Shown: positions 1 through 64,000 of the stretch, piece after piece
How the letters are laid out: each line of letters opens with the position of its first letter
Position numbering within the stretch: position 1 is the stretch's first letter
Assembly (NCBI GenBank): GCA_963777315.1
Contig: CAVZQC010000001.1
Coordinates: 192,001 to 256,000, forward strand
Direction: 5' to 3'
Source of the DNA: Vulcanimicrobiota bacterium
GTDB taxonomy: Bacteria > Vulcanimicrobiota > Vulcanimicrobiia > Vulcanimicrobiales > Vulcanimicrobiaceae
Length of the DNA: 64,000 nt
The notes under the pieces: generated by a model
Databases searched by the model: none
What the model saw: the letters and a program-made list of their open reading frames with translations, nothing else
Told to the model about the DNA's origin: nothing
Made by a program: the position numbers and the translations under genes

Positions 1-1100
1 AGCTTGCTTTGCGCCAACTGCGCGCCGGCGAGATCGAGCTGCGCCTGCGCCTGTTCGGTTTGCGCGCGCGTGATGCCCTGATCGTACAGTGGAACGCTCA
101 ACGTCAAACCCACCGAGCCGCTGGACTGAAAATCGGTGCCGGCTGCAGTCGTCGAATTGGTGCCGTACGATGCGCTGCCGTTGATGGTGGGATAGTATCC
201 GGCGTGCTGAGCCTGCACGTTGTATTGCGCTGCGAGCACCGCGCTCTGCGCGGACAGATAATCCGGCCGAAGCGCGAGCGCGCGCGAGAGGGCTTCGTCG
301 TACGGAAGCACCTTGACCATCGTTTGGGCGGGATTAGCCGGCGTGTTGTTGATCGGAAGCACCAGCGTGTTGGCGTCCAGGCCCATCGAGTTGGCGAACG
401 CGCCGAGCGAAGCGGAACGCTGCCCTTGCGCTTGGATCAGCGCGACCTGCGCCTGCACCGTGGGCACGTGCGCCGTGACGAGATCGACTCGCGGCGCGAC
501 GCCCGTGCGCACTTGCGCGGCGACCAGTGCTTCGTTGGCTTGATTGAGCTTGACGAGCTGCTCGTCCACTTGCGTGGTTGCCTGCGCCTGCAGCGCTGCA
601 AAGTATGCCTGCGAAACGTTGAAAGCGAGCGTTTCGAGATCACGTTCGTACGTGTCCGCGCCAGCCACCGCGTTGGCGCGAGCTTGATGAATCTGCGCGA
701 TCGTCTTGCCGCCGTCGAAAATCAACTGGCGCAGCTGCGCGTTGATCCCTTTGCTCGTGAACGAGTTGCCTAATCCCGCGCGGGAATTGCCGCTGCCCGT
801 GCCCCCGGTGCCGTTCGTGTTGTTGAACGACGAGCCGCTGGTGGAGTGGTTGATCGTAGCGGTAGCGCTGATGTTGGGGAATATTGCCGTGCGCGCGAGC
901 TCTACGGGTATCTGCGTGAGCCGGTAATTCGCGCGCGCCGCGGCCAGCACGGGCGATTTTGCCACGGCGACGTCGATCGCTTGCTGCAAGTCGACGTTCT
1001 GCGGAACGCCTGCCGCAGCGCGCGGCACCGGCATGGGCGCGCCGGTGGGCGCCGGCGTGGGCGCGGCCAGCGCCGCCGCTAAAAGTATCGCTTCAATCAC
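1..1100 (-). CDS. TolC-family outer membrane efflux protein (runs off the window's left edge)
   Basis: Hand translation from GTG at 1100: MIEAILLAAALAAPTPAP...VDLQQAIDVAVAKSPVL, i.e. signal peptide plus typical TolC N-terminal helix; directly downstream of an RND adaptor. Confidence 0.8.
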   Translation of the reverse strand, partial: MIEAILLAAALAAPTPAPTGAPMPVPRAAAGVPQNVDLQQAIDVAVAKSPVLAAARANYRLTQIPVELARTAIFPNISATATINHSTSGSSFNNTNGTGGTGSGNSRAGLGNSFTSKGINAQLRQLIFDGGKTIAQIHQARANAVAGADTYERDLETLAFNVSQAYFAALQAQATTQVDEQLVKLNQANEALVAAQVRTGVAPRVDLVTAHVPTVQAQVALIQAQGQRSASLGAFANSMGLDANTLVLPINNTPANPAQTMVKVLPYDEALSRALALRPDYLSAQSAVLAAQYNVQAQHAGYYPTINGSASYGTNSTTAAGTDFQSSGSVGLTLSVPLYDQGITRAQTEQAQAQLDLAGAQLAQSK

Positions 1101-1102
1101 CG

Positions 1103-2353
1103 CTATTGCCCGCGCGGGCTTCCGGCAATCGCCACGGCGCTTCCGTTCTGCAGCGCGTCCGGCCGCGTGGTAATCACCAGCGTTCCGGCGGTGATCCGCG
1201 GGCTATGCACTTCGCTCAGCGTATCGGTCTGCACGCCGAGCTGCACCGGAACCTCCTGTGCCTTTCCCTGCGCCGAGCCGTTCGAATGGCCGGTCACGAT
1301 AAAAACGTTTGCGCCCTGATCGGTTTGCGCGACCGCTTGGCGCGGAACGACGATGACGTTCTTGTGGTGCTCTTTTTGAACGGTGACGCTCACGAGCATT
1401 CCGCCGCGCAGCGACGCATCGGGGTTGGGCTGCCGGATGCGGGCTTGGTACGAGAGGGTGCCTTGCGTCGGTACCGCGTTGACGGTGTTGATCGAACCGG
1501 TGAACGTGCGCGCCCCCAGCTGCGAAGAGGTGAACGTCACCCGCGTGCCCGCGTGCACGTAGGACAGGTCGTCGTCCGGAACGTTCACGTTGACCCACAC
1601 GGCATTGACTTGCGACACGCGCAGCACCGGCGTGCCCGGCGTCGCCATCGCGCCAGGATCCGCCAGGCGCGCGGTCACCACGCCCTCGAACGGCGAGTAC
1701 AGCGCAGTTTGCCCGATCTGGGTGCGCAGAATATTGGCCTGAGCGCGCGCAGCGTTGACGGCTTGCCGCGCCGCTTGCGCCTGCGAGCTCTGTACGCCGG
1801 TGGTGCCCTGATTGGAAAGCGCGGTCTGGTAGGCGGACTGCGCCGCCACGTATTGCGAACGGGCCTGCTCCATCTGCGATTGCGAAACGTATCCTTGTTT
1901 GTACAGCTGCGCGTCCTGGTCGTACGTCAGCTTGGCGTTCGCGAGCGCCGCTTTGGCCGACGCTACGGCCTGTGACGTGTTGGCCTGGGTGATGGGCACG
2001 TTCAACGCGGACGACTGCGCCTGCGCGGAGCTTTGCGCTATCTGCGCCTCCGCGGCCGAAAGCTGGGCGCGCAGGTTTGAATCGTCGATCTTTGCGAGCA
2101 GCTCCCCGGCGCTCACGCGGTCGCCTTGATTGACGTAGATCGCGGTGATGGGTCCGGATTGCTGAAAGGAGAGCGTGGAGTCTTGCAGCGGAGCAACTTG
2201 GCCGTCCAGCGTCAGATACGTCGCGATATCGCGCCGTTGCGCCTGCGCCACCTCCACGTCGAGCGCCATCGGCCCGCGCTGCTGCTGCGGCTTGCCGCAG
2301 CCCGTCAAAAGCAAAGCGACGGCGAGCGCGCCCGCATACCGGTTATACTGCAT
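1103..2353 (-). CDS. Efflux RND transporter periplasmic adaptor (MFP), lipoprotein
   Basis: Lipobox LLLTGC; GDRVSAGELLAKID and SPFEGVV motifs; coiled coil; AGGAG SD before ATG 2353. Confidence 0.9.
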   Translation of the reverse strand: MQYNRYAGALAVALLLTGCGKPQQQRGPMALDVEVAQAQRRDIATYLTLDGQVAPLQDSTLSFQQSGPITAIYVNQGDRVSAGELLAKIDDSNLRAQLSAAEAQIAQSSAQAQSSALNVPITQANTSQAVASAKAALANAKLTYDQDAQLYKQGYVSQSQMEQARSQYVAAQSAYQTALSNQGTTGVQSSQAQAARQAVNAARAQANILRTQIGQTALYSPFEGVVTARLADPGAMATPGTPVLRVSQVNAVWVNVNVPDDDLSYVHAGTRVTFTSSQLGARTFTGSINTVNAVPTQGTLSYQARIRQPNPDASLRGGMLVSVTVQKEHHKNVIVVPRQAVAQTDQGANVFIVTGHSNGSAQGKAQEVPVQLGVQTDTLSEVHSPRITAGTLVITTRPDALQNGSAVAIAGSPRGQ

Positions 2354-2485
2354 GTAACTCCTCTTGAAGGTAACCGAACTCACCGAGTATACAGTCCCCG
2401 GCGGCCTTTTGATTCACTTACTACCGCGCAAACCTTAAAACCCGCCCGGGAAGGCGCGACGAGCGCGTTGTATTGTTCACGGGCC

Positions 2486-2881
2486 ATGCGCGCCAAACCG
2501 GACATCGGACGAACCTTCAGCAGGCAAACTCGCGTCGAGGAGTGGATGACCGCGGAGAAGGCCGGCAACAAGGGCGTGGACGTGCTCTCGACGCCCATGC
2601 TCGTCCAGCTGATCGAAGACGCGGCCATGGCATGCGTTTCTCCGTTGCTCGAGCAAGGACAAATAACGCTGGGCACGCACATCGACCTCGAGCATCACAA
2701 ACCCGTTCCGGTCGGCTTTATCGTGCGCACCGAAGTCGAAGTCGTGCTGGTGGACGGCCCGCGCATCAGCTTCGCCGTTCAAGTCTTCGACGAGCAGGAG
2801 GCCGTCGCCGAAGGCACCCACGAGCGCTACATAATGGAAAGAGCAAAATTCCTGGCAAAGCTTGAAGAGAAGCTCGCTTAA
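2486..2881 (+). CDS. Hotdog-fold thioesterase (FlK-like)
   Basis: VLSTPMLVQLIEDAA, GTHIDLEH and EGTHERYI motifs. Confidence 0.85.
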   Translation: MRAKPDIGRTFSRQTRVEEWMTAEKAGNKGVDVLSTPMLVQLIEDAAMACVSPLLEQGQITLGTHIDLEHHKPVPVGFIVRTEVEVVLVDGPRISFAVQVFDEQEAVAEGTHERYIMERAKFLAKLEEKLA

Positions 2882-3065
2882 CGCTACCTTTATAGACGAA
2901 CGGAGATGCCCGCCTGCATTATTCTGCAGGGGGGGCAACCTGGTCCACGAAGGATTAGCTCCGCTTGCTTTCGGGTATCTGCGGCATAACGCTTGGTTTG
3001 CCGCAGGCTCACGTAAAAACGAGCTCCCTGCAAAGCCAAGGTTTCATTCTAGCTAGGAGGATAAC

Positions 3066-4607
3066 TTGATACGACTGAGCACCGGAGTCCTTGCCGCCGT
3101 TTTAGCGGTCGGCATGGGACTTAGCGCGGTCGCAGCTCCGTCCTCGGCATCGCATGGCAACATTGGACTCAACGCGATTGCCCAGGCAACGGCTGCACCG
3201 TCTCCGGCAGCGAGCGCACCGGCTTCCCCGGCACCCGCGGGCTCCATGGAACCCACAACGGCACCCTCCATGGAAGCATCGGCGACGCCGATGGCTTCCC
3301 CGGCGCCGGCAGCTCCTGCCCCGGCGGCACCAGCGGCAAACACACCGCCGGCGAACTTCGGTTCCCCGCCGTCCGGACAAATCCCGATCCTCTTCAACGA
3401 CCACCACGTCTACGCCAAACCCGACCGGCTCAAGCAAGGCCGCGTCCTGGCGGCGCTGGTCCGCGGTGGCACCATCCTCATACCGTTGCGTTCGATGTTC
3501 GAACAAATGGGCGCGACCGTTTCGTACAACCCCGGCTCCAAGACGGTAGACGTCACCAAGCCCGGCGCGGACGTAAAGGTAACGGTTGGTAAACCTGAAG
3601 TGGTCATCAACGGCGAGACCCGTCCGCTGGACGTTCCGCCGGAAATCTATCAAGGTCACGTCGTCGTGCCCGTCCGCGTCATTTCGGAAGGCATGGGGGC
3701 TTACGTTCAATGGGTTCCGGACCGCCGCATAGTGGTCGTCCGCTACCTGCCGCCGACTCCGCCGCCGCCGCCGGCCCCGCCGGCGCCATCGGCAGCGCCC
3801 GCAACGCCGGCTCCGACCCCGGTCCCGACTCCGGCCATCACGGCCTTCGTCGCCGGCGACTACATCATCTCGCCCAAGGTCTACAACGAGTTCAGCCCCG
3901 GCAACACCGCTTCGAACAACAACGGCGGCTTCTCGTATCGCATCCATGGCGCATGGGAGTTCGATCTCGGCAGCTTGCCCTGGATGATCGAGGGCGATTA
4001 TCGGCAGTACAACTACCCGCACAATCAAGGCGTGGCAACGGATACGACCGGCGCAGCCGGCGCGATCCCGGGCGCGCAGTGCGGCACCGGTCTGCCGGGC
4101 AGCGCTCCAAGCGGCGATCCGGGCTGCGTCACCGCAATCGGCGGCCAGTTCCAGACGTTCGTTCCGGCGTTCACCGTGCGCGACTACGATTTGGATGCGC
4201 GCCTGGGTCTGAAGATCCTCGACCCGCACATCTACATCGGCGTCGGCTACATGTGGCGCTCGGGCAACTACGGCTATCCGCGTCTGACGGGCGTCGGAGG
4301 CGGTATCGAGAAACTGCCCGATCTCAACCAGAACGGCTTCACGTGGTTCGGCAGCGCGTACTACTATCCGAACGCCAAGGGCAACGGAACCGGTTGCCTC
4401 ACGCTCGGATGCGTACCGCCGGGCAACTCGTACACCCTTGCGTACAATATCTTCAAGTACGACATCGGCGGCGCGTTCACGTTCGGCGCCAACACCCCGC
4501 TCTACGTCGAGTTCGGCTTCTTGGGAGACAAGGGCACGAGCAGAACCAACGCTCCAATCGACTTCACGCACTCCGGTCCGTACGTCGGTTTGGGTCTCAA
4601 GTTCTAA
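3066..4607 (+). CDS. Secreted protein: copper-amine-oxidase N-terminal (stalk) domain plus probable C-terminal beta-barrel
   Basis: Signal peptide; IPLRSMFEQMGATVSY and VPVRVISEGMGAYVQW motifs; aromatic beta-rich C-half ending in Phe; AGGAGG SD. Confidence 0.75.
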   Translation: MIRLSTGVLAAVLAVGMGLSAVAAPSSASHGNIGLNAIAQATAAPSPAASAPASPAPAGSMEPTTAPSMEASATPMASPAPAAPAPAAPAANTPPANFGSPPSGQIPILFNDHHVYAKPDRLKQGRVLAALVRGGTILIPLRSMFEQMGATVSYNPGSKTVDVTKPGADVKVTVGKPEVVINGETRPLDVPPEIYQGHVVVPVRVISEGMGAYVQWVPDRRIVVVRYLPPTPPPPPAPPAPSAAPATPAPTPVPTPAITAFVAGDYIISPKVYNEFSPGNTASNNNGGFSYRIHGAWEFDLGSLPWMIEGDYRQYNYPHNQGVATDTTGAAGAIPGAQCGTGLPGSAPSGDPGCVTAIGGQFQTFVPAFTVRDYDLDARLGLKILDPHIYIGVGYMWRSGNYGYPRLTGVGGGIEKLPDLNQNGFTWFGSAYYYPNAKGNGTGCLTLGCVPPGNSYTLAYNIFKYDIGGAFTFGANTPLYVEFGFLGDKGTSRTNAPIDFTHSGPYVGLGLKF

Positions 4608-4625
4608 TCATCAACGACGAGAACG

Positions 4626-4660
4626 CAAAGAGCCTCGCAGCGATGCGAGGCTCTTTTTTT
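4626..4660 (+). terminator. Rho-independent terminator, probably bidirectional
   Basis: aaagagcctcgca-gcga-tgcgaggctcttttttt between convergent genes. Confidence 0.9.
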
Positions 4661-4665
4661 GTCGT

Positions 4666-5736
4666 TTAGTGCGGTTTGCCGGGCCGGCGCGTCGGCCGCT
4701 CCATCGGCGAAGCGGTCGGCGACGGCGTCGCGGAGGACCCCGGTAACGGCGTCGCAGCCGGTGTTGGCACTAGGCGCGGGGATGGTGTCGGCCCGGGCGA
4801 GGGCGTCGGGCCGGGCAAGGGCGTGGGACCCGGCGACGGCGTCGGACCCGCGGAGGGCGCCGGAGCGGGCGAAGCGCTCGAACCGGGGACTGGCGAACCC
4901 GTCGCAGCCGGCGCGGGCGAGCCCGTTGCAGCCGGCACCGGGGCGAGCGAACCCGTCGGCAGGGGCGTCGGCGTGGGTACCGGGGCCGGAGACGGCGTGG
5001 GCGTAAGGCACGGAACGGGCAGAATCTCGACCTTGGGGCCGCCGGGCGCGGTCGTCGGCGTAGGCGTAGGCGTTGGGGTGGGGGTTGGCGTGGGTGTCGG
5101 ACTGGGCGACGGCGTCGCGCGGCCGCCCGGCGACGGCGAACCCGAAGGCGCCGCAGTCGGCAGGTCGGCACACGCGACCGGCGTGGCGAAATAGTGCTCG
5201 GTAAAACCGACGGCCAGATCTTTCTTGAGCGCTTTGCCGAAGAAACTGTTCGGCCACTTTTCGATCACGATGTGCGCGTACCGCCATGCCTTGTCTTGGT
5301 ATTGCTGTATCCACACCTTGCGGTACATTTGGAACGCCAAAAAATACGAACGCGCCAACTGCGGATCGTTGGGATACTTGCGCGCCCATGCTCCAAGCGC
5401 CTCGTCGGCGAATTCGGCGTGACCGATGATGCCCGGATCGGTAGTGTACGCGCCCGAGCGAATCAGCTCGTCGTGAAACGTGTTGTTGATGCCCAAATAG
5501 CTCATCTTGAGCCGGCCGAAATATTCGTCGCCGGGAGCCGACGCGTGCAGCATGTCCTCAATGTGCTGCTGCCACTTGGACAATTTCGGCGGCGCATCTT
5601 TTTTGCGCGAGGCGGGCGTTGCCCGCGTTTTCGGCGCAGGCTTGCCGGCCGGACCGGGGGCTGCGGCGACGGAGCCGATGATGCTAAGCCCAATTGCTGC
5701 AGCAGATGCGGACACGAACGCGCGTTTCAAATACAA
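4666..5736 (-). CDS. Hypothetical secreted protein with helical domain and long Pro/Thr/Ser-rich tail
   Basis: Signal peptide; (PT)n and GPTPSP repeats; GGAGG SD. Confidence 0.7.
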   Translation of the reverse strand: MYLKRAFVSASAAAIGLSIIGSVAAAPGPAGKPAPKTRATPASRKKDAPPKLSKWQQHIEDMLHASAPGDEYFGRLKMSYLGINNTFHDELIRSGAYTTDPGIIGHAEFADEALGAWARKYPNDPQLARSYFLAFQMYRKVWIQQYQDKAWRYAHIVIEKWPNSFFGKALKKDLAVGFTEHYFATPVACADLPTAAPSGSPSPGGRATPSPSPTPTPTPTPTPTPTPTTAPGGPKVEILPVPCLTPTPSPAPVPTPTPLPTGSLAPVPAATGSPAPAATGSPVPGSSASPAPAPSAGPTPSPGPTPLPGPTPSPGPTPSPRLVPTPAATPLPGSSATPSPTASPMERPTRRPGKPH

Positions 5737-5819
5737 CCTCCGATGAAGCGTCCGGTTCGTCGAAGAACGTTACGAATGCCTGCAAGGAGCGCGCCTGCCC
5801 GAACGAACACCTTCATCGG

Positions 5820-7073
5820 ATGCCCCGGACGATTAGGGCCGCTGCAGTCCAGCTGCGTGCGCACGATCGCGGATCGTTTGAAAAGGTATGGCCATCGATC
5901 GCGGTGCGAGTACGGGAAGCGGCCGGTACGGGGGCGCAGCTCGTCGTCTTGCCCGAGGGCACGCTTCCGGCGTACGTGCTCGGACACGAGCGATTCGAGC
6001 AGGCGCAAATCGAGCCCGCGCTCGCGCACTGCCGGGAAATCGCGCGCGCACACAGCTCCGTTATCGTCATCGGCGCTGCGCGGCGTCAAGGCGAACGCGT
6101 CTTCAACACCGCGCTGATCGTCGATTCCGATGGATCGATCGCGGGAACTGCCGACAAGCAATTTCTTTGGCACTTCGACCGTCAATGGTTTTCGCCCGGA
6201 GAACGCTTGGAGCCGGTACAGACGTCTTTGGGCGCAATCGGCGCCCTGGTTTGCGCCGACGGGCGCATTCCCACGATTGCCGGCGCGCTCGCGGACAAGG
6301 GAGCGGATGTGCTGGTGATGCCGACCGCCTGGGTGACGAGCGGACGGGATCCGCACGACCTCGAAAACGTGCAGGCAGACCTGCTCGCGCGGGTTCGTGC
6401 GCGCGAAAACGGCGTGCCGTTCGTTGCGGCCAACAAATGCGGGGTCGAACTGGGCTGCGTCGCATACTGCGGCAAAAGTCAAATCGTGCGGCGCGACGGA
6501 ACGGCTGCCGCTTGCGCATCGCAGGATCGCCCGGAAACGATCGTTGCAGAGATCGAAATCGGAGCGCCGGCTAATCGACGGACGAACGCAGCCGCCTTTG
6601 TCCCGGCTCCAATCGAAAGCCGTGCGGCGCGCATTGCGCTAACGCCGCGCACCGGCCTGCACGACTCCGACGAGCGAATGCGCATAGTGCAGGCCGATCT
6701 GCTGCTTGCGCCGGATCGCCCGCATGCAAACACGGCCGGCGACGAAACCGTGCTGGATCCGGCGGGGCTGGTGGCGGCGCGCCTTGCCGGCATGGATTTG
6801 GTGGTTTGGAGCACGTCCCACGATCCGCAGTGGCAGGTCACAATCGCGCGAGCGCGCGCGCTGGAGCTGAGAATGTATGTCGTCGTCATCGACGCGGCGC
6901 ACGATCGCGCGTATGCCGTCGATCCCGACGGCAGCGTGCTGTGCGGCACGTTCGGCGGTTACGACATGGCGAGCTTTGCGTACGATCCGGCACGCGCGCG
7001 GCAGACTATCGTCGCTCCGGAAACCGACGTGCGGGAAGGGTTGCAAAGCGCGCATCGTCATGCGGCGCGCTAG
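5820..7073 (+). CDS. Carbon-nitrogen hydrolase (nitrilase superfamily)
   Basis: E-K-C triad in context: VLPEG, DKQFL, VCADG. Confidence 0.85.
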   Translation: MPRTIRAAAVQLRAHDRGSFEKVWPSIAVRVREAAGTGAQLVVLPEGTLPAYVLGHERFEQAQIEPALAHCREIARAHSSVIVIGAARRQGERVFNTALIVDSDGSIAGTADKQFLWHFDRQWFSPGERLEPVQTSLGAIGALVCADGRIPTIAGALADKGADVLVMPTAWVTSGRDPHDLENVQADLLARVRARENGVPFVAANKCGVELGCVAYCGKSQIVRRDGTAAACASQDRPETIVAEIEIGAPANRRTNAAAFVPAPIESRAARIALTPRTGLHDSDERMRIVQADLLLAPDRPHANTAGDETVLDPAGLVAARLAGMDLVVWSTSHDPQWQVTIARARALELRMYVVVIDAAHDRAYAVDPDGSVLCGTFGGYDMASFAYDPARARQTIVAPETDVREGLQSAHRHAAR

Positions 7074-8295
7074 ATTTCTTGCCCGCTGCGCGGTCGCAGC
7101 GGCTCTGCTGGGAGCGCTCGGTACGGCGCCGCATCGCTCGATGCATGTGACCGGTTCGTTCAAACTTGCGATCGCATCGGGACCGTTCATTTCCGGAAGC
7201 CGGCTTGCAATCGATGCGGCCGGCATCAGCGGCCCGCTCGCGCTCGCATTGGTGGGACCCGGCGCGATCGACGGTTCCCAACTGATTCTCCCCACCGTCG
7301 ACCGAGCCGCCGACGTAACGCTCGTGGCGGCAGCGCGCGGTGCAACGGCGTACAGCACCGTTCGCGTCGTGCCGCCGCCTGCACCCGGTGCGCCGCTGCT
7401 GGCCGTGGCGACGTACGACGACGGAATCGCACTTCACGATCCCAAGACGTTCGCGCTGTTGGGTTACGCGGCTATCGGCGGACCGGTCGGAGACGTTGCA
7501 TTCTCACGCAGCGGCGAATTGCTCGCGCCAGATACCGACGGCGATACGCTGGCGAGAATCGTGCGCGCGCCGTGGAAAACCACGTCGGTGCCCGGCGTTG
7601 CTTTGGGAAACGAAGTCGCGGTCGATCCGGTCACCTCCGACACGTTCGTTACCGATCGCGCGGTCGGCAATACCGGTGCCCTCACGCGAATCGCCCCGGA
7701 CGGACGCGTGACGCGCGCGATCACCGGCGATACGTCGGAAGGCCTGGCGATCGACGCCGCACGCTCGACCGTCTATGTCGGCAACGTCAATGACGCCACC
7801 GTTACGCAAGTCGACTCCCGGTCCATGGCGGTCGTGCGCAGAATCCGCAGCGTCGAGCGCACGTTCGGCATCGCGCTCGACCCGAAACGCCGCCGGTTGT
7901 ACGTCGTTTCCAATCTGAGTCCGACGATGCGCGCTTCGGGCGGATATGCGGCGGCCATCGACCTTGCACGCCGAGGCGCGCCGATCGTTGCGCGCAGCGG
8001 CTCGATGGAATTTCCGCTCGGCGCGGCGTTGGACACGGCGCGAAACCGGTTATTCGTTACCGACGAAGGGGCCGATCGCGTCTATGTGCTCGATGCGGCC
8101 ACGCTGCGCGTGCGGCGCGCGCCGCTGCGAACGTGCCGCACGCCGTGGCGACCGCGCGTCGCAAAGGATCGGCTGTACGTCCCTTGCGCGCGCTCGAACG
8201 CAGTCGACGTTTTCGATCTTCGCACCCTGCACCGCGTTGCGCACGCCCCCTTTGCTACCGGAGGGTTCCCGCTGAGCGTTGCGCTATGGCCCTAG
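7060..8295 (+). CDS. YncE-like beta-propeller secreted protein
   Basis: Repeated blades (GLAIDAARSTVYV, GIALDPKRRRLYV, AALDTARNRLFV). Confidence 0.7.
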   Translation: MRRARFLARCAVAAALLGALGTAPHRSMHVTGSFKLAIASGPFISGSRLAIDAAGISGPLALALVGPGAIDGSQLILPTVDRAADVTLVAAARGATAYSTVRVVPPPAPGAPLLAVATYDDGIALHDPKTFALLGYAAIGGPVGDVAFSRSGELLAPDTDGDTLARIVRAPWKTTSVPGVALGNEVAVDPVTSDTFVTDRAVGNTGALTRIAPDGRVTRAITGDTSEGLAIDAARSTVYVGNVNDATVTQVDSRSMAVVRRIRSVERTFGIALDPKRRRLYVVSNLSPTMRASGGYAAAIDLARRGAPIVARSGSMEFPLGAALDTARNRLFVTDEGADRVYVLDAATLRVRRAPLRTCRTPWRPRVAKDRLYVPCARSNAVDVFDLRTLHRVAHAPFATGGFPLSVALWP

Positions 8296-10400
8296 CGGGT
8301 CTGATTTTGGCTCTTGCCGGCGTGCTTGCGATGTCGCCGCGGCCGGCGGCGCCTTTTCCCACGATCGTTACCGACGCAGCGACCGTCGTCGACGTCGCGC
8401 CCGGCATTGCGTACGGCGATTATGAAATGCGCACGAACGACGGCCCGCTATCGATTCACGTCGTCGCCGTGGACTTGCACGACCCCGCCGTCAGAATCGG
8501 AACGGCTCTCGCTCACGAGCGTTTGGTCTCGCAGGGCGAAACGCTGTCGTCGATGGCGCGGCGCACCGGCGCAGTGGCCGGCATAAACGGCGACTACTTC
8601 GACATCAATCAAACCAATCAGCCGTTAAACATTCTGGTGGAAAACTCGCAGCTGGTTCGCATGCCGATGCAGCGCTGGGCGATCGCGTTCGACAAGGACG
8701 ACAATCCGGCGTTTGCGCAATTCGACATCGCGCAAACCGCGCTGCTGCCGCAAGGAACGCTGCCGCTCAAGACAATGAACGACTGGCCTCCCCCGGGGGG
8801 CGGCGCTGTGCTCATCACCCCGCGGTACGGCCCGCTGCGTCCCGTGCCGAACGTTACCGAACTGGCACTGCAGCCTTCCGACGGCACGCCGCCGTTTGCA
8901 ACGTACCGCGTGAGCGCGATCGCGGACAACACGCTCCCGCAGCAAGCGGGTTACTATCTGGCTATCGGTCCGAACGCGTACGACGTCGTTCCGCTGCCGG
9001 CTTTGGGCGATCCGGTCACGATTTCGGGCACGTCGGTTCCTACGCTGAACGGAATCGCTTGGGCTATTGGCGGAGGACCGCTGCTGGTCAAAGACGGCGC
9101 ATGGTACGCCGATCCGTCAGGGCCGTCAAAAGGCGAATTCGCAACCCACATGCCGGCCAGCGCGGTCGGAGTTACTCGATCCGGAATGCTGCTGCTTTTC
9201 GAAATAGACGGACGCCAGCCGTCGCTTTCGATCGGCGTTCTCCAGCCGCAGCTCGCATCGCTGATGATCGCATTCGGCACGGTGACCGGCATGCAATTCG
9301 ACGGCGGCGGCAGTTCCACGCTGGTCGCTCGGATGCCGGGCGATGACGTTGCCCAAGTGCAGAATTCGCCCTCGGACGGCACGGAGCGGCGAATCGCCGA
9401 TGCGCTGCTCGTCTACAGCGACGCTCCCTACGGACCGCCCGCGCGAATCTCCTCAATGCCCCAAGGCGTTCGCGCGATGCCGCGAGCCCGCGTGCCGGTG
9501 CGCGTGGCGATAACGGACGCGGGCGGCCATCCGGCGCGCAACTGCTGCGCCGTTACGATGCAGGTCGTGCCCGGCGCCGCAGGCCGGATGGACGGCATGA
9601 CGTTCGTGGCGGGCGCCCATCCGGCAAACGCGCAGATTCGCGTGCACGCCGGCTCGCTGTACGCACGGATTCCGGTAAATGTGACCACCACGGCGGCCTT
9701 CGTCCAAATTCTTCCGCAGAATCCCACCTTGCCCGTCGGAGGAACGCTCAAGTTGCAGGCGCGCGCCTTCGACCCGCACGGTTATCCGATAGCTCTGCCC
9801 TCAACCTTGCCGTGGGCGACGAATTCGGGCCGCATCGACGCGGACGGCCTGCTGCACGCCGGCGATCGCAATGCCGCGGTGCAAGTCGCCCTTGGAGATG
9901 CGCAGGCGCGCGCGAACGTCATCGTGGGCGAACACGCCGTTGCTTTTCCGCTGCAGCGCTATGCCGCGTTTGCGACCGCACCCGGCGGCCGACCCGGCGG
10001 CATCGATGCAGGCGCGCCGTGTCCGGCGTGCACGACGCTGCGCTACGATTTCACCGGCGACGAGCGCGCGGCGTACGCCCGAGCTTCGATCCCGCTGCCG
10101 CAGCGCGCTCTGGGAATCGACGCCGACGTCTACGGCGACGGCAACGGAGAAATTTTGCGAATCGCGGTCGACAACGCGATCCACGAACGCTTTCTGTATA
10201 CCGTCGCTACGATCGACTGGCGCGGGCGGCGCCACGTCGAGTTTCGTTTTCCGTCCGCACTTCCACAGCCGATCACCTTCAAAGCCCTCTACGTCATCAA
10301 TCGTGTAGGCCCGTCGCGGCCGGTGCACGCAGCGGGCTCGGTTGCGTTTGCTCACGTTCGAATACTGCTGGCAGGCAGGCTCGACGACGCTCCCAAATAG
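8286..10400 (+). CDS. Phosphodiester glycosidase (NAGPA-like) family protein
   Basis: GINGDYF, AIGGGPLLVKDG and FDGGGSSTLV motifs; Ig-like C-terminal domains. Confidence 0.85.
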   Translation: MALAGLILALAGVLAMSPRPAAPFPTIVTDAATVVDVAPGIAYGDYEMRTNDGPLSIHVVAVDLHDPAVRIGTALAHERLVSQGETLSSMARRTGAVAGINGDYFDINQTNQPLNILVENSQLVRMPMQRWAIAFDKDDNPAFAQFDIAQTALLPQGTLPLKTMNDWPPPGGGAVLITPRYGPLRPVPNVTELALQPSDGTPPFATYRVSAIADNTLPQQAGYYLAIGPNAYDVVPLPALGDPVTISGTSVPTLNGIAWAIGGGPLLVKDGAWYADPSGPSKGEFATHMPASAVGVTRSGMLLLFEIDGRQPSLSIGVLQPQLASLMIAFGTVTGMQFDGGGSSTLVARMPGDDVAQVQNSPSDGTERRIADALLVYSDAPYGPPARISSMPQGVRAMPRARVPVRVAITDAGGHPARNCCAVTMQVVPGAAGRMDGMTFVAGAHPANAQIRVHAGSLYARIPVNVTTTAAFVQILPQNPTLPVGGTLKLQARAFDPHGYPIALPSTLPWATNSGRIDADGLLHAGDRNAAVQVALGDAQARANVIVGEHAVAFPLQRYAAFATAPGGRPGGIDAGAPCPACTTLRYDFTGDERAAYARASIPLPQRALGIDADVYGDGNGEILRIAVDNAIHERFLYTVATIDWRGRRHVEFRFPSALPQPITFKALYVINRVGPSRPVHAAGSVAFAHVRILLAGRLDDAPK

Positions 10401-10407
10401 CGCTGCG

Positions 10408-11859
10408 ATGAACTTCGACGCCTCAGCCGCACGCGCGCTCGATACGGCCACGCAGCGCGGCGCGCACTACGCCGACATCCGTTTCGAAAACGATCGCACC
10501 CAGCGCATCGAGGTTCGCAACGGCGTCGTCGCGGCGCTCTCGGACTCGACCAGCAGCGGGTACGGCATTCGAGCGCTCGTCGACGGCGCCTGGGGATTCG
10601 CCGCGAGTTCGGATTGCACCGACGCCGGCATCGACCGCACCGCAGCCCTTGCCGTGCAGATCGCACGGGCCGGCGCAAGCGTTTCTCGCGGGCCTTTCGG
10701 CCAAGCCCCTTCGCAAGCGTATCGGGACGCGTTTCGAACGCCGATCGTCGACGATCCGCATGACGTTCCGCTCGGCAAACGCGTCGCGCTCTTGCTGGAT
10801 GCCGAAAAAGCGTTGCACGTATCTCCCAGCATCAGCGCCGGACGTGCGTGGATAGATCTGTGGACTACGGACAAATGCTTTTACAGCACCATCGGCTCTC
10901 GAATCGAGCAATCCTTGATGCAAACCGGCAGCGCAATCGAAGCGATGGCCGTCGGAGACGGCGACGTGCAAATCCGTACGTTCCCCGGCGACATCGGCTT
11001 GTACGCTTGCGGCGGCTGGGAAGTGGTCGAACGGGCGCAGCTGCAAGAAAACGCGCAGCGCATCGCAGAACAGGCTCACGCGCTGCTGACTGCGCCGCAG
11101 TGCCCGAGCGGAACGTTCGACATCGTCTTAGGCGGTTCGCAGGTTTCGCTGCAAATTCACGAGTCGTGCGGCCATCCCGCCGAACTCGATCGCGTCATGG
11201 GATGGGAAGCGAACTTTTCGGGCGTGAGTTTTTTGGACGTCGCTCAATTGGATCGGCTCAAATACGGTTCCGATCTCGTGACGATCGTGATCGACAACAC
11301 GCTGCCGCAAGGTCTAGCCACCGTCGGCTACGACGACGAAGGCAGCAAGAGCGTCGTCTCGGACGTGATTCGCAACGGCGTCCTGGTCGGCTACGAGACG
11401 AGCAACGACACCGCCCGCAGCATCGGACGGTCCAGCAACGCTTGCGTGCGCGCGCAGGACTGGCAATCGATTCCGATGATCCGCATGTGCAACTTGAACC
11501 TGCTGCCGGGAACGACGCCCTTCGAACATCTTTTCGACGACGTCGACGACGGCATCTACATGGAGAGCAACCGTTCGTGGTCCATCGACGACCACCGGCT
11601 AAACTTCCAGTTCGGCTGCGAAATCGCTTGGGAGATCAAACGGGGAAAGCGCGGCAGAATGCTCAAGAACCCGACGTACGCGGGCATCACCCCGCAGTTT
11701 TGGAATTCGTGTGATGCCGTCGGCGACGAACGATCCTGGACGGCATGGGGTACGCCCAACTGCGGCAAGGGCGAGCCGATGCAGACCGGCCGAACTGCTC
11801 AGTGCGCAGCGCCGGCCCGCTTTCGCGGCATTCGAGTGGGCGTTGCCTACGATGGATAG
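10408..11859 (+). CDS. tldD: TldD/PmbA-family metalloprotease, catalytic TldD-type subunit
   Basis: HESCGH (HExxxH), YDDEG and CGKG motifs. Confidence 0.9.
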   Translation: MNFDASAARALDTATQRGAHYADIRFENDRTQRIEVRNGVVAALSDSTSSGYGIRALVDGAWGFAASSDCTDAGIDRTAALAVQIARAGASVSRGPFGQAPSQAYRDAFRTPIVDDPHDVPLGKRVALLLDAEKALHVSPSISAGRAWIDLWTTDKCFYSTIGSRIEQSLMQTGSAIEAMAVGDGDVQIRTFPGDIGLYACGGWEVVERAQLQENAQRIAEQAHALLTAPQCPSGTFDIVLGGSQVSLQIHESCGHPAELDRVMGWEANFSGVSFLDVAQLDRLKYGSDLVTIVIDNTLPQGLATVGYDDEGSKSVVSDVIRNGVLVGYETSNDTARSIGRSSNACVRAQDWQSIPMIRMCNLNLLPGTTPFEHLFDDVDDGIYMESNRSWSIDDHRLNFQFGCEIAWEIKRGKRGRMLKNPTYAGITPQFWNSCDAVGDERSWTAWGTPNCGKGEPMQTGRTAQCAAPARFRGIRVGVAYDG

Positions 11860-13183
11860 CGCGCCGCGCGAGCGGCTGGCGCAGCGCGTTTTGGCGCTTT
11901 CTCCGGTCGATCAAACCGAAGTCACCGTATACGGCCACAATAGCGGTCTTACGCGGTTCGCTCGCGGCATCGTTCCTCAAAACGTCGCAACCGAGGACGT
12001 GACGGTAAAGGTGCGCGCCGTCGCCGGCGGACGAACCGGCGTGGCTGCTTCGAACGCGCGCGACGATGCCGATGTAGGCGAGGTCGTGCAGCGCGCGGTT
12101 GCGATGGCACGGCTAGCGCCCGTCGATCCCAATCAGCCGCAATTGCCCGCGGGCGCTCCGACGCAAACGCCCGCGAGAGCATACGCCGCTTCGACCGCGC
12201 AGGCGACGCCTGCGCTACGCGCGGAGTTGTGCGATGCGATCCTGGGAACTGCCCAGGCTGCGGATTACTGGTGCGCCGGCTTTGCGAGCACGAGCTGCAG
12301 CGGCGTGACGATCGTCAACTCGAGCGGCGCGGCTGCATCGTTCGACGGCACCGACGCGGCGGTCAACGTCAAGATGAGCGCCGCCGATTCGACCGGTTAC
12401 GCGGAGCACTACAGCAACGACGTAGATGACGTCGATGCAAAAAGTGCGGGCGAGATTGCGGCGGCCAAAGCGCGTGGTTCGGCCAATCCGCGCGCCGTTC
12501 AGCCCGGCGAATGGACCGTCATTCTCGAACCGGCGGCCTTCGGCGAGCTGCTCGCGTATCTGACCGATCATTTTTCGGCGCGAACCTTCGACGAAGGCTC
12601 CTCGTTCTTGAGCGATGGACTCGACCGCCGGTACTTCGGCGAAAACGTCACGATAACGGACGACTACGCGCATCCGCTGCTGCAGGGCATGCCGTTCGAC
12701 TATGAAGGCCAGCCCACGCAGCGCTTACCGCTGATTCGCGGCGGCGTAGCGGTCAACGTGGTCACCGACAGCTACTGGGCGCACAAATTGGGGCGCCCCA
12801 ACACGGGCCACGCACTGCCCTCCCCCAACGCGCGCGGTCCCGCGCCCTTGCACGTAGCCGTTTCGCCCGGAACCAAATCGATCGACGAACTCATCGGCCA
12901 AACCGCCCGCGGTCTACTGATAACGCGCTTTTGGTACATCCGCCCGGTCGATCGAAAACGGGTCATCGTCACCGGCATGACGCGCGACGGCACCTTTTCG
13001 ATCGAGAACGGCGAGATCAGCGGGGGCGTGCGCAATATGCGTTTCAACCAGAGCATCCTTGAAACGCTGCGCCGCTGCGAACTGAGCAATACGCTCAAAC
13101 GAACCGGCAGCTACGCCTATTCGCTGGCCGTTCCCGCCGCCAAGGTCGAGGGCTTCAGGTTTTCGAGCGGTACGGAATTCTGA
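11852..13183 (+). CDS. TldD/PmbA-family protein, non-catalytic TldE/PmbA-type partner
   Basis: PFDYEG, TGHA and GMTRDG motifs; no HExxxH; overlaps tldD. Confidence 0.85.
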   Translation: MDSAPRERLAQRVLALSPVDQTEVTVYGHNSGLTRFARGIVPQNVATEDVTVKVRAVAGGRTGVAASNARDDADVGEVVQRAVAMARLAPVDPNQPQLPAGAPTQTPARAYAASTAQATPALRAELCDAILGTAQAADYWCAGFASTSCSGVTIVNSSGAAASFDGTDAAVNVKMSAADSTGYAEHYSNDVDDVDAKSAGEIAAAKARGSANPRAVQPGEWTVILEPAAFGELLAYLTDHFSARTFDEGSSFLSDGLDRRYFGENVTITDDYAHPLLQGMPFDYEGQPTQRLPLIRGGVAVNVVTDSYWAHKLGRPNTGHALPSPNARGPAPLHVAVSPGTKSIDELIGQTARGLLITRFWYIRPVDRKRVIVTGMTRDGTFSIENGEISGGVRNMRFNQSILETLRRCELSNTLKRTGSYAYSLAVPAAKVEGFRFSSGTEF

Positions 13184-14039
13184 CCAGAGCACCGGCCGCA
13201 AGCGCAAGCAGACCGGCCGCGAACACCGGCAAATACGGAGCCGATGCAACGACCACGGCGGGATAGGTGCCCACCGTTCCGCGCAGCAGCAGATCGCCGA
13301 TCCGTTTTTGCTGCCCGGAAGCGGCAAGCGCAATGCCTCCGCGCACGATGCGATCGTTCGCATCGGAAACCGCAAACAGCACCGCGGGCTTGCCGACGAT
13401 CGGCGGATCGGCGCGCAGCTGCTCGGCCTGTTGCGAACTGAAGAGGACGGCCTTGACGCTGCGCCCGCTCGCCGGCACGGAAAAAGTGTCGAAGCGCACG
13501 TCCATGCCCGCGATCGTCGTCGATTGCTGCATCAGCAGCACCGGCGAAAGAAACGACGCGTTCGTGGGCTGCGTTACGGTGAGATGGTTGCCGGCCGAGT
13601 CCGCTGCGTCGACGTACACGACCTTGCGCGGGACGCGCCACAGCACGAAACTGCCCGTATAGCGCCTGCCGCCTGCAATCGACACCGCGCCGCGTCCACT
13701 CTGCAGTTCGATCGGCGCGTTCGATTGCGCGAGAGGAAACACCAGTGAGCCGTTGACGTCGTCGTTGTGAACGCGCGCGCCCGGAGCGCCGACGACCGTC
13801 TGCGTGTCCGGCCCCATCAAACCGCTCGCAACGCCGGCAAACACTACCGCGGCGCAGCCGAATGCCGCTACGATCGACGCGCTCGTGGCGCGTTTGCGAA
13901 CACCGGCGACTGCGACGACGAAGAGACCGGCGTCGATCGCGTTGTACCATCCGTAATGGTACACCGCTTGACCGGGATACACGACTTGCGCTGCCACCAT
14001 CGCGACGGCGCATCCCGCGAACAGCCAAAAACCGGTCAC
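13155..14039 (-). CDS. Membrane protein, possibly ResB-like cytochrome c biogenesis protein
   Basis: Three N-terminal TM segments with VYHYGWY, a soluble domain and a C-terminal TM; coupled to a TlpA/ResA gene. Confidence 0.45.
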   Translation of the reverse strand: MTGFWLFAGCAVAMVAAQVVYPGQAVYHYGWYNAIDAGLFVVAVAGVRKRATSASIVAAFGCAAVVFAGVASGLMGPDTQTVVGAPGARVHNDDVNGSLVFPLAQSNAPIELQSGRGAVSIAGGRRYTGSFVLWRVPRKVVYVDAADSAGNHLTVTQPTNASFLSPVLLMQQSTTIAGMDVRFDTFSVPASGRSVKAVLFSSQQAEQLRADPPIVGKPAVLFAVSDANDRIVRGGIALAASGQQKRIGDLLLRGTVGTYPAVVVASAPYLPVFAAGLLALAAGALVRIPYRSKT

Positions 14040-14572
14040 GTATGCTTGCCGAGCAACGGCGTTATTGCTTCGACCATTTGGTCGAAGGATATTTGACCGT
14101 CGAACCCGCGCGCCACGATGCCGGCCGGATCGACGACGATCGTCGTGGGCAGCCCGAGCGCAGTGTACACCCGCCCGTACTGCTGGCGTTCGTCGAGCAG
14201 AATCGGATAATGGATGCCCAACGCGCGCGCAAACGCCGATACCTGCTTTGCCGACTCCCCTTGATCGACGCCGAGCACGACGACGTTGCGCGATTGGTAC
14301 CGGCTATACAGCCGCTGCAGTTCCGGCATTTCCGCGCGGCACGGCGGGCACCACGACGCCCAAAGATTCATGACGACGATGCGTCCGCGATAGGCTTGCA
14401 GACCGGACGTACCGCCCGACAAAGAGGCGGTTTCAAAACTCGGCGCGGGGCGTCCCACCAATGCCGTCGGGCCGGTCGTCTGCGCGTTGCCGCCGCGAAA
14501 ATACACCCCTAGAACGATCGCCGCAATCGCCGCTCCGGCAAGCCAGTACATCCATTGCGCGCGCCCTTTCAC
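14036..14572 (-). CDS. TlpA/ResA-family thiol-disulfide oxidoreductase
   Basis: NLWASWCPPCRAEMP and GLPTT motifs; N-terminal TM. Confidence 0.92.
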   Translation of the reverse strand: MKGRAQWMYWLAGAAIAAIVLGVYFRGGNAQTTGPTALVGRPAPSFETASLSGGTSGLQAYRGRIVVMNLWASWCPPCRAEMPELQRLYSRYQSRNVVVLGVDQGESAKQVSAFARALGIHYPILLDERQQYGRVYTALGLPTTIVVDPAGIVARGFDGQISFDQMVEAITPLLGKHT

Positions 14573-14841
14573 CAGTCTCCCATTCGGTCCGGATCGACCT
14601 CGCCCTCGAACGCCACCATTCCCGGCGGCATGACGGCCGCGCTCACGCGCACGCCGTCAAAGCGCAGCAGGCGTCTGTGGCATTCGTCGGGTCGTTCGAA
14701 AATTTCGCAAAAGCGCTCGAGGGCGTCGGGACTGCACAGCACGTGATTGGGGCGCACTTGGTACATCTGCTGGAAGCTGCGGAACGCGCGCTCGAATTCG
14801 ATCGGACCGTAGTGCCGCCCCAGACTCACTTCACGACGCAC
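14569..14841 (-). CDS. Small hypothetical protein (about 90 aa)
   Basis: GTG 14841 gives MRREVSLGRHYGPIEF...DRMGDW; stop overlaps the TlpA start (GTGA); fills the gap before folD. Confidence 0.6.
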   Translation of the reverse strand: MRREVSLGRHYGPIEFERAFRSFQQMYQVRPNHVLCSPDALERFCEIFERPDECHRRLLRFDGVRVSAAVMPPGMVAFEGEVDPDRMGDW

Positions 14842-14883
14842 GCGTTCCAGGGGACGCTCCTCTCGCAGACGAATGCGCGTGCC

Positions 14884-15738
14884 GTGCCCGCACGCATTTT
14901 GGACGGCCGCGCGGTCGCTACCGAACTGCGCGCCGAATTGCTCGTCAGAAGCAACGAGCTTCGCGAACGGGGAGTTCATCCCCGGCTCGTCATCACGCTG
15001 GTAGGTGAGGACGAGTCTTCGCTTGCGTACGTCCGCAATCTCACCAAGAGCGGCGAACGCGCCGGCATCGCGATCCACGTCGACGAATTGCCCGAATCCT
15101 CCAGCGCCCGCACCGTTCGCGAGCGCTTGGAACGCTTGGGCAACGATGCCGGCGTGCACGGCGTCATGCTGCAGCAGCCTCTGCCGGCACACCTTTCGAT
15201 ACGAACGCTCGCGGATTCCATTCCGCTGCACAAAGACGTCGACGGCAGCCATCCTACCAATCAAGGGCACCTGGCGTTCGGAAGCGGCGCAGAGTTCGTC
15301 CCGGCGACTCCCGCGGCGGTGATGCTGCTGCTCGAACGCAGCCCGCATTGGCCGCTCGCCGGCCGCCGAGCCGTGATGATCGGCCGTTCGATCGTCGTGG
15401 GCGCCCCGGTTGCCATGCTGATGCTTTCGCAGGACGCAACGGTGACGGTTCTGCACAAAGAATCGATCGATTTGCAGCCGTACGTGCGTATGGCGGAGAT
15501 CGTCGTCGTTGCAACCGGCGTACCGGGATTGATCGGAGGCGCGGACATCGCGCCCGGCGCCACCATCATCGACGTCGGAACGACGGTCGTCGACGGAGAG
15601 CTCAAAGGCGACGTCGATTTCGACAGTACGCTGGCCGTTGCAGGCGCCGTCACGCCGGTTCCGGGGGGCGTCGGACCGGTAACGAACGTCGCGCTGCTGC
15701 GCAACGTCATAAAAGCGGCTCGCCTTAGTTTGCGCTGA
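14884..15738 (+). CDS. folD: Bifunctional methylenetetrahydrofolate dehydrogenase/cyclohydrolase
   Basis: KDVDG, GRSIVVG, IDVG and TPVPGGVGP motifs. Confidence 0.95.
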   Translation: MPARILDGRAVATELRAELLVRSNELRERGVHPRLVITLVGEDESSLAYVRNLTKSGERAGIAIHVDELPESSSARTVRERLERLGNDAGVHGVMLQQPLPAHLSIRTLADSIPLHKDVDGSHPTNQGHLAFGSGAEFVPATPAAVMLLLERSPHWPLAGRRAVMIGRSIVVGAPVAMLMLSQDATVTVLHKESIDLQPYVRMAEIVVVATGVPGLIGGADIAPGATIIDVGTTVVDGELKGDVDFDSTLAVAGAVTPVPGGVGPVTNVALLRNVIKAARLSLR

Positions 15739-16435
15739 AATACTTGCCGAAGTAACGCTCTTGCCGGCTGCGCCGGTTTTGCTCGTTCCTGCGATCGCCT
15801 GCGGCCCCGAGCTCGGCCCTACGCTCGAGCAGCTTGCGCACCTGCGGCAACAGCTGCTGCAGGAGATCGTGTTCGAGCATCAGCCTGCGCCGCGTACTCG
15901 CCGCGGCGAGCAGCTGCTGCTTGACGGCGTCCGCGATTTGCAAGGCGTCGGCAACGATGAAGGACAGGCGGCTTGGATCCTGCGGTAAATCAATTTCCGG
16001 CTTCTCACCGCTGAACTCCACGATCGCATCGCGGTATTCGCAAAATATGCCGCGCACGCGCTCGCGCAATCGCGCAAGCTCTTCGCCGGCTGCATCGTTC
16101 TCCGGAAGAATATCCGCTTCGACGGTCAAATAGGGTTCGCGGCTCAGGATGCGCCGGATGCGAAACCGTTCGCGTCCGATCGTGGAAACGTAATACCGTC
16201 CGAACGGCAGAGGCTTTGCCTCGCGGATTTGCGCGGTCGTTCCCACGTCGTGCGGCTCGACGGCAAAATCGCCCGTTTCGCTGCCTTGGCGAATGAGCGC
16301 GACGCCGAAGCATTCGCCGGACTCCAAACATTCGCCGATCAAGCGTTTGTACCGCGATTCGAAAACGTGCAGATTGAGCACCGTGCCGGGGAAGAGCACC
16401 GCGTTGAGCGCAAACAGCCGCAGACGCCGCAGCAT
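15725..16435 (-). CDS. LON peptidase substrate-binding domain protein
   Basis: LFALNAVLFPG...LHVFESRY; GRERFRI. Confidence 0.88.
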   Translation of the reverse strand: MLRRLRLFALNAVLFPGTVLNLHVFESRYKRLIGECLESGECFGVALIRQGSETGDFAVEPHDVGTTAQIREAKPLPFGRYYVSTIGRERFRIRRILSREPYLTVEADILPENDAAGEELARLRERVRGIFCEYRDAIVEFSGEKPEIDLPQDPSRLSFIVADALQIADAVKQQLLAAASTRRRLMLEHDLLQQLLPQVRKLLERRAELGAAGDRRNEQNRRSRQERYFGKYFSAN

Positions 16436-16537
16436 GAATTCGTTGGCTTCCGCCGCCAACGCAAACGCGCCTGCCCGCGGCGGCGCGGGCTTTCGCGTAT
16501 CAAGGATTCGCCGGACCGTACACAAAGATGACCACGA

Positions 16538-17122
16538 ATGCACGAGGCGTTCGGCTACCTTCGGGCGGCGCATCCCGATCCGCACCCGCTTCTGCTCGAA
16601 CTCGAGCAGTACGGCCGTAAGGAAGAAGTCAGCGCCGTTCCGCGCGAAGTGGGGCGGCTGCTCTCCACGCTCGTGCACGGCATGCAGGCCAACCGCATTC
16701 TGGAGATCGGCACGGCGTACGGCTACGCAACGCTATGGATGGCGCTGGCACAGCCGCCGCTGGGCAAAATCTGGACGTTCGATCCCGATATCGAACGCAC
16801 GCAGGTTGCGGTTTCGTACTTCAAACGCGCGGGAGAGGACGATTTCATCGAAGTCGTCAACCAGCCCGCGCTGCAAGTGCTGCCGGTGTTTCCACAGCGC
16901 AACATGGACGTCGTGTTCGTCGACGCGCCCGCGGCGGATTACGAAGCGTACCTAGAGCACTGCTTGCCGCTGCTCAAACTTTCCGGACTGGCCATCTTCA
17001 ACAACGTGCTGGCGGCGCAATCGGCACGCCCGTTCAACCGCGCGTTTTTGCATCACCCGGACCTGGACGCAACGATCATCCCGCTCGGGGGAGGCCTGGG
17101 CATCGGCGCGCGCAAGCGGTGA
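16538..17122 (+). CDS. O-methyltransferase
   Basis: ILEIGTAYGYA and VFVDA motifs. Confidence 0.88.
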   Translation: MHEAFGYLRAAHPDPHPLLLELEQYGRKEEVSAVPREVGRLLSTLVHGMQANRILEIGTAYGYATLWMALAQPPLGKIWTFDPDIERTQVAVSYFKRAGEDDFIEVVNQPALQVLPVFPQRNMDVVFVDAPAADYEAYLEHCLPLLKLSGLAIFNNVLAAQSARPFNRAFLHHPDLDATIIPLGGGLGIGARKR

Positions 17123-17616
17123 ACGTGCCTTCACCGCCCAGCGCCCAAGCGTTCAAAGCGGCCATGCGCCGATTTCCCACGGGCGTTACAGTCGTTACGA
17201 GCGTGCGCGAAGGCGAGCCGCGCGGCGTAACGGTCAGTTCCTTTGCCAGCGTCTCGGTCGATCCGCCGCTGGTGCTGATCTGCATCAATCTCCAAGCGCG
17301 CAGTTATTTGTACATCTCCACCTCGCGAATTTTCTGCGTGAACGTTTTGAGCGGGCGCCAGCGCGCGCTTGCCGAGCGGTTTTCGGGTAAACTGCGCGAG
17401 AATCAGTTCGAACACGTGCAGTACGGCGTCGACGTCACCGGAGCGCCGGTGATCGACGGCTGCGTTTCACACCTGGACTGTGAAGTGGCGCAAGAACACC
17501 ACGCGGGCTCGCACAGCATTTTTATCGGGCGCGTGCTCTCGTGCCGCTCGCGTGCAGGATCGCCGCTGGGATACTACAACGGAGACTTTCACGATTTCGG
17601 GATACGGATAGAATAA
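17119..17616 (+). CDS. Flavin reductase family protein
   Basis: FPTGVTVVT, SVSVDPPLV and GSHSIFIGRV motifs. Confidence 0.92.
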   Translation: MNVPSPPSAQAFKAAMRRFPTGVTVVTSVREGEPRGVTVSSFASVSVDPPLVLICINLQARSYLYISTSRIFCVNVLSGRQRALAERFSGKLRENQFEHVQYGVDVTGAPVIDGCVSHLDCEVAQEHHAGSHSIFIGRVLSCRSRAGSPLGYYNGDFHDFGIRIE

Positions 17617-17621
17617 TCCGC

Positions 17622-18365
17622 GTGCGCATTCTGGCTCTCAACGTGAAAGCCGGCGGCACGAGCGCGAAAATTGATGCGCTGCTCGAACGCGTGCTCGGAC
17701 ATCGGGCCGACGTCCACGTGTTCGGCGAGTTCCGCGATTCGGCCACCGGCGCGCGTATCCGCGAAACGCTCGCCCGGGCGGATATTCCGCACCACGCGTA
17801 TTCGCCCGGGCATCGCACCAACGGGGTGCTCGTGGCGGCGCGCGAGCCGTTCACGCCGGTGCGCAACCCGTGCGGATTGCCCGAAGACTCCTACCCTAAC
17901 GCGATGATCGAATGTATATTTCCCGGCGTGCACATTATCGGCGTGTACTTGCCCGGGCAGGATCGCAAACGCCCCCATCTCGAGTGCTTGATTCGCTTGG
18001 CGCGGTCCATGGACGAGCACAACGTCGCTGCGACCGTCGTGGGCGATTTCAATTCCGGACGCAATGAAACCGACATCGAAGCCAACGTCGGCAAACGCCG
18101 GTTGGCCGACGAGTTCAGCACCGCCGGCCTCTACGGCCTACTGGAGCGGCAATGGCGCGAGGCATGGCTGTACGAACATCCCGATGCGTTAGAGTTTTCG
18201 TGGTATCCTCGAATGGGGCCGCCGCAACGCAAGAACGGCTGGCGTCTGGACAAAGCGTTCGTATCTCGAGCTTTGCTTGCCGGACTGCGCGGCGCATTTT
18301 ACGATCACTCGTTCCGGTTGGACGCGCTCACCGATCACTCCGCGCTGATCGTAGACTTCGGTTAG
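17622..18365 (+). CDS. Endonuclease/exonuclease/phosphatase (ExoIII-like)
   Basis: LNV, GDFN, WRLD and TDHS motifs. Confidence 0.85.
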   Translation: MRILALNVKAGGTSAKIDALLERVLGHRADVHVFGEFRDSATGARIRETLARADIPHHAYSPGHRTNGVLVAAREPFTPVRNPCGLPEDSYPNAMIECIFPGVHIIGVYLPGQDRKRPHLECLIRLARSMDEHNVAATVVGDFNSGRNETDIEANVGKRRLADEFSTAGLYGLLERQWREAWLYEHPDALEFSWYPRMGPPQRKNGWRLDKAFVSRALLAGLRGAFYDHSFRLDALTDHSALIVDFG

Positions 18366-18369
18366 GCCG

Positions 18370-18897
18370 CTAACGAGGCAAATACGGAAGAGGATCGACC
18401 GGCGTGTCTCCCACGCGAACTTCGAAATGCAGATGCGGACCCGTGGAACGCCCAGTCGAGCCAACCGCGCCGATAGGCTGTCCCTGCGCGACGGTTTCAC
18501 CGACTCGCGCGTAGATCTGCGAGCAGTGCGCGTAGCGCGTCGTCACGCCGCTGCCGTCGTCAATCACGATGAGGTTGCCGTAACCGCCGTCCGGTCCGGC
18601 AGATACGACGCGCCCGGGCGCCGCCGCCGAGATCGGGGTGCCGGCGTCGGCCGCGATGTCCAGGCCCGGGTGAAAGTCGTTTCCGGCTCCCAGCGGATTT
18701 TTGCGCATCCCAAAGCCGGAGGTTATGTCGCCGGAGAGCGGCCATTGCATTGCGGTTTGCGAGCGCGCGGGCGGGAACACCGAATTGACCAGCGACGCAA
18801 AGGCGCCGCCGGCGGCTGGAGCTGCCATGGGCGCGATGCCGCCCGAAATCTGCGCGATCCGCTGCTGCACCGCTGCCAGGTCCATCTGGATATCCAC
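18370..18897 (-). CDS. M23 metallopeptidase
   Basis: HPGLD, YAH and STGPHLHFEV motifs. Confidence 0.92.
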   Translation of the reverse strand: MDIQMDLAAVQQRIAQISGGIAPMAAPAAGGAFASLVNSVFPPARSQTAMQWPLSGDITSGFGMRKNPLGAGNDFHPGLDIAADAGTPISAAAPGRVVSAGPDGGYGNLIVIDDGSGVTTRYAHCSQIYARVGETVAQGQPIGAVGSTGRSTGPHLHFEVRVGDTPVDPLPYLPR

Positions 18898-18967
18898 GTT
18901 TTGCTTATCGGCAAGCGGCGCGGCGCGCCACAGGGTCGCAGGCGCGCAGCGCAGTAACGAGCGCCGC

Positions 18968-19606
18968 GTGACGATCGAAACCTTTGCAGTCGGCCCGTTG
19001 GGATGCAACTGCACCATTCTGGCCGACCGGCGCACGGGTGAGGCGATCGTCGTCGACGGCGGCGATGGGGTCGACGAAGTGGTGCGCAGGCTCGCCGCGC
19101 GCGGGTTGCGGGCCCGTTATCTCGTGCACACCCACGCGCACATCGATCACATCGGCGATCTCGGTTCGCTCCGCGAAAAAACCGGCGGCCGCGGATTGCT
19201 TCATCCGGCCGATCTTCCGCTGTACCGAACGCTGGCTGTGCAGGCATCGTGGCTGGGACTGCGCCGCGCACCCGAAATAGTGGAACTCGACGGCGAGTTG
19301 CGCGACGGCGACGCGATTTGCGCGGGCGAGATGAGCCTGGAAGTACTGCACACGCCGGGGCATACGCCGGGCAGCGTGTGTTTTGCGCTGCGCAGCGAAG
19401 ACGCCGTTACGATTTTTTCCGGAGACACGCTCTTTGCCGGGTCGATCGGGCGCTGGGATTTGGGCGGTACGTCGATGGAAGACATCGTGAACAGCATTCA
19501 CGCAAAGCTGCTTGATTTCGCGGACGCAACCGCCGTCATACCGGGCCACGGACCTTTTACGACGATCGGCACGGAACGGGCGTCGAATCCGTACCTGCAA
19601 CGTTGA
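18968..19606 (+). CDS. MBL-fold metallo-hydrolase (glyoxalase II-like)
   Basis: THAHIDH, TPGHTPG, GDTLF and PGHG motifs. Confidence 0.92.
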   Translation: MTIETFAVGPLGCNCTILADRRTGEAIVVDGGDGVDEVVRRLAARGLRARYLVHTHAHIDHIGDLGSLREKTGGRGLLHPADLPLYRTLAVQASWLGLRRAPEIVELDGELRDGDAICAGEMSLEVLHTPGHTPGSVCFALRSEDAVTIFSGDTLFAGSIGRWDLGGTSMEDIVNSIHAKLLDFADATAVIPGHGPFTTIGTERASNPYLQR

Positions 19607-20160
19607 TGCCCAATCGCCCCAAGCTGTTCGCGGGAATCGAACTCGACGCGGGCACGCGCGCGCAGTGCGCGGCGGTGGCAGCGCGGCTGCAGGCGCAGGG
19701 CGTGCCCGCGCGCTTCGAAGCGCCCGAGAAATTGCACTTCACGCTGGCGTTTTTGGGATGGGTGCAGCCCGAGCGCGTGGAGCCGATCCGCAACGCGCTG
19801 CGATCGCTGGCGGCTCGAACGCCGGTCTTTGGTTTGGTGCTGAATACGCTGGGAGCATTCCCCAACGAACGCAATCCACGCGTGGTTTGGATCGGCGCGC
19901 GCGAGCAAGGCGCCGCGTTTACCGCCCTAGCCGCAAACGTCCGCAGCGAATACGGCGCGCTCGGATTTCGCTTCGACAAGCACGCAGTGGCACACGTCAC
20001 CATCGCGCGCATCAAAGAGCCTCGCGTTCACCTGCCGATGCTCGACGTTTGCCCGATACCGCTCGCGGTGAGGGAGCTTACGCTGTTCGAATCGGTGCCG
20101 GATTCGCGCACGACCCGGTACGAAATCCGGGACCGTACGGCCTGCAGATTGCCGGACTGA
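19606..20160 (+). CDS. thpR: RNA 2',3'-cyclic phosphodiesterase (2H family)
   Basis: HFTLAFLG and HVTIAR 2H motifs. Confidence 0.88.
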   Translation: MPNRPKLFAGIELDAGTRAQCAAVAARLQAQGVPARFEAPEKLHFTLAFLGWVQPERVEPIRNALRSLAARTPVFGLVLNTLGAFPNERNPRVVWIGAREQGAAFTALAANVRSEYGALGFRFDKHAVAHVTIARIKEPRVHLPMLDVCPIPLAVRELTLFESVPDSRTTRYEIRDRTACRLPD

Positions 20161-20205
20161 GCAGCTGCGCGCAAGAATGCCCCGGCGGGCTTGCGGATCG
20201 GGAAA

Positions 20206-20703
20206 CTAATGCAGCTTGATCAGCATCTTCCCGTCGTCGCTATGCGGCGGAGGCGGCGTCGGAAGCGTTTCGGCCACCGGCGCAACGCGGCGCTCCAACG
20301 GCGGCATCGCGCCGTAGTCGGGAATCGCCCCGGACGCGATTTTGCCCTTGTAGTCGTCGATGGCGACGTGCAGCGCTTCGATCGCGCGCTGCGGGTAGTC
20401 TTTTTTCTTTTCGGGATAACCGCCGAGCGCGCTTTCGATGTCGCCCGTGGAAATCGCAAGCGCCTGGTCGACCGTTTTGCCCTTGGCCAAATCGACCATC
20501 AAACTGCACGTTGCCGTTCCGAAACCGCATCCGGTGGTGAAATACGAAATGTCCTCGATGACGGCGCCCGGTCCGATTTTTAGGAAGAAATTATACATGT
20601 CGCCGCAGGAGTCGCTGAAATACTCACCGCTGGCCGTCGGCTCGTCCATCGTGCGAAAGCCGCTACGTTCTTCCACCAATCGCTGGAATTTCGGAAAGTC
20701 CAT
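20206..20703 (-). CDS. IscU/NifU-N-like Fe-S scaffold protein (atypical)
   Basis: SCGD and TGCG motifs; GKTVDQAL; third Cys absent. Confidence 0.8.
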   Translation of the reverse strand: MDFPKFQRLVEERSGFRTMDEPTASGEYFSDSCGDMYNFFLKIGPGAVIEDISYFTTGCGFGTATCSLMVDLAKGKTVDQALAISTGDIESALGGYPEKKKDYPQRAIEALHVAIDDYKGKIASGAIPDYGAMPPLERRVAPVAETLPTPPPPHSDDGKMLIKLH

Positions 20704-20742
20704 TCTTACAGGCGCTCCAATCTGAAGTTTGATGCGGCGATG

Positions 20743-21393
20743 CTATCCCGCTTTGACTTCGAACCGGCACTGGGTGCCGCCGGTTGCAATCGACTCGGTT
20801 TGCACGTGTTCGCCGCCGATCGTTTCGTCGAGCACGTGGTGGATGACCGAGCACACTTCGGGATGTTCCTTGGCGACTTCGGAATAGGGACAGTTGTGCT
20901 CGCGAAGCTCGAATCCGCCGTCGATTAAACTGTATTCGGCGAGCACGCCACCCTCTCGCAGCACTTGGGTCAGCTGCTCGAGCTTGGCCTGCGGGTCCGC
21001 GGCGGTCACGCGCTCTTTCGCTTTGGCGACCGTGCGTTGGGCAATTGCGTCGAAAACTTGAGTGACGCCCTCCTGCCCGAACTGCCGCTTCATCTCACGC
21101 AGCACGGCGCCGAGCATCTTGTCGTACCGTTGCGGAAAGAGCTTCTCGGCTGCGTCGGTCAGCGAAAATTCGTACGTCGGTTTCGTGCGCCCACGCCGTA
21201 CGGACTTCTCGGCCACCAGCCCGTCGCGTTCCAGCACCACCAGCTGCTGGCGCACGGCGTTGGGCGAAAGCCCGAAAACACGGGCCAAATCGACCGCCGA
21301 GGCCGATTTGCTGCGCCGCAGTTCTTCGACGATGCGTCCGCGCGTAGACTGAAAAAAACGATCGGCTTGCATGTTCTCCCGTGAGACTAACAT
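20743..21393 (-). CDS. SufR-like HTH transcriptional regulator (start may be 21372)
   Basis: N-terminal winged HTH (LSPNAVRQQL, GRTK); C-terminal HNCPY...C...C; divergent from sufC. Confidence 0.8.
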   Translation of the reverse strand: MLVSRENMQADRFFQSTRGRIVEELRRSKSASAVDLARVFGLSPNAVRQQLVVLERDGLVAEKSVRRGRTKPTYEFSLTDAAEKLFPQRYDKMLGAVLREMKRQFGQEGVTQVFDAIAQRTVAKAKERVTAADPQAKLEQLTQVLREGGVLAEYSLIDGGFELREHNCPYSEVAKEHPEVCSVIHHVLDETIGGEHVQTESIATGGTQCRFEVKAG

Positions 21394-21420
21394 GAAACCC
21401 CAAGATAGTCCAGGTTTTCC

Positions 21421-21449
21421 TTGACTTTCTCTTGGGGTAAGTCTAGCAT
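21421..21449 (+). promoter_or_regulatory. Sigma70-type promoter of the suf operon
   Basis: TTGACT-17 nt-TAGCAT, 45 nt upstream of sufC. Confidence 0.75.
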
Positions 21450-21493
21450 TACAAGCGGGTCCGCTTGGACCAATCCACACCGAGGAGAACCAC

Positions 21494-22264
21494 GTGTCCG
21501 ATAGGGGCCTTGTCGTCCGCGACCTGCATGCCGGCGTCGCCGGCAAAGAAATTCTCAGGGGAATCGATTTGGACGTCGAGCCCGGACGCGTGCATGCGTT
21601 GATGGGCCCCAACGGCAGCGGCAAATCGACGCTCGCCTTTTCGCTGACCGGGCATCCGAATTATTCCGTTACTTCCGGCACGGCGACCCTGGACGGTCAC
21701 GATTTGCTGGCAATGGCTCCCGACAAACGCGCCAAGGCCGGGTTGTTTCTGTCGTTTCAATATCCCGCCGCAATCCCGGGCGTGAAAGTCGCCAATTTTC
21801 TGCACGCCGCGCGTCAGGCCGTGCGCCCCGGGGATCTGACGCCCAGCAAATTCCGCGCGTTGCTCATGGAGAAACTCGAAGCGCTGGACATGGATCCCGC
21901 GTTCATGGGGCGGTACTTGAACGACGGCTTTTCCGGCGGTGAGAAAAAGCGGCTGGAAATGCTGCAGCTTGCCGTGCTCGCTCCCAAGTACGCGGTGCTC
22001 GACGAAACCGATTCCGGCTTGGACATCGACGCGCTCTCGGCCGTGGGCGAATCGGTCAATGCGCTGCGCCGCAGCGATGAAGGCAAGGACATCGGATTCC
22101 TGATCATCACGCACTATCCGCGCATTCTCCAATACGTTCGGGCTGACGTCGTGCACATCATGATTGAGGGCCGGATCGTCAAGCAAGGCGATGCGGAACT
22201 CGCCAATCGTATCGAGCGCGAAGGATACGATACGGTCCGCGCGGAGACCGAACAGATTGCCTAG
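21494..22264 (+). CDS. sufC: Fe-S cluster assembly ATPase
   Basis: GPNGSGKST, FSGGEKKR, LDETDSGLD and ITHY motifs. Confidence 0.96.
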   Translation: MSDRGLVVRDLHAGVAGKEILRGIDLDVEPGRVHALMGPNGSGKSTLAFSLTGHPNYSVTSGTATLDGHDLLAMAPDKRAKAGLFLSFQYPAAIPGVKVANFLHAARQAVRPGDLTPSKFRALLMEKLEALDMDPAFMGRYLNDGFSGGEKKRLEMLQLAVLAPKYAVLDETDSGLDIDALSAVGESVNALRRSDEGKDIGFLIITHYPRILQYVRADVVHIMIEGRIVKQGDAELANRIEREGYDTVRAETEQIA

Positions 22265-23450
22265 CGCCATTGCGCGAGCCGTCGCGCCCGAGAATCTGGA
22301 AGATGCGATAGCCGCGCTGGACCAAGCCGTGCTGGACGCGCCGGCCCGCAAGGCGCTGCTGTCACGCTCGTTTGAACTTCCCTCCGGCCGCGAAAAGCCG
22401 GGGCGCTTCTGGAAGATCGATCTCGAGGCGCTGGATTATACGACGCTTTCGGTGCGCCCGGCATCCGCGCCGCGCATAACCGCAACCCAGGTGCGCGGGC
22501 TCACTGCATGTGATTTGGCTGGAGCGGTTCGCTCGCACGGCGAGCTGGTGTCGCGGGCGTTCGAATCGGCCGCTCCGGCAGGCAACAAGTTTGCAGCGCT
22601 CGCGGGCGCGCTGTGCAATACGGGCGCATTCGTCCACGTGGCCGCCGACGTTGCAGTCGATGCTCCCGTCGAAATCGTTTACGACGCGCAGGAGCCGCTG
22701 TTTCCCTACACCGTGATCGTTCTCGAACGCGGAGCGAGCTGCACCGTGATCGAGCGATTCGAAGGCGCCGAAGGCGTCTTCGTTTGCGGCGCAGCCCAAC
22801 TCATCGCCGGCGAAAACGCTTTCGCCGCATATGCGGCCGAACAGCAGCTGCCGCAGGGCGCCCGCGCGATCTTCACTCGCACGTTTCGGCCCGGTCGATC
22901 TGCCAACGTCGTATGCTCGGTCGCCGATCTGGGCGCGGAGCTGGCCGTGGGAACGCTCAACGTAGCGATAGAGCAGCCGGGCGTCGACGCGCAGGTCAAC
23001 GCGCTGTTCTTCCCGTGCGGCAACCAGCACGTCGACCTGATCTCGACGGTGGAGCACGACGTCGGCGATTCGCAATCGCAAACGCTCGTCAAGTCCGCAG
23101 CCAACGGACGCGGCCAAGCGCGCTACCTGGGCAACATCCGCATCGCGCCGGGCGCTCAGGCTACGCTGGCATCGCTGCGCGACGATGCCCTGCTGCTGTC
23201 CCGCCACGCGCACATCGACTCCGTACCGGCGCTCGAAATCGCGGCCAACGACGTAAAGGCCTATCACGGCGCAACGGTCGGTGCGCTGGACGCCGAGCAG
23301 ATCTTCTATATGACCAGCCGCGGCATCGCACCGGGCGACGCCGAGAAGATGATCGCGTTGGGTTTCTTCGAGCCGGTTATCGAGCGCTTTCCCACGAGTG
23401 CGCTGCGCGAACGGCTGCGCTCGGCACTGCAAGCCAAGGTCGGCGAATGA
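22257..23450 (+). CDS. sufD: Fe-S cluster assembly protein SufD
   Basis: PALEIAANDVKAYHGATVG and FYMTSRGI motifs. Confidence 0.88.
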   Translation: MPSAIARAVAPENLEDAIAALDQAVLDAPARKALLSRSFELPSGREKPGRFWKIDLEALDYTTLSVRPASAPRITATQVRGLTACDLAGAVRSHGELVSRAFESAAPAGNKFAALAGALCNTGAFVHVAADVAVDAPVEIVYDAQEPLFPYTVIVLERGASCTVIERFEGAEGVFVCGAAQLIAGENAFAAYAAEQQLPQGARAIFTRTFRPGRSANVVCSVADLGAELAVGTLNVAIEQPGVDAQVNALFFPCGNQHVDLISTVEHDVGDSQSQTLVKSAANGRGQARYLGNIRIAPGAQATLASLRDDALLLSRHAHIDSVPALEIAANDVKAYHGATVGALDAEQIFYMTSRGIAPGDAEKMIALGFFEPVIERFPTSALRERLRSALQAKVGE

Positions 23451-24706
23451 TCCATCCCGTGCCGCCCATCGCGAGCGATGCCAAAGCCGAGCGCATCGTT
23501 GCGGATTTTCCGATCCTCGCACGTCCGACGTCGCGCGGCAAACGCCTAGTGTATCTGGATTCGGCGGCGACTTCGCAAAAGCCGCAGTGCGTCATCGACG
23601 CGCTGGTGGACTACTACACGCGCTACAACGCGAACGTCCACCGCGGCGTGTACGAGCTGGCCGAACAAGCCAGCGACGCGTTCGAAGCGGCCCGCGGCAA
23701 GGTCGCGCGATTCCTCAACGCGCAGGCTGCGGAGATCGTGTGGACGCGCAACACGACCGAAGCGATCAACTTGGTTTCGTATTCTTGGGGGTTGTCGAAC
23801 CTGAGCGCCGGGGATGCGATAGTGACGACGCAACTCGAGCATCATTCCAATTTGGTCCCGTGGCAGCTGCTTGCGCAAAAGACGGGAGCGCAGCTGCGCT
23901 TCATTCCCGTCGACGATCGCGGTCTGCACGTGCTCGACGATTTGGACCGGCTGCTGCAGGACTGCAAGCTCGTCGCGCTCTCCCACGTGAGCAATACGCT
24001 AGGTACGATAGCGCCGTTGGAAACGATCGTCCCCAAGGCTCATGCCGCCGGAGCGCTCGTGCTGGTGGACGGCGCGCAAGCGGCGCCCAACATGCCGGTG
24101 GACGTGCAATCGCTCGATGCGGACTTTTACGCCTTGAGCGCACACAAAATGTGCGGTCCCACGGGAATCGGGGTTCTCTACGGCAAGCGCGCGCTGCTTG
24201 AAGCGATGCCGCCGTTTCTGACGGGCGGGGACATGATTCGCAAGGTCGAGTACGCGAGCACTTCGTTCAACGAATTACCCTGGAAGTTCGAGGCCGGCAC
24301 GAGCAACATCGCCGACGCAATCGCATTCGGGGCGGCGATCGATTATCTGCAGGAGATCGGCATGCAGTGGGTTCGCGACCACGAGCGCGCGATCGTGGGT
24401 TACGCGCTCGACCGGCTCGGCGGCCTGCGGCGGCGCGGCCTTGCGATCTATGGGCCGGCGGATTCGAACCTGATTGCGGACGTCATCTCCTTCAACTTCG
24501 GCGACATTCACGCCCACGACTTGGCTTCGCTGCTCGATACGCAAGGGGTTTGCGTTCGGGCCGGCCATCATTGCACGATGCCGCTGATGGAAAAAATGGG
24601 CTGGCCCGCCACCGCGCGCGCGTCGTTCTACATCTACAATACGCGGCGCGACGTCGACGCGCTCGTCGATGCGCTGGAGAAGGCGGCGGATGTCTTCAAG
24701 CTGTAA
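23447..24706 (+). CDS. sufS: Cysteine desulfurase
   Basis: YLDSAATSQKP, SAHKMCGPTG and RAGHHC motifs. Confidence 0.96.
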   Translation: MIHPVPPIASDAKAERIVADFPILARPTSRGKRLVYLDSAATSQKPQCVIDALVDYYTRYNANVHRGVYELAEQASDAFEAARGKVARFLNAQAAEIVWTRNTTEAINLVSYSWGLSNLSAGDAIVTTQLEHHSNLVPWQLLAQKTGAQLRFIPVDDRGLHVLDDLDRLLQDCKLVALSHVSNTLGTIAPLETIVPKAHAAGALVLVDGAQAAPNMPVDVQSLDADFYALSAHKMCGPTGIGVLYGKRALLEAMPPFLTGGDMIRKVEYASTSFNELPWKFEAGTSNIADAIAFGAAIDYLQEIGMQWVRDHERAIVGYALDRLGGLRRRGLAIYGPADSNLIADVISFNFGDIHAHDLASLLDTQGVCVRAGHHCTMPLMEKMGWPATARASFYIYNTRRDVDALVDALEKAADVFKL

Positions 24707-24720
24707 ACGCGCCCCATAAC

Positions 24721-25113
24721 ATGGACGACTTCTACCGCGACTTCATCCTGGACCATTACCGCAATCCGCGAAACTTCGGCCACCTGGAGCAGCCCGACGT
24801 GTCGGCCGAAGATCTCAATCCGCTATGCGGCGACCGCATTCGCGTCGAACTGGCGGTCGATGCCGATCGCACGATTCGCGACGTTCGGTTCTCCGGAAAG
24901 GGCTGCGCGATCAGCCAGGCGTCGATGTCGATGCTCAGCGAGGAAATCAAGGGGAAAACCCTCGAGGAGGTCGCCACGCTGCCCAAGGAAGCGGTACTGG
25001 AAAACGTCGGAATCGGCATTAGTCCCACGCGCATGAAATGCGCGATGCTCGGGCTGAAGGTTCTCAAGAGCGCGGCCGTGGGCGAGCTCGCGGCGTGGCC
25101 GGACGAAGGCTGA
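24721..25113 (+). CDS. sufU: SUF-system NifU-family protein
   Basis: NPLCGD, GCAISQAS and RMKCA motifs. Confidence 0.92.
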   Translation: MDDFYRDFILDHYRNPRNFGHLEQPDVSAEDLNPLCGDRIRVELAVDADRTIRDVRFSGKGCAISQASMSMLSEEIKGKTLEEVATLPKEAVLENVGIGISPTRMKCAMLGLKVLKSAAVGELAAWPDEG

Positions 25114-25119
25114 TCCCCT

Positions 25120-25914
25120 CTACGGCTTGATCGCCGTCTTTTCCAAGATGCGAGGCGCGCCCGAATCGGCGGCGACGACGAACGTTTCGAAATATTCGCC
25201 CTTGGCGGTTTGCATGTCGACCGCCACCTTGTAGCTGCCGTCTGCGTTGCGGGTCGTCGTCAAACTGACGATTCGCGTGCCGGCATCGATGAAGTCCTCA
25301 TCCGGAACGCCGTTGGCCAAGTAGGTCGCAGCTGCTTGCGGGTCGCCTCGCCGCAGCGCTTGGACGTACGAGCGCACCGCATCGCCGGCGGGATTTCCTT
25401 GCGGCGCTTCGGCGCGGCGCGCGACCGGAAGCGTCGTGCGCGCGGCCGGCGTGGTTGCCGGCGCAGCGCTCGGCGCGCGCGGCGAAAGTGCAGGCGCCCG
25501 CGTCGGCAGCGGTGCTGCCGTGGGCGCCCGAGTTTCAGCCGTCGTTGCGGCCGGAGTTGCAGCCGGCGTTGCCGTTGGCGCCGGCGTTGCGGCCGGAGTG
25601 CGCGCGAGCGTGGGCGCAGCCGTCGGCGCGGGCGTCGGCGTCGCCGGGGATGGGGATTGCGCAGCGACACTTTGCGCGGGCGATGCAAGGGGCGTGACGA
25701 CCGGCGCGGGCGTGGGAATGTGCGCGACGCCGGCGCTCTGCTTGGGGCTGAGCCAATGCGCAAGGCCTTGGCCCAAAAACCAGCCGCCCAGTATGACGAC
25801 GATTGCCGCGATGAAGGTAACTATCCAGGGATTGAAATTGTTCGGTCCGCCCGAAGCCGTGCGGCGTGGTCCTTTCCCGGTCAGCCGGCGCCTACGGCGC
25901 AAATCGCCGCTCAT
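25120..25914 (-). CDS. Hypothetical single-TM protein with Pro/Ala/Thr linker
   Basis: One TM segment, low-complexity linker and small C-terminal domain. Confidence 0.7.
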   Translation of the reverse strand: MSGDLRRRRRLTGKGPRRTASGGPNNFNPWIVTFIAAIVVILGGWFLGQGLAHWLSPKQSAGVAHIPTPAPVVTPLASPAQSVAAQSPSPATPTPAPTAAPTLARTPAATPAPTATPAATPAATTAETRAPTAAPLPTRAPALSPRAPSAAPATTPAARTTLPVARRAEAPQGNPAGDAVRSYVQALRRGDPQAAATYLANGVPDEDFIDAGTRIVSLTTTRNADGSYKVAVDMQTAKGEYFETFVVAADSGAPRILEKTAIKP

Positions 25915-26306
25915 CGCTCCAGAAGGCGCGCCGCGATTGCCTCAGGCAGCGGCGGCGCAAGCTCGCCTACGATCTCGGGACGGCGCTCGACCAGCGCACC
26001 GGCGGCTTCTTTGAGTAATCCCGAATTCGTTTTGGCATAGCTCACCAACGCCCGCACGGCCGCGGGATCGCCTTGGGCCGCGGCATCCAGCACGGTACCG
26101 GCCGCTTCGACCGCATCTTCGGACGATTCGCCGCGCTGCCGAAACGCATCGAAGATCGCTTCGACCAGCAGCGTACGGCCCGCCGGGGAGAGTGTCCGTT
26201 CGCTTTGCTCGACGGCTGCTGCGAGGTCGCGCTCGTCCATCTTTGCAATGAACTTTCGGGCCGCATCCGCGACCGCGGCCAACGCATAGTTGCCGAAAAC
26301 CGACAT
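25911..26306 (-). CDS. Hypothetical helical protein
   Basis: ATG 26306 (MSVFGNYAL...); stop overlaps the next start. Confidence 0.65.
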   Translation of the reverse strand: MSVFGNYALAAVADAARKFIAKMDERDLAAAVEQSERTLSPAGRTLLVEAIFDAFRQRGESSEDAVEAAGTVLDAAAQGDPAAVRALVSYAKTNSGLLKEAAGALVERRPEIVGELAPPLPEAIAARLLER

Positions 26307-26369
26307 CGGTCGAATCCTTACTCTCCGCGGCAGGCGGCTCCTCGAAAACCCGCAAAGAGATGGGGCGAA

Positions 26370-26681
26370 ATGATCCGTGTTCGGGTGCCGCTCGACATTC
26401 ATGCCGTGGCTTGCAGCGGTTGCGGGGCTTTCGCACTGGCCACGCCCCTGCGCGTGCGCGATCTGCTCTCGCTTGCCGTTCGCCAAGCGATCGGCTCGCG
26501 AGCGCCGCACGACAAGTTCGCGCGAAACTTGCGCGCTACGCTGCTCGGACTTTCCGGCGGCCGGTTCACCGTCGACGTCGACGGCCGGCACTTTAGCGAT
26601 CCCGAACAAGTCGTCGTTTGTGAAGGGGTCGCGGACGTCCGGTTCTTCCTGCCTTCCCGCCGGCTCCCCGTTCATCATTAA
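26370..26681 (+). CDS. Small hypothetical protein with CxxC
   Basis: MIRVRVPLDIHAVACSGC...; fills the gap between neighbours. Confidence 0.55.
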   Translation: MIRVRVPLDIHAVACSGCGAFALATPLRVRDLLSLAVRQAIGSRAPHDKFARNLRATLLGLSGGRFTVDVDGRHFSDPEQVVVCEGVADVRFFLPSRRLPVHH

Positions 26682-26709
26682 AGACGTTCCCTCGTACCGG
26701 CCCATCGGT

Positions 26710-27378
26710 TTGGTCGCGGCGCAAATCTTCGTTCGCCGTTGGCCGCTGTATTTGGCATCGTGCGCTGCGGTCTTCGGACTGGAAGCGCTGTTCTGCAGGT
26801 TCGTGCACGTCCGGTTTGCAAGCTTTTATGCCGAATTGATCGGCTCGCCGCTGATAAGCGCCGTGGTTTTGGTGAACGTGGGCTGCGATGCGGCGCAAAC
26901 GCTGCAGCGGCGCGGGGAGCGGCTCGAACGGATCCTGGAACGAGCGTGGGCGATCATCGTCATCGACGTGTGCATCAGTTTGGTGATGAAAATGGGCTTG
27001 GAGAGCATGAGCTCGGCGGATGCCGGCGACATATTCCTGGGAATCGCCGTGATGTTTCTAGCCGCCATGCTGGCATACGCCGAACCGTATGCGGCGCTGG
27101 AAGAGGGGGCCGCTACGCTCACGGTCGTCCCGCTGGCGATTCTGCGCAGCATGATGCTCGCTTGGGTCAACATCTCGCGCATATTTTCGCTGTTCGCGAT
27201 ACAGATCGCGCTCTCGATAGCGGAAATCGCTTTACTCAAAGCCGTTGCGGGATGGGGAGAACAAACTTTGGCCACGCTCGACTTGGCGTACGTCGCGCTG
27301 GCTACCGCGCCGCTTTCGGCGCTGTTTGCGATCGCCTATCTCGATACGCTCGCGCAGGAGCGCCGCACGAGCCCGTAG
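26710..27378 (+). CDS. Multi-pass membrane protein
   Basis: About six hydrophobic segments; start uncertain. Confidence 0.65.
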   Translation: MVAAQIFVRRWPLYLASCAAVFGLEALFCRFVHVRFASFYAELIGSPLISAVVLVNVGCDAAQTLQRRGERLERILERAWAIIVIDVCISLVMKMGLESMSSADAGDIFLGIAVMFLAAMLAYAEPYAALEEGAATLTVVPLAILRSMMLAWVNISRIFSLFAIQIALSIAEIALLKAVAGWGEQTLATLDLAYVALATAPLSALFAIAYLDTLAQERRTSP

Positions 27379-27393
27379 ATCCAGTCTCCCGAG

Positions 27394-28680
27394 CTAGCGG
27401 GCCATCGACTCCAGAACGGCCGGCAGACGTCCTTGGCGCCCGAGCATCATCTGCGCGAACAGGGCGTTCGGCCAAGCGAAATCCGCGCGCGTGTACGACT
27501 CGGGCCAATCCGAGTTGAACGACTCGTGCAAACGATGGTCGCCGGTATCGGACGCCGCAATATACCCCATGACGCGATTGATTTCGCTTTGGTCGGTCGA
27601 GGTGAGCGCTTGCATGACCAGCGCGAGCGGCCACACGTAGCCGTGCGGCGTGTGAGGGCTGCCGATGCCCGACGCGTATTTGCCGGTGAAGTAGTATGGG
27701 TTGCGCGGCGATAGGATGAACGTGCGCGTCGCTTGGTATACGACGTCGTGCACGCCGACGTAGCCGAAATACGGAATCGACAGCAGCGAGGGAATGTTCG
27801 CGTCGTCCATCAAGTTGGCGTGGCCGTAGCCGTCGATCTCGTAGGCGTAGATGCGCCCGATGCCGCGAATGTTGACCTGGCCGTAGCGCTCGATGGCGCG
27901 CTGAATTTCCACTGAGAGTCCCCAGGCGTCCGCCGCCACGCGTCCGTTGCGATACACCGTTTTCTCGATCTCGGTGAGGTCGCGCAGCACGACCACGCCG
28001 AACATGTTGTCCGGAATGTTGTACTGGTAGCGCGCCGCATCGTCGGACGGCCGGAAAGCGGTCCAGACCAGGCCGGTGTAGGCAACCGGCGTGCCTTTAC
28101 CCCCGTTTGCCAGCTCGGGGTGGCGGTAATGCGACCGTTTGTCGTGATGCTGCTCGGTGCGCAACGTGGTCAGAACCGTTTGGAAAGCGCGCTGCACGTC
28201 GGGCGTGAAGATCGAGTTATCGCGCGTTGCCTTCCAATAGAGATACGCAAACCAGACGGGATAGAGCAGCGAGTCCATTTCGAACTTGCGCTCGGCGACG
28301 CGATAGTCGTCGGTGAACGCATCGGCGTACGGGTCGATCTGTATGTAGCGCGCCTGCCGGGCAATCGTGCCGCGCAGCATCGTGCGCACGTACGGGTCGG
28401 TCACCGCCAGACCGATGTACGGCGTCATGACGGCGCTCGAATCGCGCAGCCACTCCATGGCGATGTCGCCCGTGGAAACGAACGTCGTGCCGTCGCGCTG
28501 CTGCGTGGCGTGACGGCTGTACGCCTCGTCGTACGCGCGCTGATAGATCTTCTGGAGCGTTACCGAAACGGCCGCAGGACGAACGGGGGTCTCGGCCGTG
28601 GGATTAGCCGGAGCGGGAACCGATGCAGCGGCAAAAAGGATCGTCAACGATAGGACGCCGGCGATCCGAACCGCTCTCAT
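27394..28680 (-). CDS. Glycoside hydrolase family 125 (exo-alpha-1,6-mannosidase-like), secreted
   Basis: TGDIAMEWLRDS, ERKFEMDSL, FRPSDD, MDDANIPSLL, HESF and FAWPN motifs. Confidence 0.92.
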   Translation of the reverse strand: MRAVRIAGVLSLTILFAAASVPAPANPTAETPVRPAAVSVTLQKIYQRAYDEAYSRHATQQRDGTTFVSTGDIAMEWLRDSSAVMTPYIGLAVTDPYVRTMLRGTIARQARYIQIDPYADAFTDDYRVAERKFEMDSLLYPVWFAYLYWKATRDNSIFTPDVQRAFQTVLTTLRTEQHHDKRSHYRHPELANGGKGTPVAYTGLVWTAFRPSDDAARYQYNIPDNMFGVVVLRDLTEIEKTVYRNGRVAADAWGLSVEIQRAIERYGQVNIRGIGRIYAYEIDGYGHANLMDDANIPSLLSIPYFGYVGVHDVVYQATRTFILSPRNPYYFTGKYASGIGSPHTPHGYVWPLALVMQALTSTDQSEINRVMGYIAASDTGDHRLHESFNSDWPESYTRADFAWPNALFAQMMLGRQGRLPAVLESMAR

Positions 28681-28860
28681 GCTTGCAAGGTACCCATGGC
28701 CGGCTTTTTCATACGTACTCCTCTACTTGTATCGGCAGCTGCCGTAACGGCCGCGCCGGAGAAAAACGTTCTGCGGGGCGTTTCGCGGCGTTCGATTTCC
28801 TGGGATAATACTGTACGGATACCCTTGGAAACGACCCGGAAAGAGAGCTGACGCCGCCGT

Positions 28861-29613
28861 ATGCGCATCCAGACTGCCGCCCTGGGCCTGGCTACGGTGT
28901 TCGCGCTGGCTTTACCCGCCGAGGCAGATCAGCGCTATGCCGTCAGCGGGAACGACCGCTATCAGGTCGGCGGCGCCGAGCTGCACACCAGCATCACCTA
29001 CGCCGGAAGACAGCAGCTCACGATCCGCAAGGACGGCGCCCAGACGCGCTTCATCGCCCAGGCGCACTACACGCGAACCGACGCTTCGGGCAAGGTTCCG
29101 GCCCAGGCCACGTTCGTTCAAGTAATGACGCCCGCGGGCGACCTGCGCGACAAAACCGACCTGGATCCCGATTATTTGACCGTACTCAACCAGCCGTTTG
29201 CGGTGCAGTTGGATGGGGCGACGCTGCACGATCTCCTGCGGCTGCGCGGCCGCGTGCCGTTCGAGTTTCCCGCTCCAATGATGGGCGGAACGCTGCGCGG
29301 ATATTTGGAACGCGGCAGCGTCGGCCGGGTCGATTCGCGTCCCGCGCTGGCCGTGCAGTTCGGCGCGTCCGGCGCGATGAAGGGCCCGTTGCCGGGACAC
29401 GCGGACATGTCGATTGCCGGCACGATGCGTATGAGCGGAACGGCGCACTATGCAGTGCGAGGTCCTGCGCTGCTTTTAGCGTTGAACGAAACGCTGACCA
29501 TCTCCGGCACTCTGAACCGGCAAGGACGTTCGTCTCCCGTGACGATCGTGTACCGGCGTTCGATCAAAGCAGACGATTCGGCACCCGCTTCGACGGAAGC
29601 CGACTCGCACTAG
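28861..29613 (+). CDS. Hypothetical secreted beta-rich protein
   Basis: Signal peptide ending AEA. Confidence 0.7.
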   Translation: MRIQTAALGLATVFALALPAEADQRYAVSGNDRYQVGGAELHTSITYAGRQQLTIRKDGAQTRFIAQAHYTRTDASGKVPAQATFVQVMTPAGDLRDKTDLDPDYLTVLNQPFAVQLDGATLHDLLRLRGRVPFEFPAPMMGGTLRGYLERGSVGRVDSRPALAVQFGASGAMKGPLPGHADMSIAGTMRMSGTAHYAVRGPALLLALNETLTISGTLNRQGRSSPVTIVYRRSIKADDSAPASTEADSH

Positions 29614-29617
29614 CCTC

Positions 29618-30016
29618 CTAGACCGCCGCGGGTAGTTCGACCGTGAGAGGGTGCGTGAACGGCTGTTCGGTCAATGCGACCAGCGGGGTGAAGGCCAGAT
29701 GATTCTGATGGCAGTCGATCAGCATCTCGATGCCGCGCTTCACGCTGCCGTTTTCTTCGATGTACTTGTCGAGCTTCTTCGAAAAATACGATTGCGGATT
29801 GCGCAGCACTTTGGCGTAATACGGATCGTCGGTCAAACCGCGCGGGCTGATGCCGTGTTTTGGAACCAGCCACACGAACCACGGATCTTCCCCATGGCGG
29901 TATCCGATGAGCAGCAGCGGAACGGCACGTGACGAATCCAAGTTCGGGAGAAAACTGCACATCGTATACGCGTCGAACAAAACTTCACGAGGTTCAATGG
30001 CAGCGGCCGGCTTCAT
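29618..30016 (-). CDS. Hypothetical protein
   Basis: Protein-like composition; divergent from the ECF sigma gene. Confidence 0.6.
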   Translation of the reverse strand: MKPAAAIEPREVLFDAYTMCSFLPNLDSSRAVPLLLIGYRHGEDPWFVWLVPKHGISPRGLTDDPYYAKVLRNPQSYFSKKLDKYIEENGSVKRGIEMLIDCHQNHLAFTPLVALTEQPFTHPLTVELPAAV

Positions 30017-30081
30017 GGCGGAGGCTTCCGTCGCGGCGGGGCTGAAACCTTTGGGCCCTTGCGTGGTGTTGGGACGCGTGT

Positions 30082-30732
30082 ATGAGCGTGCTCGCAGCAC
30101 CACTCCTGACTTGGGAGTATATTGTGCCACCGTCGGCCGCCAAGAAGGCAGCCCCTTCGACCGAACGCTTCGATACGATCGTCGGCGAGTACCAGCGCCG
30201 GCTGTACGGTTTCGCCCTGCGCATGACGGGCAATCGCGAAGATGCCGAAGAGATCGTGCAGGACGCATTCGTGCGGGCATATCGCGCGCTCGGCAAGATG
30301 TCGTTCGAGCAGCGGGCCGAACTGCGTTTGCAGCCCTGGCTGTATACGATCACGCTCAACGTCACGCGCAACCGTCTGCGCAGCAAGCGTCCGGCCAACG
30401 TCGCGCTCGACGCACTGGCCGATCCGGACGCACTGCTGCGCGGCGCCCACCGCGAGACGCCGGCACAGCCTGAAAAAATCGTCGAGCAGAACGCCGACAT
30501 GGCGCTGGTGGAGCGTGCGCTTTTGCAACTTCCGATGCACCTGCGCGCCGCCGCCACGCTGAGGTTCATCGAAGGGCGCAGCCATCCGGAGATCGCCGAA
30601 ATTCTCGATCAGCCGATCGGCACCGTGAAATCGCACGTGCATCGCGCCGTGCGGATCCTGCGGCGAATCCTTGGGCCTCAAATCGGAAAAATCGCACCTG
30701 AAGGGGGAGCAGCCATTCATGCGTTGTCGTGA
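30082..30732 (+). CDS. ECF RNA polymerase sigma factor
   Basis: DAEEIVQDAFVRAY, WLYTI and EIAEILDQPIGTVKSHVHRA motifs. Confidence 0.93.
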   Translation: MSVLAAPLLTWEYIVPPSAAKKAAPSTERFDTIVGEYQRRLYGFALRMTGNREDAEEIVQDAFVRAYRALGKMSFEQRAELRLQPWLYTITLNVTRNRLRSKRPANVALDALADPDALLRGAHRETPAQPEKIVEQNADMALVERALLQLPMHLRAAATLRFIEGRSHPEIAEILDQPIGTVKSHVHRAVRILRRILGPQIGKIAPEGGAAIHALS

Positions 30733-31456
30733 AGTCGAGGCGTTGTGGGACGACCTGCGCGACGGCATGCCGTCGATGCGCCAAGCCGTGACCGCGCATC
30801 TGCGCGAGTGTCCGCCGTGCCAAGATCTCTACGAACAATACGAAGGCGTGGCATACTGCCTCTCCTGCCTGCCTAAACCCGAACCGTCGTGCGACCTGGC
30901 CAAAAAGGTCGTCGAGCACATCGCTTCCATGAAACACCGTTATCGTACCGAACCCATTTCGCTCACGTCGGTGCAGACTCCGATCGGGCGCGTGTACGTC
31001 GGCTTCAAGCGAACCCGCATCGCGTTCATCGGACTGGATCGCGGCGAACACCCCGAGCAAGTGCGCCGGCAGGTGGAACACCGGCTGCGCCGCCCGGTGA
31101 TCTCCGCCGGTACGCCCGATTGGCTGGGGAAGCTGTTCGACGAATTCTTTACGACCTGGCACGTCGACGAAGACGCCGTGGACATCAGCGATCTAACGCC
31201 GTTCGAGCAGGCCGCGCTCAAGGCCGCAGCGCGCATTCCGCCGGGCGAAGTGCGAAGCTACGCTTGGGTCGCCGCGTCGATCGGGCGCCCGCGCGCCGCG
31301 CGCGCCGTGGGTCAGGTGATGGCGCGCAATCCGCTTCCGTTGTTTTTCCCTTGCCATCGCGTCGTCGATTCGAGCGGTGACCTGCATAACTACGGCTACG
31401 GGATCGAAATGAAAGCGCGGCTGCTCAGCATGGAGGGGTATTCTTCGCGGCGCTGA
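30719..31456 (+). CDS. zf-HC2 anti-sigma-like domain fused to methylated-DNA--protein-cysteine methyltransferase (Ogt)
   Basis: N-terminal C...HLRECPPC; C-terminal GEVRSY, ARAVG and PCHRVV. Confidence 0.88.
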   Translation: MRCREVEALWDDLRDGMPSMRQAVTAHLRECPPCQDLYEQYEGVAYCLSCLPKPEPSCDLAKKVVEHIASMKHRYRTEPISLTSVQTPIGRVYVGFKRTRIAFIGLDRGEHPEQVRRQVEHRLRRPVISAGTPDWLGKLFDEFFTTWHVDEDAVDISDLTPFEQAALKAAARIPPGEVRSYAWVAASIGRPRAARAVGQVMARNPLPLFFPCHRVVDSSGDLHNYGYGIEMKARLLSMEGYSSRR

Positions 31457-31565
31457 ACATCGGCAAGACATTCGTCCGCAGCTCCCTCAGAGATAGACGA
31501 ACGAGGGCAAACGGCCGGACAAAAGGGGGTGGTCGTCGTTAGTACAGACAGTAACACGATGATTG

Positions 31566-31600
31566 GAGGTGCCGCGCGTTAGCGCGGCACCTTCTTTTTT
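31566..31600 (+). terminator. Rho-independent terminator
   Basis: gaggtgccgcgc-gtta-gcgcggcacctt followed by a T-tract. Confidence 0.9.
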
Positions 31601-31651
31601 GTTCGCGGGCGCTACCAGGGGAACGGACGAACGCGGTTAACTTTTTCAAAG

Positions 31652-33304
31652 GTGGCCACACCGCTGAACGACCCGCGTCTCACCGCCATTCCCGACGTTC
31701 ATGGGCACGCAAAGGGCGAACACAAACCCTTTGTCGAGGAACGTCCCATCGCATACTCCGCCCGCATGCTGTTCTTGTGGTTCTATCATGCGTGCCAGCG
31801 CGGAGCTCCGCTCTTCCTGATGGTCAGCGACCACATCAATTACCTCACCTTTGAAGATCCCGGCGCGGTCCATACGGTGCGCCGCGCGCTCAAACTTGCG
31901 CAAGCCGGCGACCTGTACGGGGCGGCAGAGACCGCCGGCGTCGAAGTCGGGCACGCGCACGTCGTTTCGCAGGCAATGCGCCGCGGGATGCGCTTTTCCA
32001 TCGGCGCCGAGCTCGACAACGATCCGCGAGCCAGGCCCGACGCGCAGAACATCGTGGACGCCATGCGCCCGGACGGTCTGATTCGCTCGGTGCATTTCCT
32101 GACGATCGAGCACCCCGAGAAAGGCCCGGACTGGCAATGGCCGTTCGACAACCCCGAGTTCAAGGATCTTTACGACGCGATCGGCACCGAGCGCGTTTGG
32201 GAACTCTACGTGGCCAAGCTGCTCGACGACGTCGAAAAGCTTCCCGGGCACATCGTGGGCCACTTCTACGTTCCTGCGACGTTCGGGCATTGGCCCGCTG
32301 CCGCACGGTTGGAACAGTATGAGGACCGGCTGCTGGACGCATGCGCGGCGCGCGGAATGGCCGTCGAGATCAACACGCGGTTTCTCTACCGCGACAATCC
32401 CGAAGAGCTCAAGCAGAAATATCGCGGCGCGCTTGCGCGGCTGATGCGCAAAGCCAAAGCCCGAGGCGTCGGCATCGCCATCGGCTCGGACGCTCATAGC
32501 CCCAAGGATCAGGGCAACGCATTTGGTTCGGTTCTCAAAATGCTCGACGAGGCGAAGATCAACGAGATCGTGTTCCCCGTCGGCGGCCGCTTGGCGCGCG
32601 TCGCGCTGCGCGCCACCAAAGAGCATTTGCAAAAGATCAAAGCGCAAGAACCGCTGCCTGCGCCGGGCAGCAGCATCAGCGGATTCGGGAGAGCCGAACT
32701 GGGTTTACCCGAGCGCGAGGAAGCCCAAGAGCGTGAAAAAGCCGGCTCCCATTCCAAGTCCGGACGCGACTTAGGACCGCGCAAGCGCGCGAGCAGCCCG
32801 GCGCGTTCGAGCAAGAGACCCGTCAAAGACTTGGGCGACGGCAAAGCAAAAACCCTCGAGCCCCCCAAGCCTGTGCCCAAGGGCCGGGTTCGCGCGACGG
32901 CCGCCGCCAAGCCGGTAAAACCGGCCAAAACCGCGCCCAAGAGTTCAAGGCCGGCGCCGAAAGCGCCGGCTCAGGCGGCTAAGGCGGCCAAGCCTGCCAA
33001 GCCTGCCAAGCCTGCCGTGAAGTCCTCGTCAAAGCCGGCGGCAAAGAAGCCCGCCGGGAAAACGGTCAAGGCTGCGGCCAAATCCAAGGCGTCGCGCGCC
33101 GTTAAAGCAGCCAAGGCGCCCAGCCGCCGGAACGCTTCGGCCAAAAAATCCACGCCGGCCAAACGTTCGCCCGCAAAGAAAGCTTCCGGCAAGAAGGCCG
33201 CTCCCGGCAAGAAGGCCCCCGCGAAAAAGCGCGCCGGGACCACGCGCAAAGTTTCCGCGGCCAAGCGAACGGCAACAAAGAAATCACCTTCGAAACGCCG
33301 CTGA
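31652..33304 (+). CDS. PHP-domain (histidinol phosphatase-like) protein with Lys/Ala/Pro-rich histone H1-like tail
   Basis: DVHGH, SDH, SVH, VGH, EINT and GSDAH motifs; AKP/AKK-rich C-terminus. Confidence 0.8.
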   Translation: MATPLNDPRLTAIPDVHGHAKGEHKPFVEERPIAYSARMLFLWFYHACQRGAPLFLMVSDHINYLTFEDPGAVHTVRRALKLAQAGDLYGAAETAGVEVGHAHVVSQAMRRGMRFSIGAELDNDPRARPDAQNIVDAMRPDGLIRSVHFLTIEHPEKGPDWQWPFDNPEFKDLYDAIGTERVWELYVAKLLDDVEKLPGHIVGHFYVPATFGHWPAAARLEQYEDRLLDACAARGMAVEINTRFLYRDNPEELKQKYRGALARLMRKAKARGVGIAIGSDAHSPKDQGNAFGSVLKMLDEAKINEIVFPVGGRLARVALRATKEHLQKIKAQEPLPAPGSSISGFGRAELGLPEREEAQEREKAGSHSKSGRDLGPRKRASSPARSSKRPVKDLGDGKAKTLEPPKPVPKGRVRATAAAKPVKPAKTAPKSSRPAPKAPAQAAKAAKPAKPAKPAVKSSSKPAAKKPAGKTVKAAAKSKASRAVKAAKAPSRRNASAKKSTPAKRSPAKKASGKKAAPGKKAPAKKRAGTTRKVSAAKRTATKKSPSKRR

Positions 33305-33316
33305 GGAGTCTGGTTC

Positions 33317-35377
33317 GTGCCTGATATTTCGCGCGTACGCAACGTCGGCATCGTCGGCTCTCACCATGCCGGAAAAACCACGCTGGTCGAAGCAATCCTT
33401 TCGCATTGCGCGGCAATCGGCCGCAAGGGTACCGTAATAGAAGGCACCACGACCACGGACTACGAGCTGGAATGCATCAATCACGCGCAGTCGACGACCG
33501 TCGGCTTCGCGCACTGCGCGTGCGGGGCAAACGGCGAGGAGCCGATCGAAATGACGCTCGTCGACTGCCCCGGCTTCATCGATTTTTTCGAAGAGACGAA
33601 ACTGGCGCTTTCCGGGTGCGACGCGGCGGTGGTCGTCGTCGACGCAGATCCGTCTCGCGTCGCGCAAACGCAGGCCGTCGTGGAGTTCATCGAGTCCCGT
33701 AAACTGCCGCATTTGTTCCTCGTGAATAAAATGGATCGTCCCGGTTCGGATTTTGCCGGCACGCTGACGGCCTTGCAGGCCTCGTACGGGCGTCACGTCG
33801 TTGCCGAGCAATGGCCCGTCGGCGCAGCCGACGCATTCAAGGGCTACGTCGATTTGGCCGAACGCAAAGCGTATTCGTTCCAGGGCGCCGGCGAGCAAGA
33901 GTCCGGCGTTCCGGCCGAGATTCAGGAAGAGGTCGAGCTCGCGCGTGGTCAGCTGCTTGAAGCTATGGCCGATTTCGACGACCACCTCATGGAAGAGCTG
34001 CTCGAAGGGGTCGAGCCTCCGCAAGACGAGGTGCGTGAAGATCTCTGCAAGGAATGCGCGCACGATCAAATCGTGCCCGTGCTGGCCGCAGCCGCGCTGT
34101 CGGGCCAGGGCGTTGCGGCGGTCGTGCAGGCGATCCAAAAATGGTTTCCGTCGCCCCGAGAAACGCCGCTGGTCGATGCCGAAGGACGGCAAATCGACGT
34201 CACCGACGGCGGTCCCGTAGTCGCATACGTCATCAAGACAATTGTGCATCCGCAGTCGGGGAAAATATCCGTAGTGCGCGTGCTCTCGGGCACACTCAAA
34301 TCGGATGCGACCTTGACCGACATCTCCAAAGGCTCCGATAAGGTCCGTTGCGGCGGGTTGTACCGTTTGCAGGGCAAAAAACAGGAAGCGATTGCACAGG
34401 CGGGTCCCGGAAGCATCGTCGCCATCGGCCGCCTGGAAAACGTTTCCACCGGCGACACGCTGACCGAAAACGGCTACAAGATTCTTTTGCCGCGCGTGGC
34501 GGCTTCCGACCCGGTTTACGCCGTTGCCATCAAGCCCAAAGACCGGATGGACGAAGCGAAGATTTCACAGATGCTGGCCCGGATCATCGACGAGGATCCG
34601 GCGCTTCGTCTCGAGCGCGCGCCGATTACCAACGAATTGCTGCTCCTGGGCTGCGGCGAACAGCACGTTGCCATCGCCGTCGAACGGCTCACCCGCAAAT
34701 TCAAAGTCGAGGCGACGACGGCGCCGCCGGCGATCCCGTATCAAGAAACCATCGGCGCGGGCACCGAAGTTCACGGGCGATACAAACACCAAACCGGCGG
34801 CCATGGGCAATTCGGCGACGTATGGCTGCGCTTTGCTCCGCGCGAGCGCGGCAACGGCGCGACGTTCGAAGAACGAATCGTCGGCGGCGTGGTGCCGCGT
34901 CAGTTCATCCCCGCCGTGGAGAAAGGGGTGCGCGAAGCGCTCATGCACGGCAGCATCGGGGGGTATCCGGTGACCGACGTTCACGTCGTACTGTTTGACG
35001 GCGCGTACCACGACGTGGACTCGAGCGAACAGTCGTTCCGGACTGCAGCCGGAATGGCAGTGCGCGAAGCGCTTCCCAAGTGCAGCCCCGTAGTGCTCGA
35101 GCCTATCGTTCGCGTGCACGTCACGGTGCCGGCCGCGTACACCTCCACGGTCATTCAACAACTGACGGGCAAACGCGGTCAAATCCTGGGAATGAGCCCG
35201 GCGGAAAAGCCGGGGCACGACGTCGTCGAAGCCGACGTTCCGCAGGTCGAGCTTTCACGCTACATCACCGAATTGCGCACTGCCACCCAAGGTTTGGGCA
35301 CGTACGCCTGGCGTCACGAACGATTCGATCCCGTACCGGGCAAGTGGACCGGCCCGAAGGCCGCCGCCGGAGCGTAG
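33317..35377 (+). CDS. Elongation factor G-like protein (EF-G2 type)
   Basis: GSHHAGKTT, DCPG, NKMD, QTGGHGQFG and HDVDSSE motifs; lacks RGITI and the DTPGH His. Confidence 0.92.
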   Translation: MPDISRVRNVGIVGSHHAGKTTLVEAILSHCAAIGRKGTVIEGTTTTDYELECINHAQSTTVGFAHCACGANGEEPIEMTLVDCPGFIDFFEETKLALSGCDAAVVVVDADPSRVAQTQAVVEFIESRKLPHLFLVNKMDRPGSDFAGTLTALQASYGRHVVAEQWPVGAADAFKGYVDLAERKAYSFQGAGEQESGVPAEIQEEVELARGQLLEAMADFDDHLMEELLEGVEPPQDEVREDLCKECAHDQIVPVLAAAALSGQGVAAVVQAIQKWFPSPRETPLVDAEGRQIDVTDGGPVVAYVIKTIVHPQSGKISVVRVLSGTLKSDATLTDISKGSDKVRCGGLYRLQGKKQEAIAQAGPGSIVAIGRLENVSTGDTLTENGYKILLPRVAASDPVYAVAIKPKDRMDEAKISQMLARIIDEDPALRLERAPITNELLLLGCGEQHVAIAVERLTRKFKVEATTAPPAIPYQETIGAGTEVHGRYKHQTGGHGQFGDVWLRFAPRERGNGATFEERIVGGVVPRQFIPAVEKGVREALMHGSIGGYPVTDVHVVLFDGAYHDVDSSEQSFRTAAGMAVREALPKCSPVVLEPIVRVHVTVPAAYTSTVIQQLTGKRGQILGMSPAEKPGHDVVEADVPQVELSRYITELRTATQGLGTYAWRHERFDPVPGKWTGPKAAAGA

Positions 35378-35414
35378 CGAACAGCGCGGTTCTTACTCAG
35401 TGGAGGATTCCTTG

Positions 35415-37043
35415 GTGAAACGTCTTCTGGCGGCCGCCGCTTTGGGCGCGCTGCTCGCGAGCTGTACCCAAAGCGGAACGTCCGGAACGTCGGGTCGAAA
35501 CGCAGGCGGTCAACCCGGTACGCTGCGCATGTCGATTCAGCAGGACGTAAAGAATCTCAATCCGCTGCTCAATTCGAACACCACCGACGGCATGATCGCG
35601 TTTCTGATGTTCGAGCCCCTGCTGCACTCGGACGTCCAGGGCAATCCGGTACCGATGCTGGCCGCACAAGTGCCTACGCTGCAGAACGGCGGAATCTCCA
35701 AGGACGGCCTGACGATCACATATCACCTGCGCAAGAACGTAAAGTGGAGCGACGGCGTCCCGGTGACGTCCAAAGACGTGAAGTGGTCCTGGCAAGCCAT
35801 CGTCGACAAGAACAACAACATCATCTCCACGCACGGCTACGATTACGTGCGCAGCGTCGGCACGCCCGACGATTACACGGTCGTCGTGCACCTCAAACAG
35901 AGATTCGCGCCGTTCATCAACACGTTTTTTGCCGACAGCGACCAGCCCTATCCCGTGGCTCCGGCGCACGTTCTATCCAAGTATCCGAACATCAATCAGA
36001 TTCCGTTCAACAACAATCCCAACGTCAGCGACGGTCCCTTTAAATTCGTGCGCTGGGTGCATGGCGATCACATGGAGTTCGCCGCGAACGACGCTTTCTT
36101 CATGGGCAAGCCGGGACTGCGCAGCATCTACATTCGCATCGTTCCGGACGAAAACACGGCGATCAATCTCTTGCGCACGCACGAGCTGGACTGGATGTAC
36201 CAGGCGTCGATCAACAATTATCCGCAAGCGCGCAATATCCCCGGGGTCCGGCTCGCCTGGGTCGACGTCAACGGCTACGAGTACAGCCAATTGAACGTCC
36301 AGCGGCCGTACTTGCAGGACGCGCGCGTGCGGCGCGCCATCGCGTACGCGATAGACAAGCGGCGCATCGTCGACACGACGACGTTCGGCCAAGAAAAAAT
36401 CGCAACCGAGGATCAGCCTCCGTTCATGTGGTCGCACGATCCCGGGATCGCAGACTATCCGTTCGATCCGGCCAAAGCGCGCCAATTGCTCGAGCAGGCG
36501 GGCTGGTCGCCCGGGCCCGGCGGCATCATGACCAAGGGCGGGCAGCCGCTCACGCTGGTCATGGTCAGCAACAACAGCAACGTGACGCGCCGCAAAAACA
36601 GCGTGCTGCTGCAAGCGATGCTGCGGCAAGCCGGCATTCAAGTGGAGGTGAAGTACTACCCGGGCGACGTGCTGTTCGCGCCGGCCGGCGAAGGCGGCAT
36701 TCTTCAGAGCGGAAAATTCGACATTTCGCTCGCGGGCTGGTACTCGGGTATCGATCCCGACGACGCTTCGCAATTGACCTGCGCGAACGTGGCGCCCAAC
36801 GGGTACAACTATTCGCGGTATTGCAATGCGGAAATGGACGCGGCGCAAAACATCGCCCTGGACAACTACGACCGGCCAACGCGCAAGAAAGCATACTTTC
36901 ACATTCAGCAGCTGCTGCATCGCGACGTGCCGATGATATACTACTGGTACACGCGTCAGATGCAACCCGTCAGCGTAAACTTCAAGGGATTCGCCCCCAA
37001 TCCGGTGACCGAATCCTGGAACGCGTGGCAATGGAGTATCTAG
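35415..37043 (+). CDS. Peptide ABC transporter substrate-binding lipoprotein (family 5)
   Basis: Lipobox LASC; LRKNVKWSDGVPVTSKDV; RVRRAIAYAID. Confidence 0.92.
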   Translation: MKRLLAAAALGALLASCTQSGTSGTSGRNAGGQPGTLRMSIQQDVKNLNPLLNSNTTDGMIAFLMFEPLLHSDVQGNPVPMLAAQVPTLQNGGISKDGLTITYHLRKNVKWSDGVPVTSKDVKWSWQAIVDKNNNIISTHGYDYVRSVGTPDDYTVVVHLKQRFAPFINTFFADSDQPYPVAPAHVLSKYPNINQIPFNNNPNVSDGPFKFVRWVHGDHMEFAANDAFFMGKPGLRSIYIRIVPDENTAINLLRTHELDWMYQASINNYPQARNIPGVRLAWVDVNGYEYSQLNVQRPYLQDARVRRAIAYAIDKRRIVDTTTFGQEKIATEDQPPFMWSHDPGIADYPFDPAKARQLLEQAGWSPGPGGIMTKGGQPLTLVMVSNNSNVTRRKNSVLLQAMLRQAGIQVEVKYYPGDVLFAPAGEGGILQSGKFDISLAGWYSGIDPDDASQLTCANVAPNGYNYSRYCNAEMDAAQNIALDNYDRPTRKKAYFHIQQLLHRDVPMIYYWYTRQMQPVSVNFKGFAPNPVTESWNAWQWSI

Positions 37044-37582
37044 GACCGCGCGACCCTATCGCGCGGATCCCCGATCTGAACTGGCTGCGCAAAGTCATCG
37101 TGGAGCGCGCCCTTACCCGGGGTGACTACGTTCTGTCCGGCGGCGCTCGCAGCGACTACTACATCGACAAGTTCAGGCTCTTTTCCGACCCGCAGGTGCT
37201 GCGCCGGATCGCCCGGTTGTTCGTGCCGATCATTTCGGACATTACCCCGGACCTCATCGCGGGCACGGAGCTCGGCGGCGTCGTCATCGCGACGGCGGTC
37301 TCCCAACTGAGCAACATTCCCCTGCTCGCGGTCCGCAAGGAGCCCAAGGGCTACGGCGCGTTTCCGGGGGAATACGTCGAGGGGCCGTACGAGCCGGGTC
37401 AAAAGGTGCTGCTCCTCGAAGACGTAGTGACCAGCGGGCGGGAGCTGCTGGCTGCCAAAGCGCGCCTGGAGGAACTCAATCTACAGGTGACCTGCTATGC
37501 CGTGGTCAGCCGGGGGCTGGCACCGGTGCGTTCGCTCATACAATTCTCGTTGCCAAGAGGGCGGCCCCAGACGGAAAATTAG
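37031..37582 (+). CDS. pyrE: Orotate phosphoribosyltransferase
   Basis: LSGGARSDYYID, RKEPKGYG and LLEDVVTSG motifs. Confidence 0.82.
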   Translation: MEYLGPRDPIARIPDLNWLRKVIVERALTRGDYVLSGGARSDYYIDKFRLFSDPQVLRRIARLFVPIISDITPDLIAGTELGGVVIATAVSQLSNIPLLAVRKEPKGYGAFPGEYVEGPYEPGQKVLLLEDVVTSGRELLAAKARLEELNLQVTCYAVVSRGLAPVRSLIQFSLPRGRPQTEN

Positions 37583-37712
37583 TAGCCGTCCTGAAGCGCT
37601 TGGGCACTAAGGACCACCCCTCGGCAGCTACACTTAACGGTGCGCCCGGTCGATTGCTATTAAGAGGGCGGCGTTGTAGCTTGGGCAGGCAGTCAATCCA
37701 CGGCGTTATCTT

Positions 37713-39500
37713 GTGGGGGAGTTCGCTATCTTGCACGCAAAGGACGCAAGCGCTATAAGAGCGGCACACGCGCCGGGAGAGCATCTCGCTCGCTTGCGCG
37801 CGCTGTGGGATCTTGCGTTGCGCGACGACGCGACCCAAACTCAAATCGACGGCGTGCTGCGCGAAGCGCGCACGGCTCTGCACTGCGACTACGTTGAAGT
37901 GTGGAACGACGCCGCGCGCCAGCGCATGGCTTACGCGTCCGACGAGCATCTGCCCCGGCCCATCGGTTCGAGCGCCTTGTCCCGCAATGCCGCCGACGAC
38001 AAACCGACGATGTTCTTTCGCGATCCCGGCGAACATACTGCACTGCAGGAAATTCTGCGATCGCTCGGCTGGTCGACGATCCTCGTTCGAAGTTTTCAAA
38101 CCGGCGAGCATCGTTCGACCCTGTCCTTTGCATGGAAGACAGCGCGGCAGACGTTCGTGTCGGAGGTCGAACTGCAATACGTTGATTTCTTGACGCACGT
38201 CGTTTCGCGTCTCATCGAACTTGCCGAAAAGCAGCGGCAAATCAACGATAAGATGCTCAACGACCCGCTCACGGGATTGCACAACCGCGCGGCTACGCTC
38301 GATCACGCGGCGCTCATGCTTTCTTCGGCGAACCGCACCGGCGCGCCGCTGGCATTTCTGTACGTCGATCTCGACGGGTTCAAGGCCATCAACGATTCGT
38401 ATGGCCACGCTATCGGCGATAGAGCCATTGCCGAAGCGGCCAACCGCATGCGTTCGGCGCTGCGCCGGCACGAGATTGCCGGCCGTATCGGCGGCGACGA
38501 GTTCGCGGTGCTGGTCAACTTCAACGAAGACGGCGAACTCGAAGCCATCGCCCATCGCCTGCTCGAAGCGATCGCGGCGCCCATGACGTACAACGGCGTG
38601 GAAGTGCGCTTGAGCGCGAGCGTAGGCATTGCGGTCTTCCCGCAGGACGGTACGAGCGCCGAAGAGCTGCTCGCGCACGCCGACGCGGCAATGTACATCG
38701 CCAAGCGCAGCAGCGGCGCGGGATATGCCTTCTACGAAAGCGCCAAGTACGAGCCGGTACTGCTCCAGCAAGCCGAGACCCGCGATCCCGCAGGCAATGC
38801 GGATCGCCCATTCATCCTGTGCTTTCAGCCCATCGTCGATTCGAGAACCGGCCGCATCATCGCAGCCGAAGCCCTCATTCGCTGGCTGCATCCAACGCAC
38901 GGCCTTCTGCTCCCGGACAGTTCTCCGGACGACGGCGGCCGTTCGAGCGTACCGGCTCATATCGATCGCGCGGTCATCGAAGCGGTCTTCGACAGCGAGA
39001 AATATCGCGAAACTGCGCGCTCGATTCCCGTGCACGTCAACGTGAGCGAAGCTGCGGAAAATTTGTTTTCGGCTTATTCGAGCAGCCAGGCCAACATCGC
39101 GATCGAGATTCCGGAAATGCTGGTCGCCGACGACCCCGAGCGGTACGCCGCGTTCATTGCGCACATACGGGAACGCGGCTTCAGCGTCGGTCTTTCGAGC
39201 TTCGGCAACGCTGGGCTGGCACTGCGTCTGCTAGCGGATTTGCCGCTTGATTTCGTCAAGATCGGTCCCAAGCTGATCCCGGGAAAGCGGTTCGGCGCCG
39301 GTTCTGCCGCTGCCGCGAAGGCTGCGATCAAACAAGCCCATCACTTCGGATGGTCCGTAATCGCCGAAAACGTCGAAGAAGAATCGCAGCGCGAATGGCT
39401 GATCGGCGCGGGCGTCGACGGACTTCAGGGATACTACATCTGCAGCCCGCTCACGCAGCGCGACTTTGCCAACTGGCTACGCTACCGAGCCGCGCAATGA
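37713..39500 (+). CDS. GAF-like + GGDEF + degenerate EAL protein (diguanylate cyclase)
   Basis: DPLTGLHNR, DLDGFKAINDSYGH and GGDEF intact; EAL present but DDFG loop reads SSFG. Confidence 0.9.
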   Translation: MGEFAILHAKDASAIRAAHAPGEHLARLRALWDLALRDDATQTQIDGVLREARTALHCDYVEVWNDAARQRMAYASDEHLPRPIGSSALSRNAADDKPTMFFRDPGEHTALQEILRSLGWSTILVRSFQTGEHRSTLSFAWKTARQTFVSEVELQYVDFLTHVVSRLIELAEKQRQINDKMLNDPLTGLHNRAATLDHAALMLSSANRTGAPLAFLYVDLDGFKAINDSYGHAIGDRAIAEAANRMRSALRRHEIAGRIGGDEFAVLVNFNEDGELEAIAHRLLEAIAAPMTYNGVEVRLSASVGIAVFPQDGTSAEELLAHADAAMYIAKRSSGAGYAFYESAKYEPVLLQQAETRDPAGNADRPFILCFQPIVDSRTGRIIAAEALIRWLHPTHGLLLPDSSPDDGGRSSVPAHIDRAVIEAVFDSEKYRETARSIPVHVNVSEAAENLFSAYSSSQANIAIEIPEMLVADDPERYAAFIAHIRERGFSVGLSSFGNAGLALRLLADLPLDFVKIGPKLIPGKRFGAGSAAAAKAAIKQAHHFGWSVIAENVEEESQREWLIGAGVDGLQGYYICSPLTQRDFANWLRYRAAQ

Positions 39501-41881
39501 CGATGAAGCCACTAACCCGCACGCGGCTCACCGCGCGTCTGCACGCGGCCTCAAAACGCCCCGCGACGGTCATTTGCGCTCCGGAAGGCTTCGGGAAGAC
39601 CACCGCGGTTCGCAGGTTTTTGCAAGAGCATCCGGCCGCGACGCTGGAATTGGAGCTGCTGCGCGAACACGGCTCGCTCACGTCGTTTGCGCGCGGCCTG
39701 GCAGAAACGCTTGCGCCCGTCGCGCCGGGCCTACCGTCCTCGTTCGCGCGCGCCATGGAGTTCGCGTTCCAGTCGTCGCGCGTGGAAGACGAGTTGGCGA
39801 TTTGGTTTCTTGGGCACCTCGATCGCCACGCCTCCCGAACGATACTCATCGACGATCTCCACCATGCCGCGGACGAGCGGATACTGCGGCTGCTCGAGCG
39901 CTTGGTGACCGATTCGCCGCCGGGCTATCGCTGGCTCATCGCGTCGCGAGAGATGCCGGCTCCGGCGGAACGCTGGCTGGAGCGTGACCTTTGCGCCCGG
40001 CCCGTTGACGAGAATGACCTGCGGCTCACGCAAAGCGAGATGCACGAGATCGCGGCATCGATGGAACTTTCGCAGACGCAGACGGCTTCGCTCGAGGAGA
40101 TGACCCGTGGCTGGCCGCTCGCCTTCAGTTTGGGTGCGAGCCTTCCGCGCTGGATCGATCGCCTGCACCAGCTGCGTCCGGCCAGCGCCGAAGGCGTGTA
40201 CGCATTTTTTGCCGAGCAATTCTTTTTGCAGTGCGACGATCGCCTCAAAGAACTGCTGCTCGATACCTGCGTCTTCACCACGCTCGATCGCGACGTCATT
40301 GCCAAAAGCCCATGGCGCCGTTCTTGGCCTGCGCTGCGCGACCTGGCCGCGGACGGACGGCTCGTATCCCTTCGGCGCGACGGTTCGATTCAATTGCGCG
40401 ATCTCTTCCGAACGTTCTTGGAACAGCGCCTGGAGCAGGAAACCGCCACGACGGTTTCCGAGGCCTGCACGACGGCGGCGAATTTGTTGGAGAACTGCGG
40501 GCGGGTAGCCGACGCTTTGCGTTTGTATGCGCGCGCGGGCAACGATGCCGGGGTTCTGCAGCTGTGCGAACGCTACGGGTTCGCGCTCGTCGACGAGGGG
40601 CGCCTGGACGACTTGAAGAGCGCCTTGGCGACCGTCGCTGCCGACGCGGCTGACGGGAGCGCGGTAGCATTGGCGGTAAAGGGGATCGCCGAAGCCAACG
40701 CCGCTCGAAGCGACATCGCGGAATCGTGGTACTTGCACGCGATCGACAAGGCGCAAGGCACCGTCTCGCGAGCCGAGATCGCCTACCGTTACGGCCTCGA
40801 GCTCGTGCGGCAAGGCCGCTTGGACGGCATCGAACTACTCGAGCAATACGTCGGCAAAACGCTTCCGGTAGAACTGGACGCATCGCTGCGATCGACGCTC
40901 GCAACGGCGTACGTGCTGGCCGAGCGATTCGACGACGCGCGAACGATGATGGATACGGCGCTTGGGCTGGTGGACCCATCCGCGTCCAAGCCGCTGCAAG
41001 CCAAAATTCATCACCACGCCGCGTGGGTCGCGCTGTTCACCGGTCAAATCGCCACCGCGCGCAACTGCGCGACGCTGGCAGTGGAATCCGCGCTCGAATG
41101 CGCCATGTACGACGTCGCGGCTCGCGCGTATTCGGTACTGTACAACATTTCGTATGACGTCGAAGACAGCCCTATCGCAACGCTGGAAATTTTGGACCGC
41201 ATTCTGGACTGCGGGCTGAAAGCCGGCAGCGAGCAAGTCCGGCTTTTTGCGCTGCTGGGGAGCATCGATATTCGCGCCGAAATCGGTGACGCCGACGGTC
41301 TGCGTAAAATCGAAAAAATACTCGATGCGCATAGCATCGATTATGCCAGCCGAGCGACTACGGAAGCGCTGTTGCCCGCAGAAGCGCTCACCCTTGCCGG
41401 CAGCGGACGCTTCGGGGATGCGTATAATTTGATTTTCCCCACCGGCGAACGCCAAGTTACGGCCGACCGTAAAGCGCTTCGGTTTTCCGAGATTGCGTTC
41501 TACGCCTCAGCCGCCGGATTCACCGAAAAAGCGAAGCTTGCGCTCGCCGAAGTAGAAAACCATTTGCGGCAAAGCGATCCGGCTTCGCGGCGCACCATCC
41601 GCACGCAGCTCTACTATGCGCTTGCCGTTCGGCTTCTTGGCCGCATCGGCGAAGCGTACGATATGTTGCGGCTCGTATCCGAGCAACGCGATGCGATGTC
41701 TGCGCGCTTGCGCGCCCTGTACGCCTGCGTCAACGCCATTTTCGATCACTGGGAAAGCGCCGATAACTACGATGCTCTCTACGTAGCGCTGCACGAGCTG
41801 CGCGCAGAGCATTTCGGCGGAGTAGGAGCTGCGCTGGCAGCTCTCCCATGCGCACAGGAGCAGATGCAAATTGCTGGATAG
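39497..41881 (+). CDS. MalT-like STAND ATPase/TPR protein lacking a C-terminal LuxR HTH
   Basis: RTRL, APEGFGKTT, ILIDDLH, IASR, LRLT and TRGWP motifs; helical repeat C-half. Confidence 0.8.
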   Translation: MTMKPLTRTRLTARLHAASKRPATVICAPEGFGKTTAVRRFLQEHPAATLELELLREHGSLTSFARGLAETLAPVAPGLPSSFARAMEFAFQSSRVEDELAIWFLGHLDRHASRTILIDDLHHAADERILRLLERLVTDSPPGYRWLIASREMPAPAERWLERDLCARPVDENDLRLTQSEMHEIAASMELSQTQTASLEEMTRGWPLAFSLGASLPRWIDRLHQLRPASAEGVYAFFAEQFFLQCDDRLKELLLDTCVFTTLDRDVIAKSPWRRSWPALRDLAADGRLVSLRRDGSIQLRDLFRTFLEQRLEQETATTVSEACTTAANLLENCGRVADALRLYARAGNDAGVLQLCERYGFALVDEGRLDDLKSALATVAADAADGSAVALAVKGIAEANAARSDIAESWYLHAIDKAQGTVSRAEIAYRYGLELVRQGRLDGIELLEQYVGKTLPVELDASLRSTLATAYVLAERFDDARTMMDTALGLVDPSASKPLQAKIHHHAAWVALFTGQIATARNCATLAVESALECAMYDVAARAYSVLYNISYDVEDSPIATLEILDRILDCGLKAGSEQVRLFALLGSIDIRAEIGDADGLRKIEKILDAHSIDYASRATTEALLPAEALTLAGSGRFGDAYNLIFPTGERQVTADRKALRFSEIAFYASAAGFTEKAKLALAEVENHLRQSDPASRRTIRTQLYYALAVRLLGRIGEAYDMLRLVSEQRDAMSARLRALYACVNAIFDHWESADNYDALYVALHELRAEHFGGVGAALAALPCAQEQMQIAG

Positions 41882-42842
41882 GCAAGTCGCCTCGGGATCA
41901 AACGTGACGCACCGCATCGGAGCGCTGCGGCGCGAGATTTCGAATCGAACGCTCGCGAGAACGCTGCCGCCGGAACGCCAGTCGATTTTGGCGGACGTGG
42001 TGACGAAGCGAACGCTGGATCGGATCGCGGATTGGACGCTTGGCCAAGACGTATCGCCGGTTTTCGACTGGGTGGACACGGTCCTCAAGGAATATCCTCA
42101 GCAGAGCCGCTTGTACACCTTGCTGCCTTCGGCAGTCAGCGCAACGCTGGATGTCCTTTCCGAGGAGCCCGAATCCTTGGCGCCGGCGATTCGCGGCGAG
42201 CTGATGAATTTGCAGCAGCGAATCGACGTCCACATCGGCGCTTTTTGCACGAAGCGCCAAGAGAACGAACTGCGTGCCATCGATCCCGTCGATGCCAAAA
42301 TCGACGAGCTGCTGTTCAGGCTTTCTGCGCAGGATTCGCTTACGGCCGAACACTCGCGATCGGTGGGCATGTGGTGCTGGCGCATAGCCAAGCATCTTGC
42401 GTTACCGCGGGCTGAGTCGTACGTTATCATCCGCAGTGGTTTATTGCACGATGTCGGCAAGACGGCTACGCCCATAGAAATTTTGATGGCGCCGCGCAAA
42501 CTCACCGAAAAGGAATGGGAGATAATGCGCCAGCACGCCGTCCTGGGCGAGCGAATTATTCGGCGGACGTCAGAACTGCGGCAGTTCACGCCGGCGGTTC
42601 GCTCTCACCACGAACGATTCGACGGCGACGGATACCCGGACGGCTTAGAGCGCGGCTCGATTCCGTTTGCGGCGCGCATCGTCGCCGTGGCCGACGCGTT
42701 CAATGCGATGATTGCGCGGCGGCCCTACCGCAATCCCATGCCGCCGACGCACGCGATCGAGGAACTGAAACGAAACAGCGGGACCCAATTCGATCCCGCT
42801 GCCGTTGAAGCGATGATTGACGTCGTGCTTAGTGGCCGATGA
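41871..42842 (+). CDS. HD-GYP cyclic-dinucleotide phosphodiesterase
   Basis: EHS, LLHDVGK, HHERFDGDGYPDGL, VADAFNAM and GTQFDP motifs. Confidence 0.92.
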   Translation: MLDRQVASGSNVTHRIGALRREISNRTLARTLPPERQSILADVVTKRTLDRIADWTLGQDVSPVFDWVDTVLKEYPQQSRLYTLLPSAVSATLDVLSEEPESLAPAIRGELMNLQQRIDVHIGAFCTKRQENELRAIDPVDAKIDELLFRLSAQDSLTAEHSRSVGMWCWRIAKHLALPRAESYVIIRSGLLHDVGKTATPIEILMAPRKLTEKEWEIMRQHAVLGERIIRRTSELRQFTPAVRSHHERFDGDGYPDGLERGSIPFAARIVAVADAFNAMIARRPYRNPMPPTHAIEELKRNSGTQFDPAAVEAMIDVVLSGR

Positions 42843-43254
42843 TCCGCATCAACCAAGAAACGTCGATAGTAAAGGCGCCTGACCCCGGAATACCCGAAAG
42901 CACAAGAAATTTCGGGAGGGCGCTCGCGCTGTCCATGCGATTGGGTCCGGGCAGGGCGCTCGCGCTGTCCATGCGATTGGGTCCGGGCAGGGCGCTCGCG
43001 CTGTCCATGCGATTGGGTCCGGGCAGGGCACTCGCGCTGTCCATGCGATTGGGTCCGGGCAGGGCACTCGCGCTGTCCATGCGATTGGGTCCGGGCAGGG
43101 CACTCGCGCTGTCCATGCGATTGGGTCCGGGCAGGGCACTCGCGCTGTCCATGCGATGGGGTGCGGGCAGGGCGCTGGCGCTGTCTGCTAACGCGGGGGC
43201 CGTAGCGCACACCAAAGCTATAGCACCAAAAACGAGCGTCTTATATGAGGTCAT
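42829..43254 (-). CDS. Secreted tandem-repeat (multi-core) peptide precursor
   Basis: AGGAG SD before ATG 43254; signal peptide ending ALA; 8 x DSASALP in a 12-aa period. Confidence 0.75.
   Translation of the reverse strand: MTSYKTLVFGAIALVCATAPALADSASALPAPHRMDSASALPGPNRMDSASALPGPNRMDSASALPGPNRMDSASALPGPNRMDSASALPGPNRMDSASALPGPNRMDSASALPKFLVLSGIPGSGAFTIDVSWLMRIIGH
42913..43185 (-). repeat. 36-bp tandem repeat, about 7.6 copies, encoding DSASALPGPNRM
   Basis: + strand unit gggcRctcgcgctgtccatgcgattgggtccgggca; contiguous copies without spacers. Confidence 0.97.
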
Positions 43255-43386
43255 AAGGGCTCCTATAATAGCGAGAAAACGCGCAGCGTTATACGCGCTG
43301 CTTGTCATTATGCTATCTTGCTTGGAAGCAGTTGAAAGCTCTCATCGCTATCAGCAGTTGACGGCAGTGGGAACATAGAACTACCC

Positions 43387-43953
43387 GTGATGATAGGTAC
43401 GCGCCGGGCAGTATCTACCGTAGACCAACGGGCGCCGCTCTTACCCGACCATTTCGAGGTATTGCAGCGGCGGGCCACGCCTGCGCTGTTCGTCGTGGAC
43501 AAGCGCTTGCGGGTTATCTACTATCGCGCCGATCCTGCCGAACGGCGCAAAGAATTTCATCCCGCTCATGACGGCTCGCTGCCGCAAGCGATCGAGTATA
43601 CGGTCCTCAAGCTGCTGGCGCAGGCGGAGGACAGCATCGACGGCGTTCTTCGCGGTGCGGTCAGCGCCTCGGTGGCCGTTCGCGTGATCGAGCTCCACGG
43701 AACTCCGCCCGTCTACGCTATTATGGTCGAGCGTTTCGCGCTTCGCGATCACATGGAGACGCTTGCGAACCGCTTCAGCCTCTCCCCGCGCGAACGCCAA
43801 GTGCTCGGGCTGGTCGTCAAGGGGCTGCGCAACGAAGAGATCGCCCAGCACCTGTTCATCTCCAAATCTACCGCCATCTTCCACGTCAAACAATTGCTGA
43901 CCAAAACCGGGTCGCGCAACCGCACGGAAATGGTCGCCAAGATCATCGCTTAG
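43387..43953 (+). CDS. LuxR-family HTH regulator with PAS-like N-terminal region
   Basis: LSPRERQVLGLVVKGLRNEEIAQHLFISKSTAIFHV. Confidence 0.9.
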   Translation: MMIGTRRAVSTVDQRAPLLPDHFEVLQRRATPALFVVDKRLRVIYYRADPAERRKEFHPAHDGSLPQAIEYTVLKLLAQAEDSIDGVLRGAVSASVAVRVIELHGTPPVYAIMVERFALRDHMETLANRFSLSPRERQVLGLVVKGLRNEEIAQHLFISKSTAIFHVKQLLTKTGSRNRTEMVAKIIA

Positions 43954-44714
43954 AGCGAAAACTCCAAACCGTCCTCGGCTACCGTGATGCGGCCGCCGAA
44001 CTCTTGGGCGGCCGCCTGTTGCAGCTCGCGCGGATCGTTTTCGGCTCCGTAATGCGTGAGGAGCAAATGTTTGACGCCGGCCTGGGCCGCCATTTTCCCG
44101 GCTTCTCCTGCGTTCGAATGCCCGCGCGGACGGTGATCGCGCCCGCGTGGCCCCAGCGCGCACTCGCAAATAAAGAGATCGGCATCGCGCGCCGCGCGCA
44201 CGACGTCCGCGCTCGGAGCCGTGTCAGCCGAATACGCGATCGACGCTGCCTGGGTTGAAACGCGCATCGCATATGCTTGAACGTAATGGATCGTGCGCAT
44301 GAACCGGATCTCCAGATCGCCGACGGTCAGCGCTCCAGCGGGATCGTACTCGCGCAAGCGCATCGATGCGTCAAAGAAGCGTTGATTCTCTCCAACGGAT
44401 GCGGCAAGCCCGTACCTTTGCAGCCCTTCTATGCCTCCCGGATACACGTACACGTCCAGCGGAACGGCGCGCTTGGTGGGCGGAAGCGACGTGAGGTAGC
44501 GCAGCGGAATCAAGTCGACCACGTGATCGGCGTGCATGTGCGAAACGATCACGGCATCGAGCGCGGCCGGATCCGCAAAGCGCCGCATGCTCTGCACGGC
44601 GCCGCTTCCGCAATCCAGCGCAATCGACGTTCGGCCGGTTTGAATGAGATAGCAACTGCAGGCCGTGCCGGCGCGAGGCACTGCGGAGCTGGAACCGATC
44701 ACCCGAACGCGCAG
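43950..44714 (-). CDS. MBL-fold metallo-hydrolase (RNase Z-like); start uncertain
   Basis: DCGSG, SHMHADH, YSADT, GHS and LTHY motifs. Confidence 0.85.
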   Translation of the reverse strand: MRVRVIGSSSAVPRAGTACSCYLIQTGRTSIALDCGSGAVQSMRRFADPAALDAVIVSHMHADHVVDLIPLRYLTSLPPTKRAVPLDVYVYPGGIEGLQRYGLAASVGENQRFFDASMRLREYDPAGALTVGDLEIRFMRTIHYVQAYAMRVSTQAASIAYSADTAPSADVVRAARDADLFICECALGPRGRDHRPRGHSNAGEAGKMAAQAGVKHLLLTHYGAENDPRELQQAAAQEFGGRITVAEDGLEFSL

Positions 44715-44725
44715 CGCCGAACGCT

Positions 44726-45181
44726 TTACGGCAGCGACTCGTAGACCTCCCGCGCGTGACCGTCGACTTTGACCTTCGGCCATACCTTGGCAATCTTCCC
44801 CGATGCATCGATCAAAAACGTAGACCGCTGCACGCCCCTGGTTATTTTGCCGTACAAGCTCTTGTCGACGACGACTCCAAACGCCTCGCAAAGCAGTCCG
44901 TCCACGTCTGCAAGCAAGGTGAACGGAATGCCGTACTTGGTTTTGAACTTCTGATGCGAGGCGACGGTATCGCGGCTCACTCCCACGATCTTTACGCCCT
45001 TACGCGTGAAGCCGGCATAGGCGTCGCGAAACTGCGACGCTTCGCTCGTTCAGCCGGGCGTGTCGTCTTTGGGATAAAACCACAGAACCAGGGGGCTCCC
45101 GAGCAGGTCGCCCGTGCCGATCGTTTTACCTGCATCGTCGAGCACGTTGACACGGGGCATCTGCGTACCTTCGGTTAACAT
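44726..45181 (-). CDS. bcp: Thioredoxin-dependent peroxiredoxin Bcp/PrxQ with in-frame UGA (probable selenocysteine)
   Basis: FYPKDDTPG-TGA-TSEASQFRD...GVSRD...RSTFLID; two same-frame ORF pieces; GAGGAG SD. Confidence 0.88.
45021..45040 (-). promoter_or_regulatory. Candidate bacterial SECIS hairpin
   Basis: GCGUCGC-AGUUUC-GCGACGC beginning 10 nt after the UGA. Confidence 0.6.
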
Positions 45182-45297
45182 GGCGCTCCTCTCAAACCGA
45201 TCTTTGGAACGGGAAAATCCTGGACCGGCTCGAGGTTCCCTGCCTCGCCGGCAAAGAGTACCGCACGGCGCGGCCTTTGAATACAGAGCGCAGCACA

Positions 45298-45861
45298 ATG
45301 GAAGCTTCAAGCAGCGTCGGCGCGCACCCCCTGGCCGATGCGCTGATCGAACGGCTGCGCGGGCGCGGCGCGCGCGTTCTCGAACTAGGCGCCGGAAGCG
45401 GCCGCAACACGGCCGCACTGCAGGCTGCCGGTTTCGACGTGCGGGCGATACGCGACGACGACGTGCCTGAAATTGCACCAGGCGATGGAGCGTTCGACGC
45501 CGCGCTCAGCACTCACGCACTGTTGCACGGCACCCCTGCCGCCATCGCGTGTACCGTGCAAAAAACTGCGCGAGCACTCAAGCCGCATGCGCCGTTCTAT
45601 TGCACCTTCTCCTCCAAGCGTGACGCGCGCTGCGGTCGGGGCAGGCGGATCGCCGATGATACGTACGCCCCGCTGAGCGGCGACGAGGCCGGCGTGCCGC
45701 ACGCGTATTTCGACGAGGCCGGCTTACGTGCGATGCTGCAGCAGTGGTACGAAGTCGAGTCGCTGCAGGAGCACGAAGTGGACACTATCGTCGGACGGTG
45801 GGCGCACGCGCAGCCGCGGTCGGGCGCCGTCCACTGGTTTTTGCGCGCGCGGAAACTTTAG
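45298..45861 (+). CDS. Class I SAM-dependent methyltransferase
   Basis: [11 protein letters not shown] motif. Confidence 0.8.
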
Positions 45862-46643
45862 TTCTTTTGAAGAGCGATCATTCCGCGCATCGGACTGGAC
45901 GCGTTCGCGTGCAGCCGCTTTTCCATGCGTCCCGATAAAAACGCCATCCGGCCCGCCTGCACGGCGTATTGCATCGCGCGCGCCATCTGCACCGGATCCC
46001 CGGCGCAGGCGATCCCGGTGTTCATGAGCACTGCATCGGCTCCCAGTTCCATCGCAATCGCCGCATCGCTCGCCGTGCCGACGCCGGCATCCACGATGAC
46101 GGGCACCGTGGCGCGCTCTTTGATGATCGTCAAAGAATACGGATTGCACACGCCCAACCCGCTTCCGATGGGCGCCGCCAGCGGCATCACGGCGGCGCAG
46201 CCTTCTTCTTCGAGCTGTTTGCACGCGACCGGATCGTCGACCACGTACGGCAGCACCGTGAATCCCTCTTTGACCAGCTGCGCTGCGGCGGAAAGCGTTT
46301 CCCGGGTGTCGGGATACAGCGTGCGAGTATCGCCGATCACTTCGAGTTTGATCAAATCCGTGGCAAGCAGCTCGCGCGCCAGCTGAGCGGTCAGAACCGC
46401 TTCCTTTGCGGTAAAGCAGCCCGCGGTGTTCGGCAAGATCGTGTACGCGTCGCGATCGATGTAGTCGAGCATCGTCTTACCGCTTGCGTCGTCGAAATTG
46501 ATGCGCCGAATAGCGACGGTCACCATTTGCGCGCCGGAGGCTCGATGCGCCGCCTGCATCGTCTGGAGCGACGGGTACTTGGCGGTCCCGACGATGAGGC
46601 GTGAGGAGAATGTGGATGTTCCGATCTGCAGTACGTCGTTCAT
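45858..46643 (-). CDS. thiG: Thiazole synthase
   Basis: [22 protein letters not shown] and DAGVG motifs. Confidence 0.96.
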
Positions 46644-46659
46644 TGTGTCCTCGATGCGG

Positions 46660-46860
46660 TCAGCCGCCCGCCGCGGCTTTGATGATTTCGATGCGATCGC
46701 CCTCTCGAACGAGCTCTTCGTCGTATGCGGAACGGCGCACGACGCAGTCGTTCTTCGCAACGGCGATTCCCTTTGGCGGCGCTTGCACGCGCACGAGCAG
46801 CTGCGACACGGTCATGCCGTCGGGCAATTCCTGTTCGCTGCCGTTGATCGAAGCTTTCAC
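46660..46860 (-). CDS. thiS: Sulfur carrier protein ThiS
   Basis: 66 aa; ING, IAVAKN and EGDRIEII; C-terminal GG. Confidence 0.93.
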
Positions 46861-46874
46861 CGACCCGAGTTTCG

Positions 46875-48005
46875 CTACGCGATGCCCGCTTTCGTTCCCA
46901 GGCGCGCAAGATCGAACGCAACGAGGCGCTCGGGGCTCGCTCCCTCCACGACGTCGGCCAGCAAGCGCGCGGTGATGGGCGCGAGCAGAATGCCGTTGCG
47001 ATAGTGTCCGGCGGCCAGGAAATAGCCTTGCCGAAGCGTTGCGCCCAGGAAGGGCCTGCCGTCCGGCGTTGCCGGACGCAGCCCTGCCCACATTTCGCTC
47101 ACCGCAAAGTCTTGTAACGCAGGGGCTGCCGCAACGGCCGCATGCAGCAAAGCATGCACGCCGCCCGCGGTTACGCGAAGGTCCGCGACCTGCTCCACCG
47201 TTGCGCCCACGAGAAGCCGCCCATCGCTGCGCGGCACCAAATACGCGCCCGGAACCCATGTCGTGCGGCGCATGAAGCCGGCCGGAATCGTAATGGCGAT
47301 CATTTGACCCTTGACCGGACGCACGGGCGGCACGCATTCCGCGGGAACCCCCTCGATCTCGCCGGCCCACGCGCCGGCCGCATTGATTACCGCCCCCGCC
47401 GGCTCGTAGCCAAGATCGGAGTGCACTCCCAAAACGCGGCGCGCATCGAATTGCAGCCCCACCGATGCGAGTTCGCTGCGCACGACGACGCCGCGCGCGC
47501 GGCATGCGGCGGTAAGCGCGCGCCCCAGTCGACGATTGTCGATTTGGCCTTCACCGTGCACTAACAGCGCGCCGGCGACGTTTTTGCTTAGAGCCGGCTC
47601 GGCCAGCAGCGTGTGATTCCGATCGAGCAGCGTTGCCGAATTGCCGGCGGCGTGCAGTTCGGCGCACCGCCGCGCCAGCGCAGCATACTGCTCGGCTGAA
47701 TACGCCGCGTGCAGAATGCCGTCCAGCCGCAAATGCGGATCGACGCCGCCGGCGTCGCGCACGGACTGCGCAAAAGCCGGATACAGCGCCAGCGACTGCC
47801 CGCACAGCGACTGCAGCGGTTCGTCGGGCAAACTCTCGGTCAACGGAGCCAGCATTCCGGCTGCGGCCCACGATGCGGCTCGCGCCGGTTCTGCCGTATC
47901 GTAGACGCGCACGGCTGCGCCGCGCGATGCCAGTTCGAACGCAATCGATAATCCGATGATCCCGGCGCCGACGATGGCTACGTCGCCGGAAGCGCGCGAC
48001 TGCAT
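46875..48005 (-). CDS. thiO: Glycine oxidase
   Basis: GAGIIG, ASWAAAGML, PVKGQ and GHYRNGILLAP motifs. Confidence 0.93.
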   Translation of the reverse strand: MQSRASGDVAIVGAGIIGLSIAFELASRGAAVRVYDTAEPARAASWAAAGMLAPLTESLPDEPLQSLCGQSLALYPAFAQSVRDAGGVDPHLRLDGILHAAYSAEQYAALARRCAELHAAGNSATLLDRNHTLLAEPALSKNVAGALLVHGEGQIDNRRLGRALTAACRARGVVVRSELASVGLQFDARRVLGVHSDLGYEPAGAVINAAGAWAGEIEGVPAECVPPVRPVKGQMIAITIPAGFMRRTTWVPGAYLVPRSDGRLLVGATVEQVADLRVTAGGVHALLHAAVAAAPALQDFAVSEMWAGLRPATPDGRPFLGATLRQGYFLAAGHYRNGILLAPITARLLADVVEGASPERLVAFDLARLGTKAGIA

Positions 48006-48782
48006 CTATCGCGCCCCGTGCAAAAAAGCTCGAATCGTGACGGGCTGCTCGATTTCGAACGCGGTCAAGGTCATATATCGACCGGTCTTGGCCGACGGAG
48101 CGCTGATGATCGCTTTGCTCACGACGATGCCGCGCAGCACGCCGGCGCGGTCGAATGCTCCGGCGCCCGAATCGCCCCGATCGCAGGTCGGGCAGAACAG
48201 CAGCGTGCCGTAGAGATGCCGTTCGGCGATTCCGGGCGACGCGGTCCAGCTCTTGGCACCGGGATGCCCCATAACCACGAATTGCTGACCCGTGGCAAGC
48301 GCCGCATTGCCCACGCGCGCCGTGGGATATGCCGTCAGAGGTACCGGTTCAACGTATACCAGCGCGAGATCGGCGCGGCGGTCGCGAACGATCCGTATCG
48401 CCCGCCGAACCGTGTGGTCCGGGAAGATGACGAACTTGCGCCCGGCGTGCGCGACGATGTGCTTGGCGGTAAGTATCTCGATGCGCGAGTTGCGCACGCG
48501 CACGATGACGCCCGCTCCCATGTATGCGCTATGCTGCGAAGTCCGGGCTGCAACAATTACCGTTTGCTCGCGCAGGCGTTCGGCAAGTCCGCTGCTTTCG
48601 CGCACGCGATACGATTCTTGAATCAGCCCTGCGTCGATGAAGAGATCTTTTTGCCGAGCTGCGTAGAGGATCAGACCCTTGCCGGCGTCGGGAAACGCTC
48701 GCGCCATCTGCCAAATGCCCTCGCCGAGCAGGCTGAGCACGGCGAGCAGCACGACGAGCGAAAAATCGACCCGGGTTTTCAC
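48006..48782 (-). CDS. Trypsin-like serine protease, membrane-anchored
   Basis: LTAKH, DLAL and GDSG catalytic triad motifs. Confidence 0.8.
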   Translation of the reverse strand: MKTRVDFSLVVLLAVLSLLGEGIWQMARAFPDAGKGLILYAARQKDLFIDAGLIQESYRVRESSGLAERLREQTVIVAARTSQHSAYMGAGVIVRVRNSRIEILTAKHIVAHAGRKFVIFPDHTVRRAIRIVRDRRADLALVYVEPVPLTAYPTARVGNAALATGQQFVVMGHPGAKSWTASPGIAERHLYGTLLFCPTCDRGDSGAGAFDRAGVLRGIVVSKAIISAPSAKTGRYMTLTAFEIEQPVTIRAFLHGAR

Positions 48783-50434
48783 ATCGCGGTGTACACCGGC
48801 CCTTCGCCGCCCTGCGGAGGGACCCATGTGATGATTTGATAGGGATCGGCGATATCGCAGGTTTTGCAATGCACGCAATTCGTGAAATTGACGACGAGTT
48901 GTCCCTGTACCTCACCTGAATCCGCTTTTTCGAATTGCGGTTCGTACACTTGCGCGGGACAGAAATACTCGCAAGGGTTGCCGTACTCGACCGTGCAGCG
49001 GTCGCGGCAGATGTTGGTATCTGCCACGTGCAGGTGGCTGGGTTGATCTTCTTCGTGCATCGTGCCGCTGTTGTACACGTCGGTGAGTTTGTCGAAGGTG
49101 ACGACGTTGTCGATGACGGCGCGCTGCGTAGGCCGCGGCTTGTAGCCGCGCTTTTCCATGCGTTCGAATCCGGGCTCTCCGCGCAGTCGATCAGCAACGC
49201 CGAAAGCGCGGCCTTTGGTGAACATCCCCAGGCCGGTGTTGAGCACGCCGTTGATCAGGCCGTTTCTGAAACCTTGATGAAAATTGCGCGCCGAATACAG
49301 TTCGTCGTATGCCCACGACGTTTCGAACTTGCGCTGCATTGCCGACAGCTGCTCTGCATCGAAACGGCCCGCCTGCAGCGCCTCGAACGCGGTTTGCGCG
49401 GCCAGCATGCCCGACTTGGCGGCCAAGTGCACGCCCTTGAGGCGCATGCCGTTCAAGAAACCCGCCGAATCGCCGATCAAAAGCAAGCCGTCGGCGTACA
49501 AGCGCGGCATCGCGTACAGACCGCCCTCGGGGATCGCTTTTGCGCCGTACCGCAACAGCTGTGCGCCTTCGAGCAGCCGGCGCACCGCCGGCTGCGATTT
49601 GAAGAGTTGAAAGACGTCGTGCGGATCGGTAGTGGGATCCTTATAGTCCAGACCGGTGACGAACCCGATGTCCAGGATGTCGCCGGCCATGCCGTAGATG
49701 AATCCGCCGCCGAACGTGTCGTTGGGAAGCGGATAGCCCATCGTGTGGATCACGCTTCCGGGCTGTACGCGCCCGGGCGGACACTGCCAAAGCTCTTTCA
49801 CGCCCGCGGCGTAGACTTGGGGTTCGCGCCCCGCATCCAGATCGAGCCGCGGAATCGCCTGCTTTGCGAGCGTTCCGCGCGGACCTTCCCCCAGCACGAC
49901 GATCTTTGCGAAAATGTCCGCGCCCGGCTCGTAGTTGGCTTTGGGTTTGCCGCTGCGGTCAATGCCTTTGTCGCCGGTGCGCACGCCGATAACGCGGTCG
50001 CCTTCCCACAGCAGCTGCTGACCCGGAAATTCGCCGAAGACCTGCGCGCCCGCATCCTCGGCGGTGCGTGCCAACCATGTGACGATCTTCTGCAGCGACA
50101 CGACGTATTTTCCGCGATTGTTCATCATCGGCGGCACCATCGGCGCTTTGATTCGCCCGCTCTGCGTGAGCAGCCACAACTGATCGCTGCTGACGGCAGC
50201 TTCGAGCGGCGCTTGCTCGCGCCACCCCTCGAGCAGCTCGTCGAGCGCCTTGGGATCCATCACCGCACCGGAGAGCGCGTGGTTGCCGATTTCGCCGGCT
50301 TTGTCGATGACCAGAATTTCGATTTCCTTGCCGGCCGCTTTGGCCAGCTGCGCCAGCGCAATCGCGCCCGCAAGACTTGCCGGGCCGGCGCCGACGAACA
50401 GCACGTCTACTTCGAGCGAATCGCGTTCGGGCAT
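48779..50434 (-). CDS. Electron transfer flavoprotein-quinone oxidoreductase
   Basis: GAGPA, FCPAQVYE and NCVHCKTCDI motifs. Confidence 0.93.
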   Translation of the reverse strand: MPERDSLEVDVLFVGAGPASLAGAIALAQLAKAAGKEIEILVIDKAGEIGNHALSGAVMDPKALDELLEGWREQAPLEAAVSSDQLWLLTQSGRIKAPMVPPMMNNRGKYVVSLQKIVTWLARTAEDAGAQVFGEFPGQQLLWEGDRVIGVRTGDKGIDRSGKPKANYEPGADIFAKIVVLGEGPRGTLAKQAIPRLDLDAGREPQVYAAGVKELWQCPPGRVQPGSVIHTMGYPLPNDTFGGGFIYGMAGDILDIGFVTGLDYKDPTTDPHDVFQLFKSQPAVRRLLEGAQLLRYGAKAIPEGGLYAMPRLYADGLLLIGDSAGFLNGMRLKGVHLAAKSGMLAAQTAFEALQAGRFDAEQLSAMQRKFETSWAYDELYSARNFHQGFRNGLINGVLNTGLGMFTKGRAFGVADRLRGEPGFERMEKRGYKPRPTQRAVIDNVVTFDKLTDVYNSGTMHEEDQPSHLHVADTNICRDRCTVEYGNPCEYFCPAQVYEPQFEKADSGEVQGQLVVNFTNCVHCKTCDIADPYQIITWVPPQGGEGPVYTAM

Positions 50435-50440
50435 GATGTT

Positions 50441-51238
50441 TTACAGGTTCGAAAGCGCGGCGATAGCCGCCTTTACAGCGATGCCGTGTATGGAGATGCG
50501 TGCCTCCAACGCCGCAGCGGTCGGTGTTTCGAAGGTCAACGCTCGCTTTGCCGCGCGCCGCGCGATCGCCATCGTGTAGGACAACCCGCCCAACGAGTCG
50601 CTCTCCGGCGTTTTTGCCGGCCGCACGACGCCCTCGTCCAGCTCGGCGCGTTCGAACGGCGCTCCCAGATCGCACGCCTCTAGGTCTTGAATCGCAACGC
50701 CGCTTTCGCGCAGGCGCGCTATCACGGTGCGGCCCAAGTCGCCCGCGCCGTACTCGTAACAGTAAAATCCACGAGCGTCGCAGTCCTCGTGCAAATCGAT
50801 CGACAGCGCAAACTTGCGATTCCGGTTGGCGGTAACGATGGCGCGCGTTTCGGGCGTCTGTCCGCCGCGACCGAAGCTGCGGTTCACGTCCTGTCCTTCG
50901 GCGTTCGTCCGCGTTCCGCGGCGGTAGCCGCTGGGATTCGTGCACGGCCAGATCCGATACGCATACCGCGCGTCGGGAGGCCCGTTTTCAAACAACGCCA
51001 GCAATGCCCAAGGGCCGGCGGGCTCGTCGCCGTGAACGCCGGCGGCGAGTGCAACGGCCGGCGCGGCGGCGTCCCCGAACTCCGCGCACAGCAGCGTGCG
51101 CGCGGCACCGGCGCAGGCAACTTCGCGCACGCTGATGTCGCCGCGCGCGCGCAGCGCTTTCCAGCGCGCCTCGAGATCGTCGTAACCGTCTACGATAGGC
51201 GCTCGTTGATGCGATCGGCCGTCTGCTGCGCGGTCCAC
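50441..51238 (-). CDS. M14-family metallopeptidase/deacylase; true start probably near 51190
   Basis: GVHGDEPAG, NPSG, DVNR, DLHED and TFETP motifs. Confidence 0.82.
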   Translation of the reverse strand: MDRAADGRSHQRAPIVDGYDDLEARWKALRARGDISVREVACAGAARTLLCAEFGDAAAPAVALAAGVHGDEPAGPWALLALFENGPPDARYAYRIWPCTNPSGYRRGTRTNAEGQDVNRSFGRGGQTPETRAIVTANRNRKFALSIDLHEDCDARGFYCYEYGAGDLGRTVIARLRESGVAIQDLEACDLGAPFERAELDEGVVRPAKTPESDSLGGLSYTMAIARRAAKRALTFETPTAAALEARISIHGIAVKAAIAALSNL

Positions 51239-51849
51239 CCGCCGTGCCGTGCAATGCGAAAAGCGTATGCCAGCACACCGGCCACGTCTTTGGCGTCAGT
51301 GCTTTCTCCCAAGCGTTGCCACAGCTGCTCGGCATCGCCGCCCGGCTCGGTGCGTTCGAGAATTTGGTCGAGCGTAAGCCATAATCTGTCGGCGGGACCT
51401 TCGACCGACGCGCTTTTCAAAACGTCTCGCGTTTTGTCGCGCAGTTCCTCGGGATTAACGTGCAGTGCGGCAAGCAGCTCGTTGGGCGATTTGCACGCGC
51501 GCAGGTATCCCATCATCAGATGTTCGGCGCCGATATACCGGTGGCCGAACTTGCGTGCTTCGTCGAACGAACACTCGATCAGGTGCTTTGCTTCCTGGGT
51601 GAAGGTCATCCCCTCAGACGGGTTTGTCCCTTGACCCGTGCCGATGATGGTCCGCGCAGCCTCGAGCGTCTTGGGTTCGTCGGCGCCCAGCGATGCCGCG
51701 ATCTGCGCGGCCTCACTTTGTCCTTCCATCACGATCCCGGCAAAAATATGAGCCGGCCCGATGTACGGGGTTTTCAGCCGCTCGGCAACTTCTTGCGCGC
51801 GAATGATCGCACGCCGGGCCACTTCGGTAAAGGGCTCCCACATGCTCAT
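51190..51849 (-). CDS. Clp protease N-terminal domain protein (no ATPase)
   Basis: FTEVARRAI...YIGPAH; FTQEAK...YIGAEHL. Confidence 0.85.
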   Translation of the reverse strand: MSMWEPFTEVARRAIIRAQEVAERLKTPYIGPAHIFAGIVMEGQSEAAQIAASLGADEPKTLEAARTIIGTGQGTNPSEGMTFTQEAKHLIECSFDEARKFGHRYIGAEHLMMGYLRACKSPNELLAALHVNPEELRDKTRDVLKSASVEGPADRLWLTLDQILERTEPGGDAEQLWQRLGESTDAKDVAGVLAYAFRIARHGGWTAQQTADRINERLS

Positions 51850-51850
51850 A

Positions 51851-53092
51851 TCAATCGTGAGTCCATTCCAGCATCGCCTTCCACTCGTTCTTGGGAAAAC
51901 GCTGTTTGCTTTTAATCGTATCGAGGTACTTGCGCTTGCCGCTGCGGTTGCCCTTACCCATGAAACATCCGCCGACTAGGCGGTTCTCCCAAAAATACAG
52001 CGCACGATACCATTTCTTTTCGCCGTCGAGGGTGCATACCGTTTCGATGTCCTTGCGGTATTCGGGCGAAAGGCCGAACTGCGTGATGGTTTGGCCTTTG
52101 AAGAGCAGGCTGGAATATTCGGGAACGTCGTCGTACTTCACGCTTGCGCCCATCATGTTTTGCGCGGCGACTTTTCCGTGCGCACCCGCGTTGTTCCACG
52201 TTCCCATGCGGTAGCGCATTTCCAGGATGGGATCGTAGAAGTCCGCGATGTCTCCCGCGGCAAAAACGCCTCTGACGTTCGTTTCAAGTCCGTCGCCGCA
52301 CAAGATGCCGTTCTTGCTGGTTTCGATGGCGGTGCCTTGCAGCATTTCAACGTTCATCGCCAGCCCCAATCCGACGCCGTAACACTGCGCGTCGATGTCG
52401 GCGCCGCTTTTGAGGCGCACCTTTCTGACCACGCCGTTGTCGCGTACGAATTCGGCGATCTGGTCGTTGTAATGCATGTGCACGCCGTCCGTTTTAGCGG
52501 CCTGGTCGATCAGTTCGCCGGCCTGCTCGTCGAGCATCCGGTGCAGCACCCGAGGGCCGCGCATGACCCAATGCGTTTCCACTTTGCGTGAGATGAAGGC
52601 TTCGGCCAACTCGTAGGCGATGAACGACCCGCCGATCGCGACGCCCGCTTTTGCGGTTTCCAGTTCGCGCGAGATCGCCAAGGTGTCGCTCATGTATTGA
52701 AAATTGTAGACGTTGGCTCCATCCGCGCCGGCTGCAGGGTGGGGATTGGGGCGCCCGCCCGTGGCGATCAAAACGGCATCGTACGGGTAGCTTTTTCCTT
52801 GCGCGACCACGACGTTCTCGTCCGGCACGATCGCCTCTACGCGAGTCTCCAAATGCAGTTCGATGTTTTGCTTTTCGTGCCAGGCTGCGTCGCGCATGAT
52901 CACCTTTTGCTCGGTGACTTGTTTGCGCAGGAGCGGCGGCAGCGCTATACGGTTATACAGGGTGTATGGTTCGTCGGTGAACAACACGATCGTGCACGAG
53001 GGATCGTGCTTGCGCAGCTGCTCGGCCGCGGTCGTACCGGCAAATCCGTTTCCGACGATGACGTATCGCCGAAAATCTCCGGCTGCATTCAC
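51851..53092 (-). CDS. NAD(P)/FAD-dependent oxidoreductase (ferredoxin reductase-like)
   Basis: GNGFAG, ATGG and FAAGD motifs. Confidence 0.88.
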   Translation of the reverse strand: MNAAGDFRRYVIVGNGFAGTTAAEQLRKHDPSCTIVLFTDEPYTLYNRIALPPLLRKQVTEQKVIMRDAAWHEKQNIELHLETRVEAIVPDENVVVAQGKSYPYDAVLIATGGRPNPHPAAGADGANVYNFQYMSDTLAISRELETAKAGVAIGGSFIAYELAEAFISRKVETHWVMRGPRVLHRMLDEQAGELIDQAAKTDGVHMHYNDQIAEFVRDNGVVRKVRLKSGADIDAQCYGVGLGLAMNVEMLQGTAIETSKNGILCGDGLETNVRGVFAAGDIADFYDPILEMRYRMGTWNNAGAHGKVAAQNMMGASVKYDDVPEYSSLLFKGQTITQFGLSPEYRKDIETVCTLDGEKKWYRALYFWENRLVGGCFMGKGNRSGKRKYLDTIKSKQRFPKNEWKAMLEWTHD

Positions 53093-54255
53093 GAAAGCCC
53101 CGGTTCGGGGTGCGACAGCCCCAGGCCCACCATCATCTCAAAACCGACGGCGAGCGCGCGTTCGTCGATGTCGTACTGGGCGCTGTGCTGGGGAAAGGTG
53201 CCGAGCTGCATTCCGCGCGCTCCGACGATGAAGTAGGCGCCCGGGCGCTCCGCCAGCATGTACGCCATGTCTTCCGCCCACATCACCACGTCGTGCGGAT
53301 AAACCACGTTCTGCTCGCCCAGCACGCGCGCGCCCACCGTTCGAACGATCTCGTTCATGCGCGGATCGTTGACGGTCGGCGGATATCCGTATCGGTATTT
53401 CAGGTCGTATTCGACCCGCATTGCGCGGGCAAGCCCGCTCACGATGCGCTCCATGCGTTCGGGCATCGATGCGCGCACGCCCGCATCGAAGCTGCGCACC
53501 GTGCCTTCCATGAGCGCCTCGCTGGGGATCACGTTGAACGTCGAGCCGGCATGGAATTTTCCAACGGTGAAAACCGCCGGATCCTTGGGTGCGATTTCGC
53601 GGCTGACGATCGTTTGCAGCATCGTCACGAAATGCGCTCCTGCCACGATCGGGTCGATCGCGCGCTCGGGCATTGCCCCGTGGCCGCCCTTGCCGCGAAT
53701 CGCCAGGTGGAATTCGTCCGAGGAAGCGAAGAACGGACCGTCGCGTACGCCGATCTTTCCCACGTCCAGGCCGCTGAACAGGTGCAGCGCGAAACAGCGA
53801 TCGACGTGCGGCCTTTCCAGCGCTCCGTCTTCGATCATCAGTTTGTTGCCGGCATAACCTTCTTCACCCGGCTGAAAGCACAGGACCAGCGTTCCGGCAA
53901 TCTCCGCGCGGCGCGCCGCCAGCTCCCGCGCGGCACACAGCAATATGGCTATGTGGCCGTCGTGCCCGCACGCATGCATGACGCCGTCATTGCGCGACCG
54001 GTACTCGACGTCGGATACTTCGGTTACGGGCAGCGCATCCATGTCTGCGCGCAAGAGCGTCACCGGGCCGGGCTTACCGCCGCAAAGCGTAGCCAAAACG
54101 CCCGTGCCGCCGACACCGGTTCGCATATCGTCCGGTTGCAGCTCGCGCATTTCGCGTTCGATATACGCTGCCGTCCCGAACTCTTTGAGCGACAGTTCCG
54201 GATGCATGTGAAAATGGCGCCGGTGCCGGACCAGTTCACGTTCGGGCGCTTTCAT
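53089..54255 (-). CDS. M20D amidohydrolase
   Basis: HPELS, LRADMDAL, MHACGHDGH, QPGEEG and AED motifs. Confidence 0.92.
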   Translation of the reverse strand: MKAPERELVRHRRHFHMHPELSLKEFGTAAYIEREMRELQPDDMRTGVGGTGVLATLCGGKPGPVTLLRADMDALPVTEVSDVEYRSRNDGVMHACGHDGHIAILLCAARELAARRAEIAGTLVLCFQPGEEGYAGNKLMIEDGALERPHVDRCFALHLFSGLDVGKIGVRDGPFFASSDEFHLAIRGKGGHGAMPERAIDPIVAGAHFVTMLQTIVSREIAPKDPAVFTVGKFHAGSTFNVIPSEALMEGTVRSFDAGVRASMPERMERIVSGLARAMRVEYDLKYRYGYPPTVNDPRMNEIVRTVGARVLGEQNVVYPHDVVMWAEDMAYMLAERPGAYFIVGARGMQLGTFPQHSAQYDIDERALAVGFEMMVGLGLSHPEPGLS

Positions 54256-55010
54256 AGCGGCACGACGTCGGCTTTGTAGCGGTAATGCCCAATGGTCGGC
54301 AGGCAGTATGCGGTGGCGGGGGCGTACTTTGAGAGTTTCGCGGCTTCCACGGCGGCACGGTCGAACCCGTACGTCTTCGAACCTTCCACCACTTCGGCGT
54401 TTGCCACGCTCCCATCCGGCAAGACCGTAACGTCCACCACTGCCGTTCCGGGAAACGTTGCTTGGCCGGGAGAGAACTGCGGCTCGACGACGGTGAGCGC
54501 GCGGACCGGCGCAAAGGGCTGCGCGCAATCCATGCGACCGTACGGAGCGCGAATGGTCGCGGCTATGACGACGTCGCCCGGCGACGGGGAGCGCGCCACC
54601 GAATCACCCACGGCCGCAGGAAGCTTCTGCAGGGTTTCTTGCGGCGGATAACAGCCTTCACCGGGATCGTCCAGCCACGCGCGCCGAATCCGGATCGGTT
54701 CGGGAAACCGCGCATAGAGAACGCGCGAGGCGAAACTGCCCGCTTCTTTGCGATCGGTCCTCACCGGCCCGAACGCAATCCTAAACCAGCCGCGGTCCGA
54801 GTCGAGGGCAACGGATCCCGACAGCTCGCGCGTTTTCGGCGACGTCAAAAAAAAGCCGAACACGGTACGCGCGGCGTTCGCCGGCAGAAAGCCGACCGCG
54901 GCTGCCGGACACTGCTGCTGCGCCGCAGCGGCCGCTCGCGGCTGCGCAGCAATGGTCAGGAAAGCGGTAACTGCGGCAAGCAGAGCCGTTTTCAACGCGC
55001 GATTGCTCAC
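54252..55010 (-). CDS. TonB C-terminal domain protein
   Basis: Signal peptide; VTVLPDGSV...FDRAAVEAA...YAPA. Confidence 0.75.
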   Translation of the reverse strand: MSNRALKTALLAAVTAFLTIAAQPRAAAAAQQQCPAAAVGFLPANAARTVFGFFLTSPKTRELSGSVALDSDRGWFRIAFGPVRTDRKEAGSFASRVLYARFPEPIRIRRAWLDDPGEGCYPPQETLQKLPAAVGDSVARSPSPGDVVIAATIRAPYGRMDCAQPFAPVRALTVVEPQFSPGQATFPGTAVVDVTVLPDGSVANAEVVEGSKTYGFDRAAVEAAKLSKYAPATAYCLPTIGHYRYKADVVPL

Positions 55011-55061
55011 GGTGCCGCCTTCGCGCAGGATTCGAGCGCGGTCCTGCGTGACTACGAGCCT

Positions 55062-56087
55062 GTGGCGCCAGACACGCAATCCTCGCCAACGTTCGAACGG
55101 CACGGGCTTTCCGACGAGCAACTCGTGGAACTGTGGCGGATCATGCTCCTGCACCGGCGCTTGGAATCGCGCGGCTTCGAACTCAACCGCCAGGGGAAAA
55201 TACCCTTTGCCTCCGCGGGTGAAGGGCACGAGGCGGTGCAAGCCGGCGCTGCCATGGCGTTCGAGCGCGGCAAGGACGTTCTGGTTCCGTACTATCGCGA
55301 TCTGGGACTGGATTTGGGCATCGGTCTATCGCCCTACGAAGTCCTGCTCTCGCTGTTCGCGCGCGCGGCCGACCACAGCGGCGGACGTCAATTTCCGCAT
55401 CACTACGCGAGCAAACGCTTGGGCCGTCAAACGATCAGTTCGATCATCGCCGCTCAAACGTCGCACGCGGTCGGAGCGGCGTATGCGATGCAATACCGCA
55501 AAGAGCGCGGGCGCGCTGTGCTCACGACGTTCGGCGACGGAGCGACCAGCGAAGGCGAATGGCACGAGTCCGTCAACTTTGCCGCGGTCCATCGTCTCCC
55601 GATCGTCTTTCTGTGCGAAAACAACGAGTGGGCAATTTCGACGCCGTTGTCACGGCAGATGGGGCAGCCGGACGTGTACGAGCGCGCAGCCGGCTATGCC
55701 ATGCCCGGCGTAAGGGTGGACGGATTCGATCCGATTGCATGCTACGCAGCGGTCAAAGAAGGTTTGCGTCGCGCCCGGGATGGGGACGGCCCGACGCTGA
55801 TCGAAGCCAAATGCTATCGTTTCCTCGCGCATACCACGGATGACGATGACCGCACCTACCGCTCCCGGGGCGAGGTGGACGAGCGCCGCAAAAGCGACCC
55901 CGTGCCGGGTTTCGAGCGCTTTTTGATCGAGCATGGAGTGCTGAGCGCTGCGCAGGCAGAAGCACTGAAGTCTCGCATACTTGGCGAGGCGAACCAAGCC
56001 ACCGATGCGGCCGAAGCTATGCCGTATCCGAAACCCGCCGACCTGTACGCGAATGTGCACGCAGGCTCTTGGGAACCATGGCAGTGA
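55062..56087 (+). CDS. 2-oxoacid dehydrogenase E1 alpha subunit, copy 1
   Basis: GHEA, PYYRD, GDGATSEG...ENN and YRFLAH motifs. Confidence 0.92.
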   Translation: MAPDTQSSPTFERHGLSDEQLVELWRIMLLHRRLESRGFELNRQGKIPFASAGEGHEAVQAGAAMAFERGKDVLVPYYRDLGLDLGIGLSPYEVLLSLFARAADHSGGRQFPHHYASKRLGRQTISSIIAAQTSHAVGAAYAMQYRKERGRAVLTTFGDGATSEGEWHESVNFAAVHRLPIVFLCENNEWAISTPLSRQMGQPDVYERAAGYAMPGVRVDGFDPIACYAAVKEGLRRARDGDGPTLIEAKCYRFLAHTTDDDDRTYRSRGEVDERRKSDPVPGFERFLIEHGVLSAAQAEALKSRILGEANQATDAAEAMPYPKPADLYANVHAGSWEPWQ

Positions 56088-56106
56088 CGAGTAGGACGAT
56101 GAAGTA

Positions 56107-57135
56107 ATGGCAAAGAGCGAAACCCAAATGCGCGCGGCGCTCGAACGGCACGGATTATCGGACGATCAGCTCAAAGCGATCTTTCGAACCATGCTGCTGC
56201 AGCGCCAACTCGACAACCGCGGATTCCAGCTGAACCGCCAAGGCAAAGTGCCGTTCGCGCTGGGCAGTGAAGGCCACGAAGCGCTCCAGGCCGGCGCCGC
56301 AATGGCGTTCCAGCGCGGCAAAGACATCCTGGCGCCGTATTATCGCGATCTCGGGCTGGCGATCGGCATCGGCTTGTCGCCCTACGAGATCATGCTCTCG
56401 ATTTTCGCGCGGGCCGACGACCACAACGGCGGGCGTCAGTTTCCCAACCATTATTCGTCCAAAAAGGCCGGCCTGATGACGTTTTCTTCGATTCTGGCCG
56501 CCCATATTCCGCACGCCGTAGGGGCAGCGTTTGCGATCAAATATCGCGCCGAAACGGGGCGCGCCGTGCTGGTTACGTGCGGCGATGGAACCACCAGCGA
56601 AGGCGAGTGGCACGAATCGGTCAATTTCGCCGCCGTCCACAAGCTGCCCATCGTGTTTCTGATCGAGAACAATCAGTGGGCCATTTCCACGCCGCTGCGC
56701 CAGCAGATGGGACAGCCCGATATCTACAAACGCGCCGGCGGGTATGGAATGCCGGGCGAGCAATTCGACGGCTTCGATCCGATTGCGACGTACGACGCGG
56801 TAAACCGCGCGATGGAACGCGCGCGCAGCGGCGATGGCCCGAGTCTGGTCGAAGGCATCTGCTACCGCTTTTTGGCTCACTCGACCGACGACAACGACAT
56901 GACGTACCGCACCAAAGACGAAGTGAGTGAGAACCGTAAACACGATCCCGTTCCGCGGTTCGAACGGGTACTGCTCGACGCGGGAATCATGACGCAAGCG
57001 CAGATCGACGAAATGAAGAAGGCCGTCCTCGCGCAAACGAACGAAGCGACCGACGCAGCGGAAGCGATGCCGTATCCGACCGCGGCGGATCTGTACGAAC
57101 ACGTCTATGAAGGAGCGTGGGAACCGTGGCAGTAG
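56107..57135 (+). CDS. 2-oxoacid dehydrogenase E1 alpha subunit, copy 2
   Basis: GHEA, PYYRD, GDGTTSEG...ENN and YRFLAHS motifs. Confidence 0.93.
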   Translation: MAKSETQMRAALERHGLSDDQLKAIFRTMLLQRQLDNRGFQLNRQGKVPFALGSEGHEALQAGAAMAFQRGKDILAPYYRDLGLAIGIGLSPYEIMLSIFARADDHNGGRQFPNHYSSKKAGLMTFSSILAAHIPHAVGAAFAIKYRAETGRAVLVTCGDGTTSEGEWHESVNFAAVHKLPIVFLIENNQWAISTPLRQQMGQPDIYKRAGGYGMPGEQFDGFDPIATYDAVNRAMERARSGDGPSLVEGICYRFLAHSTDDNDMTYRTKDEVSENRKHDPVPRFERVLLDAGIMTQAQIDEMKKAVLAQTNEATDAAEAMPYPTAADLYEHVYEGAWEPWQ

Positions 57136-58130
57136 CGACTTCTTCTTCCCAAACGCTCAACAACGTCGAGGCCGTGCGCGCGACGCTGTACGAAGCGCTC
57201 AAGAGCGACGAACGCACGGTGATTCTGGGCGAAGACGTCGGCAACCGCGGCAACGTCTTTCTCATCACCAAAGATTTCATCAAGGAGTTCGGCCCCGAGC
57301 GCGTGATCGACACGCCTATCGCCGAGGCGTCGATCGTCGGCATTGCCGTGGGCATGGCCATGGAAGGATTGCGGCCCATCGCCGAGATTCAGTTTGCCGA
57401 CTTCATCTACCCCGCGTTCAACCAGATCGTCGGAGAAGCGGCCAAAACCAGATACCGCAGCAACGGCGAGTATACGTGCCCATTGGTCATCCGCACGCCG
57501 TACGGCGGCGGCGTGCGCGGCGCGCTCTCGCACTCGGTGTGCATCGAAGCGCTCTTCTACCACGTTCCGGGCCTGAAGATCGTAGCGCCGTCTTTCCCGG
57601 CGGACGTCAAGGGGCTGCTGAACGCGGCCATCGACGACCCGGATCCGGTGCTGTTCCTCGAGCATAAGAAAACGTATCGCCTCATCAAGGGCGACGTCCC
57701 GGACGGTCATTACACGATTCCGATCGGGAAAGCCGAAGTGAAAAAGGCCGGCAGCCGGCTCACGGTGGTCTCCTACGGTTTGTACGTTCATTGGGCGATC
57801 CAAGCCGCCCAGGAGCTGGAGAAAGAAGGCATGTCGGTCGAAGTGATCGACTTGCGGTCGATTCGGCCGATGGATCGCGGCACGATACTCGAAAGCGTGC
57901 GCAAGACGCAAAAGCTGCTGATCGTCCACGAGGACAACAAGTTCGGCGGCGTCGGCGCGGAGATCAGCGCGATGGTGGCCGAGGAAGCGCTCTTCGATTT
58001 GGACGCACCGATTCGCCGCTTGTGCGCCCCGGACGTTCCAGCCATGGGCTATGCGCTTCCGCTCGAGGAAGAGTATATGAGCTCGCCCGCCGAGATGGCG
58101 CAGGTAATGCGCGAGATGGTGAGGTTCTGA
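57126..58130 (+). CDS. 2-oxoacid dehydrogenase E1 beta subunit (branched-chain type likely)
   Basis: GEDVG, DTPIAE, EIQFADF and HS motifs. Confidence 0.94.
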   Translation: MAVATSSSQTLNNVEAVRATLYEALKSDERTVILGEDVGNRGNVFLITKDFIKEFGPERVIDTPIAEASIVGIAVGMAMEGLRPIAEIQFADFIYPAFNQIVGEAAKTRYRSNGEYTCPLVIRTPYGGGVRGALSHSVCIEALFYHVPGLKIVAPSFPADVKGLLNAAIDDPDPVLFLEHKKTYRLIKGDVPDGHYTIPIGKAEVKKAGSRLTVVSYGLYVHWAIQAAQELEKEGMSVEVIDLRSIRPMDRGTILESVRKTQKLLIVHEDNKFGGVGAEISAMVAEEALFDLDAPIRRLCAPDVPAMGYALPLEEEYMSSPAEMAQVMREMVRF

Positions 58131-58131
58131 C

Positions 58132-59430
58132 GTGGCAACCACGATAACGATGCCGCAGCTCGGCGAAACCGTAACCGAGGGAACGGTGGAGCGGTGGCTG
58201 AAAAAAGCCGGCGACGCGGTTGAAAAATACGAAGCCTTTTTGGAGGTTTCAACCGACAAGGTCAATTCCGAAGTGCCTGCGCCGGTCACCGGCACCATTC
58301 GCGAAATTCTGGTGCAGGAAGGCACGACCGTCGCGACCGGCACCCCGATCGCGGTCATCGACGATGCAGCTGCTGCGCCGGCAGCACCGGCCGGCCCCGC
58401 GCAAGCGGCGTCGGCGCCCGTACCCGCGCCTGCAGCCGCGCCCGCCGCGGCGGCGCGGGCCAACGGCCAAGGCACGACGACGCCGGCCAACGGCGCGCAG
58501 ACCGCACTGCGCGGCGCCTCGCCCGCGGTACGCAGGCTCGCCCGCGAACACCAAATCGACATTCGCGCTATTGCGGGTTCGGGGACGAACGGACGCGTGA
58601 CGGCGCAAGACGTTCTCGGCGCAGCTCGCATGGGCCCGGCTGCCGCGGTCGGCCAAGCGATCGCGGTTGGCACGAATTTCGCCGCCACCGGCGCACCGGG
58701 GCAAAAGGCCGCCAGCACGTATGCGCAGCCGATGCCTGGTTCGATCGTTCCTCTGAGTTCCGCGCGCCGCATCATTGCCGAGCGAATGGTCGAGAGCAAG
58801 CACACCGCGCCGCATGCGTGGTCCATGGTGCAAGTCGACGTCACCAACGTTTGGAAATGGCGCGTGCGCGAAAAGGACCGCTTCGAGCGCGAAACGGGCT
58901 ACAAGCTCACGCTGCTGCCGTTCTTCATCCGCGCGGTAATCGAATCGCTCTCGGCGTTTCCGCTGATGAACGCCAAGTTCACGCCGGACGGCATTTACGT
59001 CGAAAAAGACGTCAACATCGGCATCGCCATCGGTTTGCCGGCCAATCTCGTGGTCCCGGTAATAAAGCACGCGGACAAGCTGTCGATCAAGGGGCTTGCG
59101 GCCGCGGCCGGCGATATCGTGGACCGAGCGCGCCGCAGCAAACTTTCTGCCGACGACGTGCAAGGCGGCACGTTCACCGTCAACAACAACGGCGCAAATG
59201 GCTCGTACGCGTCCGCGCCGATCATCAACGGCGGCCAAGCCGGCATCGTCACGATGGAAACCGTCGTCAAGCAGCCCGTCGTGACCGCCGACGACGCGAT
59301 TGCCATCCGCCACATGATGAACGTGTGCCTTTCACTGGATCATCGCGTGGTCGATGGTTACGTCGCGAGCGGCTTTTTAGCCGATCTCAAGCGGCGAATC
59401 GAAGCGATGGGGCCCGACGGCGAACTATAG
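58132..59430 (+). CDS. Dihydrolipoamide acyltransferase E2
   Basis: Lipoyl STDKV, ASPAVRRLA and DHRVVDG motifs. Confidence 0.94.
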   Translation: MATTITMPQLGETVTEGTVERWLKKAGDAVEKYEAFLEVSTDKVNSEVPAPVTGTIREILVQEGTTVATGTPIAVIDDAAAAPAAPAGPAQAASAPVPAPAAAPAAAARANGQGTTTPANGAQTALRGASPAVRRLAREHQIDIRAIAGSGTNGRVTAQDVLGAARMGPAAAVGQAIAVGTNFAATGAPGQKAASTYAQPMPGSIVPLSSARRIIAERMVESKHTAPHAWSMVQVDVTNVWKWRVREKDRFERETGYKLTLLPFFIRAVIESLSAFPLMNAKFTPDGIYVEKDVNIGIAIGLPANLVVPVIKHADKLSIKGLAAAAGDIVDRARRSKLSADDVQGGTFTVNNNGANGSYASAPIINGGQAGIVTMETVVKQPVVTADDAIAIRHMMNVCLSLDHRVVDGYVASGFLADLKRRIEAMGPDGEL

Positions 59431-59580
59431 CTACCTGGCCGCGACGTAGACTGCGGAAAAGACGCGGACCAAATGGTCCAGCGCGATCACCAGCACCCAA
59501 AAGGCCGCCAGCGCCGCAAGAACCACGAGCGATTGGGCGCGTTCGCGAGACCTGGCTTTTTTGCGGGAACCGGCATCCAT
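59431..59580 (-). CDS. Small membrane protein (49 aa), absent from the ORF track
   Basis: MDAGSRKKARSRERAQSLVVLAALAAFWVLVIALDHLVRVFSAVYVAAR; paralogous to the neighbour. Confidence 0.65.
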   Translation of the reverse strand: MDAGSRKKARSRERAQSLVVLAALAAFWVLVIALDHLVRVFSAVYVAAR

Positions 59581-59667
59581 GCAAAAAGTATCGCATTGCA
59601 AACGAGCGGCCGAACGAGTCCTTGGGGCTGGGGTGCGGGTCCTAGTGGCCCTTAACGGCGTCCGCCG

Positions 59668-59862
59668 CTAGCGAATCATCGGGGTAGAGTATTCTCCGAC
59701 GAAAAAGTTAAGCATGAAGACCACTACCCAGAACGCCGCGATAGCGGCCAGCAACACGATCGATTGAGCTCGCTCGCGCAGCCGAGCGCTGTGCCGCAAG
59801 GGCAAATCCTTGGGCAGCAGACCAACCGTACTCTGGGATCGAGCGGAATAATGCTTCACCAC
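59668..59862 (-). CDS. Small membrane protein; start uncertain
   Basis: RERAQSIVLLAAIAAFWVVVFML; paralogous to 59431-59580. Confidence 0.6.
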   Translation of the reverse strand: MVKHYSARSQSTVGLLPKDLPLRHSARLRERAQSIVLLAAIAAFWVVVFMLNFFVGEYSTPMIR

Positions 59863-59895
59863 AAGCTTATTCCCGGCACTCCTGCGGGCGAACCG

Positions 59896-60761
59896 TCATC
59901 TCAGACCCAACACGTTTGCAAGGTTCGCACTATCGTCGACGATAGCCTCGATTTTGCCCCCCGGAGATGTCAGCAAGGTAGTCACGCCGGGCCCGTGGCC
60001 GGCGATGAACGAGCGGCCATGCACGACGACGCCGACCGAGATGGCCCCGGTACGGTACACTCGCCCGAACGAGTGGTCGGCGTCCACGATGGCGACGAAA
60101 TCGCCCAAACGCAAATCGCGCAAGCCATATTGCTGCGACAGCGCCTCATCGAAGGTTTGGATGTCGCAATCGCCCCGGACGACGGTCGAGCGGCCGAGCC
60201 CCGAACCCATGACCGCGGCCGGCACCAGCTTTGCGACGCGCGCGCGCACCGTTTGCCCGCGCAGCTCCGGAGCCCAGCGCTCGAGCAAATCCGATCGGCG
60301 TTGAACACCTTGACGTCGGGCGCATCCAGCAGCCGCATCCCCTGCCCGCAGCCCCAGACCTGGACTTTGTCGCCGATGGCCATCTTGCGCATAATCTCCG
60401 GCTCGAAATCGACGATCACGTGTTCGACCCCGCCGTGTTTGCCCGTTACGCGCCCCACCGCTCCTTTGGCATCGCCGCCGACGACTACCGCTTCGTTGCC
60501 GATGCATGCCATCGCGTTCAGCGCCGCGTTTTGCCGGTCGTCCGGCGCGCGCATGCTGACCGCCGGCTCTATGTGGTCCGCTGCAAAAGCGAACGCCGCG
60601 TCGCCGACGCGAACGTTCGGGTTGATTCCCCCAACGCTGGGAAGGATTCGAGCTTCTCCTTCGCAGCCGACGTCGTACCGGCCCGAATTCAGTTGCGCCG
60701 GGGCAATTTCGCCCATCACTGCGCAAATGACCAATTCCGAGCGGTTGATGCGAAGGCTCAC
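59896..60761 (-). pseudogene. DUF4438-like protein split by a 1-nt frameshift near 60292 (pseudogene or sequence error)
   Basis: N-half (ADHIEPAVS, GKHGGVEH) and C-half (MGSGLG, GHGPGVTTL) lie in different frames. Confidence 0.7.
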
Positions 60762-60789
60762 GATACGGCGTACCTCGAAGCGAGCGGAT

Positions 60790-61155
60790 GTGCAGATTCG
60801 TAAGCACTTCCGGTTCGAGGCTGCGCACGTTCTCCCTTACCATCCGGGAAAGTGCTCGCGGCTGCACGGCCACTCGTACCGCTTGGACGTCGCTGTACGG
60901 GGGCCGCTCCAAAGCGACGGACCCGCACGGGGAATGATCGAGGACTTCGATGCGATCCGGGGTATCGTGCACCGTGCGATCATCGATACGCTCGATCACT
61001 CCTGCCTCAACGACGTGATCGAAAATCCGACCTGCGAGCGGATCGCGGCATGGGTTTGGCAGACGCTCCTGCCCGCGCTTCCCGCACTGGACGAACTGGT
61101 GCTGTGGGAAACGCCGACGTCGTGCGCCGTACTTCGCAAAACGGATTTTCACTGA
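60790..61155 (+). CDS. queD: 6-carboxytetrahydropterin synthase
   Basis: FEAAH, CSRLHGHSY, LDH, NPTCE and WET motifs. Confidence 0.93.
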   Translation: MQIRKHFRFEAAHVLPYHPGKCSRLHGHSYRLDVAVRGPLQSDGPARGMIEDFDAIRGIVHRAIIDTLDHSCLNDVIENPTCERIAAWVWQTLLPALPALDELVLWETPTSCAVLRKTDFH

Positions 61156-61730
61156 TGCTTGCGCTCGCGGAAATCTTTTACAGCATTCAAGGCGAGGGCG
61201 CATTCAGCGGAACGCCCGCGGTATTCGTACGGCTGGCGGGGTGCAATCTTTCCTGCGATTTCTGCGATACGGATTACTCGCTCAAGTTCTTGGCAAGCGT
61301 CGACGAGGTCGTGAGCCGCGTGCGTGACATCGGCGCGCAGTGCCCCATGGTCGTTCTCACGGGCGGCGAACCCCTCGCGCAGACGGAGGCTAGCGCGCTG
61401 ATCGCGGCGCTGCGCGCGAACGGCAAGCGCGTGCACATCGAAACGAACGGCACCATTTACGTAGACGTCCCAAACGACGTTTGGGTCACGGTGTCGCCCA
61501 AAGAGCGCGTGGATCCGCGCATGGCGCGCCGCGCCGACGAGGTCAAACTGATCGTCGACGGCCGCGTTCCCGAAGAGCACCTCGAACTGTTCGAGGAGCA
61601 CGCGGTTCTGCTGCTGCAGCCCGAAGGCAACAAGCCGTCAAACGTCGAGCTGGCTTTAGCGTACGCCAAAGGGCATCCGGAGCGCTTTCGACTCTCCTTG
61701 CAAACCCACAAACTGATCGGCGTGCCGTAG
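61155..61730 (+). CDS. queE: 7-carboxy-7-deazaguanine synthase (radical SAM)
   Basis: SIQGEG, CNLSCDFCDT, TGGEP, ETNG and QTHK motifs. Confidence 0.93.
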   Translation: MLALAEIFYSIQGEGAFSGTPAVFVRLAGCNLSCDFCDTDYSLKFLASVDEVVSRVRDIGAQCPMVVLTGGEPLAQTEASALIAALRANGKRVHIETNGTIYVDVPNDVWVTVSPKERVDPRMARRADEVKLIVDGRVPEEHLELFEEHAVLLLQPEGNKPSNVELALAYAKGHPERFRLSLQTHKLIGVP

Positions 61731-61770
61731 TGGGCGTTGCCGATACCGGTGTCGAGCAGCAACGCCGCGC

Positions 61771-62376
61771 ATGATTTTGGTAACGTGCGCAATCGGCAAA
61801 GAACTGCGTTCCTTTCGGCCGGTGCCGCATGTCGAGATGCTCGTTACGGGGGTGGGGCCTGTGGAAGCGGCGGCATGCGTGTCACGGGCGCTGGCGCAAA
61901 GCCCATACGAGCTGGTCATTAGCGCGGGGATCGCAGGTGCGGTCGACGGAGCGGCGGCTATCGGCGAAGGCGTTGTGGTTTTCGAGGAGACGTTCGAGCT
62001 CGATCTGGAAACCGGAATGCCGCTCGTGCTACCCGAGGGCGCAAGCGTCGTCGATCGCGCCGGATCCGATTTGGCGCTGGTCGATCGACTGGTGGAGCTG
62101 GGCTTTCGCAGCGTGCGAGGCGTTACCGTGCCCCGCGTCACCGCAACGGACGACGGCGCCGCGCGGCTTGCGCGCGCCGGCATCGGCGTTGAAACCATGG
62201 AAGGTTTTGCCGTTTTGCGCGCCGCCGAGATCGCCGGCGTTGCCGCGATCGAAGTGCGCGGAATATCGAACGCCGTTTGCGATCGCAAACGCAGCGGCTG
62301 GGATTTCGAAGCCGGCGTGGCGGGGGCCGAAAAAGTGTTGCAAGCTTTGCTCTCGGTAATTCACGTCGATGGATAG
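61771..62376 (+). CDS. mqnB: Futalosine hydrolase
   Basis: TGVG, SAGIAG, ETMEG and RGISN motifs; next to mqnD. Confidence 0.85.
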   Translation: MILVTCAIGKELRSFRPVPHVEMLVTGVGPVEAAACVSRALAQSPYELVISAGIAGAVDGAAAIGEGVVVFEETFELDLETGMPLVLPEGASVVDRAGSDLALVDRLVELGFRSVRGVTVPRVTATDDGAARLARAGIGVETMEGFAVLRAAEIAGVAAIEVRGISNAVCDRKRSGWDFEAGVAGAEKVLQALLSVIHVDG

Positions 62377-63205
62377 GCCGCTCACCCTCGCGTACTCTCC
62401 GTGCCCGAACGATACGTACGTCTTCGCCGCATGGAGCAACGGCCTGCTCGACGGCGTGCCCGAAGTACGCGTCTATCTGGAGGACGTTGAGAACCTCAAC
62501 ACTTCTGCGCTCAAAGCGGATCACTGCTTGACCAAAGTGAGTTACGGCGCCATTCCGCTGCTGATGGCAGATTACCGGATCCTGCGTGCCGGCGGCGCCC
62601 TGGGCTCAGGCTGCGGTCCGCTGCTGGTCGCGCGCGCCGGTTCGCGCACGAAACTCGAGCAATTCAAGAATACGATCATCGCGATACCGGGCGAGATGAC
62701 GACGGCGTTTATGCTGCTGCGCATGGCGATGGGCTCGCGTCCGCAAACGGTGCAGATGCGCTTCGACAAAATCGTCGAAGCGGTCGCCGGTGGGACGGCG
62801 GATGCCGGTCTGATCATTCACGAGTCGCGCTTTACCTATCAGGATTCCGGCCTCGTCGAAGTTTTAGATTTGGGAACGTGGTGGGAAGAGCAGACTTCGA
62901 TGCCCATACCGCTAGGCGCCATTCTGGCCAGAAGAGACCTCGACGATGCCGAAGCGCGCGAAGCGGATTCAGCCATTCGCCGCAGCTTGCAGTATGCGCG
63001 TGAAAACGAAAGCGACGTCATGAAGTACGTTCACGAGCATGCAACGGAAATGAGCGAACAGGTCATGCGCAAGCACATCGACCTCTACGTCAACGACTAC
63101 ACCGGCGATCTGGGAGACGAGGGAATGGCTGCCGTGCGGGAACTCTTTGCGCGCGCCCATCGAGCGCGCATCATACCCGAAACCACGGAGCCGGAGTTTG
63201 TGTAG
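62369..63205 (+). CDS. mqnD: 1,4-dihydroxy-6-naphthoate synthase
   Basis: SPCPNDT, IIHE, PIPLG and HIDLYVN motifs. Confidence 0.93.
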   Translation: MDRPLTLAYSPCPNDTYVFAAWSNGLLDGVPEVRVYLEDVENLNTSALKADHCLTKVSYGAIPLLMADYRILRAGGALGSGCGPLLVARAGSRTKLEQFKNTIIAIPGEMTTAFMLLRMAMGSRPQTVQMRFDKIVEAVAGGTADAGLIIHESRFTYQDSGLVEVLDLGTWWEEQTSMPIPLGAILARRDLDDAEAREADSAIRRSLQYARENESDVMKYVHEHATEMSEQVMRKHIDLYVNDYTGDLGDEGMAAVRELFARAHRARIIPETTEPEFV

Positions 63206-64000
63206 GCGCCTGCTTGCGTTTGCTGCGGCGCTGGCGATAGGCGCTGCGGCGACCATTTTGCCGGCGGCCGCGGGAACGTTGCCCCCCGCGCACGTCGTGC
63301 TTGGCGACGAAGTGTTTCTCCAATCCGCATGGCGCGATTTGCACGGACGCTGCGTGGGCGTCATCACCAACCAAACCGGCGTTACTTCCCGGCTGGTCAA
63401 TCTCGTCGACGCAATCGCAAGCAATCCGCAGATCTGCATCAAAGCGATCTATTCGCCCGAGCACGGCTTGCGCGGCGACCGCCCTGCGGGTGCGTACGTT
63501 GCCTCGTACACCGACCGGCGCACCGGTTTACCCGTCTACAGCTTGTACGGGCCGCAGCGCCATCCGACCGCGCAAATGCTTGCAGGCGTCGACGTGCTGC
63601 TGTTCGACATTCAGGACGTCGGTTCGCGGACGTACACCTACATTTCCACGATGGCCTACGCGATGCAGGCTGCCAAGCAGTTCGGCAAGGAAATCTGGAT
63701 TCTCGATCGACCCAATCCCATCGGCGGGACGATGGTGGAAGGCCCCGTGCTCGATCCTCGCTTCAAATCGTTCATCGGCCTTTATCCGATCGCCGTGCGT
63801 CACGGCATGACGGTCGGCGAACTCGCGCGCATGTTCAACGAACGCTTCGGCATCGGAGCAAATCTTCGCGTCATTGCGATGCGCGGCTGGCACCGAAGCA
63901 TGCTGTGGCCGCAAACGGGGCTGCAGTGGGTGCAAACTTCGCCGAACATTCCGGAATGGAGCACGGCCATAGTCTATCCGTGCACGGGCTTGATCGACGG
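63198..64000 (+). CDS. namZ: DUF1343/NamZ exo-beta-N-acetylmuramidase (runs off the window's right edge)
   Basis: Hand translation: ITNQTG, SPEHG, VYSLYG, FDIQDVG and LDRPNP motifs. Confidence 0.88.
   Translation, partial: MCRRLLAFAAALAIGAAATILPAAAGTLPPAHVVLGDEVFLQSAWRDLHGRCVGVITNQTGVTSRLVNLVDAIASNPQICIKAIYSPEHGLRGDRPAGAYVASYTDRRTGLPVYSLYGPQRHPTAQMLAGVDVLLFDIQDVGSRTYTYISTMAYAMQAAKQFGKEIWILDRPNPIGGTMVEGPVLDPRFKSFIGLYPIAVRHGMTVGELARMFNERFGIGANLRVIAMRGWHRSMLWPQTGLQWVQTSPNIPEWSTAIVYPCTGLID

Follow-up and report, generated by a model that had tools for sequence, protein, structure and literature searches.

The 64,000-nucleotide stretch of DNA analysed here (the window) contains a compact block of five genes (Table 1): three overlapping genes for a GGDEF-EAL protein, a STAND ATPase with a TPR sensor and an HD-GYP protein, a convergent gene for a repeat-containing peptide precursor, and a divergent gene of the LuxR/GerE type. 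The five reading frames, their overlaps, the convergent repeat gene and the divergent LuxR gene were all found where an earlier note on this DNA had placed them, and the AT-rich stretch that it reported before the peptide gene was recovered as well, with 48% GC in the 130 nt upstream of this gene versus approximately 60% around it. The 36-nt array had by far the top score (490) among the 10 repeat rows of the window. No modifying enzyme was found within the block, and no Rfam matches were obtained in positions 30000–50000. The block is flanked upstream by genes for a phosphoribosyltransferase and a family-5 binding protein and downstream by an MBL hydrolase gene, and its chromosomal position is stable in the closest clade. 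The hydrolase was rejected as a member of the module, since it follows the LuxR gene in only one of the four closest relatives fetched. The peptide-binding protein to which the earlier note had pointed, two genes upstream, is present but was likewise not retained as a member: among the 141 distinct STAND loci, a family-5 binding protein occurs within 4.5 kb in 12 (8 of the 12 being the window's own site), and the protein in question, which has 12 paralogues elsewhere in the genome (13 copies in all), is common only to the closest clade.

Table 1. Features of the block, in positions of the window.
Feature	Position	Strand	Remarks
GGDEF-EAL gene	37713–39500	+	595 aa
STAND gene	39497–41881	+	794 aa; ATGA overlap with the cyclase stop
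I504 codon	41006–41008	+	Val in 6/6 loci with core Val3; Ile in the other 23
Y549 and N550 codons	41141–41146	+	549 non-Tyr in 8/8 Pro3 loci; Tyr in the other 21
HD-GYP gene	41871–42842	+	323 aa; 11-nt overlap with the STAND gene
Peptide precursor gene	42829–43254	-	141 aa; convergent, 14-nt 3'-end overlap with the HD-GYP gene
36-nt tandem array	42913–43185	-	codes for eight cores; 7.6 copies, 97% matches
Divergent intergenic region	43255–43386		between the precursor gene and LuxR
GGAG ribosome site	43260–43263	-	recurs in many relatives
TAGCAT, -10-like hexamer	43310–43315	-	recurs in many relatives
TGAGAGCT-like motif, candidate operator	43337–43344	-	recurs in many relatives
LuxR/GerE gene	43387–43953	+	188 aa

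The conservation of the block was followed in 163 loci (141 distinct) gathered around homologues of the 794-aa protein and chosen by the STAND protein alone. Loci were considered orthologous (window-type) when the STAND protein was at least 36% identical, an HD-GYP gene lay downstream and at least 1.1 kb of DNA was available beyond it, which gave 29 loci, while three more window-type loci that were too short, together with duplicates, were left out. A convergent signal-peptide-plus-repeat gene occupied the same slot in all 29 (20 detected by regular expression, 4 by eye and 5 from a later fetch), in agreement with the suggestion that repeat-peptide genes should recur beside STAND homologues. 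A blind signal-peptide-plus-repeat filter was positive in this slot at 25 of the 29 loci, the same filter giving 35 matches in the 2.83-Mb genome, or 0.006 expected per 900-nt slot; the remaining four precursors lay beyond the blind filter and were read by regular expression or by eye. The LuxR gene was found in 28 of the 29 loci, the contig of the remaining one ending too early, and a GGDEF/EAL gene likewise in 28, at three different positions. Because only 34 of the 348 genomes of the family had a sensor match at E 1e-60 (approximately 22 of these being window-type), the window-type block is patchy within the family. The wider STAND family was found in 37 of 61 relatives, whereas the 19 genomes examined from a sister group gave none, and most of the homologue matches belong to Eremiobacterota/Vulcanimicrobiota. 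Four of the loci used come from genomes flagged as unpublished (L036 and L037 among the 29, L052 and L059 in the wider tally); the co-variation analysis described below was also carried out with L036 and L037 left out, and none of the conclusions rests on these four loci.

The longest reading frame of the precursor gene codes for 159 aa; the start at ATG 43254, which gives 141 aa, was favoured and is likely the correct one, because the GGAG ribosome site located there recurs in most relatives. The promoter that is visible by alignment was not among the sites given by a sigma-70 scan. The precursor begins with a 23-residue Sec-type signal peptide (here, as throughout, assigned by sequence pattern) ending in Ala-Leu-Ala, followed by eight exact copies of the core DSASALP with 5-residue linkers between them and by a 27-residue hydrophobic tail at the C-terminus; a hydrophobic tail of approximately 27 residues is kept in many of the orthologous precursors. 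Across the 29 loci the precursors were 40–189 aa long (100 aa or less in 17), while an n-region, an h-region and an A-x-A-type site were present by pattern in 25, and the first core stood directly after such a site in 25. The conserved unit at the orthologous loci was a core of 6–7 residues in up to 9 copies per precursor, while the linkers varied freely. The cores differed by lineage, even between close relatives, those at other loci including DSASAVP, DVPSAVP, DSVTAKP, DIPHAMP, AGPKAQP, DCGHALP, DYPIAQP and DSVPAVF. Of 123 core copies over the 29 loci 119 were identical to the core of their own locus, and the differences among copies within a gene were synonymous in 168 cases versus 5 amino-acid changes, the latter low count being partly circular, as the cores were themselves defined by conservation.

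This pattern shows a short core under protein-level selection with linkers left free; the synonymous variation shows that it is the peptide that is selected, identifies the frame in which it is read and marks the repeat as a coding one. An opposite-strand ORF of 179 aa over the repeat was discarded, the synonymous pattern fitting the minus-strand frame instead. The active unit is likely the 7-mer and not the 12-mer that the earlier note had proposed: the conserved part is DSASALP, and the 12-mer had to be given up given a linker length of 1–13 residues across the loci.

The 794-aa protein is a MalT-type STAND ATPase, not a MalT orthologue. It consists of an intact NOD (with PEGFGKTT as Walker A motif and ILIDD as Walker B motif, plus helical and winged-helix domains), an arm and a TPR sensor at approximately residues 421–785; the domain search returned AAA_22 and a weak TPR_12 match below its cut-off, and neither a C-terminal DNA-binding domain nor a GerE match. 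The predicted structure was confident (pLDDT 90.8) and had MalT as the best match (8BOB, E 9e-23), the NOD and arm being superimposed on MalT with Z 34 and rmsd 3.1, while the MalT model gave 88 bits versus a cut-off of 537 and covered residues 6–383 only. The sensor resembled Rap and NprR (Z 20–21 over approximately 340 residues, rmsd 5–6), tied with LGN. The latter is a generic peptide-binding TPR protein. Asparagines like N550 hold peptide backbones in RRNPP receptors, and the sensor carries invariant polar residues, among them N550 (29 of 29 loci). The protein is the likely peptide receptor. A complex prediction of the sensor (385–785) with a 36-residue piece of the precursor scored 0.02 versus a mark of 0.32 and was weighed neither way; none of the homologues of 1513–4320 aa reached E 1e-40, which is weak evidence.

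The pairing of the sensor with the peptide encoded beside it is suggested mainly by co-variation. In a scan of approximately 22,500 column-feature pairs three sensor-protein columns were perfect (549 with core Pro3, 504 with Val3 and 104 with Asp1), Tyr549 being replaced by L, M, H, C or F exactly where core position 3 is Pro. In a tree-aware simulation a perfect column was reached in 0 of 1500 runs for 549/Pro3, in 10 of 1500 for 504/Val3 and in 163 of 258 for 104/Asp1; the first association is therefore robust and the second borderline after 12 features, while L104, although perfect, involves only two clades and was attributed to phylogeny. The Pro3-549 rule was spotted on the first 24 loci and was then correct in five of five new ones, one of them with Pro3. 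It was supported by 6/6 independent pairs on a quick tree (p 0.031) and by 5/5 pairs on the starred branches of a careful 26-locus tree (p 0.0625; seven pairs on all branches), where Val3-504 gave four pairs on starred branches (p 0.125). No partner columns beyond chance were detected for 10 of the 12 simulated peptide features, the variable position 6 included, and no perfect column was present in the HD-GYP, LuxR or GGDEF-EAL proteins, their best columns having 2–6 mismatches; LuxR, being without any co-varying column, was dropped as the peptide receptor. Among 17 protease-linked paralogues all four non-Tyr cases had Pro3 and all eight non-Pro3 cases kept Tyr, while five of nine Pro3 cases also kept Tyr, so that the rule holds one way only. 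The co-varying repeat sequences that the earlier note had proposed to look for were recovered, core position 3 tracking sensor residues 549 and 504 in 29 of 29 loci. As the core changes in step with the sensor, the sensor likely binds the self-encoded peptide; of the proposed sensing of the peptide by the STAND-TPR protein, the linkage (29/29) and the co-variation speak in its favor, while the 12-mer unit was not retained.

The HD-GYP protein has the HD, HHERFDGDGYP and RPYR motifs intact and keeps the metal ligands; the motif set is HD, HHExh[D/N]GxGYP and RxY[K/R], with RxYR marking specificity for c-di-GMP, according to the accessible parts of the sources (bioRxiv 2021.11.05.467447, 600031). 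The KPG motif, which binds the second guanine, was replaced by AxR in 27 of 27 aligned proteins, with A207 and R209 invariant, and Asn278 was found throughout the relatives versus Asp in the two solved homologues compared. The activity or the substrate may therefore differ from those of the classical enzymes; on the other hand, the KPG contacts are described as main-chain ones (bioRxiv 2021.11.05.467447, in the part available), so the activity may survive AxR. The N-terminal domain is helical and gave a weak, sub-threshold RsbRD_N-like lead in the atlas search (0.79).

Among the 129 distinct loci that could be evaluated for output (5 unclassified), STAND proteins without a tail were followed immediately by an HD-GYP gene in 67 of 67 cases, and 54 of the 129 had a tail of HTH length, 26 of these with an HD-GYP gene within 1.5 kb. 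In-frame STAND-HD-GYP fusions were present at 3 of the 29 orthologous loci and in 6 of 13 long homologues scanned, which had been picked from the top 150 matches; in some of the fused homologues the HD-GYP domain directly followed the sensor, at the position of the HTH. Because of this linkage and the in-frame fusions, the HD-GYP protein likely replaces the DNA-binding tail as the effector, with the phosphodiesterase as the output. Of the control of c-di-GMP and/or LuxR proposed in the earlier note, the HD-GYP branch is the one best supported, while the cyclase and LuxR are less so.

The GGDEF-EAL protein has an N-terminal region without a domain assignment, an intact GGDEF domain and an EAL domain. 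Active diguanylate cyclases carry GG[D/E]EF plus DxDxFKxxND..GH..GD, and this signature is complete here, so the GGDEF domain looks active, in accordance with the earlier assignment as a cyclase. Active EAL phosphodiesterases require a DDFG loop; here the EAL motif is present and the loop reads SSFG, because of which the EAL domain is probably degenerate. The LuxR protein combines a PAS/longin-like N-terminal domain (a middling Z of approximately 7) with a GerE helix-turn-helix, and the atlas search with its N-terminus gave unnamed clusters only (0.94).

The genome of the window carries one of each of three paralogue types of the STAND protein. Three kinds of gene follow the LuxR-tailed paralogues: those for propeptides of 21–25 residues, those for short lipoproteins with one motif or a series of motifs at the end, and those for lipoproteins of the subtilase family, in which repeats such as DSPSALPG are located at the N-terminus. 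The STAND and propeptide genes are directly adjacent at several paralogous loci, and 55 of the 141 loci have a protease match at a distance of no more than 2.5 kb. Parts of transporters are encoded elsewhere in the genome (two oligo_HPY ATPase genes and the 13 family-5 binding proteins). The one cultured member of the phylum has an outer membrane, as stated in the accessible part of the source (PMC9758169), and the 7-mer would have to cross it to act between cells.

Taken as a whole, the block may be read as a peptide-controlled c-di-GMP switch composed of the exported precursor, its 7-mers, the STAND sensor and the HD-GYP enzyme, a reading to which we assign a probability of roughly 0.6. The precursor would very probably be exported by Sec and cut by signal peptidase I right before the first core, and the other copies are probably freed by periplasmic or external proteases, possibly subtilase-type lipoproteins like those beside the paralogues, and taken up via an Opp/Dpp-type transporter. 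The 7-mer is then expected, with good confidence, to bind close to N550 in the groove of the TPR sensor, where residues 504 and 549 would form the pocket that receives core position 3. This would probably lead, as it does in MalT, to the exchange of ADP for ATP and to oligomerisation, with direct contact to the HD-GYP protein. By analogy with MalT our guess is that the phosphodiesterase becomes activated, so that c-di-GMP from the co-transcribed cyclase would fall as the peptide builds up. Expression of the peptide gene is likely driven by the divergently encoded LuxR protein, via the conserved intergenic motif.

An unlikely alternative, with the same receptor and peptide, is a cell-autonomous circuit, in which the cell takes its own peptide back from the periplasm and thereby monitors its secretion, its protease activity or the passage of time, and not its neighbours. 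It would suit the diderm envelope of the cultured relative (PMC9758169, in the part consulted), the many paralogous precursors that either are lipoproteins themselves or form the N-terminal part of a subtilase-type lipoprotein, and the hydrophobic tail retained in many orthologous precursors; cores differing between close relatives and present in up to 9 copies are, however, what would be expected of kin-specific amplified signals, and RRNPP propeptides show such core duplications (PMC11343458, partial text). The 67 of 67 tail-less homologues followed by HD-GYP, the fusion of HD-GYP at the HTH position in several homologues, the own PAS-like input domain of LuxR and the presence of a matching LuxR only beside the window-type clade make it quite improbable that the STAND protein senses the peptide and signals via the separate LuxR as a split MalT, with the c-di-GMP enzymes merely co-regulated, even though LuxR accompanies 28 of the 29 orthologous loci, 54 of the 129 evaluable homologues have an HTH-length tail and the shared promoter region contains a conserved motif.

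The repeat protein could also be something other than a ligand of the STAND protein, namely a structural protein, an antimicrobial or a modified peptide whose production the STAND protein controls, like the small repeat-containing gene that AfsR adjoins and activates (bioRxiv 2026.09.02.748808, as far as its accessible text goes), the co-variation then being a chance outcome of approximately 22,500 column-feature tests. This is very unlikely, given that the tree-aware null reached the 549/Pro3 pattern in none of its runs, that the signal is confined to the STAND sensor, that the STAND protein is without a DNA-binding domain and the block without a modifying enzyme, and that selection acts on the short core only. 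Avs3, SAMD9 and plant NLRs also appeared among the fold matches of the STAND protein, as they would for an anti-phage NLR-like sensor with the repeat as a decoy or as non-coding DNA; such a function is largely excluded by the absence of matches for the STAND protein or the peptide in PADLOC 2023 (a single defence-model library, so that this point is not decisive), by MalT as the best match, by the lack of Rfam matches, by synonymous variation typical of a coding repeat, and by the fact that the block keeps its place on the chromosome throughout the closest clade.

The peptide-controlled switch can be compared with several known systems. The DSF-RpfC-RpfG system of Xanthomonas relays a fatty-acid signal through a membrane kinase and a phosphorelay to an HD-GYP protein; a cell-cell signal switches an HD-GYP protein in both cases, while the DSF system is without a peptide and without a STAND protein. 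AfsS of Streptomyces is cytoplasmic. The AfsR-AfsS pair is similar in having a STAND-TPR regulator beside a small repeat-containing gene and different in that AfsR, which contains a DNA-binding module of the SARP type, acts by switching on the transcription of afsS (bioRxiv 2026.09.02.748808, accessible portion); no c-di-GMP enzyme is known to be part of that system. MalT of E. coli and PH0952 share the NOD-arm-TPR architecture, and MalT is an inducer-driven ADP/ATP switch (PMC6468293, partial text); MalT, however, binds maltotriose and has a C-terminal LuxR HTH, while here the HTH is absent and the sensor co-varies with a self-encoded peptide.

The closest resemblance is to RRNPP signalling, in which a Sec-type propeptide with a core of 5–10 residues, sometimes duplicated, is read by a cytoplasmic TPR receptor (PMC11343458, PMC10075063), the criteria being, in the part of the source available, a Sec-secreted propeptide of 10–100 aa and a TPR-containing receptor of 250–500 aa encoded by directly adjacent genes (PMC10075063). 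Shared with Rap-Phr, NprR-NprX, PlcR-PapR and AimR-AimP of Bacillota are the Sec-type propeptide (here only predicted, by pattern), the lineage-specific cores and a cytoplasmic TPR receptor, which is represented here by the sensor fold matching Rap and NprR; Rap moreover acts by protein contact (PMC11343458, PMC10075063, partial texts), as is proposed here for the STAND and HD-GYP proteins. The differences are that the receptor is a 794-aa STAND ATPase with NOD and arm versus 250–500 aa, that the propeptide gene is convergent and one gene away with HD-GYP between them in unfused loci, that up to 9 core copies are present versus the 1–4 reported, that the likely output is an HD-GYP enzyme, and that the host phylum is diderm and outside Bacillota. 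The module would thus work like RRNPP signalling, yet of the five criteria for RRNPP systems it departs from two, those on the length of the receptor and on gene adjacency.

The module is real and conserved, the evidence that its sequences give for pairing ligand and receptor is unusually direct, and it is apparently undescribed: in agreement with the earlier note, which did not recognise such a circuit, no description of one was found in the literature searched, most subscription papers being outside its reach. The loci are unlikely to be included in the RRNPP_detector tables, which reportedly deal with Firmicutes and viruses. To our knowledge, an inducer has been identified for very few of the MalT-like STAND proteins of bacteria; in this block the likely ligand is the product of a neighbouring gene and is short enough to synthesise, which makes STAND activation directly testable. 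Nature moreover provides many pairs of receptor and peptide, with a pocket predicted to confer specificity, and these pairs could also act as orthogonal peptide-inducible switches. The 250–500-aa filter on receptor length (PMC10075063, in the available part) would explain why screens for RRNPP systems miss such cases.

On balance, we lean slightly towards the view that cytoplasmic receptors for peptide pheromones arose independently a second time, as a family of NLR-like STAND proteins used by Eremiobacterota. These would read a kin-specific heptapeptide cut from secreted precursors of the same cells and, depending on the module exchanged at the C-terminus, would act either on transcription, through a LuxR tail, or directly on the breakdown of c-di-GMP, through HD-GYP. 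If true, this would mean that a diderm phylum practises quorum sensing with peptides, that a STAND switch can have an inducer peptide encoded by the same genome, and that there is a direct link from peptide to c-di-GMP, and would extend cytoplasmic peptide signalling beyond Bacillota, into an abundant and barely cultured soil phylum.

The signal-peptide-bearing precursor of the window ends, behind its last core, in a hydrophobic stretch of 27 residues, whose length is constant across the ten closest loci and whose coding region overlaps the stop of the HD-GYP gene; this tail may act as an anchor or processing aid, or may represent an antisense overlap. The position of the EF-G2-like gene is kept among the closest relatives.

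Features of the window and further STAND genes of the same genome (G000)
Feature	Location	Strand
PHP/histidinol-phosphatase-like domain fused to long Lys-Ala-Pro-rich, histone-like tail	window 31652-33304	+
EF-G2-like elongation factor, altered P-loop (GSHHAGKTT)	window 33317-35377	+
Hydrophobic precursor tail	window 42832-42912	-
Second STAND, LuxR-type tail, frameshift close to its end	G000:C2:150580-154371	
Third STAND, LuxR tail	G000:C4:295610-299322	

Among the loci gathered around homologues of the window's STAND, the shortest precursors (40–42 aa; L074, L075 and L135) had atypical signal peptides and Cys-containing cores (DCGHALP, DCAHALP and DCPHALP), making cyclisation or disulfide formation possible. 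At L064 (G010:C42) two HD-GYP genes and a pair of secreted repeat ORFs came after the STAND; the repeats of one of these ORFs were KLPHI/KTPHV. In L103 and L149 the STAND carried a C-terminal extension of ~283 residues with a weak HD-GYP match (26–27%), perhaps a degenerate domain fused to it. Homologous cassettes were also present under other-phylum titles (Rhodospirillales, Janthinobacterium, Limnocylindrales and Acidiferrales; L085, L109, L110, L115, L116), for which mislabelling, misbinning and transfer are all possible.

The second STAND of the genome, with a divergent GGDEF gene upstream, was followed by a subtilase-family lipoprotein carrying three N-terminal DSPSALPG repeats, one substitution away from the window's core (DSASALP). 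Downstream of the third lay a 25-residue signal-peptide ORF ending in SGISPGTVG, with an HD-GYP gene after it. This arrangement resembles that of classic RRNPP systems, with a STAND as putative receptor.
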